From Eledone cirrhosa (taxonomy: Eukaryota), in the NCBI GenBank assembly GCA_964016885.1, contig OZ024741.1, positions 355,508,001 through 355,572,000 of the forward strand: DNA of 64,000 nucleotides. Direction: 5' to 3'. Shown in pieces: positions 1-64,000 of the stretch. The translations under genes and the position numbers were made by a program. The notes beneath the pieces are model-generated. The model was not told the DNA's origin and did no database searches. It saw only the letters and a list, made by a program, of their open reading frames with translations. Numbering within the stretch: the stretch's first letter is position 1; each line of letters begins with the position of its first letter.

Positions 1-269
1 GGTGTATAACGAGTGGTAACCACAGTTAAAGAAATCACTCAGTACAGTAGTAGAGTATAGGCATATTTTATTTTATTATAGAAATGACTTCTACAATAAA
101 ATATATGTGTGTGTGTAAGTGCATGTGTGTGTATGTATATATTTATACATGGGTATCTTTGTGTATACTGGTCTAAATCAGTGTAAATTCTTTGTGGTTT
201 CTCCTTAACTTTGAGGGGAAGTAACTTAGTTTTGTTGATCACTATATATCGATTAATAAGTAGGTAATG

Positions 270-435
270 AAGGTGGTGAATTGGCAGAGTCATTAGAATG
301 TCAGATAGAATACTTTGTGGTATTCATTTTGGCTCTCAGCCCTCAGCTCTCTGAGTTCATATCCCACTGAGGTCAACTTTATTTTTCATCCATTCGAGGT
401 TGATAAAAAAGAACCACTCTAGTACTGGAGTCGAT
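270..435 (+). mobile_element. tRNA-derived SINE (abundant family with GCCTTTCATCC...GATAAAATAAAGTACC core)
   Basis: ggtggtgaattggcagagtcattag A-box-like head, gagttcatatcc B-box, core homologous to the copies at 56860 and 57838. Boundaries approximate. Confidence 0.7.
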
Positions 436-1049
436 TCTTCTCTACATCTCTTTCTCACTTCCTCTCTCTCACTCTTTATCCTTCTCTGAAAGAAATATTC
501 TGTATTCAGACGTGGAGAGGGATGGGCACCACCAGGTTTAAAAAATGCCCTAGAAATTCTGTATGTCAATATGACTCCCTCAGGATTTACGGGACCTTAC
601 AAACCATACAAGTAGGTAATGCTAAAATAAGTACCAAACTAAGTACTGCAATCGATATAATTAACTAAAGTCTTTGAAAGAGGTGCCCCACTATGACTAC
701 AGTGCAATGACTGAAAGTAGCAACTGATATCAACAAGCATTTCAAAGCCATTTTATGCTAAAGCAGGGATGAGCCTTGCAGGGTCCATGAAAAGCTTCAC
801 ACTCAAAATGGACTCACTTTTTGAGGCAATGTTTTATGGCCAGATGCCCTTCCTGGTACCATGTATTTTAGTTGCATCTTATGACACAGTGATATGGTGT
901 ATCTATTCTTAATGGAGTTGTAAGGGTGTTGTTCTGACAAATGGAGTGTTTTGGACATTTTAAGCCTAGTAGAGCAGATTCCTCTTCCGGTTGAAGCACA
1001 GTCAATTTCTTCCAGAGAAAGAAAGAATGGAAAAGAAATACAGGGAAAG

Positions 1050-1190
1050 ATTTGACCTCAATACTGGATTGGTACTTTATTCATTGACGTCAAAAGGATG
1101 AAAAGCAATGTTGACCTCAGCAGGATTTGAACTCAGAATGCAGTATTTTTAATCCAACACCCTAACGACTCTGCCAGTTCACTTCCCTTC
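1050..1190 (-). mobile_element. tRNA-derived SINE, same family
   Basis: ggtactttat...aaggatgaaaagcaatgttgacctcagcaggatttgaactcag is the reverse complement of the SINE head and core. Confidence 0.7.
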
Positions 1191-1255
1191 AGCAATAAAG
1201 CAAAACAAAACAAAACAAAAAACATAAGAAAATCAACAGAAGGCTGAACACTTAC

Positions 1256-1390
1256 TGCAAATCTTTCCAGCAAGGCCATCAGGGCAATAACAGAAGAAAT
1301 CATCGATCCAGTCAATACAAATAGCTTTGGCATGGCATTTATTTGGGTTGCAATCATCAATGTTCGTCTCACAGAGATTTCCAGTGAAAC
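1256..1390 (-). CDS. Multi-EGF protein exon (end of EGF18, EGF19); gene continues left of the window
   Basis: gacag|GT TTC ACT...TGC A|gtaag; 135 bp, phase 1-1; GFTGNLCETNIDDCNPNKCHAKAICIDWIDDFFCYCPDGLAGKIC. Confidence 0.92.
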
Positions 1391-1499
1391 CTGTCATGAT
1401 ATTGGAGTTGTGAAAGAGAGTCATTTTGGTAATATCACATGACTATATTTGAGATAAATGAATATGTGAAGAAAATATATGACTGTCTGTTGTATATGT

Positions 1500-2000
1500 G
1501 GGGTTATAAGTGGCAAACTGGAAGTAACAGAAGCTGTGACATCATGTGAGTGGAGGGGCAAAACAAGAGGCCCTCTTTCTTCATATAGATTTGTAGTTAG
1601 TACACGAGTGTCTGTAAGTTTGAGTGAAACCTGGGATTTCTCAGAAAATCCTGAGTTTCACACAAGCTTAACCCTTTATGATTTAAACCGGCCATATCCG
1701 GCCAGAATTCTTTCACCTTTTTCTGTTCCAACTGACCGTGACCGGCCACTCCTACTGATGTTAGAGTATTCTCAAAATGAATAATTTCAAAATCTCATAT
1801 ATTCCATATTATGTGAGATAATTATGTGAGGTAAAGCCTTTACTGTGAAAATTCAATAGTAAATATAGAGTAATGTAAATTCTAAAGGGTTAAAGACACG
1901 TCCACTCACATCAAATCCACACAAAGAAAGTGACCCTCTCGTTTTGCCCTTCCACTCATGTAACATCACTGATCCTGTTATTTCCATAAGTCCACAGTAT
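1500..2000. repeat. Older palindromic (MITE/foldback-like) element hosting the piggyBac MITE
   Basis: ~1510-1612 is a diverged inverted repeat of ~1893-1995 (shared gagtgga-gggcaaaac-agagg motif); internal hairpin at 1624-1661. Confidence 0.55.
1672..1889. mobile_element. piggyBac-type MITE
   Basis: TTAA on both sides (1668-1671, 1890-1893); TIR CCCTTTAtgATTTAaA / CCCTTTAgaATTTAcA; no ORF. Confidence 0.75.
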
Positions 2001-2346
2001 ATGTTTATTTTTAGTGTGGTTTTATTTTTAGAATACATTTTATCAGTTAAGGAGTCAGTGGCATAGTTGAGGTGGAGTGGAATGCATGGGGGATTTCCAC
2101 CCTGGATGAAACTTTTAAGGGGTGGCACTTTTGGGCTTATTGTATGTATTTGCCCGGTGGCAAACTCAAAGGATGCCCTAGGTGACACACACTCTAGCTA
2201 TGTCACTGTAAGGAGAGAGAATGCCCATGCCTTTTTACAAGCCCTTCCACAGGGGTTGATGTGGTAGATATGCAAGATTAAATGGAATGAAAACTACCAG
2301 TAGAAAAGGAATCCCCAACTTTAATCAAGAGAGAAATCAAACTGAC

Positions 2347-2500
2347 CTTTCATACATTTGCAGATATACCCATTAACTTTGTCGATACATATACCGTCGT
2401 GCTGGCAAGGGTTACTTAAGCACTCATTAATATTCGCCTCACACCTCTGGCCTTTGAAACCTGGTTTGCAGTGGCATTTGTATTCTGATGCATTCAGTTG
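2347..2500 (-). CDS. Multi-EGF protein exon (EGF17-18), absent from the ORF track
   Basis: accag|CAA CTG...AAA G|gtcagt; 154 bp, phase 0-1; QLNASEYKCHCKPGFKGQRCEANINECLSNPCQHDGICIDKVNGYICKCMK. Confidence 0.93.
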
Positions 2501-3823
2501 CTGGTGTAATTTTCAAGTGAAAATAGAAAAATAAAAAGCAGGTGAGAGAGAGAGGAAGGGAGAAAGAGATACAAAGACAAACAAGATAAAATAAATAAGA
2601 AAATATAATAAATTATCAGAACATTGGATAAAATGCTTTACAGTGTTCATTCTGGCTATGAGTGCTCTGAGTTCAAATCTTGCTCAAGTCAAATTTGCCT
2701 TACATCCTTTCAAGGCCGATAAAAAAAAGTACCAGTCCAGTACTGGGTTGATTCTTTCTCTATATCTTTTTATCACTTCCTCTCCTCCTTTCTCTCTCTC
2801 CTTCATTGGAAAAAATCAGCTGTGTTCAAAGTTAGAGAAGGGATGGGTTCCATCAGGTTTGAAATGTCCCAAGACATGCCATTTGTCACTATTGTGCCCC
2901 TATGACTCAATCAGGAGTTAAAGGTCCTTATTTACATAACCTCAGATTTATGGAAGAGAGGATGCAGGCATAGCCAAATGGTTAAGAAGTTTACTTCACA
3001 ATCATGTTTTAGGTTCTGCATAGTATTTTGAGTAAATATCTTTTACCATGGCCTTTGTTTGAACCAAGCCTTATAAGTAAAATTGGGATAACAATTGGTA
3101 CCTTCTTGGGATTGGAAAAAGATAAAAACCGTGTAACAAAAAAAAAAATTTTCTCTGTTCCTGGCTTGTAATCACTTTTTTTCTATTGCTTAGGTCCCAA
3201 ATATAAAAAAAAAGTGCTATTAAACAGTTAAAGTTTGGGTTTGTAAAAATTCTAAGTTATTCACTAGAATTATTTGTATGCTAGATTTTACGTTGTATGT
3301 AAGTTTAATTTGCTTATGTTAAATTATTTTTTTTATATATGTTTCAGGTTAAATTAAAATTATAAAATAAAGAGTAATACCTAAAGAAAATTATAAAAGT
3401 GCAATAAAGTATAAAATTGTTAAAAAGTGGATTAAAGAGATTTATTGATACTGGATTTTCGCACCCTGAATAAAGGGTAAGTTGTGTTTTAAGCATTCGT
3501 CTCCAGGATGAAGCAGTGGAACTTGGTCAAGAAGGAAATGCAGGTGACAAGTCAGAGAAGTCGACACAAACCTTTCTCAGGCTTTTACACTCTTAGCGAT
3601 GGCCTCTGCTTCTGCCATGACGTGCCTGGACTGTTTGACGTTATTGGGGTGCTGTTTGTGCTCAAGGAGTGGCGGCTATTTATAGACAGCTCCACCGCAA
3701 GTTTGAAGGCTGTCCTCCTCCACAATGGAAACAAGTTCCCGACACTGCCCCTAGCTGATTCAGTCTGCCTGAAGGAAGATTACTACAGTGTGAAAGTCCT
3801 CTTGGAAGCTCTGCAATACAACC

Positions 3824-4093
3824 AGTGGGTATGGTGCGGTGTGCGGTGGCCGGAAGCTGGGGAGTGCTCAACCGGAAGAGTGCTTGACCGGAAGGGTGCT
3901 TGGCCGGAAGGGTGCTCGACCGGAAGGGCCAGCAGATCGGTCTCTCTCTAGTGGTGACCAGGAACGGTGTGGACGCGAGCTTGGCAGCTCCCGGGTGTTA
4001 ATGAGTTGGACGTATGTGGAAGAGGAGAAACCAGCCTTGGGATTTAGCGGCGCCTATGAAAAGCGGTAAGTGAGAGAGCTTTTTCTAACCACA
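3824..4093 (+). repeat. 5' LTR
   Basis: (A)GTGGG...CCACA; about 11 differences from the 3' LTR by manual count. Confidence 0.93.
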
Positions 4094-4233
4094 TGCTATT
4101 TCGGCACTGGAAATTGAGATCTGATTGAAAAAAAAAAAAAAAAAAAAAAAACTTTCTCGAAAACAAAGCTACTGGAAAAACTGAGAGGAGTCTGTTGTTT
4201 TTTAAAATTACGTACCGCAAGACAAATTAGGAT

Positions 4234-4980
4234 ATGGCGACGAGACTACGAACGAGCGAAGCGATTAGGGCATTTACCGGTGAAGGCGATGTTGTCGCTT
4301 GGCTGCGAAAAGTCCGGCTGGTCGCAAGCTTACAGAAGATAGAAGATGTGGCTGGCCTCATGGCACTGTACGTCGAGGGGGACGTGTTGGTACTCTTCCT
4401 TGAGTTAGATGAACACAGCCAAAGGGATGTGCAAAAGATTGAGAGGTGCATGATGGAAGCGTTCGCAGAGGGACCGTTAGCCGCTTTTGCAAAGCTTGCA
4501 AGAATTAGATGGAACGGTGAACGCGTTGACGAAATACGGCGATTGGCCACGTTGGCTGGATATCAGGTGGAATGCGAACGCACGGTGCGGTTGGCGTTCA
4601 TAAATGGATTCCCAGACGACATAGCGGTGAAACTGCAGCAAGTCCCGGGTTACAAAGAAATGGAGATGTATTCACTGGTGGAACAAGCCCGGATCATAGC
4701 AGAAGATGCCAAGAAGAGTGTCGTGGCGATAGCAACTACAGAGGCTCAAGACAGCTGGCAGCGAAATGGTGAAAGGGAGGCAACCACGGCACGCGGTCGC
4801 CCGCGAACGTTTAGAGGTCGCTATTTTAGGTGCCAGGGCCCGCACATGGCGAGAGACTGTAGAGAATCAAGGCCGGAAATAATATGCTACCGGTGTAAGT
4901 GACCAGGCCACATTGCTACTAACTGCGACCAGGGAAACGATCCAAGGGGAACTACTGCGCTGGTAGTTGCCTCTTACGAG
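4234..4980 (+). pseudogene. gag: Gag with two CCHC knuckles (degenerate, stop at 4900)
   Basis: YFRCQGPHMARDC and CYRCK*PGHIATNC. Confidence 0.85.
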
Positions 4981-4994
4981 TAGCGGTTCTGCCT

Positions 4995-7660
4995 GTGGTG
5001 GAAGTCTTCGTGAGGGGAAAGCCACAGCGAACCCTCGTGGACACGGGCTGTACGACGACACTGGTGACCGCGGGGGTGGCGCAGAGGTGGAGCGAGAAGA
5101 GCAGCATAAGGGCAGTCGATGGCAGGAAAATTGAATGCCGAGGTCGCAGCGAGGTGGAGATGGCGGTACGGGGAAGGAAAATAAGGCTTTCTGCCATCGT
5201 AGTTGACAACGAGGTGGATGGGATCGGCGTGGTTATGGGCATGGACGCAATTGGCCGTCTAGGAGGCATCACAGTGAACAACGTCGGTGTGTCATTTGGC
5301 GGTGATGCATCGGTATGCGCTGTGAGTACGCGACAGGAGAACCAGAAGGCCCACAAGGAGAGATACCCCGCTTGCACTGTGCAGGACAAAGACTTCAAGG
5401 CCTTGTTCGTTGGGCAGCGATGGGTTGTTGAGTGGTACTGAAAGGGTGAACCACCAACACTGAAGACCAAAGTGGGCTGCTATCAACACACATTGAAGGG
5501 AGACATTAGGAGCAAATTCGAGCGAGAGGTAGAGAGATGGATTGAGGAGGGCATACTGCTTCCCTGGAAAGAGGAGGTGAAGTGCGGAGTATTGCTGTTA
5601 ATGGCGGTGACGCAACCCACGAAGAACAAGGTGAGGCCGCTGCTGGACTTTCGGGGGCTGAACAAGCACGTGTCATGCCACACGGGTGGCGAGGTCACGG
5701 ATGTCTGTGGGGAAACCCTGCGTGAGTGGAGACGCAATCGTAGATCTAAAGTCGGCATACTTGCAATTGCATATAGATGAGAAGCTCTGGCAGTATCAGC
5801 TGGTCAGGTATAAGGGCCGGACATATTGCCTGACCAGGCTCGGTTTCGGGCTTTGCTCCGCACCGAAGATCATGGCGGTGGTCCTCAAGTCCATTCTGGG
5901 AAAGGCCGACAAGATGAACCGGGCCACTAACTCCTACATTGACGACATCCTAGTGGACGAGTCTGTAGTGTCGGCGGCGAAGGTCACAAGCCATTTAGAA
6001 GGGTATGGACTGGCTGCAAAGCCGTCAGAAGCATTGGAGGGAGGAGCCGCGCTGGGACTTAGGCTACGGCGAGACAGGACGGGCGTCTTGGTATTCCAGA
6101 GGGGAAATGAAGGTCCAGAACTGGGCTCAAGTATGAGTAGGCGGGAGCTTTTCTCTGTGTGTGGAAAGTTGGTGGGTCACTACCCGATTGCCGGGTGGCT
6201 CCGGACGGCATGCAGCTATGTCAAGAGACGAGCGGGAGGGGTGACTTGGAGTGACAGAGTGGGAGAGAGGATGGTGGCCATGATGCAGGAGATCGTGGAG
6301 AGGGTGAAGGCCGATGACCCAGTGCGGGGACGCTGGTATGTTCCCAAATCGCAGAGCGGGACCGTATGGTGCGATGCCAGCAGCATAGCGCTGGGTGTCA
6401 CGTTGGAGATAGGAGGTGTTGAGGTCGAGGATGCAGCCTGGCTTAGGAAGAAGGACGACTGCAACCACATCAATGTGGCCGAGCTGGACGCGGTGTTGAG
6501 AGGGGTGAACCTCGCCCTGAGGTGGGGACTGCCAACCATCGAGATACGCACTGACTTGGCTACTGTACTCGGATGGGTGAGATCAGTGCTCACCAGTGAG
6601 AAGAGAGTGCGAACGAGAGGGGCGGTGGAGATGCTGATAAAGTGCCGCCTGGGAACTTTAGGAGAGCTGGCCACCGAGTTCGACCTGAGGCTGAGCGTAG
6701 TTTTCGTGCCCTCAGAGAAAAATAGGGCGGACGTCTTAATCAGGGTGAAGAAAGCCTGGATGGAAGTGCCGGAAGAGGTAGAAGATGAGATAGCTGCCGT
6801 GTGTCGGCTGACCGAGTTGGATCTGAAAGGGTTGCATGACATGCACCACATGGGAGTGGATAGGACCCTGTTCCTAGCCAGGAGAATCGACTCGGACGTT
6901 AACAGACACAGTGTTCAAAGGGTGGTTAGAGGCTGCGTCCGATGTCAGTCCATTGATTCCGCCCCGGGTGTGCACAAAACGGGAAGCCTCCCGGTGGATC
7001 GCGACTGGAAGCGATTGGCAGTGGATGTAACGCACTACCAACAGGGAACATGCCTCTCGATGGTCGACTGTGGACCAGGACGGATGGCGATATGGAGGGA
7101 GATGAAGACTGGAACGGCCGGGGAAATCATGCGGACGTTGAGAGAGGTGTTCTTGGAGCGGGGTCCTGTGGACGAACTGCTGATGGACAACAGCGCAGCG
7201 TTCCGCTTGGAGGCGCTGAGGGAGATGCTCGATGGATGGAAGGTGAACCGTTTCTTCAGAGCAGCACACAGGCCGAGCGGGAATGGAATTGTGGAGCGAC
7301 ACCACCGGACGATCAAGGCAATGGCGGAGCGGGGCCATATCTCACCAATGGAGGCAGTGTTCTGGTACAACATGTCCTCTCGGGTGGGACAGGTTGAGGA
7401 ATTGGTGCCACACAGAGTAATATTCAGATACGAGTGGTGGCACCCGTGCACGCCACCACAACAGCCAGTGGGGAGAGAGAATGCATTCGTGCAGGTGGGC
7501 GAAGAAGTCTAGGTTAAGTCCCCAGATGCACGTTGCACATCTCAATGGGGAAGGGGAACGGTGACGGCCATAAATTCCCAGAACAATGTGTCCGTGGACG
7601 GAGTACCACGTCATGTCCTGGATGTCCGTAGAATTACTGCGTCAACGGACTCCGAGGAAG
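4995..7660 (+). pseudogene. pol: Pol (protease, RT, RNase H, integrase) with stops and frameshifts
   Basis: LVDTGC (PR); IVDLKSAY, LGFGL, YIDD (RT); WCDASS/ELDAV (RH); H..H..CVRC, VDV, MDN, NGIVER (IN); stops at 5439 and 7510; frameshift near 5740. Confidence 0.9.
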
Positions 7661-7788
7661 AGGAAACTTAAAGTGCTGCCCCAACACCGCGGAGATCGCA
7701 AAGAAGTCGCAAACCACCAACCTGGACAGCAGACTTTCATATGCAGAAGGACGAGGGGGAAATTGATCCTTGAAATCATGGGGGGGCG

Positions 7789-8058
7789 TGTGGGTATGGT
7801 GCAGTGTGCGGTGGCCGGAAGCTGGGGAGTGCTCGACCGGAAGAGTGCTTGACCGGAAGGGTGCTTGGCCGGAAGGGTGCTCGACCGGAAGGGCCAGCAG
7901 GTCGGTCTCTCTCTAGTGATGACCAGGAACGGTGTGGACGCAAGCTTGGCAGCTCCCGGGTGTTAATGAGTTGGACGCACGTGGAAAAGGAGAAACCAGC
8001 CTTGGGATTTAGCGCCGCCTATGAAAAGCGGTAAGTGAGATAGCTTTTTCTAACCACA
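7789..8058 (+). repeat. 3' LTR
   Basis: TGTGG...CCACA termini; direct repeat of 3824-4093. Confidence 0.93.
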
Positions 8059-9109
8059 CAACCAGTACAATTATGAAATCATTGGAGACTTCAAGATAGT
8101 GGCTTTCCTGCTTGGACTCCAAAGAGCCTTTATCAAATTCCAATGCTTCCTCTGTCTTTGGGACAGCAGAGCCACCTCTGACCACTACAAAAGAAAGAAC
8201 TGGGAGCAGCGATCAGAATTTGTAGTTGGGACCCGGAACGTCATGTGGGAGCCACTGGTTGATACCAGGATTGTGTTCATGCCGCCACTGCACATTAAGT
8301 TGGGGTTGATGAAGTTTGTGAAGGCTCTCAACCAAGAATCAGCCACTTTTAAGTACCTTCTTGAGTTCTTCCCCAAGTTATCTGAGGCCAAAATCAAAGG
8401 TGGAATTTTTGTTGGACCTCAGATAAAGAAGGTGTTTGAGTCTACCGAGTTCTCCAATAAGCTCAATAGGATTGAGAGAACAGTATGGAACTGTTTCAAA
8501 GCAGTTGTTAAGGGCTTCCTGGGCAACTACAGAGCTGAAAACTACCAGCAACTGGTGCAGGATCTGATAAAGGCTTTTGGTGCCATGGGATGCAGGATGT
8601 CGCTTAAACTCCATATGCTGGACGCTCACCTGGAAAAATTCAAGGACAATATAGGCACCTACTCAGAAGAACAAGGCGAACGATTCCACCAAGATGTGAA
8701 AGAGATAGAGCGGAGGTACTAGGGCCACTACAATGAAAAAATGATGGGGGATTATATGTGGGGGCTAGTGCGGGAATGCGACCTGGACTACAACTGCAAA
8801 TCCAAGAAATCCAGTCATTTCTGACGTGTATAAGTTGCTTTATAACTGTTATTTGTTTTTACTTGTTTGCTTTTGATAAGCTTGTGTAATAAAATAAATA
8901 TATACTCTGTTGATTTAATTATATGAACTGATAAATTTTTAAATAATGTGTTTTTTCTTGAAAAATATGAAAATTTCGAAATATCAAACTCCTGACCACA
9001 AACCCAAACTTCTGATTAAATAATAGTGTTTTTTTTATAATAATGGGATATAACAAACCATGAAATGACACTTAGAACCGGGGAACAAAAAATATGTTAC
9101 ACGGTGATA

Positions 9110-10560
9110 ATTTCACTGCTGCTCCTACTACACACTATTCTGTGCATCTGCTACATGCAAAATCTCTCTTTTCTGTTTGTCAGTCTACAATCCCTCTATA
9201 CTTCTTGTGTACCCAAGATTTACATTATATACATTGTATAGAGTTCCTACTTACTCCTTTTATACATATTGAGCATGACCACTTCCCTGATTGAATTGGT
9301 GTCTTGTTCTTTTTTCTACTGGCTAAAACTTTCATCATTGCTAGGTTTACTTTAAGCCCTTCTAATTCTAAGTTCTGTTTCCACAGTAGGAATTTCTTCT
9401 GTAGCTCTTCCACTGATTCAGCTTTAAGCACCGGGTCACCAGCATACAGAAGTTTCCATGGACAGCCAGCCTTAAACTCCTCTGTTATGGCTTCGAGAAC
9501 TATAATAATCAGGAGTAATTGATGAACACCTACCTGCACATTGAATTCCTCACTAAACTCATTACCTAATCTCACTTTACTGGCAGCATCTCTGTACAGA
9601 ACTTGCACTGACTACATGAGTCATTCATCTACATCCAGTTTCTTTAAAGACCACCAGATAACAGAACATGGTACTCTGTCAAAGGCCCTTTTCAGATCTA
9701 CAAAATCTAGATATAGTGGTTTACACTTAGAAAATTCTCTTGCAGTTTTTTGTTTTACTAAGAAGAGAACATCTATGGTCCTCCTTCCTGGCACAAAACC
9801 AAACTACATCTCATCTAATTTGACTATTTCCCTAATTAGTTGAGCTCACACGTTTTTCATTACTTTCATAACTTGAAAGTTTAATGCCTCTGTAGCTGCT
9901 CCTTTCTAGTGTATCTCCTTTTCCCTTTAACAGTTGAGGATTATACTGTTACACCAGTCAAAGATATGGCACCATCATGTATGACTGATTATGCAGGTGA
10001 ATAGCTTGACTCCTACTTTCACAAAAGATTTTAATACTTCAGCAACTATTACTGATGGTCAAATGGCTTTACCATTTTTCATTTCCCTGATTGCTTCTTT
10101 GACCCTGTAACTGTAGATTTGGTTGAGTCTACTGGTGGTACCCCTTTTCTTCTCTCTCTCATTCTCCACATTCATTAATCTCTCATAGGAGCTTCGTTCT
10201 TCTAAGTGTCAATAAGGCTAAGTGCCTTTGTCATTCTGAATACATTTCTCCCCCAACATCATCCTGATTTACTCAAACACATTGCTTCACTAGGCAGAAC
10301 ACCCTCATGTTGTTCATCCTCACATTGCAGCACATTAGAAAACCTCTTGCTTTCTGCTTCTCTAGATGCTGAGTAAATCTGTTGCCTAGCTTTTCTCTTA
10401 GCTACTTGATATTGCTCTTTGCTGCCATTTTTCCAGTCTTTCTATGTCCGACTTTTAGCTTGAATAACTCTATCTTACAGTAATGTTCCCCTACCAAGTC
10501 ATTTTTCTTCTGGCTGGTTCCTTGTTCCAGCCATGGATCTCATCATTAGCCAGAAGCAGG
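9110..10560 (-). mobile_element. Decayed RTE-clade LINE fragment
   Basis: SKVRLGNEFSEEFNVQVGVHQ, GCPWKLLY, GKWSCSICIKGV; homologous to 61945-64000. Confidence 0.85.
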
Positions 10561-10834
10561 TTGTCCAATAATGATTTCTACATTAAGCACAAGGTGAGCA
10601 ATTTTGAAGAAAAGGAAAAGTTGATTATATTGACCCCAGTGTTTTATTGGTTCATCAATTTATTGACCCCTAAAAAGATGACTTAGTTGACCTAAGTGGA
10701 ATCAGAACATAAAGTGCTAAAACTAAATACTACAAGGCATTTTATACAATGCTCTAATGATTCAGCTAACCAAACCAATAATAACACAATTGTTATTATA
10801 TTAATGCAACAAAACTGGTTGTAATAGTTCTTAC

Positions 10835-10878
10835 CTCACATGTTCCTCTGTTCAAACACTTGTTGTGGCAAATCTTCT
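10835..10878 (-). CDS. Multi-EGF protein 44-bp exon (first half of EGF17), absent from the ORF track
   Basis: ttctag|AG AAG ATT TGC...TGT GAG|gtaag; (E)KICHNKCLNRGTCE; phase 1-0, exactly bridging the neighbouring exons. Confidence 0.88.
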
Positions 10879-10989
10879 CTAGAATGGAAACAACAATTAC
10901 ATTATGGATTACAAACTAATCAAATAGACGGATCCTCCATATATGTATGTGATTATTTCTACTGCTTAACTCTTTTTTTTTTAACCCAA

Positions 10990-11195
10990 GCCTAAAGACT
11001 CATCATGGTTTTCTGAGAAATCAAACCACCCATCTTGAACAAGATGTCAGTCCATCACAGGGTTGACTCCCAGCCAATGCCAGTACTCATTTTCAACTGA
11101 GTGTACAGGAGCAGCATGAAATGAAGTGTTTTGTATCTAGGAATCGAACCCATGAAATTATGATCATAAGTACAACACCTTAACCACTAGACCAC
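10990..11195 (-). mobile_element. tRNA-derived SINE of a second family (a related copy at ~11820-12055)
   Basis: Minus strand reads tggtctagtggttaagg...gggttcgattcc (A and B boxes) followed by an aaaatgagtac core. Confidence 0.6.
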
Positions 11196-12608
11196 ATGTC
11201 TTCATTTACTCAACTCCTAACATACAGTAATGAATTAGCAGAAAATATATAAAAATGGGCATAATAATTCAAATGTTTATAGTGTTTACTAGTAGATAGA
11301 ATGTTGTGAAAATTTGCATTAAACTAAAATAAAGACTTTAATACTTAATATGATGCAGTTGTTGTGCTGTTTTATACTTTTCAAGAATACCTTACTAATC
11401 AGCTTCATGTAGTACAGGGTGTTAAGATATAATTAGTGTGGACAGGTATAGTATATATGTCACACACATATAGACATGCAGACACACAAAGGCATATACA
11501 CAAATGCATCCAGACAGAACCACAAATACACATATACACACATGCACACTCACTTACACACACACACACAAAATTCACATATATATATACAATAACCAAA
11601 AGAAAGTAATATATATATATCATCATCATCATCATCGTTTAACTTCCATTTTCCATGCTAGCATAGGTTGGACGGGTCGTCCCATTTGAGGTAAGTTGGG
11701 TCAGGTCCCTGTGTCTTACTGACTGTTTCTGGCTTGGCTATATATATATATGTATATATATAACAAAATATGAATAAAGCATATGCATGTGAAAAAGTTG
11801 AAAAGTTTCTCAAGCTTAGAAGTCCATCAGACTGGAGCTTATCCTGGTTTTCTGTGACAAAAATTACCCATGGATGGGATGCCAGTTAAAAGTAAGGTTA
11901 ATCCCAGCAGTTTGATGTATTCATTTTCAGTTGAGAGAGCTGTAGCAATTTGAAATGAAGTGTCTTGTTTAAGGAATCAATGTGCAACCCTGTCCAGGAA
12001 TTGATCCTAAGATTTTATGATCATGAAACCAATACTCTAACAACTAGGCCACTTGTCTTGATTGCTGACAGAGTTAAGTTGTTCTTACTTTGTAATTCTG
12101 ATTTACAGATATTTAGGTTGATTAGACCATTTGAAGGGTACATGGCTGGGCCCAAAACTCAAAAGTCTGAAGCAATGCTTGCAGATTGGATTTGAACTCA
12201 CAACAACATAGTCCTTAGTATGATATCACAGCATGTTACATTAACCAAGTGTCTTCAACCCTGGACTGGATTAAGTCCTATTGAGGCCCTAAGTACTTAT
12301 AAGATTATAGTGCTTTACATATACAAAGCCTGTGTCCCACCCCCAAAAAGATTTTTTTGAATGACAAATACATTCAATATGAATAAAATAGCGCTCTTTT
12401 CCATGTTGATGCTCTAAGAAGGTGATTATTTTGCTTAATGCTAGATCCAGCCCTGCTCCAACCATAGCCTTGACCAAATCCTCGTGTGGCAGATTTAGTA
12501 GACAGTCTAGAGATTGATCTCATGACCTGATGATCATGAGACCATGAATACTTTAACTACTAGCCATGCACCTTCTTGTGAAGACGGTTAGAATGATATT
12601 TTACTTAC

Positions 12609-12725
12609 CTTGCTCACATCGGATACCATAGTAACCAGTTTGACACTTGCATTTAAAACTGCCAGGAACATCTTCTTTACAGAAGCCACCATTTTGACAA
12701 GGTTGTGAGAGACATTCCTGGATAT
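12609..12725 (-). CDS. Multi-EGF protein exon (EGF16)
   Basis: ttctag|AT ATC CAG...CAA G|gtaagt; 117 bp, phase 1-1; [16 protein letters not shown]...CEQ. Confidence 0.94.
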
Positions 12726-13544
12726 CTAGAAATAGAAGCATTAAAACAATTCTAGATGCTTGATGTTTAAGGACCATAAAAGTATTTTGTGTAATAATGA
12801 TTGCACACACACGCATGCACACACACACACACACAGCTACACATTATTATTCATACATTCCAAAAGTTTATGGTTGACTTATTAATTGAAATAATGCATT
12901 CTAAGTATAGCAATGAAACCTAAGGTAGCGTTATAAACTTTTGAATGTATGAATCATAATAAATTTGTTCTGTATAGAGTGCTTTTTCTTCTTGTAGACT
13001 CTCTCACGACTTGTATACATAAATACATACATATATATGATGGCTGCCTCCTCGTTATTGAGTACGGCCATTGCATGATATAACATTATTAATAATTATA
13101 ATTAATTCTATCATGCAATGCCTGTGCGTGAAGACTTTTTTTAAAGTGAGGAAAGACTGTGCACTGAGCCAATCCCACTCTCTGAGCGACAGTAGCTATA
13201 ACCTGAAAAGAAGAAAAGATCAACATCATCGGTAACTACTGAGCCGCAGGTTTTATATCGGAGTTATCCCAGTTTCCTGAGTTGCCTTCTCCTAGAAGAA
13301 TGCCCTGACAAAGGCTAGGGGTCCTTTACCCCCAGTGGTTTAACCACGCGATCGAGTATCCAGCCCGATTATTTCTATGTTCCCGTGCATATACATACAC
13401 ATGCATATATGTATGTACATATATACATATATATACACACACACCCATACAGTATACACATATTTACACAATTTTTGACTCTTACGAATTCTTCCGCCCT
13501 TTGTCAGGTCTTGTTTTTTGTCCTGCAGGGACCCTCCTCACCAA

Positions 13545-13601
<57 letters not shown>

Positions 13602-14867
13602 CATATCATACACACATGCATCCATCATCATCATATGCATGAGCATCAGTGTCCTCATAATGACAGTAAAGTGGTTGATGATAGGAAGAGCCTCCAGCCA
13701 AAGAGTTGGGAGAACAATTCCGCTGTATCAAAGACATGAAAGCCTTCTTAATGCTGGTGTCAAAATAAAATGCACCCAGTACACTCTGTAGAGTACAGTA
13801 AAGTTTGTAAGCAAGACACAGCCTTATGGGAAGTCAGTAGCACAGATTAAGTGCTGATTAAGAACTGAAAGATACTACTTACCATGATAGCATAAGTCTC
13901 CATCGAAACCTTTTGAACATATACATTTGAAGTTTCCAGGTCCTTCTTCCCAGCAAGTACCATTGTTTAAGCATGGATGAGAATCACATTCTTTGATATC
14001 TTAAAATTAAAAATATATAAATATATAATAAAATAAAACTACAAAAAATCAAAGTTCACCCTGTATAGTGATCTGGTGCTATAAAAACAAAGCAAAGGTA
14101 AAGGGGATACACTAAATAGAGGAAACTATAGATGCATCAAATTGATAGACCAGGCCATGAAAGTAACAGAAAGAGCTATAGCACAGTTGATTAGGGACCA
14201 GGTTAACCCAGAGGAAATGCAGTTCGAATTTGTACCGGATAAGAGCACCACAGATGCTCTCTTCCGTGTGAAGCAGCTACAGAAGTACATAGCTAAAAGT
14301 AAGCAACTCTACCTGGCATTTGTTGTTCTGGATAAAGCTTTTGACAGAGTGCCCAGTGCCATAATCTGGTGGGCTCTTAGAAAACTAGGAGTAGATGAGT
14401 GGCTTGTGAAGGTTGTACAAGCCATGTATAGGGGAGCAAAGTTAAGATTAACAACCACTATAGCAAGGAATTTAGTGTGCAGATTAGTGTCCACAAGGGC
14501 TCTGTTCTTAGCCCTCACCTGTTTATTATTGTTCTGCAGGCTATAACAGGCAATTTAAGACTGGCTGCCTATGGGAACTCCTGTATGCAGATGATCTTAC
14601 ACTCATAACTGAATATATGGCAGAATTAGAGAAGAAATTCCAAACTTAGAAGCATGGCCTAGAAACAAAAGGTCTTAAAGTCAACCTGACAAAGACTAAG
14701 TTCTTAGTAAGTGGAAGGGAAAATAGAGCTGTGATCTCCTTGGGGAAATGGCCTTCCTCAGTGTGTAGGAAAGGTATAGATAGAAATTCCATCCTCTGTC
14801 CAAAATGGAATCTATGGATACACAAGAGATGTAGTGGGATGTCAGGTAGTTTAGCTAAGAATGTAGG

Positions 14868-15540
14868 TGTAGCGGATAAAATATTCCTTTTCGGGATGAA
14901 TGGTAAAAAGAATAATGCCAGAATTGTGATGTTGACAATGTTTATTCTACAATAACAATATTCGCTTTGAACATCGAGTAATATTATTTATGACAGGATT
15001 TATCACTACATTATTTTCTGACTAGCTACTTCGAGTTAGCATGTATGCATGTATCAATACGACAATACAATATGACAGGCAGACGGAAGAATCGATGAAA
15101 ATGACTGTGTGTGTGTGTCTATTCTTAGTATATGTTATTCATCTCAAGGACTGCTGGTTTGGTCTGGCTGTCTGGCTGTAGTCTGTGGCCAAGAAGGTGA
15201 AAGCCAGTAAGGCCTGGAGAGAGAAAGGGTAAAAGGTCTGCTGATGCCTACATCGTTATCTCTCAAGGACTGCTGCTTCGTGTCTGCTGTCTGGGTTCCC
15301 CATGTATTTATAATAATGTTATAATTAGAAGGATGTGTATCTAGGTTGATTTATGATTAGCCATCTGTGTTTCTTCTGTCTACAAGCTGGGGTCACAGGT
15401 CAAGTGGTATGTACGTTTATCATACTTGTTTCTTTACAGGGCGATTGTGGGAACTTCCAACAATAGGTCGTTCTAGAGGCGAGAAATCTCAGATTCAGTT
15501 TCAAATCTTCGCCAGTAAAACGTAGGAGTATTCCGTTATA
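14868..15540. mobile_element. Solo LTR (673 bp)
   Basis: TGTAGCGGA...TCCGTTATA inverted termini; 4-bp TSD TAGG (14864-14867, 15541-15544); removing it rejoins the RTE coding sequence (KNVG|FICSCC). Confidence 0.8.
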
Positions 15541-16397
15541 TAGGCTTTATATGTAGCTGTTGCACCAGAGCAGCAAGTAGCAAATGACCACAGCAAACAA
15601 GTGCTATCAAATTCTGGGAAGGTTTGTAGAACTAGTAAACAACTTCTGCTACATAGGGGACCAAATTAGCTGCGGAGATGAGTGTTCTGAAAGTACAGTA
15701 GCCAGAGTGAGGACGAGATGGAAGAAGTTCAAGGAGCTACTACCACTACTAACTATAAAAGGCTTTTCCCTCGAAATGACACATGTATACAAGCAGCAAT
15801 GTTGCATCGTATGAAGCCTGGGCGCTGTGTGCAGAGAACTTATGATGATTGGAAAGAAATAAAGCTTACTTGCTTCAATGGATGTGTAATAGTAATATAC
15901 ATGAACGACAAAGCATAAATGAACTGAAAGTGAAACTAGGCATAAGAGGAATCAGATGCAGTGTGCAGGAGAGGAGATTACGTTGGTATGGACATGTGAT
16001 GTGCATGAAGGATGACAGCTGGAAAAGAAGGTGCAGAACACTCAAAGTTGATGAAAGCTATGGAGTAGGAAGACCCAGGAAGACTTGGGATGAGACGATA
16101 AAAGCTGACCTTACACAATTGCACTTCTCAAAGGCAACGACACTGGACTGGAATCGCTGGCATTATGCAGTAATACAGAAGATCTGCCTTCCCATGAGTA
16201 CAGGCTAAAGCATACATAGAGTATTCATCTCCATCCCCCTGCCCATACACCTCCCATGGGCACAGGCTGAACATACATCTGGTATACACAACCTTCACCT
16301 TCATCCCCCTTCCATACACCTTCCACATCCTAACACTTGGCCCCCTCACACACACCCATATACCCATCTCCCTAATACCTACACACACACCCTTCCC

Positions 16398-16620
16398 ATC
16401 AAAGCTCCCAGCCCACACTGTAAGGTGATTATGTAGGTGTCATGACAAAAAGCTTCCAGCCCACACTGCAAAGAGGTCATGAAGGTGTCATGACAAAAAG
16501 TACCCTGCCCTTATTTTAAGGCAGTCGTGTAGATATCACGACAAAAAGCACCCAGCCAGCACTGTAAAGTGGTTGTGTAGCTGCCACACCAAAAAGTGCC
16601 CAGTACTCATTGTAAATGTG
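16398..16620 (+). repeat. ~46-bp degenerate tandem repeat (4-5 units)
   Basis: Repeated aaaaagc(t/a)cccagcccacactgtaa..gt..tgtaggtgtcatgac. Confidence 0.7.
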
Positions 16621-16983
16621 GTTGGCATTAGGAAGGGCATCCAGCCATAGAAGTCAAGCCAAAATCAGTTCTGTATGAGCAAGACATGGTCATCTGACTT
16701 GACTTGCCTCGAATGAGACAACCTGTCTAACCTATGCTAGCATGGAAAGTGGGCATTAAACAGTGATAATGATGATGATGATGACATATATATATATATA
16801 TATATAACAAATTTAATATAGAAATAACTTCTACAAGACTAGAACTGTTTCATTGGAAGGAAATCATCAGGAAAGCCCTTCCCACCTCCATATCACCAGG
16901 GCCTTGAAAAAAGAGTCATGGGTACTGCTCTTCTGTCTCTGACTGAACAATAAAAAAAAAAAAGGTAGAGTAAACATACTCAC

Positions 16984-17409
16984 CAGTTTCACAGTTCTTC
17001 CCTGTAAAGCCTGTATCATCACAAAGGCATTTATACCCTCCAATGCCAACCTGATGGCATATACCATTATTGCAAGGCTTGCTGGCACATTCGTTGATGT
17101 CAACTTCACATTGATGTCCATCAGTGCCATTTAAACAGTCACAGAGGTATTTACCCTTTGGCTTTGTCTCACACCGACCACCATTACGACAGGGTGCTGA
17201 ATGACAGGCGTCATACTTTTTTTCGCAGTAGACACCCCTGTAACCAGCTAGACAGTTGCAGAATACAAAACCAGGCTGTGTGTTTGTGCAGTTACCACCG
17301 TTTAGGCATGGCTGTGATAGACATTCATCAATTTCCATTTCGCATATCTTCCCTGTGAAACCAGGTTTACAGTTGCAGTTGAACACACCAGGTCTTCCCT
17401 GGGAACATG
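16984..17409 (-). CDS. Multi-EGF protein exon (end of EGF12 to EGF15)
   Basis: atacag|CA TGT TCC...ACT G|gtgagt; 426 bp, phase 1-1. Confidence 0.95.
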
Positions 17410-17972
17410 CTGTATGAGAGAAAATATATATATATGATATGCATGTTTCTGTGTATGTTTGTAAATGTATGAGTGTGCATGTATTATATTATATATATAT
17501 ATATATATTAGGATTGGTGCTCTGAAATAGCGATGTATCCATGAATGTATGCATAGTATATTTGGCAATATACCATATGTTTAATTAAAAACATTTTGAA
17601 GACCTTACGCTATCATTTTTAAAGTAGTGACTATGTCACTTACTTCTTTTCGGCGAAAGAAGGCAGGCAGAGAAGCTAACAGTCCGTTTCAAGTTGTTGG
17701 CAATCATCAGAGCTAGAAATGAGGAAAATCTGGATGCAGGAGAATAGCAGTGAAAACAGCTTTAGAAAATTTTAATTTGATTCTCTGTAGCAGTTGCTAG
17801 CCACTTTTTCTGTTTGTAGGGGTAATTTTACCTGATTTTCTAAAGATATTTTCACTGTTATTCGCCCCCATTCGAAATCTACATTTCTAAAAATATTTCA
17901 ACTTGCTTGATGTTTTCTCTCCTTAAAACCCCCTTACTCCTTCTCGGAGTTCCTATTCTCCTCCATTCAAAC

Positions 17973-18008
17973 TTTTCTGATGAAGGACTTCGGTCTGAAA
18001 CGTTGAAA
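17973..18008 (+). ncRNA. Minimal type I hammerhead ribozyme motif (Penelope pLTR-type)
   Basis: tttt CTGATGA aGGAC ttcg GTCT GAAA CG TT gaaa, with palindromic ACGT stem III. Confidence 0.7.
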
Positions 18009-18112
18009 CCTTTTCCACTTCCACCAAGCGCGAACCTAATATAACTGTGTACAATTGATTTCTGTGTTTTGTTCGTTCATTTTCAACTATATATATATAT
18101 ATATATATATAT

Positions 18113-19501
18113 AGTTGAACTGCCACCTGCCCACTACAAAATAGTTGCCTGGAATCAAGTATAGTGTTCCTGTGTACTATCAAATCAGGCAACTTAGCAT
18201 GGCACTACATAAGTTCTACTGCAGGGAATTGAAAAAAAGATGGTATGTACATAGACATTCTATAAAAAAACGTAGACTAGAGAACTCAACGACGTTGGCC
18301 AATAAGATCTGGCAGCTTAAGAACACCAACCAGGAATATGAGATTAGCTGGTCGAAGTTATCATGTGCAAGGGCCTACGATAATGGAATGCTCCACTGCA
18401 GACTTTGCAATATGGAGCTGCTCCATATTTTAAAGTATGATAAAATGCTGCTTAACAACAAAATAGAACGATCAATTATCTGTAGACACAAAACAGCTAC
18501 CAAGTTCTGTAACTTCAAACCGGCATGATTCGATCCAGCAATCTCAGAATTCAAGCAGAACCACCCGGGTTTTAATGTACCAGCTCCACCCCACCCCACT
18601 GTTGTTAGCTATCAACTGACCAACTGATCATTAAATCAACATCATAAATTTGCCAATCTTTCTTTAACTCTCTCTCTCTATAGCAGTATCACTTCCATTA
18701 AGATAAAACAATCAGTCTGCCAGACATTAAACACACGTATATCATAACTGCCCCTTTCACTTTTTATTCTCTATCTATCTATCTACTCCTTCTGCGTCCT
18801 TAACCCTACCCCTTATGTCTCATCCTCAAATCCTTATCCTCACTCTCTGTCTCCTGTTCCTTATCCTTTCCTCTCTTACTTATTTTTTATTTTTTATCTT
18901 TTATCTGTTATTTTTTATTTTTTAATCTTTTTTATTTTAATCCTCTGAGATTTGATTGTACCTGTTGCCTTTATACTACATATCATGTATTCCGTATTTC
19001 TTTTCATGTTATTGTTATCTTTACCGTCATCACTATTTTACACCACTATAACTTCAACTCACCACTATAACTACCACCACCACCACCACCACCACTACTA
19101 CTATCAGCAATCGTATTCTGTACTTATTTTTTGCTTATTTTTTACATCTTTATCATTTTCATTCTAACTTCTTTATTATTATCTTTTATTATATTTTATT
19201 ATTGATGTTATTGTTTTCATTCTCCGATGTATCTATAAATACCAATGCCATGTGTTACACCCTCCAGTTTCCGATGATTTGATCAGAGACACACACTGTA
19301 TTTAAGGTCGAGTGATGCAACTTTGAGTGATTAGCGGCCTTTAGACTCACCTGATCAATGAAACAATTGTTAATACTGTAAATAAAACCCTTTTTCTACA
19401 GCCGACCATGTTATTCTTCACTCTTTCACTACTATTACTCCAGTATTGAGTACTCTGGTGCATTATGGTTCATCTGGTATCTTACCACACCTTCTTTGTT
19501 G

Positions 19502-19503
<2 letters not shown>
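18113..19503 (+). mobile_element. Naiad-type Penelope-like element, 3' part (GIY-YIG endonuclease and pLTR) between (TA)n tracts
   Basis: CPLQNSC..IVF..YISS..KKRWYVH..STTLANKIWQLK..CRLCNME..LLN..CRHK; hammerhead-like motif at 19265-19378. Confidence 0.8.
19265..19378 (+). ncRNA. Hammerhead-like motif with long stem II (core variant CCGATGA)
   Basis: cagttt CCGATGA tTTGATCAG...CTGATCAAt GAAA CAATTG TT aatactg. Confidence 0.55.
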
Positions 19504-19537
<34 letters not shown>

Positions 19538-20009
19538 CAACAAAGAAGGTGTGGTAAGATACCAGGTGAACCATAATGCACCAGAGTACTCAATACTTAG
19601 GGTAGTAGAGTGGGTAACAGGAAAAGAGTCAGGACTCGACAGCTGAGCTCCGGCCATTTCAATAGCTAGATCCAAACTTTTTTGACAGCTGGATCCGAAC
19701 AGTTGCTAGGGGCCAAATGACAGTGTATTTATAATGACCGCTAGTTGATTTACAGTAAACAGATGGCCTTAGAAAATGTCCTCCTTTCACACAATTGGTG
19801 CCATGAGTCCTTTGACAAAGGAAATCTATCTATAGATATCTCTGTGAGGTCATAGATCAATCCTTTGGTGATTGTGACCACCAAGAAAAACGTGGGACCC
19901 CCCCCCCAACACACACACACACACATATATATATAGAGAGAATGAGAGAATGGAAAGGTAGATTTCTGGAAGATAAAGTAGATAAGAGAACAAACCAGTA
20001 AAAAGCTTA

Positions 20010-20342
<333 letters not shown>

Positions 20343-21167
20343 TTAAAATGTTGAGTTAAAAACCCACAATAGTCTCTTATAATCAAATAAACTCAAGGAA
20401 CATATTCCAAGCTCTTTATAAAACAGTAAGGAGAGAAATATTTTATGGGATAATGGATGGTTTGTACACTTTGATTTCTTCTTTTAATTAATTTGTATTC
20501 ACCGTTCCATCCATAGTTAAAATGTTCATCACCCTGGTGGTTTTATATCCCCTATGATCGAACACATATATTTATGTGTATTTCTTTTATATATATATAT
20601 ATATCTCAGGTAGGGTGTGGTAAAAACCAGGTAGACCATAACCCACCAGAGTACTTGATACTTGAGGTAGTAGAGTGGGTAATATGAAAAGATTCAGGAC
20701 CCCGACGGTTGAGCTCTGGCTGTTTCGACAGCTAGATCCGAACGTAGTTAGCTATCGAAACGGCCGGATCTCAGCTGTCGGGGTCCCAAATCTTATCATA
20801 TATATATATATATATCATCATCATCATCATCATCATCGTTTAACGTCCATCTTCCACGCTAGCATGGGTATACACACACACACACATATATATATATATA
20901 TGTATATAAAATGTATACAGAGTATGTGGTGCTGAGACCAGGGAGACCACTATTCATGGGAACACTCAATGCATGGGGAGATGCAGAGTGGGTATAAATA
21001 TATGTAAAATCCCAACCGTGGTGCCAAGTGATTTCGGGTTGGAGCTTGGTTGGTATTTTACATATCTCTCTCTATATATAGTATATATTTCAAGTTAAAA
21101 GATATATGTAGAGAGAAAAAGAGTCATATATTGATTGAGAAAAGTACAGTATTTTATATATATATAT

Positions 21168-21354
21168 AATTGTTTCTATTTTAGGCACAAGGCCATCAAT
21201 TACCCAGTACATTACTGGTACTTTATTTTATCGACCCCGTAAGGATGAAAGGCAAAGTCAACCTCGGAGGGATTTGAACTCAGATCATAAAGAGACGTAA
21301 CTCTATGCTTCAAACCATGGTGTCTGACTCTCTACCGATACTGCTAATCCACCG

Positions 21355-21356
<2 letters not shown>
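21168..21356 (-). mobile_element. tRNA-derived SINE, full length
   Basis: ggcggtggattagcag head, gagttcaaatcc B-box, ggccttgtgcctaaaatagaaacaatt tail. Confidence 0.8.
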
Positions 21357-21413
<57 letters not shown>

Positions 21414-21674
21414 TAGGAGAGGAGGAGAGAGAGAGATACAGAGAGGTGCGATACAAATTATTAAATGGTGATAGCCGAAGTGAAATGCGCTCAATGCTTG
21501 GGTTAACAGAGTTAAATATTAGAGAGGATCTGACGGTATATTTATTGATGACATTGTATTAACAAACATTTCTCGGAAGAGGCCGCATGATTCTTTAATG
21601 CGGGTGAAACGTTATGTAAGATGTGTATAAAGAACATGTTATAACGGCTAGTAACCCCTTCATTCATTCACTTG

Positions 21675-21711
<37 letters not shown>

Positions 21712-22181
21712 GGGAATCAGTAAAATCGAATCTCTGGCAGTTTGCAAGTAAATTCGGCCTACTTATATGAAGTGATGAGTTAGCAAAGCACTCGATAAGG
21801 TAGGGCCTTAGAGTAATAACATACGTTTAAATAGCTTGACACATCGAACATTGTGGTAGGCCAAACTAACACACAATATATACCAAAGTAACGATAGAAC
21901 TAATCAGGTTGAGAAAAGTACACCTGGACAGATCAAACGAACAATCGTTTAAAGTGTTTCTTTGAATCCGAAATCAAATATCAGACTTACTTGAAAGGCA
22001 AGCTCATGGTATTGAAAGCAAATAATATTCAGAAAAATACATGTACTTTAAGGTGGAAAATTTTTTTTTTAACTTGACTTATTGATACTCTGAACCAAGA
22101 TCCATTGAGCTTTTTTATTGACAAACATGATCATCATACATATTAAATAAGTATTAATACCTTAACATAATAGTATATATA

Positions 22182-22211
<30 letters not shown>

Positions 22212-22212
<1 letters not shown>

Positions 22213-23440
22213 TGAAAGAGTGGTCAACGGTACAAAAAAAGGGTTTTATTTACAGTTTAACAATTGTTTCACTGATTAAATTATCTAAAAATTGCTGAAC
22301 ACTTGGAGCTGTGCCACTCAATTTTAAATACGTTGTTAGCTTAACCAGATCATCAGAGAAACTGTTAAAATATGTTCAGTTTTCACGAATTCAAATTACA
22401 ACATCATTAATAATATTAATAATAAAAATAGAGAGAGAAAACAGAAAGAGAGAAAAAAAGAAAGAAAAAGGAGAAAGGAAAAAAGAAAAAGATATAGAGA
22501 AAAAAAGACAGAGAAAAGAGGATAGAAAGAGAAGAGAAAAGGATAAATAAAAATAAAAATAAAAGTAATGATAAATGAATAAATGCTAATAAATAATACA
22601 AAACAATATAAAATATGAAAATAAATAAATAAAAAATGTTTATATGTGTGAAGAAAAGTAAACATAGTATGATTATTGAGAGTAGTTGTGGTGTTGGTGG
22701 TTAATACATAGAGATACAATGGTATAAACATGAAAATGTTAAATATAATCATGTGTGTATTGGTTATTTTAATAAATTAATCAGGTAATTAATTAATTAT
22801 TTGATTAATTAATTGTAAGTTATATTAGAAGGGAAAATAATACGATAAGATAAAATGTAAGAGATGAAATAAATTTAGGGAGAGAAATAGAAAGATATAA
22901 AATGAAAGGGAGAAAATATAAAATATAAAAGGTTATGATGTTGGTTCATTGACAGATGGTGACAATAATAATAATAATGACAATAATAGGTTATTATAAT
23001 AGATCTAAGTGGTACAATTTGAGTTATCGAATAAATGGGATGAATTGAGTTGGTCTAAAATTATCGAATTTTGTCGCCGTTTTATGCTTACAGAAAATAG
23101 TTCTTTCAATTTTGCTGTTAAGTAGCATTTTGTTGTATTTTAACATTTGGAATAGTTCCATATTACAAAGGCCATAAGGGGGACATGCCAATTATATAGG
23201 CTATTGCCATTGATAACTTCAACGGCAATAGCCTATAGAATTGGCATGTCCCCCTATGGTCTTTGTAATATGGAACTATTCCAAATGTTAAAATACAACA
23301 AAATGCTACTTAACAGCAAAATTGAAAGAACTATTTTCTGTAAGCATAAAACGGCGACAAAATGTTCAGCAATTTTTAGACAACTTAATTAGTGAAACAA
23401 TTGTTAAACTGTAAATAAAACCATTTTTTGTACTGTTGTA
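22212..23440 (-). mobile_element. Naiad-type PLE 3' end with inverted 5' junction
   Basis: GLCNMELFQMLKYNKMLLNSKIERTIFCKHK in both orientations (palindrome 23068-23363); pLTR end repeated in inverted orientation at 23363-23440; flanked by (TA)n. Confidence 0.75.
22252..22365 (-). ncRNA. Type I hammerhead ribozyme motif, intact core, long stem II
   Basis: Minus strand: acagtttct CTGATGA tCTGGTTAAG...TTTAATCAGt GAAA CAATTG TT aaactgt; stems I, II and III all pair. Confidence 0.75.
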
Positions 23441-23789
23441 TATATATATAATCATCATTTAATGTCTATTTTCCATGCTACAATGGGTTATATATATTTA
23501 TGTATATATATATATGAAGGTGTGTGGCTACTTCACATTGCTCCACTTAACTCAGCTGGCAAAAATGAGTTCTACTTATAAGTCAAAGGGCTAGCCTTGT
23601 CACACTCTGTGTCACATTGAATCTATCTGGGAATTATGTTAAGGGTTCATGTAATTGTGGAATGCTCAGCCATTTGCATGTAAATTCCATGAGCAGGCTG
23701 TTCCGTTCAAGTGGTACGCTTGTTATCAGAACCAACAGAGGTCCCACATGTGTGTGAGTTGTGCAGTTCATGTTTCATGTACATGCGTG

Positions 23790-23857
<68 letters not shown>

Positions 23858-24067
23858 CATGAACACATGTTTATATTAATTACTCATCAAGCCAAAGAAT
23901 AATCACTGGAAGCAACTTAGAGAGTATACTGATTGGAACATTGTGTCAACAATACATCCTAGATGAGGAAAAATTGTCCAAAAAACAAACAAATCTCATA
24001 CTGGATAAGAATTACAAATGAAAAATAGTAAAAGAAAAAGAAAAAAAAGAAAATTGTTCTGTCTTAC

Positions 24068-24388
24068 CGATAGAAGCCACTGCCTTTGACTTGGAGACAG
24101 GTACCCCCATGTAAACAGGGTTTTGGCTTACATAAGTCAATCTCGCCTTGGCAACTGACTCCACTGAAACCAGGTAGACAATCACAGATAAAATATCCAG
24201 GTTTCTCCTGTCGACATACACCGTCGTTATAACATGGTTGACTGGCACATGCATTTATGGGCTTCTCACATAATGTACCATTGAATCCCAGAATGCAATC
24301 ACAATAGAATGAGCCAGGTTTTCCTTCATGGCAAGTACCCTGGTTCCGACACTGGTTGACTTTACATTCATCACGATCAACTGAGCAT
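24068..24388 (-). CDS. Multi-EGF protein exon (end of EGF7 to EGF10)
   Basis: ttttaag|A TGC TCA...TAT CG|gtaag; 321 bp, phase 2-2; CSVDRDECKVNQC...GSGFYR. Confidence 0.93.
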
Positions 24389-24415
24389 CTTAAAATAAAA
24401 AACAGAAACAATAGA

Positions 24416-26123
24416 ATTTTTCTCTTTTCCTGGCTTGTAATCACTTTTTTTGTGTTGCTTAGGTCCCAAATAAAAAAAAAAAAGTGCTATTAAACAGTTA
24501 AAAGTTTGGGTTTGTAAAAATTCTAAGCTATTCAGTAGCTGGATTTTACGTTGTATGTAAGTTTAATTTGCTTATGTTAAACGATTTTTTTATATATGTT
24601 TCAGGTTAAATTAAAATTATAAAATAAAGAGTAATACCTAAAGAAAATTATAAAAGTGCAAGAAAGTATAAAATTGTTAAAAAGTGGATTAAAGAGATTT
24701 ATTGATACTGAATTTTCGCACCCTGAATAAAGGGTAAGTTGTGTTTTAAGCATTCATCTCCAGGATGAAGCAGTGGAACTTGGTCAAGGAGGAAGTGCAG
24801 GTGACAAGTCAGAGAAGTCGACACAGACCTTTCTCAGGCTTTTACACTCTTAGCGATGGCCTCTGCTTCTGCCATGACGTGCCTGGACTGTTTGATGTTA
24901 TTGGGGTGCCGTTTGTGCCCAAGGAGTGGCGGCTATTTATAGACAGCTTCACCACAAGTTTGAAGGCTGTCTTCCTCCACAATGGAAACAAGTTCCCGAC
25001 ACTGCCCCTAGCTAATTCAGTCTGCCTGAAGGAAGATTACTACAGTGTGAAAGTCCTCTTGGAAGCTCTGCAATACAACCAGTATAATTGGGAAATCATT
25101 GACTTGAAGATGGTGGCTTTCCTGCTTGAACTCTAAGGAGGCTTTATCAAATTCCAATGCTTCCTCTGCCTTTGGGACAGCAGAGCCACCTCTGACCACT
25201 ACAAAAGAAAGAACTAGGAGCAGCGAACAGAATTTGTAGTTGGGACCCAGAACGTCATGTGGGAGCCACTGGTTGATCCCAGGATTGTGCTCATGCCGCC
25301 ATTGCACATTAAGTTGGGGTTGATGAAGCAGTTTGTGAAGGCTCTCAACCAAGAATCAGCCGCTTTTAAGTACCTTCTTGAGTTCTTCCCCAAATTATCT
25401 GAGGCCAAAATCAAAGGTGGAATTTTTGTTGGACCTCAGATAAAGAAGGTGTTTGAGTCTACCAAGTTCTCCAATAAGCTCAATAGGATTGAGAGAACAG
25501 TATGGAACTGTTTCAAGGCAGTTGTTAAGGGCTTCCTGGGCAACTACAGAGCTGAAAACTACCAGCAACTGGTGCAGGATCTGATAAAGGCTTTTGGCAC
25601 CATGGGATGCAGGATGTCGCTTAAACTCCATATGCTAGACGCTCACCTGGAAAAATTCAAGGACAATATGGGCGCCTACTCAGAAGAACAAGGCGAACGA
25701 TTCCACCAAGATGTGAAAGAGATAGAGCGGAGGTACCAGGGCCACTACAATGAAAAAATGATGGGGGATTATATGTGGGGGATAGTGCGGGGATGCGACC
25801 TGGACTACAACCGCAAAACCAGGAAATCCAGTCATTTCTGACGTGTATAAGTTGCTTTATAAGTGTTATTTGTTTTTACTTGTTTGCTTTTGATAAGCTT
25901 GTGTAATAAAATAAATATATACTCTGTTGATTTAATTATATGAACTGATAAATTTTTAAAAAATGTGTTTTTTCTTAAAAAATATGAAAATTTCGAAATA
26001 TCAAACTCCTGACCACAAACCCAAACTTCTGATTAAATAATAGTGTTTTTTTTATAATAATGGGATATAATAAACCAGGAAATGACACTTAGAACCAGGG
26101 AACAAGTAATATATTACACAGTG
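24416..26123 (+). mobile_element. Second Chapaev3-like transposon copy (left terminus lost)
   Basis: Collinear with 3148-3823 plus 8064-9106; transposase remnant 24765-25841 with stops; right end TTACACAGTG followed by TTA. Confidence 0.82.
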
Positions 26124-26139
26124 TTATTATTACTGTTGT

Positions 26140-27300
26140 TGTTTCTATTGTTGGCAAGAGTCCTGCAATTTGAAGGGAAGGAGAAAGTTGATTAAATCAA
26201 CCCCAGTGCATTACTGATACTTTATTTTATTGACCCTATAAGAATGAAAGGCAAAGCTAACCTCAGCCAGATTTATACTCACAATGTAAAGTGATGTAAA
26301 GTGATGTAACTATGTTCCACAAAGGAGTTGATAAAATGAAGTGCCACTAATGATGCATTGGGGTCAATTAATTAACTCCCCCCCACCAAAACTTGTTCGC
26401 TTTGCGCTCAAATGAGAAACCATTATAATTATTAAAGCACGGTCGATTGGCAGTGTTGGTAGAGAGTCAGATGCCATGTTTTGCAGCATAGAGTCTGAGG
26501 TTAACTTTGCCTTTCATCCTTACGGGGTCGATAAAATAAAGTACCAGTAATGCACTGGGATAATTGTTGGCCATGTGCGAAAAGTTGAAACAATTATTCT
26601 TAAAGGTCTTTGGATTGGCTGTATCGGGAGAGCGCCAGACACCATGCTTTGCGGCATAAAGGTATGGCCCTTTACGTTCTGAATTCAAATCCCGCCGAGG
26701 TTAGCTTTGCCTTACATCCTTACGGGCTTGATAAAATATAGCACCAGTAATGCACTGGGGTAATTGCTGGCCTTATGCCAAAAGTATAAACAATTAGTAT
26801 TATTAAAACAAATCAACATTAGTTATGGCTCTTTATGGTCTGTATTCAAATCTCACCAAGGTCAACTTTGCCTTTCATCCTTCCAGGGGGAATAAAATAA
26901 AATACCAGTTACATACTAGGATCGATATAATCAACTTTCCTCTTCTCACAAATTGCTGGCCTTGTGCCTAAATGAGAAATCATTATTATTGCTGTTGTTG
27001 TTTTGAGGTCAATTTTGTCCTTCCTCATTTCATCATGTTCATCATAATTGTCATTTTTATGTTTGCTTTCCATGCTGGCATGGTTTGAAAGGGAAAGGGG
27101 GTTTCACATTTTGTTCATACATTCCATTTATCACATGGTTTCTACAGCTGGACACCCTCTCAAAAACAAACCACTTTACAGAGTGTACTGGCTGTATTTT
27201 ATGAGAGGTTGGTATATTTCATATTGGAGGTTGGTGTAATCAACTTATTCCCTTCTCCTTAAATTTCTGGCTTTGTACCTAAATTAGAAATCATCATTAT
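26140..27300. mobile_element. Cluster of tRNA-derived SINE copies in both orientations
   Basis: At least four copies of the gcctttcatcc/gataaaataaagtaccag core (~26230 on minus; ~26510, 26710 and 26870 on plus). Confidence 0.75.
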
Positions 27301-27339
27301 TGGTATTGTTTTTTCTATTAGTGACTTAGTTTATCTTCA

Positions 27340-27459
27340 CTCTGCATCAACATCATCAACATCATCGACAATCCCCCACTATCATCATCATTATCATCAC
27401 TATTGCCATCACAATCATTGCCTTCATCATCATTGCCATCATCATCATCATTGTTGTTG

Positions 27460-27493
<34 letters not shown>

Positions 27494-27570
27494 CACCACC
27501 ACCACCACCACCACCACCACCACAATCATCATTATTATCATCATTCACACCATCATCATTATTATCACCA
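27340..27570. repeat. (CAT)n/(CAC)n compound microsatellite
   Basis: Direct inspection. Confidence 0.95.
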
Positions 27571-27682
27571 TTTCACATCCAATTTCCCCTACCACGATGC
27601 TGGCATGCATTGGACAGGTGGTCTTCACCCACATCTCAACAACTGAATGCAGATGTGTCTTTGAAAAGAAGTCTTATCTTAC

Positions 27683-27906
27683 CTTTCACCTTCAAATCCC
27701 ACCGCGCAGCTGCACACATAGAGACTAGGAGATGTATTTGTACAGGTGCCACCATTAAGACATGGTTGTGACAAACACATGTCCATTCTTTTCTCACACC
27801 TATCACCCATGTAGCCATCATCACACAAGCAAAAGTAGTTTCCAGGAGCTAAATTCTTACATATTCCATGGAGGCAAGGATTTGGCTGACACTCATCAAT
27901 ATCATG
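27683..27906 (-). CDS. Multi-EGF protein exon (EGF6-7)
   Basis: aaaag|CAT GAT ATT...GAA AG|gtaag; 224 bp, phase 0-2; HDIDECQPNPCLHGIC...CAVGFEGER. The acceptor context is unusually A-rich. Confidence 0.9.
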
Positions 27907-28559
27907 CTTTTGATGTTTTTTTTTTAGTGTTGAAATTATAAGAAAGAAAGAAAAAATTAAAAACAAATAAGCAAATTATGATAACAGAAATTATATTATA
28001 AACTACTAGCTGAGGGTATTTTATTAAAGTTACAATATTTGACCATTGAAATATGATTGCTGAATTTTAACTAAAGTCGGAATTATAGCAGAATATTTAT
28101 TGCCGTTTGTTTAAAGCAAATCATGTAGATAAAAATATTATTAGTTTTGTCCAGTGGTGATTTTTTTAAATACTGCTCCCTATTACAGTCAGCATATATA
28201 ATGCTTCGTACTTGGAAGAATCATTAGGTATGTTGTCAGTGGACAAAAAAAAAAAAAATTTAGATTTTATTTATCCATTTTTTTTGCACAATCAGAACCT
28301 CTGAAATTCAAACAAAATGTGAAGGCTATTTTAAAAAGCATAAATAAAATAAAATAAAAATAAATTTACCATTGGTTTATGAATGAATGAAGAATTTACT
28401 TACTCATTTCTGTAATTCAGGAAAGTTTATTTAAATGTGTCTAAGTGTGGTAAATATATACATATACACCAGGAACCAAACTCCCACTGTCACTGCCTCC
28501 ATCTCTCCTGATCTCCCCATCACTCACCATTATGAGCAAATGGGGGCCTACGCGCTGGC

Positions 28560-28805
28560 TGCCCAGCAGCCCCGGCGGTTGGAATAGAGGATGATGAGGG
28601 AGACGCACTGGAAAATCCATTCCGGCTTGTGAGGCTCACCCCTGTGGGTAGCCAACTTTGTGCCGATGGTGGTAAGTTGGGAGGTAGCCCAAGAGCCAAG
28701 GAAACCAGAAGTCTCCATTGCTATGAGCTCAACAACAAACCTGTTGACGAGCGACCGATATTTGGAGAGTTTATGCTCCTTGGCCCAAAGTGCAGCAGAG
28801 CCTGG
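28560..28805 (-). mobile_element. Decayed fragment of an RLE-type non-LTR retrotransposon (CRE-like C-terminus)
   Basis: SAALWAKEHKLSKY..LIAMETSGFLG..IGTKLATHRGEP..WIFQCVS matches the recalled A..AE..K..KY..ET.G..G..FQR.S pattern. Confidence 0.55.
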
Positions 28806-30799
28806 GTTAATTAAAATTTTTACACTGTAGCTTTCACCAGCTTTTACCTCTATGGCAGTAGGATCTTGTTTGAGGGAGATTTGTTTTCTATTTCTTTTAG
28901 GTACACTAACAGTTATAGTGGCTTCCATGACATACACACATGCATGTGTGTGTGTAAGACTGTTCACTGTGATTTGAAATGGATTTTGCTAATATTTCTA
29001 GTAGATCGAGGTGTCACATACAACCTTTCCATTTTGCTTCATATATATACACGAGACAGTAGACTGGGATATATATATGTCTCTCACTTAAGTACGGTGA
29101 TAAACACACACACACACACTTGTCTCTAATTTTAGAACGCCGAGACACACACGCGCGCGTACACAAACACACACACTCACATACACACAGTCTCATTACG
29201 ACTTTTGTGAAAGAGAGAGAGAAAGAGAAGTAACGTTAAGAAAGGAGTTAGTTAAGAAGCATTTAAAAAATGAATAAATAAAAGTTAGTTATTGAACTAT
29301 GCTATCATTTTTCTGTTTCTTTCTCTCTTTCTTTGGCTCTCTTCCTCTCTTTCTCTCACCCCCTCCTCTCTCTCTCTTATCCACGCTCTCCCATCCCCTC
29401 TCTTTCTCTCTTATCCCCTCTCTCTCTTTCTCTACAGAATGAAGAACAAAAAAATATAAATAAATTGTTGCTTCATTTTGGAGGACTGAGTTGTGGGAGG
29501 AGGAAGGGGGGTAATGGGAGGGAGGGTTTAATGTCCCCAGGGGTTCCATTATTGAAATCCAATTAGCCAGTCATATTTCTGAATATTAGCTTAACATGTG
29601 TGTAAAGTTTCATCAGGATCGGATCACTGGTTTAGACGCCAACTGGTTACACACAGACAGACAGAAATTGCCATTTATATGGTAGATGACGGTTTCTGAT
29701 TTAGGACAACAATTTTGTGGGGAAGAGAAAGTCGATTAAATCAACCCCAGTGCATTACTGGTACTTTATTTTAGCGCCCTGGATTTGAACTCAGAATGTA
29801 AAGAGACATAACTCAATTCCACAAAGCATGTTATCTGGCGCTATACCAATACTGCCAATCCACCACCCTTGTTTTATCAACTACAATAATAGCAAATGTC
29901 TCCATATCTATTTATTTATATATTTGTCTGTCACTCACTGAAAGGGAGATGACTGAGGAAAAAAAGGGGTTGTTGACAAACAATATAAAACAGCGACCAG
30001 CGTTCTAAGAGATGTTACACTTGTGTAAGTATATGTGTAGTGAATTGGCTATTATTATTGTGTGAGTGTTTGTCTGGGTGTATGTGTGTGAGTGTATGTG
30101 TGTTTGTGTGAATATATTTATATGAATATTATTAAATGTTTGACATTCAAGTTGAATAATGTGTGATGAAGATAGTTAGTTAGACTAAAGGAAACAAGAA
30201 AAAACACAGAACAGGTGTTATGCAGAGTGGGAAAGGTGGGCTAGTAGTAATAGACATATCTCAGCTGTTTCGTAGCACTGAGATAAAAGAATGAGCTAAG
30301 AGAGTCGTGTGATCACCAATTCAAATGATCAAAATCCAGAGATAGGAGTTATATATATGCAAAGCATGTGTTTAGAAGATGGTGAGCGGTTAATAGCACA
30401 CTTGTCCGGCAAACAGAAAGTGCTGGTGCCCATTTTTTTCCATTTAAGACTCAGAACTCTCCTATGTTTTTTGCTACTGGAAGTCCTCTTTTTTGTTGAA
30501 ACACTAAAAGTTGAATAAGCTGAGTTTACTCAATAAAATGCCTGTCCTTGCATTTCTCGGTGTTATGTCTTCATTGTAGTATTGAATTCAATAATATATT
30601 AAAACTTGTCGCATGGATTCTGTGCTCTACACCTTGGATATCTTCGCCAAACTATATATATATATATATAGGTATTAGAGGTGCAAATTAATTGCAGCCG
30701 TAGGCGGTATGCCAAGATGAGCACTCGATGCTCGTGGTGAGCAGAGTATCAACAATAATAATATATAAGGGTGAGTGGTTGATAGCACACTTGTCAAAT

Positions 30800-33700
30800 C
30801 TCAGTGGGGAAGACAACCTAGAACTCAGCAGTTATTACTGCCATTTCTTGGTCAAGAGGGTATTTTACACTGGTCTCATACTGAAGCCATTCATGTGTAG
30901 CTGCCGGTCCGCCGGAAGTCTGCTGTTTTAGTCTTTTGAAGTAAGTACAAAGGGAATAAAGAAATAAATATTAAAAGAAAAAAATAAAATAAATAAAACC
31001 AATCTTTACAAAAAGATAAAGAAGCAATAAAGAAATAAATAATACGGACAGAAAAAATGCGATTGTGAGATAGAAAATAAAAGGATAAGATGAAGAAATA
31101 AAAAAGTAAAAGGATAAAACCATAAAAACATAAAATAATAAAAAAAACATAAAAAATATATATAAAAAAATAAAAAGATAAAGCAATAATAATGCAGATA
31201 AAGGATAAAAAGTAATATATACTCCAAGAAAATGCGGGATTACAAGTGTTGCCAACAGCAGACTGGAGTGCCGTGGAGGGTGGTTGAGAGGACCCGCACT
31301 GAACTTAACACCAACAACACCCTATCCACTATAGTGCCCCAATCTGTCGTGAGCCATGACACTGACACCCAACTGACAACAACATCGACCGTGATCCCTA
31401 GTGTCTTAACAGGCTGATACAGAAATGATGTAACACCTGGAACCCTGGGCCCCGGTGCACAACATCAGAATAGGCATCCTGTCACCCTGCCTTGCAACTG
31501 CCGTAATAAAGCACAATGCCCTCTCCAGGGCAACTGCATGGTCAGGAATATCATGTACAAATGTGTTGTTGAAACGCAGAACACTCCACAATTATATTGG
31601 TGCAATATCCACAAATTTTAAATCGAGGATGTACAACCACACAAATTCTTTCAAGGACTGGACCAAGAGGCATTCCACAAGACTGGCAGACTTAATTTGG
31701 ATGCTAAAGGAAAATAGCACAAGCTTTAAACTACACTGGAGCATAGTGTAACGTGTGGTAGCATAGTCTGTGGGCAGTGGCCACTGCAAATTCTGTGTGG
31801 CAGAAACCATGGAGATTGTAAAATTAAAGCAAAACTTGGTTAATCTCAAGTCTGAAATTATCATGGCTTGCAGGCACCACCGGAAATGCATTTTTTCTTC
31901 ACTTAACTTTCCCACCTAGGAGCTTGATGAGTGCATGGTACATGCAGGCAACCAGTGCACTGGGGTAGCCCTACTTTTTGTCAAGCACTAGAACTGACCC
32001 TTGGGCCTACTCTGCATGTATAACTTAGCACATATAAGAATGCAAACATACATAAGAACATACTCATACATGCACACACAACATCGTACACAACCTAAAA
32101 CTTATGCATATCACCACATGCACATACACTCACATGCATGTACACAAACACACCATATAGGCACATACCCAACTTGATCATACATCCTTTTACTTATCCA
32201 TCTATGTTTTTTAAAAAACAACTGTATTATTATATTATTTTATTATGTTTGTATTATTTCTTTTATATATATATATATATGTGTGTGTGCATATATATCA
32301 TCATCATCATCATCGTTTAATGTCTATCTTCCACACTAACATAGGTTACACGGGAATTGTTCCACTTGAAGCGAGATTAATTGGATGACCATGTCTCATT
32401 CGTATAGGACTGTATCTAGCATGTTTTCTATGGCTGGATGCCCTTCCTAACAAAAACACATTTACAGTGTGGACTGGGAGCCTTTTTAATGTCTCCTACA
32501 CGACCACTTTACAGCATGGACTGTGTGCTTTTTGTAGTGACACCTACACAACCACTTTAGAGACGGCTTTACAATTTACTTTTCAATGTATTGTCATACA
32601 TACTACCTTTATGCACATTTCTAAAGTATTGAATTATTTTTATGTGATGATTAATCAGGTGTTGAGAATATAAACAATGTTTTATTTTTGATATGTCCAT
32701 TGTTATGTAAGACAATCTATTGAGGTGTAAAATTGTGTGTGTGTGTGTATGTATGTGTGCACACACACACACACATATATATATATAGTTCAAAAGGACA
32801 AACAAACAAATGCAAGAGTCAATTGTACATAATTGTATTAGGTTCACGCTTGGTGAGATTGGAGGAGGTTTCGACATTTCAGACATAAGTCCTTCATCAG
32901 GAAAGTTGAGATAACTTCGAGAGGGAGTAAGGAGGGAAGTTAACGAGAAGAACATGAAAATAAGGGGTGGATGGAGGGAGAGAGGGAGAGAGAAGGGGGG
33001 GGCGCAAGAAAATCAGAGTCTGGGCGGGGATTATGTGTGGATGTAAGTATGAGAGTTTGGAAGGAAGTGAGTGCATGTGAATGTAGGTTTTGATAAAACA
33101 TTGTGTGTGTGTTGGGGTGGAGTATATGTCTGTGCATGTTGGGGTGGAGTATATGTCTGTGCATGTATAGTCCCTGTATGGATGTTGGTGTGTCTTTTAG
33201 TGTGGATGGAGGGGGCCAGGTGGGATGAGAACTTGTCAAATCTGGGGTGAAGTGTGGGTGTATGTGTAGATTGGCATGTGTGAGTGTGTGTGTGTATGGT
33301 TAAAATAAGGGGATTTGTGGTACGTTTGTACGTGATGTGGGTTTGTGTAAGGTGCATAGTTGTGTGTGTGCAGAAATAGTGTATGTGTCTATGTTTCTGT
33401 ATGGATGTTGATGTGTATGTGTGTGGATGGTAAAAATCTGAGGGTAGAGCGGGTAGATTTCAATGTGAGGTAAAGAGAAAAATGGTGATAAGGAGATGAA
33501 ATGGCAGTGTGACGTACACAACCGGAAGTGGTCAAGTCGAAAGATTGGCAGCACAGGTTTTATTTATTATACTTTATCCTTTATCTGCATTATCATTGCT
33601 TTATCTTTTTATTTCTTGTAAAGATTGGTATTATTTTTTATCTTTTTATTTCTTTATTCCTTTTGTACTTACTTCAAAAGACTATAACAGCAGACTTCTG

Positions 33701-33830
33701 GCAGACTGGCTTCATGCATGAATGGCTTCGGTATGAGACCAGCACAAAATGCCATCTTGACCAAGAAACAGCAGTAATAGCCGCTGATTCTAGGTCACCT
33801 CACCACTGGGATTTGACCAAATACAATTTA
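30800..33830. mobile_element. Composite of Penelope-like remnants: inverted pLTR-like arms, a Naiad GIY-YIG fragment and a hammerhead-bearing pLTR
   Basis: ~30800-31215 is an inverted copy of ~33560-33820; YIGAISTNFKSRMYNH..STRLADLIWMLK..CKFC..CRHH at 31590-31890 (+); 32790-32905 is the reverse-complement homologue of 17965-18085. Confidence 0.65.
32868..32905 (-). ncRNA. Minimal type I hammerhead motif
   Basis: Minus strand: tttc CTGATGA aGGAC ttat GTCT GAAA TG TC gaaa. Confidence 0.65.
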
Positions 33831-34082
33831 ACAGGATGAATACGGTGATAACACATTCCTTTAGCAGAGTGTGTGGCAGCCTAAATTAATGAATCGGGAT
33901 AACTATCTAACTATCCAACCACTCTTAGGCGTGAATCTACATTTGAACATATATCTGAAAAGCTTCCGATTCCAGAGTCAGGATCGATCATTAATCGATC
34001 GTTCCTTGAGCTGATAAACAGTGAAACGTAAGTAATATGTAATTAAATATGTATATGATGCAACACTGATTCTTTGTTCCCT

Positions 34083-34200
<118 letters not shown>

Positions 34201-34415
34201 AATTTAGCGAGAATCGCATTTCGGCGGATGGAAATTAGCAAAACGCAACTTCCGTAATGTGTAGACAAGTGCTCCATGAATATGAAGAAGATACCAGAGC
34301 TATAAACATAAGTTAAAAAGGTCATACAAACTGGGACGATGGTTAAGAAGCCATTAACCACCATAGCCAAATAAGCAAACAAGCTAAACGGGTCAAACAA
34401 AATAAAATATGATTG

Positions 34416-34460
<45 letters not shown>

Positions 34461-34466
<6 letters not shown>

Positions 34467-36530
34467 GCTTATTAGCCCAACCACCTCTGACTTGGGTCGT
34501 ATCAGCAAGAAAATTCTCGATAGGATCATCCCTGGCATGCGAGACGCTATGACCTATAAACTGTGGTCTAACACCGGCCAAGTCATTAGATGGTTCTCAG
34601 ATCTTGGGTCCAAGGACTTGATGAGGTTTCTCCAGTTTGACATTGACGGTTACTACACTTCTATATCCCCGGCACTGCTTAACAAAACATTAACTCTAGC
34701 TTGCACTAATTCAGACATAACTAATAAAGAGATTGACATCATCCTTATGGCTAAGCAGACTATTATCGAATTCAAAGGCTCATTCTGGACAAGAAAGGAG
34801 AGAGCGGATGACTTTGATATCACAATGGGCTCTAGCAATTCTGCGCAAGTCACAGACTTAGTTGGAATCTACCTCTTACACAACATTAGAGCTGAGCTCC
34901 CACCTTTGCAAGGCGGATTATATAGGGACGACGCCCTATTTGCGGTCCACAATTGCAAGGATCGTGGCATTGAATTGCTCAAAAAACAACTACACAGATT
35001 CATTAAAGATAACGGTCTATCTATTACCATCGAACCTAACCATAAGGTAGTGAGTTTCCTTGATGTCACCCTTGATCTTACTAACAACTTATATTACCCT
35101 TATCATAAACCAGGTGAAATACTTACTTATATTAGCCTGCACTCTAACCACCCACCAGCAGTCATCAGAGCGGTATTAAGTCTATCTCATATAGGATCTC
35201 CTTGCTATCCGCCAATGAGGAGATATTTAATGCCCATGCGGCATATTATAGTAAGGCCCTTTCTGAATCTGGTTATACACAGTCTATCTACTACATACCT
35301 AAGGGCCATAACACAGAACTTCACCACAACCCCAATAACTTTAACACTAGAACTAGAAATACATTAGCATTTAGCCAGATTTGCCGGAAGTCTAGGCCTA
35401 CCAATACCTATACAGCTAATCGTAATAGTGGCAGAGGCCTAATCCCTACTCCTAGAAGCAGACTCAGAATCAGCCCTAGATTAAGAAATGATAATAGGCC
35501 GACCATTAGCAAGCACATTGGCAATAATAACACTAGTAATGCCCCTGCCAACTCTGCTAGACCCCATAGACGTAACAGGCCTAGAAAAATCACCTGGCTT
35601 AAGCCCCCGTCTCATCTAACTTAGCTACCAACATCCCTAAACGCTTCTTCTCCATCCTATCTAAACCCCCCCCCCCTAACCATAGATATTACAAGCTCTT
35701 TCATAAAAACAATATTAAAATCTCTTTCTCCACTACACCGAACCTAGCCTAGCCACATCGCATTTAGCAACTATCATAAACTAAAAAAATATAACCCCCC
35801 CCCCCATAAGTACTTCACGTAGCCATACCAATACTCATCGTAATAACAGAACACCCCCCTCCAATCCCACTAGTACACACCAGCTGCATAGTTTAAACAA
35901 CCCTACTCTTACTATTCGCAACTGTAGTTGCAACTGCCGTAACCCTACTGCATGCCCGCTTAACGGCCAGTGCCTTACGCCCAATATCGTATATAGGTGC
36001 AGGGTTAGAACAGCCTCATCCCCTAGCTCTTATATTGGCTCTATATCAAACCCCTTTAAGGTTCGCTATAATGCACACTCATTTTCCTTCCGCGACCCTA
36101 GCAATAGATGCTCAACTTCTCTAACTAGGGTCATTAAAAACATTAGACTAGCCAACATTGAACATTCAATAGCTTGGGATATCTTGGTTAGATCCCCTGC
36201 GTTTAATGGGAGAAAAAACTCTTGCGACCTCTGTCTTACCGAGGCCTATCACATACCTTTTATTTCTGCTTTATATATAGTAATAATCTCATTATCTCTC
36301 CCTAAGTTCCGAAGATCTGCTCCATAATATTCTATGTTGCTTATATTTCTCTGCACCAATTAATAACTTTCTTACCATCGATTGATCCAGAAACATTATA
36401 TGGAGTAGTGAAACAATTGTAAACTGACATTACTATCCCCTTTCTATATTAAACTGCACTTAATATTGATACTCTGTGACTAATGTCTTCTATGTGAATT
36501 TGTGGTCTTGATTTGCTTAACTACTGAATA
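34461..36530 (+). mobile_element. 5'-truncated Naiad-type Penelope-like retroelement (RT, GIY-YIG, pLTR) in (TA)n
   Basis: RT: FLQFDIDGYYTSI, FDITMGS, GLYRDD, FLDVTLDL, SNHPP. Linker: RKITW.KPP, CNC..CPLNGQC. EN: IVY..YIG..FKVRYNAH..CDLCLTE. Frameshifted. Confidence 0.88.
36305..36424 (+). ncRNA. Hammerhead-like motif in the PLE pLTR (core variant CCGAAGA)
   Basis: agtt CCGAAGA tCTGCTCCATA...TATGGAGTAGt GAAA CAATTG TA aact. Confidence 0.55.
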
Positions 36531-36569
36531 TAAATATATATATATGTATATATATATATATTCCCTCCA

Positions 36570-37792
36570 TTTTACAGCATGGGCAACAACTGCAGAGGAT
36601 ATGAGAAGGCTGGAGAGAAATGAAGCAAGCATGCCCCGATGGATGTGAAATACTGGTGGAAGGAAGATGCAGTAGAAGAAAACCACGAAAAACATGGGCG
36701 GAGGTAGTGAGAGCTGACCTCAGATCACTGCTTTTTCACCTTGGTCACTCTACCACAGCCCACATCCTTATTCTTTGGCATATAGTAGAAGAACTAAAAA
36801 ACCATGGCATGAAGGCCGTATTAGCATTTATCGATTTCTGAAATGGCTTTGATTTCATCAAATTGCCCCAAAAATGCTTGAAATTCTTGAAGCTTACAGC
36901 ATTCCACCTGATGTAGTCAACACGATCCAAGTCATGTACAACAATATCTCTGCAGCAGTAATCACACCAGATGGGGAGACTGATGCATTGAACATCAACA
37001 CATGTGTTTTCCAAGGTGACCCTCTCGCTCCAATCTTGTTCATTATCTGTCCTAGATTATACATTATTAAGTTGCACAGGGTCTCCTCATCAGAGTTGAG
37101 AAGGCATGCCCCGATGTTGGTCTGTTTCTGAATGTACCAAAGATGAAGTGCATGCATTTGAATCCATCTACCAGAGATTGACTGCACACATTAGATGGCT
37201 CAGATATTGAACTCGTAAGTGATTTCATGTATCTGGTTGGTTACACTGACTCTGGCCGTGGCATGAATGTTAGTATTGTTCAGTCATGGAGTGCACTTCA
37301 CTCTTTACAGAAGGTGTGGAAAGCAGCCACCCACAAGGACACAAAAAAGAGGTAGTTTCTGGCCTGCATAGAAATGTTCCTTCTGTACAGTTCAGAGTTG
37401 TGGACGTTGAATGCTGTTTGCTACAAGAGACTCGATGATACACACACCAGAATGCTATACTCAGTATACAACATCTCCTGGAGATGTCATCCAACAAACA
37501 AGTTACTCTGTCTTGCATCTCTGATGTTGTGAAGTATAGTCATCTGGCCCTTGCCAGTCATGTCACTCGCCATGATAAACCAACTGGAAGATTGCTTCTC
37601 TAGACTCCAGATACAAAGAGACAAGTTGTTCAGCTGTATATCACCTTGAAATCAATCATTGAGATGGACACAGGCCTTAAAGGAACAGATCTGTGTGCTG
37701 CAATGGTTGACTAAGGACTCTGGAGCTCGAACTTTGTCAACACCTCACCACCGCCTCAAAATATCAGATGACTCAAAAGGAAGAAGAAGAAT
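36570..37792 (+). mobile_element. Decayed RTE-like LINE fragments (two families joined)
   Basis: RRKPRKTWAEVV, then AFIDF..ILEAYSIP..VFQGDPLAPILF; (GAA)n tail. Confidence 0.65.
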
Positions 37793-38238
37793 ATATACAT
37801 ATATATTTGAAAAATGATAAGAATGACTTTTCTGATGTAAAAAAGTAATAATCATCAGAAAAGTAATTCTCATCATTTTTCAAATATATTTGACTGTATC
37901 CAGGATATTTCTTTATTTTTACTATATATATGTATATTAATTACATAAGGCTATGGTGCAACATGTATTGGTTATCATTTGGTTTCCTACACACACACAT
38001 ATGCATACTGAATGAAGGACTCATATATAGTATGTAGAGTCAATATGAAACTAGTTATTTATAATGATTGTTTTCTTCAAAGTTTCATCAATGTTAAAGC
38101 TTATCAAAAAAAAAAAATGTTTGTTTTAAGGTTTTGTGTGGTAGATAAGCAATAATATTTAAAAAGAAATGGAGAAAAAACAAACAAAATAAAACAAGAC
38201 AAAACATAAAACAACAAAATACCAGATGTTTGTCTTAC

Positions 38239-38588
38239 CTCACAGTATAATCCAGTATAACCTGAAAGGCAGTTACACAGAAAGGAACCAGGAGGCCCTT
38301 GCGTGCAGATACCCCTATTGTGGCAGGGGCTAGAATCACATTCATTAATGTCAATATTGCAATTATATCCTGTAAAACCTTGAGGACAGGCACATGTGTA
38401 ATTGAGGCCAGGTTCTGGTTGACATGTGCCACCATTCAAACAAGGGTTCTGAGTTGAGCAAGCATCTTCAATGATTTGGCAAAATCGACCATCATTTCCA
38501 ATTGGACAAATGCAGCGGAACATACCAGGCGCAGGCTGTTGGCATGTACCACCATTTTCACAAGGGGAACTTGCACACTCATCAATAT
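38239..38588 (-). CDS. Multi-EGF protein exon (EGF3-5)
   Basis: aacag|AT ATT GAT...TGT GAG|gtaag; 350 bp, phase 1-0; three six-Cys repeats starting DIDECASSPCENGGTC. Confidence 0.95.
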
Positions 38589-39134
38589 CTGTTGAATAAA
38601 GAGGATATTCAAACCTGTTATATCAATATCATTTTGATATCTATTATAAACAAAACATATTGATATTTGTTATATCAATATCATATTGATATCTATTTTA
38701 TAAAAAAAAAATGTTTTTATTATTATCTGTTATAAAAGAAAATTGAACTTATTAAAGTTTATAAAACTGAAATTATGCAAAAGTTATATAATTCTTTCGA
38801 AAATTTAATTCTTTTACTGTTTCACTGGTTTTAACATACTTTGTTGTGGCACCATTTTTGAGTATTTTAGTCAATTATATCAACCTCAGTATTTTGTCTG
38901 GTACTTGAATTATCAATCTGTAGTTATCAAGAGGCTAACTAAACAAATATCACAGGTTATTTTTGATTAGCACACTAATTTAATGGTGATCACTGCAGAT
39001 ACACACACACAGATCTGACTCCCCAAACACATTCACATATACACACAGGATATCCAAAATGTCATCAAGGAGTTTGATTCAATTAAATTTACCAGCAACA
39101 TCTACATATCCTTTAAATTACCATCCGCTAGATC

Positions 39135-39746
39135 TTGTACCGCTAAATACTTACCTATGTTCTAGACATGATACATTATTACATATTCTATGACTTAACA
39201 CTTACTACATGGTGTATGCATGCATGGTCCTGTAACTCCTGAGGGAGTCATAGGGGTGCTATATTGACAAACAACATTTCTAGGGCATTGCCAACTATTC
39301 TCTGACACCTACCATATGTTGTATAGCTAAACATTTATGACATGTTCTATGACCTAACAGCTACTACATGGTGTTCTGTTAAACACTTACATCTGATGCC
39401 ATTACCATATGTTCTATTACCTAACATCTATCACATGTATATTTAAACACTTACCACATGTTCTAAGATCTAATAGCTACTTCATAGTATTTAGCTAAAC
39501 ATTTACAACTTAATAACTACTGCATGCTATATAGCTAAAAACCACATCTGATGCTATCGTCACATGTTCTATGACTAACATATACTACATGTTATATAGT
39601 AAAACACTACAACTGATGCCATTGCCATATGTTTTATGACTAAACATGTACTACATGGTGGTCTACAAGCACATGTTCTGCACACCATATGTTACCACAT
39701 GTTGTTGACTGAACATCTGCTACATGTTATACACCTAAACACTTAC
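39135..39746. repeat. Degenerate minisatellite abutting the exon donor
   Basis: Repeated acatgttctatgac(c)taaca..tactacatg and taaacacttac units. Confidence 0.8.
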
Positions 39747-39860
39747 CTATTTCACAGAAAAACCCTGTGTAGCCAGTGACACAGGAGCAGTTGAAGAAAC
39801 CAATACCATCCTTACATGTTCCCCCATTCAAGCATTGAACATCTTTGCAGTCGTCTATAC
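39747..39860 (-). CDS. Multi-EGF protein exon (EGF2)
   Basis: ccag|GT ATA...ATA G|gtaagt; 114 bp, phase 1-1; GIDDCKDVQCLNGGTCKDGIGFFNCSCVTGYTGFFCEI. Confidence 0.93.
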
Positions 39861-39959
39861 CTGGTGTAACAACAACAACAACACTAACAATAACAATACC
39901 AAAATTCAATAAATGCATCAACAACAACAACAATAAAAGCAACCAGAATAAAGTAAAGA

Positions 39960-41050
39960 TAATAATTGTTTCTACTTTTTGGCACAAGGCCAGCAATTAC
40001 CCAGTATAATTACTGGTACTTTATTTTATCGACCCCATAAGGATGAAAGGCAAAGTTAACCTCGGCGGGATTTGAACTCAGATCGTAAAGGGACATAACT
40101 ATGCTGGAAAGCATGTCCGACCCTCTACCGATACTGCCAATTCACCAATAATGATTACTATTTTTGGTACAAAGCCAGTAATTTTAGGAAGGAGAGGAAA
40201 GCTAATTAAATCAACTCCAGTACTTTACTGATACTACATTTAATCAACCCTGCAAGGATGAAAAGCAAAGTTGACCTCAATAGGTATTGAAACCAGAATG
40301 TAGAGGGCCATGATGAAATACTGCAATGCATTTAATCTGATGAACTAATGATTTTGGCAACCTGCTGTCTTTAGTAAATATAATAATGATTTCTAGTATA
40401 GGCACAAGGCCAATAATTTGGGGGAGGGGAAAGTCAATTAAATCGACCCCAGTACATGATTGGTACTTTATTTTATTGACCCCAGAAAGCTGAAGCCTTT
40501 CAGCTAATACTTTATTTGTACTTGGCTGGTATTTTATTTTATCAACCCCAGAAAGATGAAAGATAAAATGGACTTTGTGGGGGTTTGAACTCAGAACCTA
40601 AAGAACTAGAACAAATACTATAAAATATTTTGGCTGGTACATTATTTCAACCCCAGTACTTGGCTGATACTTTATTCTATCAACCCCAGAAGGACGACAG
40701 GCAAAGTTGACCTCAGTGAGATCTGAAATGAAAACATGAATTGGAACAAATACCACAAAACATTTTGTCTGATACTCTAACAATTCTTCCAATCCATCGC
40801 CATTATCAGTAGTAATAATTGTTTCTACTTTTGGCTCAGGCCAGCAATTTAATTTGGATAGTGGGAGAAAAAGTAAATTATATCAACCCCAGTATCTGAC
40901 TGGTACTTTATTTTATCGAGCTCAGAAAGATGAAAGGCGGGGTTGGCCTTGATGGGATTAGAAATCAGAAAGTAGAGAGTTGAAACAAATACTGCTAAAC
41001 ATTTTGTCCAATGCTCTAATGATTGTTAATCTATCACCCTTCTTATCAAT
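39960..41050 (-). mobile_element. Head-to-tail cluster of about five tRNA-derived SINEs separated by short AAT runs
   Basis: Tails (aataat..ttcta...caaggcc) at ~39961, 40147, 40380 and 40813; cores at ~40030, 40250, 40540, 40680 and 40915. Confidence 0.8.
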
Positions 41051-41091
41051 TGTAATAATAAAAATTTCACTAGCAAATGAAGGCCCACAAT

Positions 41092-41505
41092 TCATCATCA
41101 TCATCATCATTCCACGTCCACTTTTCCTTACTTGCAAGGGTGGGATGGGTCCTCTTCAACACAGCATCTCTTCATTTGTCACGATCCTTCATTATCTCCT
41201 CTGTGAGCTTCAGCAATCTGAAGTCAGCTCTCACCACCTCTGCCCATCATTTTCGTGGTCTTCCTCTACTCTGTTTTCCTTCCACTGTGATTTCTTGGCA
41301 CTTCTTTACCCAGCGGTCATTCTCCATGCACGTCACATGACCATACCAATGCAGACTTCTCTCCTGCACACTACGGTTTATTCTTCTTATACACAGTTTC
41401 ATTCTCAACTCATCCACGCTTGGTCATTCACGCCCATTGACATTATACATACATCAGAGCGTGCTTGCTTCATTTCTCTCCAGCCTTCGCATATCCTCTG
41501 CAGTA
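41092..41505 (-). mobile_element. RTE LINE 3' fragment
   Basis: Encodes RRSLHWYGHV..GRPRK; ends in an agtggacgtgg(GAT)n tail. Confidence 0.75.
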
Positions 41506-41967
41506 GCTGAATTATGAACATGATAAAAGCATGAAATATCAGGAAAGCTAAGATCAAATAACTTTAATGTAACTCTCAGGGTGATTCAGCACAACATGCT
41601 GTGTAACAAGGATGGCACTTCTCAGGCAAAGGTCATCTGATGGACTTCCAAATATTCACAAGACATAAGTCAACCTGAAATTATGGTAAATGATACTTGT
41701 CCAAGATGCAATAGTTGGGATGGTGATGGTGGTGGTGGTGATGAGGTTGTGAGGTGTTGGAGGTAGAGGATGTGGTGGGGGTGTGAAGGGATAGATGATG
41801 GAAGTGATGGAGTATTGGAGAAGGTAATGGATGATTTGGGGTAATTTTAGAAGTGGCCGTGGTGGTAGTGATGGTGATAAGTGATTAGCTGAAGCAGCCC
41901 CTCCCCCAAAAAATAAAACAAAAAAACAACAACAAAAACAAAAAAACAAGAAGATATCAGGAATTAC

Positions 41968-42096
41968 CAAAGCCACACAGTTCTCCTGTGTAGTCTGTAT
42001 TACAGTAGCAGATGAATTTGGTTCCATTACCAACCTGGTCGCAGCGGGCTGCATTCTTGCAGGGGGCACTACGACATGGGTTTCTTGTAGATATAG
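41968..42096 (-). CDS. Multi-EGF protein exon (EGF1)
   Basis: tttcag|CT ATA...TTT G|gtaatt; 129 bp, phase 1-1; ISTRNPCRSAPCKNAARCDQVGNGTKFICYCNTDYTGELCGF. Confidence 0.9.
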
Positions 42097-42127
42097 CTGA
42101 AATAGCAACAATACAACATTCATATAT

Positions 42128-45100
42128 AATGATAATAATAATAATGCTTTCTTTATTAACCACAAGGGTTTACATAAAGTAGACATTAAGGACAGTACAG
42201 GACAATACAGGACGGTACAAATGGGCATTTCTGCGTGTAAAAAAACAAAAAAAAACGGAAGATGTAATAATAGAACAATGAAAATATTCCCCAATAGGGG
42301 GGAGACTTCCGAGGGACATTCGTGGAGAAAGCCCAATAAAAAGCCACAGTGACCCTGACCACCAGGGCAAGTGTCCTCTCCCAGTTTTCCACCTTTAATT
42401 TACAGACACATACTCAGAGTAGGCCCATTCACTCGGGCCATTCTTGCCTCTCACACCCATCTTTCAACAAAATGCTGGGAAGAGAGCACTTCCCTCTCTA
42501 CCCTGATTTTCCTTTTCAAATGAAATTTGAAACGGTTAATCAGGGCATCACCGAAGAGGTAAGTGGTCGTCTTCAGCCCTTTCAAACGTGTCCACCATAC
42601 TATCTCTTTCGCCATGGCCACCAGACATTTAAAAACTGCCTGCCCTTCCCGGCTAAAGGAAGAGGGCGGGGCAATCCTCACGATGGACTCAGCTGATAGC
42701 TGGATCCGTCCTACACGTGACAGCAGGTGTTCGACATAAACCCACAAGTCAGCAATGCTCGGACACTGAACGAGTGCATGCAGGACGGTTTCGTCGCCCT
42801 GCGCGCATCTCGGACATGCCCGGCTGACGGCACCTCCATGCCTGTAGAGTTTATCCTGAACTTGCAAAGCTCCTCGGTAGCACTGCCAGGCCAGGGATTT
42901 CTGGTAATTGTCCATAGGCCCCGGCCCGAAAGTCCTTCCGAAGAGATTGGCTAGTTGATTTTCGTCGACGCCTAGAGTTTCTCCAAGTACGTCGTCACTC
43001 TTCCCCTCCACTAATCCTCTATAGAACGCCAAGGTGGAGTTTCCACCGATCACATTGCCCGATTGGTCGAGGGCTGTGAGCGCCTGAAGACATTCCAGTC
43101 TCCAAGCGCTCCCTCTTGGTCTTCGCTTGACCAGGACTGCAGCTCCGTCAAGGAGACGAGCTGGGGAAAGACGTGTCTAGCAAACGGCGACCACACCTGA
43201 TCACCGTCGAGGAAGAGGTGGAGATGTCGTAGCCTGAGCGTGTGTCTGCGCATCATCAGCCACAACATGCCCAGCCCTCCACGTAGTGGGTGTTGACAGC
43301 AGATGGACCGCCTGACCATTGGAGTGCGTCCCTTCCACACAAAGCGAAATAGCAAACGCTCCAGCACAGTCAGGCGGGGCGTAGGACAAAGTACGACGGT
43401 CAGGCGGTAGTAGATGACGGACGCGATGTACGCGTTAGCCACCTTTGCTTGACCTTTCAGGGATAGCTTCCTCTCCGCCCATTTCTGGGTGAGAGAAGCC
43501 ACCCTGCTCGTCACCTCGTCCCAGTTTTTGTCCGTCTGGAGGTCCGGACCGAACCAGACCCCTAGCAATTTAACCGGTCCGTCCGTCCAACGCCTGACGA
43601 CGCTGTTGGACGGCATGGACCTGCCTCTCCAGGTGCCGAGCTGCAGGCCCACTGACTTTTCCTGGTTGATCATTGCTCCTGTCACCGCTTCGTATTCTCT
43701 TAGTGTAGTGCCGATCGACTCGATGTGTTTGGCGTTCAACACCACTACGGTGACATCGTCCGCATATGCTGACACGGATCTTCCGCATCCTAGTTCGCGC
43801 GAGACCCACTCAACGTCTCCAGTTTGTGCAGTAATGGCTCGAGAGTTAATACGTACAAGAGGGACGAGAGGGGACATCCTTGGCGGACCGAGCGCATGAT
43901 GTTGAACGGTTCCAAAAGGTGACCGTTCACTCTCACCACAGAGCAGATGTCGCTGTGCATGGCAGCGATCTAGCCTCTGAAGACGGGCCCAAAGCCAGCC
44001 ACCCTCAGGGACTGCCGCTAGGTAACGATGGTAGACCCTATCGAAAGCTTTCGACTGATCTAAATTGATCAAGGACCCACCCGTGCCAGGTTCCCTAGCT
44101 ACCCTCTCTACGCTGCATCGCATGAGGTGGAGGTTGTCGTGGATGGCTCTGTCGGGAATGGTGCACGTCTGTGCCTCTCCCACCAGACCACCAACGACAA
44201 GCGCCAACCTCTTTGCTAGCACCTTGGCCAAAATCTTGAACTCTGTGTTTAGCAGAGTTATGGGCCTGAAATTATCTATGTTATCCCCCTTGTTCGGATC
44301 CTTTCTCAGCAGCGTCACAGCTCCTCGGCTCACAGAGCTGGGAGTCCTCCCGTTCTGTTGCCAGTTGCAGTAGACGTCCACCAAGAGGCCACCGAACAAG
44401 TCTGGCATCTGTATGTAAAGTTCATAGGGCAGACCATCCAAACCAGGCGATTTACCCCTTGTGCAGCCAGTCATTGCCTCCCGTACTTCAGCGGCTGTTA
44501 TCGGCTTTTCGCAACACTCCACCTCAGTGGCCGAGAGCCGCGGCATTCCGTTGAGGTAAACACTAAAGTCCATCCCTCGATCCGGCCCACCGCTGCTCTA
44601 TTTTTCTCTATTGCTAAAGCCTTACTAAACCTAATGGACTCTATCCTAATTGCTCATTTCAGAGCAAACCACCACTTGTTGTTGACGATGGCCCCCGTCA
44701 ACGACCGCTTAACTAGTTCGCTAATCTGGTCTCTGTAGGCCTTGCGCGTTGGTAAGGACGCGTTTAGCTTCCAGTAGCCAGGTCCTCGTCTATGAAGCCT
44801 ATCTAAGTGAAGCACACAGATCACGAATTTGTGGTCCGTGTAGCTGACTATCTTGAATTGTGGACAGCCTATGCTAGACCTATCTATTTCCCTACAAAAT
44901 ACTCTATCTAGATATGATCGGGATGAGCCTATGAAATTTGTCCAAGTCCACATTGGCACATTCGGGAACCTCAATCGGTACCTGTCAGACAGTTCAAAAC
45001 GCCTGAGCAGGTTGGTGAGGCTCTTGCACCCTCCTCCTCTATCCGCTGATCCCACACAGTCCCAATTTGCATGTAAGATCCCGTTCCAGTCGCCCACTAA

Positions 45101-47771
45101 CAATTAAGAGCGGGACGTTCCAAGAAAGTTCTCCAGACGCCGGAAGAAATCAGGCCGCCCTGCTCCTGTCGGGGCATAGACGGCCACTAGCCTGAAAGCT
45201 TGCCCGTCTCCGCTGGTCACGTCCAGCACCACCAACTTCCCTCTGGGTCCAGGAAGATGGCCCGTATGGCGAGATCCAAACCTCTTCGAAAAAGCACAGC
45301 AACTCCTCCCCCCGATCCAGGGCGACTGGGAGATGCGTACACATCGTAGCCGCCGAAGATCGGTGCGAAGGCCCGTGCTTCGGAGATTCTGGTCTCGCTG
45401 ATGGCCACTACATCTATGTTTAGTAACCTGAGGTCATTGAGCAGGTGGCCCTGTTTCCATGACGACCCCAAGCCACGCGCATTTATGCTGCCTATTCTGA
45501 GTGAGGTCATGTTGAAATGGAGTGGAAAAGATGGGAAAGACCACTTATCTTACTTCTCGTAGAGGAAGGATGGTTTGTCCATCCTTTTCACTGCTTGTGG
45601 CCTCCTCCGGAAGGATGTCCTTATAAATCCTCCTGGAGAGTGCTTGTCGGAAGTCTCCGATGTCTTTGGGGAATTTTTGTTTTAGTGTCGTGTACGTTTT
45701 CTGTGTGATGCGAGTGATTTGTATGTGTGGAGGCGGTGTGAACTTTTGGGTTGTTGTGTAGTCTTTTTCTGTGATGCTGGTTTTGTGTTGGATGTAGTGT
45801 AATAATTGGTTGTTGTTCAAATTTAATTGTTTCTACTTTTGGCACAAGGCCAGCAATTAGCCAGTACATTACTGGTACTTTATTTTATCAACCCCGTTGT
45901 TCAAATTTAATGCTGTGTAGTGTGTATCGTTTTGGTTGTTTTGTTTTGTTGTGGGTTTGTTTCTGTTTCGCTTTTTGGTGACATTTGTGGTGTTGGGGTT
46001 AATGATGGTGATGGTGTTAGTGTTTGTGGTGATGGGGTTGGTGATGCTGGTGTGGATGGTGGCATATCTGTCCTAACTTTTTTGTTTCATAGTTTATTTG
46101 TTTCCCTCTGTATTTTGTTTTTGGAGGGGGAAGGAAGATAATTTTTTCTTTTTTGGTTTCTTTTTGTCTTTTTTCCTGATACCGTTTTCCACTCCTCGTC
46201 GTTACAATCTGTCTCCAGTTGTGATAGGTCGGGGAGTGGAAAATCCTCCACAGGCGTTGGATTTGGTTGTGGCGTGGTGGATGGTGTAGGCGCTGGTGCT
46301 AGTTCTGGCGCGTTGGGTGGTGGTGGTGTTGGTTTTGCTACTGTTGCGGGGGTTGTTGCTGTTACAGTTGCTTCTGTTGTTGCTGCTACAGTTGTTGCTG
46401 CTACAGTTTTTGCTGCCATCTCTGCTGCTGGTGGTGTTGATGGTTGAATCACTGGGGTGCGTAAGAGAGGTGGCCTCAACCTTTTAGCCTGAGGGCAGAA
46501 AGCCCTTAGGTGGGTTCCTTCACCACAAACGACACACCTAGGCCTTCTGCCCTCGACGATTTAGGTGAGGTGGCTGCCGTCAGTGAGATCTATTACCTCT
46601 GGGATCTCTTCAATGCTTTTTTGGTCCGCTTGGATCAGGAGCTCCATCCCAGATCCGGACCAGTTCTCCTGCTTTTCTTTCGCTGTTTCGATTATCTTGG
46701 TGTTGGCTTCGATGCCGGCGAGGACGGCAGCCATTAGCCAGGGAATTTCGATGGCCGGTGGAAAGTGGGTCACCCTGATCTTTACGAGTCTCTGGCCACA
46801 ATAGCTTGGGACGAGTGTGAAGTCGTCACTTCTTAATGGGACCATGGAGTGTACTCTAGCCTCCTGTGGTGTTTCAAAGAACACGTCCACGGTTCCATAT
46901 TTCTGCCCACGTCTGATGTGGGTTTTTTTTGCCCACACATGTCCCAAACATTTTTGCATTTGGGACTCGGATGCCCGTTCCACTCGGCGCGATTTTATGT
47001 TAATTGTTCGATAAGACACGGTGCATAGGCGCCGATGCTCCATTTTATTAGGTGGGGCGATGGGTTGGGGTGGGGTGAGGCTGACCCTGTACCCATCTTT
47101 CTTTACCATTTGTTTGGCTTCTTCTAATTCCTCCTGAGTTACCTGGAATGCTTCGCACTTTTTTGCTACTCTCGCAAAAGACAGGGTGGTTTTCTTAATT
47201 TCATTGTTGCTGTTGTTGTTATCGTTATTTTTGTTATTGTTAATTTTAGTTTCAGTTGTGGTGGTGGTGGCGTCAGTGGTGTTCGGTATGGAAGAGTTCA
47301 TTTTGGTTGAATTCATTTCGATATCACGAGTGAATTTATTTTTTTCTTTTGTTTCTGTTGTCGCTGTGGTGGTGGTGGCGGCTTTAACACCTGCAGTCAT
47401 TGGTAATGGCGGGAAATGAATGTCTGCCTGAGACAAATTAAAAATATTCCTATTGCTTATATTTTTAGTGTTGGCAAACGTAGTAATATTTACAATGGTG
47501 GTGTCGGTGTGAGGTGTTAGTTTGTGAGGAAGGTGTGACGCTGAGTCGGCCATGATTTTTCAAAGAAATTTTTTTGTTTGTTTGATAATTATAAAAAGTT
47601 TAAATTTTGGGCTCAAGGCCCCAATCTTTTTGAGTGTCCTTTTCAGAAATCAATATATGTGCACTTATATACAGTTAACAATAAAAATTTTCCATAAATG
47701 GCAATTTTAAACAACTGAAAATAACAAACCTTTGCGGAGCTCACATGATACGATTTACTACGTAAGTTGCC
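42128..47771 (-). mobile_element. Tx1/L1-clade LINE copy A, full-length ends, with a 303-bp internal deletion and a SINE insertion
   Basis: ORF1 from 47553 (CVVCGEGTHLRAFC knuckle). ORF2 from 45510: APE (SINARGL, ISET, GDWN, YLDR, TDH), RT (SPGLDG, FRPITLLN, DQSKAFDRV, YADD), zf-RVT CPRC..H..C. AATAAA and (ATT)n tail. Confidence 0.93.
45828..45895 (-). mobile_element. 5'-truncated SINE inserted in Tx1 copy A
   Basis: 16-bp TSD GTTGTTCAAATTTAAT (45812-45827, 45896-45911); empty site in copy B at ~51786. Confidence 0.9.
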
Positions 47772-47826
<55 letters not shown>

Positions 47827-50800
47827 TTTTCTTTATTAACCACAAGGGTTTACATAAAGTAGACATTAAGGACAGTACAGGACAATACAGGACGGTACAA
47901 ATGGGCATTTCTGCGTGTAAAAAAACAAAAAAAAACGGAAGATGTAATAATAGAACAATGAAAATATTCCCCAATAGGGGGGAGACTTCCGAGGGACATT
48001 CGTGGAGAAAGCCCAATAAAAAGCCACAGTGACCCTGACCACCAGGGCAAGTGTCCTCTCCCAGTTTTCCACCTTTAATTTACAGACACATACTCAGAGT
48101 AGGCCCATTCACTCGGGCCATTCTTGCCTCTCTCACCCATCTTTCAACAAAATGCCGGGAAGAGAGCACTTCCCTCTCTACCCTGATTTTCCTTTTCAAA
48201 TGAAATTTGAAACGGTTAATCAGGGCATCACCGAAGAGGTAAGTGGTCGTCTTCAGCCCTTTCAAACGTGTCCACCATACTATCTCTTTCGCCATGGCCA
48301 CCAGACATTTAAAAACTGCCTGCCCTTCCCGGCTAAAGGAAGAGGGCGGGGCAATCCTCACGATGGACTCAGCTGATAGCTGGATCCGTCCTACACGCGA
48401 CAGCAGGTGTTCGACATAAACCCACAAGTCAGCAATGCTCGGACACTGGACGAGAGTGCGTGCAGGATGGTTTCGTCGCCCTGCGCGCATCTCGGACATG
48501 CCTGACTGACGGCACCTCCATGCCTGTAGAGTTTATCCTGAACTTGCAAAGCTCCTCGGTAGCACTGCCAGGCCAGGGATTTCTGGAAGTTGTCCATAGG
48601 CCCCGGCCCGAAAGTCCTTCCGAAGAGATTGGCTAGTTGATTTTCGTCGACGCCCAGAGTTTACCTAAGTACGTCGTCGCTCTTCCCCTCCACTAATCCT
48701 CTATAGAATGCCAAGGTGGAGTTTCCACCGATCACATTGCTCGATTGGTCGAGGGCTGTGAGCGCCTGAAGACATTCCAGTCTCCAAGCGCTCCCTCTCG
48801 GTCTTCGCTTGACTCAGCACTGCAGCTCCGTCAAGGAGACGAGCTGGGGAAAGACGTGTCTAGCAGACGGTGACCACACCTGATCACCGTCGAGGAAGAG
48901 GTGGAGATGTCGAAGCCTGAGCGCGTGTCTGCGCATCATCAGCCACAACATGCCCAGCCCTCCACGTAGCGGGTTTTGACAGCAGATGGACCGCCTGACC
49001 ATCGGAGCGCGTCCCTTCCACAAAAAGCCAAAGAGCAAACGCTCCAGCGCAGTCAGGCAGGGCTTAGGACAAGGTACGACGGTCAGGCGGTAGTAGATGA
49101 CGGGCGCGATGTACGCGTTAGCCACCTCCGCTCGACTTTTCAGGGATAGCTTACTCTCCGCCTATTTCTGGATGAGAGAAGCCACCCTGCTCGTTACCTC
49201 GTCCCAGTTTTTGTCCGTCTGGAGGTCCGGACCGAACCAGACCCCTAGCAATTTAACCGGTCCGTCCAGCGCCCGACGACGCTGTTGGACGGCATGGACC
49301 TGCCTCTTCAGGTGCCGAGCTGCAGGCCCACTGACTTTTCCTGGTTGATCATTGCTCCTGTCACCGCTTCGTATTCTCTTAGTGTAGTGCCGATCGACTC
49401 GATGTGTTTGGCGTTCGACACCACTACAGTGACAACGTCCGCATATGCTGACACGGATCTTCCGCATCCTAGTTCGCGCGGACCCCCCTCAACGTCTTCA
49501 GTTTGTGCAGTAATGGCTCGAGAGTCAATACGTACAAGAGGGACGAAAGGGGACATCCTTGGCGGACCGAGCGCATGATGTTGAACGGTTCAGAAAGGTG
49601 ACCGTTCACTCTCACCACAGAGCAGGTGTCGCTGTGCTTGGCAGCGATCGATCCAGCCTCTGAAGACGGGCCCAAAGCCAGCCGCCCTCAGTAAGGTAAC
49701 GATGGTAGACCCTATCGAAAGCTTTCGACTGATCTAAATTGATCAAGGACCCACCCGTGCCAGGTTCCCTAGCTACACTCTTTACGATGTATCGCATGAG
49801 GTGGAGGTTGTCGTGGATGGATCTGTCGGGAATGGCGCATGTCTGCGCCTCTCCCACCAGTCGACCAACGACAAGCGCCAACTTCTTTGCTAGCACCTTG
49901 GCCAAAATCTTGAACTCTGTGTTTAGCAGAGTTATCGGCCTGAAATTATCTATGTTATCCCCCTTGTTCAGATCATTTCTCAGCAGCGTCACAGCTCCTC
50001 GGCTCACAGAGCTGAGAATTCTCCCGTTCTGTTGCCAGTTGCAGTAGACGTCCGCCAAGAGGCCTCCGAACAAGTCTGGCATCTGTACGTAAAGTTCATA
50101 GGGCAGACCATCCAAACCAGGCGATTTACCCCTTGTGCAGCCAGTCATTGCCTCCCGTACTTCAGCGGCTGTTATCGGCTTTTCGCAACACTCCGCCTCA
50201 GTGGACGAGAGCCGCGGCAGTCCGTCGAGGTAGACACTAAAGTCCATCCCTCGATCCGGCCCGCCGCTGCCCCCGAATAGCTGTGCGAATTGTCGCTGAA
50301 AAGCTTCACACATTTGCCCGGGATCGAGTAGCATGCGCTAATCGTGGTCCACCAAAACCGGATCGTGGCTTTGTTGCCACGACGCGCCTCCGCCACTCGG
50401 GCCCATTGAACGGCTTTCCCCTCGTGTCTGAGAGCACGCACCCTAGCTCTGACAACGCAGCCTTCGTGCTTTGCATTGAAGAATTGGTCAAGGGCCAATT
50501 TCGCCGCAAGTACGTCGGTCGCGATGCTTTTGCTAAGCGCCTCGTCTAATTTTCTAACTAGTTCTCCCTCTGCTCTATTTTTCTCTATTGCTAAAGCCGT
50601 ACTAAACCTATTGGACTCTATTCTAATCGCTCTTTTCAGAGCAAACCACCACTTGTTGTTGACGATGGCCCCCGTCAACGCCCGCTTAACTAATTCGCTA
50701 ATACGGTCTCTGTAGGCCTTGCGCGCTGGTAAGGACGCGTTTAGCTTCCAGTAGCCGGGTCCTCGTCTATGAAGCCTATCTAAGTGAAGCACACAGATCA

Positions 50801-53698
50801 CGAATTTGTGGTCCGTGTAGCTGACTATCTTGAATTGTGGACAGCCTATGCTAGACCTATCTATTTCCCTACAAAATACTCTCTCTAGATATGATCGGGA
50901 TGAGCCTATGAAATTTGTCCAAGTCCACATTGGCACATTCGGGAACCTCAATCGGTACCTGTCAGACAGTTCAAAACGCCTGAGCAGGTTGGTGAGGCTC
51001 TTGCATCCTCCTTCTCTATCCGCTGATCCCACACAGTCCCAGCTTGCATGTAAGATCCCGTTCCAGTCGCCCACTAACACTAAAGAGCGGGACGTTCCAA
51101 GAAAGTTCTCCAGACTCCGGAAGAAATCAGGCCGCCCTGCTCCTGTCGAGGCATAGCCGGCCACTAGCCTGAAAGCTTGCCCGTCTCCGCTGGTCACGTC
51201 CAGCACCACCAACTTCCCTCTGAGTCCAGGAAGATGGCCCGTATGGCGAGATCCAAACCTCTTCGAAAAAGCACAGCAACTCCTCCCCCCGATCCAGGGC
51301 GACTGGGAGATGCGTACACATCGTAGCCGCCGAAGATCGGTGCGAAGGCCCGTGCTTCGGAGATTCTGGTCTCGCTGATGGCCACTACATCTATGTTTAG
51401 TAACCTGAGGTCATTGAGCAGGTGGCCCTGTTTCCATGACGACCCCAAGCCACGCGCATTTATGCTGCCTATTCTGAGTGAGGTCATGTTGAAATGGAGT
51501 GGAAAAGATGGGAAAGACCACTTATCTTACTTCTCGTAGAGGAAGGATGGTTTGTCCATCCTTTTCACTGCTTGTGGCCTCCTCCGGAAGGATGTCCTTA
51601 TAACTCCTCCTGGAGAATGCTTGTCGGAAGTCTCCGATGTCTTTGGGGAATTTTTGTTTTAGTGTCGTGTACGTTTTCTGAGTGATGCGAGTGATTTGTA
51701 TGTGTGGAGGTGGTGTGAACTTTTGGGTTGTTGTGTAGTCTTTTTCTGTGATGCTGGTTTTGTGTTGGATGTAGTGTAATAATTGGTTGTTCAAATTTAT
51801 TGCTGTGTAGTGTGTATCGTTTTGGTTGTTTTGTTTTGTTTGCGTTTGTTGTGGGTTTTTTGCTGTTTCGCTTTTTGGTGACTTTTATGGTGTTGGTAAT
51901 GGTGGTGTTGGGGTTAATGATGGTGATGGTGTTGCTGTTTGTGGTGATGGGGTTGGTGATGCTGGTGTTGGTGGTGGCATAGCTGTCCTAACTTTTTTGT
52001 TTCATAGTTTATTTGTTTCCCTCTGTATTTTGTTTCTGGAGGGGGGAAGGAAGACGATTTTTTTCTTTTTTGGTTTCTTTTTCTTTTTTTCTTTTTTCCT
52101 GATACCGTTTCCCACTCCTCGTCGTCACAATCTGTTTCCAGTTGCGATAGGTCGGGGAGTGGAAAATCCTCCACAGGCGTTGGTTTTGGTTGTGGCGTGG
52201 TGGATGGTGTAGGCGCTGGTGCTAGTTCTGGCGCGTTGGGTGGTGGTGGTGTTGGTTTTGCTACTGTTGCTGGGGTTGTTGCTGTTACAGTTGCTTCTGT
52301 TGTTGCTGCTACAGTTGTTGCTGCTACAGTTGTTGCTGCCATTTATGCTGCTGGTGGTGTTGATGGTTGAGTCACTGGGGTGGGTAAGAGAGGTGGCCTC
52401 AACCTTTTAGCCTGAGGGCAGAAAGCCCTTAGGTGGGTTCCTTCACCACAAACGACACACCTAGGCCTTCTGCCCTCGACGATTACGGTGAGGTGGTTGT
52501 CGTCAGTGAGGTCTATTACCTCTGGGATCTCCTCAATGCTTTTTTGGTCCGCTTGGATCAGGAGCTCCATCCCAGATCCGGACCAGTTCTCCTGCTTTTC
52601 TTTTGCTATTTCGATTATCTTGGTGTTGGCTTCGATACCGGCGAGGACGGCAGCCATTAGCCAGGGAATTTCGATGGCCGGTGGAACGTGGGTCACCCTC
52701 ATCTTCACGAGTCTCTGGCCACAATAGCTTGGGACGAGTGTGAAGTGGTCACTTCTCAATGGGGTCATGGAGCGTTCTCTGTCCTCCTGTGGTGTTCCAA
52801 AGAACACGTCCACGGTTCCATATTTTTGCCCACGTCTGATGTGGGTCTCTTTTGCCCACACATGTCCCAAAGCTTTTTGGATTTGGGACTCGGATGCCCG
52901 TTCCACTCGGCGCGATTTTATGTTAATCGTCCGATAAGACACGGTGCATAGGCGCCGATGCTCCATTTTATTAGGTGGGGTGGGGGTGCGGGGTGAGGCT
53001 GACCCTGTACCCATCTTTCTTTACCATTCTTTTGGCTTCTTCTAATTCCTCCTGAGTTACCTGGATTGCTTCGCACTCTTTTTGCTACTCTGGCAAAAGA
53101 CAGGGTGGTTTTCTTATTTTCATTGTTGTTGCTGTTGTTGTTATCGTTATTTTCGTTATTGTTAATTTTAGTTTCAGTTGTGGTGGTGGTGGCGTCAGTG
53201 GTGTTTGGTGTGGAAGAGTTCATTTTGGGTAAATCCATTTCGATGTCACGAGATAATTTATTTATTTCTTTTGTTTCTGTTGTCGCTGTGGTGGTGGTGG
53301 TGGATGCGGCTTCAACACCTGCAGTCATTGGTAATGGCGGGAAATGAATATCTGCATGAGACACATTTAAAATATTGCTACTGCTTATATTTTTAGTGTT
53401 GGCAAACGTAGTAATATTTACAATGGTGGTGTCGGTGTGAGGTGTTAGTTTGTGAGGAAGGTGTGACGCTGAGTCGTCCATGATTTTTTTCAAAGAAAAA
53501 TGTTTTGTTTGATAATTATAAAAGTTTAAATTTTGGGCTCAAGGCCCCAATCTTTTTGAGTGTCCTTTTCAGAAAACAATGTATGTGCACTTATATACAG
53601 TTAACAATAAAAATTTTCCATAAATGGCAATTTTAAACAACTGAAAATAACAAAACTTTGCGGAGCTCACGATAATACGATTTACTACGTAGGTCGCC
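47772..53698 (-). mobile_element. Tx1/L1-clade LINE copy B, full length
   Basis: Collinear with copy A, same 5' terminus GGCrACyTACGTAGTAAATCG; ORF1 from ~53481, ORF2 from 51487; several frameshifts; (ATT)n tail at 47772-47825. Confidence 0.93.
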
Positions 53699-53738
<40 letters not shown>

Positions 53739-53741
53739 TTA

Positions 53742-56700
53742 ATGGAAATGGAGAGTGGAGTAGGCCAGGCAAACGAGCCAGTGGGAGATGAAGGTGAAGA
53801 GGTTGAGAGAACGGAGGAAGCATCCGAAGCAGACAATGATCTGAATGCTGAAATAAATAATACCTGGAACAAAGATACGGCCATTGAGGAAATGAATGCT
53901 GACGGGCTAGGACAAGATTTGGTTGATATCTTAAACTTAGTGGTAGATGAAATGAACAATGATAGTGGGAAACCTATGAACCTAAGATTTTTAGACAGGA
54001 AAAAGTTAAAAGAAACAACAGCTAAGGTAAACAAAGTCATCACATACCTTGAGCGAGGAACCTTCACCAGTGCAACAATATCCTCAAAGCAACAGCAAAT
54101 GAGGAAATTACTTGGCATAAAAGCGAGAGGAAACAACAAACAAGAAAGATCAGAACCTTGGTGGAAGAAACGACTGAATGGTCAAATCAGGGAAATGAGA
54201 AATGACAGTGGAAAGCTTGAGTCCCTACTGAATGGGACACTACAAAACAGACACTAAAAATAGACAGGAAATAAAGTACAAAACTAGGAGGAAAAAGCTA
54301 AATATTATCATAGAGGAACTGAAGCAACGCATTGTAACAAAGAGTGCAAAGATTAGGCGATATGAGAGCAGAGTCAGTCAGTATAGATAGAACTGCATGT
54401 TGTTTGGACAACTTGAAGGGAAAGAAAGAGGCAACGACTTGATCCCTGAGGCGGAACAAACTAAGACATTCTGGAGAGGAATATGGGAGCAGGATGTTAA
54501 ACATAATGATCAGGCAGTGTGGATTGAGACAGTACAAAAGGAGATTAGTGAACAGGCACACCAACAAACTGATTTGAGTATCACAGTTGAAACTCTTAAG
54601 AGGCAGGCCAGAAAACTAACCAACTGGAAATCACCAGGCCCAGATGGTGTGCAGGGGTATTGGATTAAAAATATAACATCCCTCCACCCGAAACTGACAA
54701 CCATGTTCAATGACTGCTTGATGTCAGGTGAGGTACCAGAGTGGTTGACAAAAGGTACCGCAGTTCTGGTAATGAAAGACCGAACCAAGGGTAATGATGT
54801 TACCACCTATAGACCTATCACATGTCTGTCCATAATGTGGAAACTGTTAACAAGCATTGTGTCTGAGGAAATCTACCATCACCTCATAAACAACTTGTTA
54901 CCTGACGAACAGAAATGATGCCGAAAGAAGTCCCGTGGTACAAAGGACTAGTTACTTATTGATAAGATGGTAATGAGGAATTGCAGGAGGAGACACACTG
55001 GTCTTGTCATGGGATGGATAGACTACAAAAAAGCATTCGACATGGTACCTCATTCTTGGATAACCAAAAGCCTAGAGATCTTCAGGGTGGCAGATAACAT
55101 CAGACAGTTGTTGAGCAAAAGTATGAAGTCCTGGAAAACAGAGTTAACATCGGGCGGCGAATCCTTGGGAGGCGTGAAGATCAAGAGAGGTATCTTCCAG
55201 GGAGATAGTTTGTCCCCTCTGTTGTTTGTCCTTGCTCTGATCCCCTGACCATTATACTGCGAAAAGTGAGAGCAGGATACAAGTTGGGAAAAGGAGAGCT
55301 TACCATCAATCACCTCCTCTTCATGGACAATCTTAAGCTCTTCGGGAAGAGTGAGAAGGAGTTGGATGTGCTTGTTGACACTGTCCGTATTTTCAGCAAT
55401 GATATATGTATGCAATTTGGTATTAGTAAGTGTGGAGTCCTTGTGATGAAGTGGGGTAAATTGAGCAGAAGCAACGGAATCCAGCTACCAACAGGTGAGA
55501 TGATAAAGGAAATTGATACTGAAGATGTATACAAATATTTAGGTGTTCTGGAGGCTGATGACATCAAGAACAAAAAAATGAAGGAATTGACAAGATCTGA
55601 ATACATTCGGAGAGTAAGGAGCGTATTAAAGTCACATCTGAACAGTAGGAATGCCTTAAGTGCAGTAAATTTCCGAGCTGTGTCTATTATTAGGTACAGT
55701 GCGGGAATTCTGAGATGGAATGTTGCTGAACAAAAAGAAATGGATAGGAAGACTAGGAAGCTATTGACTATCTACAACATGTTCCACAAGAGGAGTGATG
55801 TCGATAGACTCTACTTAAGGAGATCTGAAGGTGGAAGAGGTCTTATCAGCATAGAGGACTGTGTTCAGATGGAGAAAAACAACCTACACAAATACGTGAC
55901 TGATAGTAGGGAGCCAATGCTCAGAATTGTACTGAAGGAGAGGACAATAGACCAGGGAATGTCCAAGGAGGAAATAACAACAAGGAGAAAGAGCAACCAT
56001 CATGAAAAATCCCTTCATAGTACCTTCTTTGAGAAAACTGAATTTAGAGATCCACAGAGATGGAACTGGTTGAAAAGAGGAGACCTTAAAAAGGCTACAG
56101 AAGGAATGCTAATGGCTGCGCAAGAGCAGGCCCTCAAAACGAAGGGGCTGAAACACCATATTTACAAGGAGGAGGCTAGTCCACTGTGTAGGATCTGTGG
56201 AGAGAGAGAAGAGACTGTGGCTCACATTGTATCTGAGTGTAAACACCTAGCCCAGACTCACTATAAAGGCTGGAGACATGATGTGATGAGCAGGGTGATC
56301 CACTGGTACCTATGCAAAGTAAACAATTTACCACATTCTGAGAAGTGGTATGAGCATAAGCCAGAGTCGGTGATGGAAAACGATCAGGTGAAGGTGCTGT
56401 GGGATTTTAGGATACAGACGGACAAGAAACTGGAACACAATAGACCTGACCTGGTAGTTTTGGACAAGGGAAAAAGATTGTGCCTGATTGTGGATGTAGC
56501 CTGCCCATTCAACACGAGAATGCAAGAGAAGGAGAGGGAGAAAATTAACCGATACCAGGACTTAAAGTGGGAGGTAAAAAGGATTTGGAACTGCCATGAG
56601 GTCAAAGTGGTCCCACTTATCATAGGCACACTAGGTACTATCTCAAAGAGTTTCCAAGGAGGTTAAAGAAAATTGGTCCTGCCCCGCTTTTTGGAACACT

Positions 56701-56836
56701 TCAAAAGCATGCTTGCTGGGAACAGCAAGAACCCTCCGATACATCCTGAATATCTGAGGCTGCAGGTAGTGGCTTGATATTCATTTCAACAAACTTTCCA
56801 GTTAAATAACATCAATGACTGAGACTCAAAGAACAA
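53742..56836 (+). mobile_element. R4/Dong-clade non-LTR retrotransposon (RT, CCHC, restriction-like endonuclease), decayed and probably 5'-truncated
   Basis: NWKSPGPDG, YRPITCL, IDYKKAFD, GIFQGDSLSP, FMDN, YKYLG, CRICG..H..C, RHD, RPDLVV..DVACP..KINRY; (AAT)n on both sides. Confidence 0.92.
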
Positions 56837-56857
56837 TAATAATAATATTAATAATAA

Positions 56858-57049
56858 TAATTGTTTCTACTATTGGCACAAGGCCAGAAATTATCCAGTA
56901 CATTACTTGTACTTTATTTTATCGACCCCGTAAGGATGAAAGGCAAAGTTAACCTCGGCGGGATTTGAACTCAGAATGGCAAGGGCCGTAACTCTATGTT
57001 GGAAAGCATGGCGTCCGACCCTCTACCAATACTGCCAATCCACCGCCCT
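56858..57049 (-). mobile_element. tRNA-derived SINE, full length, in (AAT)n
   Basis: ggcggtggattggcag..ggt A-box, gagttcaaatcc B-box, core, tagaaacaattatt tail. Confidence 0.85.
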
Positions 57050-57080
57050 TAATAATATTAATAATATTAATAATAATAAT

Positions 57081-57826
57081 AAAGCTACAGAAGGAATGCT
57101 AATGGCTGCGCAAGAGCAAGCCCTCAGAACGAAGTGGGTGAAACACCATATTGACAAGGAGGAGGCTAGCTCACTGTGTAGGATCTGTGGAGAGATTGAG
57201 GAGACTGTGGCTCACATTGTATCCGAGTGTAAACACCTAGCCCAGACACACTATAAAGGCTGGAGACATGATGTGATAGGCAGGGTGATCCACTGGCATC
57301 TATGCAAAGTAAACAATTTACCACATTCTGAGAAGTGGTATGAGCATAAGCCAGAGTTGGTGATAGAAAACGATCAGGTGAAGGTACTATGGGATTTTAA
57401 GATACAGACGGACAAGAAACTGGAACACAATAGACCTGACCTGGTAGTTTTGGACAAGGAAAAAAGATTGTGCCTGATTGTAGATGTAGCCTGCCCATTT
57501 GACACGAGGGTGCAAGAAAAGGAGAGGGAGAAAATTAACCGATACCAGGATTTAAAGTGGGGGTTAAAAAGGATTTGGAACTGCCATGAAATCAAGGTCG
57601 TCCCGATTGTCATAGGCACACTAGGTACTATCTCAAAGAGTTTCCAAGGATGGTTAAAGAAGATTAGTCCAGCCCCGCTTTTTGGAACACTTCAAAAGGC
57701 ATGCTTGCTGGGAACAGCAAGAACCCTCCAATACGTCCTGAATATCTGAGGCTGCAGGTAATGGCTTGATATTCATTTCAACAAACTTTCCAGTTAAATA
57801 ACATCAATGACTGAGACTCAAAAAAC
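57081..57826 (+). mobile_element. Second, strongly 5'-truncated R4/Dong copy
   Basis: Homologous to 56091-56836 with an open C-terminus ending YVLNI*; (AAT)n on both sides. Confidence 0.92.
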
Positions 57827-57837
57827 AATAATAATAA

Positions 57838-58053
57838 TGGTTTCTTATATAGGCACAAGGCCAGTAATTTGGGGGGAGGGGAAAGTCGATTAAATCGACC
57901 CCAGTGCATGACTGGTACTTTATTTTATCGACCCCACAGGATAAAAGGCAAAGCTAACCTCGACGGGATTTGAACTCTGATGGTAAATGGCCGTAACTCT
58001 ATGCTACAAAGCATGGCGTCCGACCCTCTAGTGATACTGCCAATCCACCGCCC
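57838..58053 (-). mobile_element. tRNA-derived SINE, longer subfamily, in (AAT)n
   Basis: Same head, core and tail plus an extra ggggtcgatttaatcgac hairpin segment. Confidence 0.85.
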
Positions 58054-58054
58054 T

Positions 58055-58481
58055 AATAATGATAATAATAATAATGCTTTCTTTATTATTGGCTAGAAAG
58101 GCTGAACATAGAAGACAATACAAAGATGAGGACAGTGGGGTTTTACATAAGATGGTGTAAAAGATAACAAAAACAATTAACAAAAAAATATAAACAACAC
58201 AATTCCCCAATAGGTTAAGAACCACCCAGGTGCGAGTCATGATCCCCACCAATCCTAAACCACCCGACGTTGCGAGAGAACATGGGGAAGGCACTTTTCT
58301 CCTGTTCAACTCAACCAGACTAGAGGTGCATGCTCTGAGAAGGCTCATTCACATGGGCCATTCTCGCAGCATTCACCCACCTTTTAGCAAATGTACTGGG
58401 GCGCAGCACGTCCCTCTCACCTCTCCCCCTCACCTTCCTTTCCAAGTGAAACTTGAAAAAATTGATGAGGGATTGGCCGAA
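58055..58481 (-). mobile_element. 5'-truncated Tx1-clade LINE of a sister family
   Basis: Same aataaagaaagc(ATT)n end; LINFFKFHLERK is homologous to LINRFKFHLKRK in copies A and B. Confidence 0.75.
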
Positions 58482-59045
58482 CTCATGGTTTTTGAAACTT
58501 TGGATGTTCTAAAAATTTCTCCAGTGATATCAAACTTCCTGAAATATAACATGTTTGTATGGAACACAAACCTATCATTGTCACACAGTGGTGGAACTAT
58601 ATATTCCAGCAGCATAAGTATTAACCATGGTATTTTTTAAGGTGATTCATTTTCTCCACTGATATTTTGCATTGCACACACACGGCTGTCCAACACTCAA
58701 CAAAACAAAATATGGTTACAAAATAGACAGCAAAGCCAGAAATCACCTATTTTATATGGATGACTTAAAACTGTATGCTAAAAATGACAGTGAATTGGAA
58801 GGACTGTTGAAAACAGTTAAGGTGTTTAGCAACGATGTAGTGATGGAATTTGAATTGGAAAAATCCACCAAAGCAACATTCAAGAAAGTCAGAATGACAA
58901 GCACAAACTCAATAGAAATAGATGTGAATACAATATTTAAGGAACTAGAACAGCAACAAGCCTACAGATATTTAGGGATCAATGAAGATCAAGGTATTCA
59001 TCACACCATTATGAAAGAGAGAATTGGGAAGGAATACTACCATAG
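58482..59045 (+). mobile_element. Old R4-like RT fragment
   Basis: GIF*GDSFSPLIFCI, NHLFYMDDLKLYAKN, YRYLGI. Confidence 0.75.
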
Positions 59046-59469
59046 TACGTACTGTCTTGAAATTTCTTTTATTTGCCACAAGGGCAATAGATGAGGGAGA
59101 CATAACAAAGATAAGTTACATCATGAATGTTGGGGTATACATCATGCATAAAGTATTTATATGGTTCCATAACTTCATCAAAAAGAAAATCAAATGTTCA
59201 TAAGTACCCTAGTCAGCCATTCATTTCTGCATTGGGAAAACAATTCACTGCAGGTATTTTTTGAAAAGAAAATTCTTTAAATTTGATCTGAAAGCTGACA
59301 CAGAGGAAGTTCATTAATTACATTTTTTTAACATTTTTTTATATTTGCAAACCTGAAAACATGACATGCAGTGGGATCAAACCAGGAACCATTGATCAGT
59401 TCAAACACACATACAAAGAAAAAAAAATAAAAAATTACACTACCAAAGAAGAAACAAACAATTTCTTAC

Positions 59470-59648
59470 ATTCAGATGAGGAATCAGATTGTCTTCGGAT
59501 TCTTACTACAGAATATTCTCCATGTTCTGGTATTTCTTGAGATGAACCTGCCAAGACAATAGTAAATATGAAAGCCATTGCCACATCATGGCTAGTTGGC
59601 CATTTGTTAGTAGACAAGCTTCCCTTATCCTTGTGTTGACAAAGAGAG
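59470..59648 (-). CDS. Probable N-terminal exon of the multi-EGF gene (hydrophobic stretch, propeptide, RIRR furin site)
   Basis: Acceptor tttag at 59649-59650 with branch-like TGACTAAC ~50 nt upstream. The frame is open throughout (..VAMAFIFTIVLAGSSQEIPEHGEYSVVRIRRQSDSSSE). The phase-1 donor GAA T|gtaag matches the phase-1 start of the exon at 42096. In-frame ATG at 59578. Confidence 0.6.
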
Positions 59649-60044
59649 CTAAAGTCAAAAGCTATTTATATAAAACACAGACCAAAACTTAACTCAAATG
59701 GTTAGTCAAATTTGTATACTGTTAATTCTTTATGTATACAGAATCTAGCTATGTTTCATAGCTAGGTAGGTGTTTATCAGAAGACATGTACCCACATCCC
59801 TCTGTCTGTGAAAAGAATTTATAGTCAAATGCTATTTATATAAAACACAAAATAGAACTTAACTGAAATGGCTAGTTTAATTTGAATAATGTGGATTTGC
59901 CCATAAGGTAATTAATTAAATATTAAATAGATATGTACAATACTGTCTATAATTTAACATGTAAAATACATTTCATGCAGTTTATAAGCTTCAGTGTAAA
60001 ACTTGAAACAAATAAAAAAAACATGCTGTTAGTCTCTTCATATT

Positions 60045-60076
<32 letters not shown>

Positions 60077-60296
60077 CAACAAAACAAAACAATCAACATA
60101 AGACATTGTTTTTACATATTCCATAGCTAGTAACTGTTTATGAAAATACAAGCAACTTTATTCTTTCATCTACAAAGAAAGCTTGAGACAAAGAGTATAA
60201 ATATTAAACACAAACCAGAACTTAACTGGAATGGCCAGTTTAATTTGGTATTCAACACATCTTGTTTCAATAGGCACCCTATATCACACACATACA

Positions 60297-60327
<31 letters not shown>

Positions 60328-60443
60328 CAAGATAAGCAGAACAAGTAAAATTCAACCAATTTTTCAAAATAAATCAAAATTAATTTACAATTAAAATTAA
60401 TCAAAATTAAAAAATATAATATAAATATTTACCTATTCAAGTA

Positions 60444-60524
60444 GCTCTTACTGTACAGTTTCACTTTGCAAAACATTAGATATCACATGGATATTAATGG
60501 AAAAGCAAAGATCATCAGAGAAGC
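60444..60524 (-). ncRNA. Type I hammerhead ribozyme motif, intact core
   Basis: Reverse complement of 61197-61277. Confidence 0.8.
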
Positions 60525-61196
60525 ATTTTCCTTTCCTAGGGTTAAAAACCCCAGGAACGATAAAATATATGACCTCACTCCAACTAATACAGGTCTGAAA
60601 GGTCGTGAAAGTGACCCGTAAATACGTTGGTGTATAGTGAAGGCGGGAAATCGTAGACTTGTTGTCTATGTTCGCTACCCCAAAAAATTTTTTTAGCAGC
60701 TAGATAGAACGACAGAATTTTTTCTCTACATAATCGGAGAATAATGAATAAGGTTAATATATCTGAGGGTACAGTGTACCCCCAGAAATACATAGGTTGT
60801 CTATGATTTAAGGTGGTTCTATGGTAATAATTTGATATACCAGAACTTAATATCAAGATAAGCAGAACAAGTAAAATTCAACCAATTTTTCAAAATAAAT
60901 CAAAATTAATTTACAATTAAAATTAATCAAAATTAAAAAATATAATATAAATATTTACCTATATTAACCTTATTCATTATTCTCCGATTATGTAGAGAAA
61001 AAATTCTGTCGTTCTATCTAGCTGCTAAAAAAATTTTTTTTGGTAGCGAACATAGACAACAAGTCTACGATTTCCCGCCTTCACTATACACCAACGTATT
61101 TATGGGTCACTTTCACGACCTTTCAGACCTGTATTAGTTGGAGTGAGGTCATATATTTTATCGTACCTGGGGTTTTTAACCCTAGGAAAGGAAAAT

Positions 61197-61277
61197 GCTT
61201 CTCTGATGATCTTTGCTTTTCCATTAATATCCATGTGATATCTAATGTTTTGCAAAGTGAAACTGTACAGTAAGAGC
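61197..61277 (+). ncRNA. Type I hammerhead ribozyme motif, intact core
   Basis: gcttct CTGATGA tCTTTGC...GCAAAGt GAAA CTGTACAG TA agagc. Confidence 0.8.
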
Positions 61278-61494
61278 TACTCGAATAGGTAAATATTTAT
61301 ATTATATTTTTTAATTTTGATTAATTTTAATTGTAAATTAATTTTGATTTATTTTGAAAAATTGGTTGAATTTTACTTGTTCTGCTTATCTTGATATTAA
61401 GTTCTGGTATATCAAATTATTACCATAGAACCACCTTAAATCATAGACAACCTATGTATTTCTGGGGGTACATTGTACCCTCAGATATATTAAC

Positions 61495-61560
<66 letters not shown>

Positions 61561-61563
<3 letters not shown>

Positions 61564-64000
61564 TCATCATCATCATCATCAACGTTTAACGTCTGTGTTC
61601 CACGCTTGCATGGGTTTGGACGGGGGTTTACCCACTTGAGGCAAGAGTGATTGTCTTGCTCGCATAGGACTGTCTGGCAGGTTTTCTACAGTTGGATGCC
61701 CTTCCTAACACCAACCACATTTACAGTGTGGGTCTGGGAGGTTTTTACCGTGTTGCCTACACGGCCACATTACAGCATGGACTGTGTGTTTTTTTGTCGT
61801 GACACCTACACTATCTCATTTGTTTCGGCCTGGATGGTGTGGCACCAACATAACTTTACATAGAAGGGGGCGGTGTGGATGGGGTGGGGGGGGGGTGTAT
61901 TTTGTTAGAGGTGCCTACTGACTGTAGTAGGTTTTACTATGTATTTAGGTAAGGCGGGTCTTCTCTATTACTGAGTACCGCCAAAGGTCTCGGTCCAGTG
62001 ACATTGTCTTGGAGAGGTGTAAGTGTGTGACGTCGGAGTTTATCAGCTCGTCCAAGGTTTTTCTAGGTCTGCCTATTCCGTGGCTACCGTCTATCTTTAT
62101 TGCCCTGCACTTTGTTATACAGCTATCGACTTTCATGCGCATCACGTGTCCATACCAACGTAGCCTTCTCTCGAGTAAACAACATCTGATCCCTCTTATT
62201 TCTAATTTTTTCCTTAGTTCGTTTATGCTTTGCCGTTCACGTATATTACTATTACACATCCAGCAGAGCATGCAAGCTTCGTTCCTCTCTAGTCTGCGTA
62301 TATCCTCTGCACACAATGCCCAGGTCTCACTGCCATGCAACATTGCTGTTCGTATGCAGGCATCATACAACCTGCCTTTCATTTTTAGGGAGAACCCTTT
62401 AGCGGCTAATAGTGGTATAAGCTCTCTGAACTTTTTCCATCCAGTTCTGACTCTAGCTACTGTACTTTCAGAGCACTCTCCCCCACTGCTGATTTTGTCA
62501 CCCAGGTAACGGAAGCTGTCCACTATTTCTATAGAGCCCTCTGCGCAGTTGAAAGAGCTAGTATTTTGTGGGCACTTGCTGCTACTTATTGCACCAGAGC
62601 ACCGGCCACATGTGAAATCTATGTTCTTAGTTAGCTTACCTGTGATCCCACTACATCTTTTATGCACCCATACTTTGCATTTGGGACACAAAATGGAGTT
62701 TCTACCTACGCCTTTCCTACACACTGAGCATGGCCATTTCCCTGAAGGGACCACCGCCTTATTTTCTTTCCTACAAACTAGAACTTTGGTCTTAGCCAGA
62801 TTAATTTTAAGGCCTTTTGATTCTAGGCTGTGCTTCCATGTTTGGAATTTCTTCTCTAGCTCGGCCATTGATTCAGCTATGAGTGTTAGGTCGTCTGCGT
62901 ATAGGAGTTCTCATGGGCACCGGTCTTGAACTCCTCTGTTATAGCCTGAAGGGCAATAATAAATAGTAGGGGGCTGAGAACAGAGCCCTGATGGACGCCA
63001 ACTTTTACGCTAAACTCTTCACTATATTCGTTGTTAATTCTAACCTTGCTGACTGTTTCTTTATACATGGCTTGTATAGCTCTCACACGCCATTCGTCGA
63101 CACCTAGTTTTCTAAGAGCCCACCAGATAATGGAACGGGGGACTCTGTCGAAGGCTTTCTCCAAGTCGACAAAAGCTAAGTAGAGGGGTTTACTTTTAGC
63201 TAGGTACTTCTCCTGTAGTTGTCGTACAATGAAAAGAGCGTCTGTGGTACTTTTGCCTGACACAAACCCGAACTGCATTTCATCTAGGTCAATTCTCTCT
63301 CTGATTAGTTGCGCTATTACTTTTTCCGTGACCTTCATGACCTGGTCGATTAATTTAATGCCTCTATAGTTACTCCTATCTAGGGCATCTCCTTTACCCT
63401 TATAACAGTTAACGATGATGCTGCTACGCCAGTCCTTCAGAACAACCCCATTCTGTACGACTTGGTTAACTATCCGGGTGACCATGGTGTGTCCCACCGT
63501 GCCAGATGCCTTCAGCATCTCAGCAACTATTTCCGAAGGCCCAGCTGCCTTACCCGTCTTCATATCCTTGATTGCCTTACTTATTATACTACCCTCGACT
63601 AACACTGCTGGTCCCTCTATTGGGTCGATGTGGGGGAGACTGTCTTTCTCCCATTTATTCTTCTCATTTAGTAGCCTTTCATAGTGACACTTCCAAGCTA
63701 CCTTCTTATCAGCGTCGGTGATGGCAAGTACGCCATCATCATTAAGTACACACTTCTCCCCGACAATATCACGGTTTTCCTTGACACATTGCCTAGCAAT
63801 CCTGAACACCTCACGTTTTTGGTCCTCGCGTTGTAGAACATGCTTGAACTTTCTTTCCTCTGCTTCCCTTCTTGCGAAGTACACTTGTCTCCTAGCTTCC
63901 CTCCTGGCCACTTGATAGTCTTCTCTACTTCCCCCATCCCGCCATACTTTCCAAGCCTGCTTTTTGGCCTTAATTGACCCCTCCACCTTACTGTTCCACC
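61561..64000 (-). mobile_element. RTE-clade LINE (RT with embedded PHD finger), continuing past the right edge
   Basis: ORFs 62886-63986 and 61945-62868 joined by one lesion near 62915; NYRGIKL, VDLEKAFDRV, GVHQGSVLSP, YADDL, FRYLG, RLRWYGHV; gacgttaaacg(TGA)n tail. Confidence 0.93.

Follow-up and report, generated by a model that had tools for sequence, protein, structure and literature searches.

Organisation of the nest and its host intron

The stretch of DNA analysed, hereafter the window, comprises 64,000 nucleotides of Eledone cirrhosa contig OZ024741.1 (355,508,001 to 355,572,000), and positions are counted from its first letter unless the contig is named. The minus strand carries a putative secreted multi-EGF gene, modelled by conceptual splicing alone. 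The hydrophobic N-terminus and RIRR motif of its first coding exon are likely a signal peptide and a furin site. A nest of retroelements separated by AAT tracts occupies most of a single phase-1 intron of the conceptually spliced gene (42097-59469, 17,373 bp). The order, strands and coordinates of the nest were re-derived from the sequence (Table 1) and agree with the earlier annotation of 42128-58481. Together with the conceptual splice, they confirm the layout proposed in the sequence-only reading, 16 kb within one intron.

Table 1. Features of the nest, its flanks and the host gene (positions in the window).
Feature	Position	Strand	Remarks
EGF-type exon of host gene	41968..42096	-	acceptor ~30 nt from first AAT tract; spliced conceptually, in frame with upstream exon; neighbouring exon has Pfam EGF
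AAT tract with GAT interruption	42128..42145	.	33 bp identical to 58056-58088; GAT absent here in duplicate copy
Tx1A, near full-length APE-type two-ORF LINE	42146..47771	-	frames broken; 307-bp internal deletion
Truncated SINE piece, 68 bp, inside Tx1A	45828..45895	-	16-bp target duplication ending in AAT; non-microsatellite site, single AAT
(AAT)18	47772..47825	.	between Tx1A 5' end and Tx1B 3' end
Tx1B, near full-length, same family as Tx1A	47826..53698	-	~5% from Tx1A outside 3' end
(AAT)13 (53699-53737), then ATTAA	53699..53742	.	flanked by 5' ends of Tx1B and Dong1
Dong1, R4/Dong-like LINE	53743..56834	+	RT, CCHC finger, C-terminal restriction-like endonuclease motif; lacks ~1.3 kb of 5' sequence
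AAT tract with ATT interruption	56835..56861	.	between Dong1 and SINE1, tail to tail
SINE1	56862..57050	-	subfamily lacking 29 bp of internal sequence present in SINE2
AAT tract with two ATT interruptions	57051..57080	.	flanked by 5' ends of SINE1 and Dong2
Dong2, 5'-truncated 746-bp copy	57081..57826	+	~7% from Dong1
(AAT)4	57827..57838	.	
SINE2	57839..58052	-	pol III A/B-box-like motifs read by eye; no Rfam family above gathering score
AAT tract with GAT interruption	58053..58075	.	
Old Tx1-like family, 3' fragment	58076..58481	-	73-84% to best relatives; 5' end without AAT
Older R4-like RT fragment	58629..59037	+	past the 58481 boundary; 37% protein identity to Dong1
Further Tx1-like 3' end	near 59060-59110		beyond older R4-like fragment
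First coding exon of host gene	59470..59581	-	hydrophobic N-terminus and RIRR motif

Perfect runs of at least three units number 11 for AAT and three for ATT in the 64-kb window, and eight of the AAT runs lie inside 42128-58075. The background frequency of (AAT)3 is 0.3% of random 41-bp windows, and against this background AAT at the nest junctions is far above chance. The tracts at 53699-53737 and 57051-57080 sit between two 5' ends, and therefore neither is an element tail. It had been proposed that AAT abuts the 5' ends of the elements. This holds for most elements of the nest but fails at 58481, the 5' end of the old Tx1-like copy. A single Dong copy had also been described as 5'-truncated; Dong2 is indeed truncated, but Dong1 is likewise, when compared with the copy at locus L064.

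Two explanations for the adjacency of Dong and SINE were rejected. The SINE is no constant component of the Dong 3' end, because the sequence that follows the tail varies among 29 other Dong copies. Nor is Dong2 with SINE2 a tandem copy of Dong1 with SINE1, since SINE1 and SINE2 belong to different subfamilies and the two units differ by 7-9%.

The Tx1-like family and its target

Pfam identified RVT_1 and zf-RVT domains in the window Tx1 copy. GDWN and TDH motifs can be read in its broken APE part, which gave a weak PDB match to exodeoxyribonuclease (E=0.19), and the window's own APE pieces had no Pfam match. The closest full-length homologues have the layout PF03372+PF00078+PF13966, corresponding to APE, RT and zf-RVT. 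This arrangement of two ORFs, an N-terminal APE, RT and a C-terminal zinc finger points to the Tx1 clade of the L1 group. The homologue search returned no named Tx1 reference, the named matches being generic fish and frog RT proteins; the clade names Tx1 and R4/Dong are used here on the basis of domain layout and homologues.

A search of the 3.0-Gb assembly with the Tx1 5' end gave 1,935 candidates, of which 40 were scored and 30 were fetched. Among these loci, which like the Dong loci below were taken from best-hit lists and over-represent young copies, 28 of the 29 other full-length 5' ends adjoin at least four AAT units at the identical base and phase, with run lengths of 4-32 units. The corresponding 3'-end search yielded 28 other loci; 14 were left out, the element running off the locus, and 14 truncated copies were counted. 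(AAT)3 adjoins the 5' end of nine of these, two more have AATAAT or AATAACAAT, and three have neither. Target duplications of 11-15 bp ending in AAT were read by eye at three of the truncated loci (L100, L108 and L094). By the criterion of PMC4494074, a Tx1 family is classed as microsatellite-specific when more than 20% of its flanks carry one repeat type, and both the full-length (28/29) and the truncated copies (9/14) exceed that level. The tabulation of 5' flanks thus bears out the proposed preference for AAT, the truncated copies also standing far from the 0.3% background. In the old Tx1-like family the tails adjoin (AAT)3 in just 12 of 28 copies.

The Dong-like family and its target

The Dong ORF contains a CRIC..H....C motif. 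In the PDB, two R2 proteins match it best (E=3e-4 and 7e-4), with an RPDL..D..EK motif inside the alignment, and the close full-length homologues P0001 and P0002 have no APE domain. The order of RT followed by CCHC and a PD-(D/E)xK-type endonuclease is that of R4/Dong elements, to which the family is provisionally assigned.

The 5' junctions carry (AAT)3 in 22 of 28 long copies and in 10 of 18 short ones, the latter count covering loci that contain the 5' end (at 11 loci left out, the element runs off the locus). The total is 32 of 46, as expected of the sense-orientation (TAA)n target of R4/Dong. (ATT)3 was found at none of the 46 junctions, and 14 of the 46 lack an AAT run. Given the 0.3% background, the suggested preference of Dong-like elements for AAT is well founded. 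Copies truncated at many different points still adjoin AAT at the 5' end, and AAT/ATT tracts are used by at least two Dong-like families.

The SINE and its relation to Tx1

The SINE was sampled by a 3'-end motif in 600 kb of DNA (60 evenly spaced 10-kb stretches), in which 58 ends were found. At least one AAT unit adjoins 52 of the 58, two units 34, three units eight and four units one. Most of 29 best-hit copies sit in unique DNA, each with its own duplication; an automatic search recovered target duplications of 6-18 bp at 14 of the 29, 13 of them ending in AAT, and the base after the duplication was G in eight, A in five and T in one. The counts and the AAT-ending duplications together indicate that short AAT motifs are used, and that the (AAT)n tract is one kind of site among them. 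The proposal that the SINE forms a third microsatellite-targeting class is therefore not sustained, only one of 58 random copies adjoining at least four units.

The 3' ends of the SINE and Tx1 have CCUUGUG-N-AGAAA-NN-AUU in common, in motif and in spacing, and this sequence is absent from the Dong 3' end compared alongside. AAT-ending target duplications are a further feature of both. The 3' hairpins predicted for these ends have low stability (-4.3 to -9.6 kcal/mol) and differ between copies. Motifs in the SINE resemble pol III A and B boxes when read by eye, and no tRNA was matched in Rfam up to E=1. The common 3' end suggests that the SINE is moved by a protein of the Tx1 lineage, perhaps that of a less selective sister family; the exact LINE partner is less certain, the SINE being much less selective than the young Tx1 family.

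Polarity and regeneration of the target

Element ends at AAT tracts were counted with a trimmed, masked element library. At 226 tracts in the fetched loci, an enriched sample, 274 of 282 abutting ends had the predicted polarity. In the 600 kb of evenly spaced DNA the figure was 14 of 14 ends at 23 tracts, 11 of which touch Tx1, Dong or SINE families. Among the eight opposite ends, three lie at strand-switching tracts, two are internal inversions and one is a SINE with its own ATT tail and a spacer; the real exceptions are two of the 28 tails of the old Tx1-like family (L174 and L175). The opposite facing of Tx1 and SINE with respect to Dong was thus upheld, but the polarity is not strict as had been claimed.

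Target-primed reverse transcription fixes the orientation as soon as pairing of the RNA tail with the nicked strand is required. Because tail-to-target pairing alone would have this effect, polarity by itself is no proof of strand-specific enzymes. We nevertheless infer that two endonucleases probably nick opposite strands of the AAT/ATT repeat. Targeting by tail pairing alone, in which endonucleases are unselective or breaks occur in unstable AAT tracts and primer-tail annealing sets both site and orientation, would explain the polarity with no strand-specific enzyme. It would also suit the SINE, which has a Tx1-like 3' end with a short AUU tail and inserts at AAT motifs of any kind (52/58). 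However, 28 of the 29 5' ends counted for the young Tx1 family adjoin at least four units, far beyond what priming requires. Moreover, an APE LINE with an (ATT)5 tail, presumably CR1/L2-like, is present in only one of the two duplicates described below, at two sites, neither of which is an (AAT)n tract (n=2). In SART and TRAS, the site is set by the endonuclease, according to the available text of PMC7265360. Tail pairing as the sole determinant is accordingly considered unlikely, and selection of the repeat by the endonucleases, with the tail pairing to the nicked strand, is preferred.

An ATT interruption, which is rare (12 of 258 tracts), flanks Dong1 to the left and right, and SINE1 likewise. 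The copying of an interrupted tract to both sides of an element is as expected of target duplication, and the idea that insertion regenerates the target is in this way visible in the nest itself. It is scarcely credible that the 5'-end AAT runs are element sequence carried in the transcript and the repeat is not a target: all full-length Tx1 copies do join the repeat at one base and phase, but copies truncated at many positions also adjoin AAT, the run length ranges from 4 to 32 units, and interrupted tracts lie on both sides of single elements.

A second copy of the intron

The window lies inside a tandem duplicate of ~190 kb, which was spotted through an identical Tx1B-AAT-Dong1 junction 194 kb upstream. 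In 457 kb of contig OZ024741.1 that were read, the repeat runs head to tail and free of gaps, from 355,298,341 to 355,490,157 and from 355,490,158 to 355,677,797, and the copies have diverged by 0.64% (972 mismatches in 151,874 aligned bases).

The two 190-kb copies could be alleles assembled in tandem, in which case the chimeric nest described below would be an allelic deletion variant. Heterozygosity would also account for a divergence of 0.64% and the many insertion differences. At one site beyond the repeat two letters are about equally deep, and in the sole public sample contigs cross the repeat start with no listed joint. Against this, the junction is sharp and head to tail, has no N gap in the 457 kb and falls inside an RTE copy, and the letters of both copies are present in one public sample. 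Furthermore, the depth of contigs inside the repeat is mostly ~1.3-3x that outside in three runs of one sample, one inside contig being lower (6.8-10.2 outside, 5.2-31.3 inside). The depth comparison, made on contig depths of one sample and with one contrary site, leans toward a real duplication, and the tandem-allele reading is judged somewhat unlikely. The comparison of the long and the short nest is valid whether the copies are duplicates or alleles.

The other copy has a nest with a single Tx1, a single Dong and a single SINE, and an intron of 10,617 bp, which is 6.7 kb shorter than that of the window. Its Tx1 is a chimera, with A-type letters at diagnostic sites up to window position 44414 (75:10) and B-type letters from 50195 (121:14). 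Its Dong is also a chimera, of Dong1 type up to 56680 (35:5) and of Dong2 type from 57730 (29:2), after which SINE2 follows. The short copy most likely records two deletions by crossover between direct repeats. The window would then represent the older, longer state, and the other copy would have lost 6.7 kb in two crossovers. The view that the nest inflates the intron in one direction is contradicted by this shorter duplicate. No new insertion is present in either of the two nests compared since the duplicates split. No empty allele or flank-to-flank joint was found among the 15 joints listed from four public runs (1,542 others), the contigs of which, aligned to the short copy, were swamped by other repeat copies.

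The reverse order of events was also weighed: the short copy would be ancestral, and templated copying from other stacks would have added [Tx1A 5' half, AAT, Tx1B 3' half] and [Dong1 end, SINE1, Dong2 start] to the window. Such stacks are common in the genome, and locus L045 has the SINE-AAT-Dong truncation junction of Dong2, but it is just 88% identical across that junction. The window-only segments start and stop in the middle of elements, like crossover products, and the window-only tracts around SINE1 have the rare ATT interruption of the Dong1 5' junction common to both copies. A gain in the window is thus decidedly unlikely, and loss from the other copy remains the preferred reading.

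Two side observations run against the collapse. Two deletions in one lineage within 0.64% divergence are many, and, with respect to direction, the GAT marker at 42128 is missing from the other copy.

Within the 3' 700 columns, Tx1A and Tx1B differ by only 1.4%, and the other copy carries 33 private letters there. The end of Tx1B matches that of Tx1A at 100%, other genomic copies reaching at most 97%. Gene conversion in the window's copy, in which Tx1B overwrote the 3' 700 bp of Tx1A, is a likely explanation.

Proposed mechanism and its implications

Taken together, the data show that Tx1-like LINEs, whose tail is (ATT)n, and Dong-like LINEs, whose tail is (AAT)n, occupy AAT/ATT repeats in opposite facing, each likely priming on the strand that pairs with its tail. 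The stacks probably lengthen through target duplication and shorten when same-facing elements recombine. The Dong endonuclease would nick the ATT strand; the Tx1 APE would cut the AAT strand 3' of ...AAT, usually with a purine following. The SINE would borrow proteins of the Tx1 lineage, taking the Tx1 facing and landing at short AAT motifs everywhere. At the locus itself, the first event may have been the old Tx1-like copy with its AAT tail. SINE2 would come next, provided that its target duplication is the 33-bp repeat with the GAT marker that bounds the nest left and right. Tx1, Dong and SINE1 would then have inserted into the regenerated tract, and recombination between same-facing neighbours would have come last.

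Fixed polarity would make each insertion into the repeat a direct repeat of its kind, and the stacks would therefore turn over by growth and collapse. The AAT stack is likely not a one-way ratchet, and the SINE is likely a passenger with a looser target. More tentatively, and with slightly less than even confidence, one trinucleotide repeat may constitute a two-strand niche for APE and restriction-like endonucleases that is self-limiting, growth and recombination collapse both falling within less than 1% divergence, while a Tx1 lineage with stringent 3'-end recognition drives a SINE that is among the most abundant in the genome.

With these elements, (ATT)n joins the known targets of Tx1-like elements. 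The locus naturally combines two unrelated endonucleases at a single repeat, which makes the control of site and strand, by enzyme or by tail, directly testable. The Tx1 lineage emerges as the likely driver of a very abundant SINE, with 58 ends of that type in 600 kb. The duplicated intron gives a before-and-after view: over 0.64% divergence its copies have probably undergone two deletions and one conversion. The turnover of stacks thereby becomes measurable, which tempers the view that nests only inflate introns.

Comparison with known systems

Recombination between direct-repeat retroelements, as in Alu-Alu and L1-L1 deletion and in solo-LTR formation, leaves one chimeric element. The short copy of the intron likewise has a single chimeric element at each presumed crossover. 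It differs in that the direct repeats arise here from the fixed polarity of target-specific insertion.

Dong elements target TAA in moth, mosquito and snail, the examples in the available text of PMC3812793 and PMC3774820 being Bombyx mori Dong, DongAg and DongBg of Biomphalaria. The family described here resembles them in that a sense-oriented TAA/AAT repeat precedes the 5' end, and it has a molluscan precedent in those reports. It differs from the known cases, as far as the same text describes them, in that its tracts are shared with an opposite-facing APE-type family. The text of PMC3812793 that is available places Dong among APE elements, whereas the copies here have a restriction-like motif.

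Microsatellite-specific Tx1 families include Kibi, at (TC)n, and Koshi, at (TTC)n (PMC3812793, available text), and crocodilian families that target (TTCC)n/(TTTC)n (PMC4494074, available text). The Tx1-like family of the window is like these in inserting into a simple repeat in one orientation and, judged by its closest homologues, in its layout of APE, RT and zf-RVT. Its target is (ATT)n, in contrast, which is not named for them in the available portions of the two papers. Annotations of Octopus, in the parts available of PMC13282606 and PMC8967140, record Dong-R4 and L1-Tx1 as abundant and recently active, and no target is named there. A literature search, whose coverage excluded Repbase, most subscription papers, supplements and figures, returned neither a Tx1 that targets (ATT)n nor an APE/RLE pair sharing one microsatellite.

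The closest parallel for the pairing is provided by SART and TRAS of the R1 clade, which enter the telomeric (TTAGG)n of Bombyx in opposite directions (PMC7265360 and PMC10088271, available text). In both systems, two LINE families share one repeat in opposite orientations and form arrays. SART and TRAS are, however, both R1-clade APE elements and telomeric in those accounts, whereas here an APE is opposed to a restriction-like endonuclease at a dispersed microsatellite inside genes.

For the SINE, the relevant comparison is SINEU of crocodilians, likely mobilised by Tx1-Mar, to which it is linked by a common target and head in the available text of PMC4494074. The SINE of this genome likewise probably uses Tx1 proteins. 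The link here is a common 3'-end motif, unlike that given for SINEU in the same text, and the target of the SINE is looser than that of the LINE. Stringent SINE/LINE pairs with a common 3' end are rare in the L1 clade, with three cases according to the available part of PMC3747384. Each part of the system thus has a precedent: the TAA target in Dong, insertion into microsatellites in Kibi and Koshi, the opposed pair in SART and TRAS, and the SINE partnership in SINEU and Tx1-Mar.

The tandem repeat and its duplicate-specific insertions

The window was found to lie within a tandem repeat about 190 kb in length that contains no gap (G000:C2:355298341-355677797, contig C2, loci L249-L278) and is 0.64% diverged, which places the multi-EGF gene in two copies. 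An RTE copy spans the junction of the repeat, and the duplicates differ by about 25 insertions or deletions of more than 100 bp. Additionally, the upstream duplicate alone contains a tandem array of units of about 505 bp with more than 99% identity (C2:355391900-355400152).

Several insertions are confined to a single duplicate. Among them is an APE-type LINE whose tail is (ATT)5, which occurs at C2:355353973-355357108 (L152:8973-L153:2108), a 3.1-kb copy with a 952-aa open frame, and at C2:355432556-355433183, where a SINE hosts the second copy. At two further loci, L196 and L211, AAT runs adjoin the same end as in this LINE. RTE-like insertions with (CAT)n ends, each likewise restricted to one duplicate, were found at C2:355377959, 355649590 and 355656170, two of the three in (TA)n-rich DNA. 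Furthermore, (TA)n houses other duplicate-specific insertions.

Other elements in the window

The Gypsy-like fragment is flanked by 16-bp tandem arrays, and fragments of a DNA-transposon-like sequence lie on either side of it (window 3493-3951 and 8054-8722). The element with an RT-like frame and a GIY-YIG-like frame, which we take to be Penelope-like, had no match in a Pfam search of the window; near its end, the other duplicate carries an extra 522 bp. No (AAT)n run of at least three units was found in the SINE-piece cluster.

Further elements in the window
Feature	Window position	Remarks
Gypsy-like LTR element fragment	3864-7893	RT, RNase H-like and integrase matches
Penelope-like element (label tentative)	34417-36327	RT-like frame and GIY-YIG-like frame
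SINE-piece cluster, four to five pieces	39947-40970	intron next to that of the LINE and SINE nest

Element ends at other loci

SINE copies at L046, L203 and L175 have inverted halves, folded back at an internal palindrome. The tracts at L017, L038 and L079 switch in mid-run from (AAT)n to (TAT)n, forming short inverted repeats beside the element end.

An independent Dong copy (L045, C5:77146951-77150147) is truncated at the identical base to Dong2, the 5'-truncated copy that begins at window 57081, and this base may be a truncation hotspot. In each case the Dong copy follows an AAT tract that adjoins the 5' end of a SINE, and the two loci are 88% identical over this junction. At one locus, a Tx1-like 3' end bearing the CCUUGUG-N-AGAAA-NN-AUU motif shared with the SINE adjoins (ATAG)n/(AG)n, not AAT (L245, C21:15000001-15010000), and may represent a sister family with a different target. 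A second R4-like family is represented by its 3' end at L089, L082, L078, L109, L117, L199 and L218, with an AAT tail and in the same orientation as Dong.
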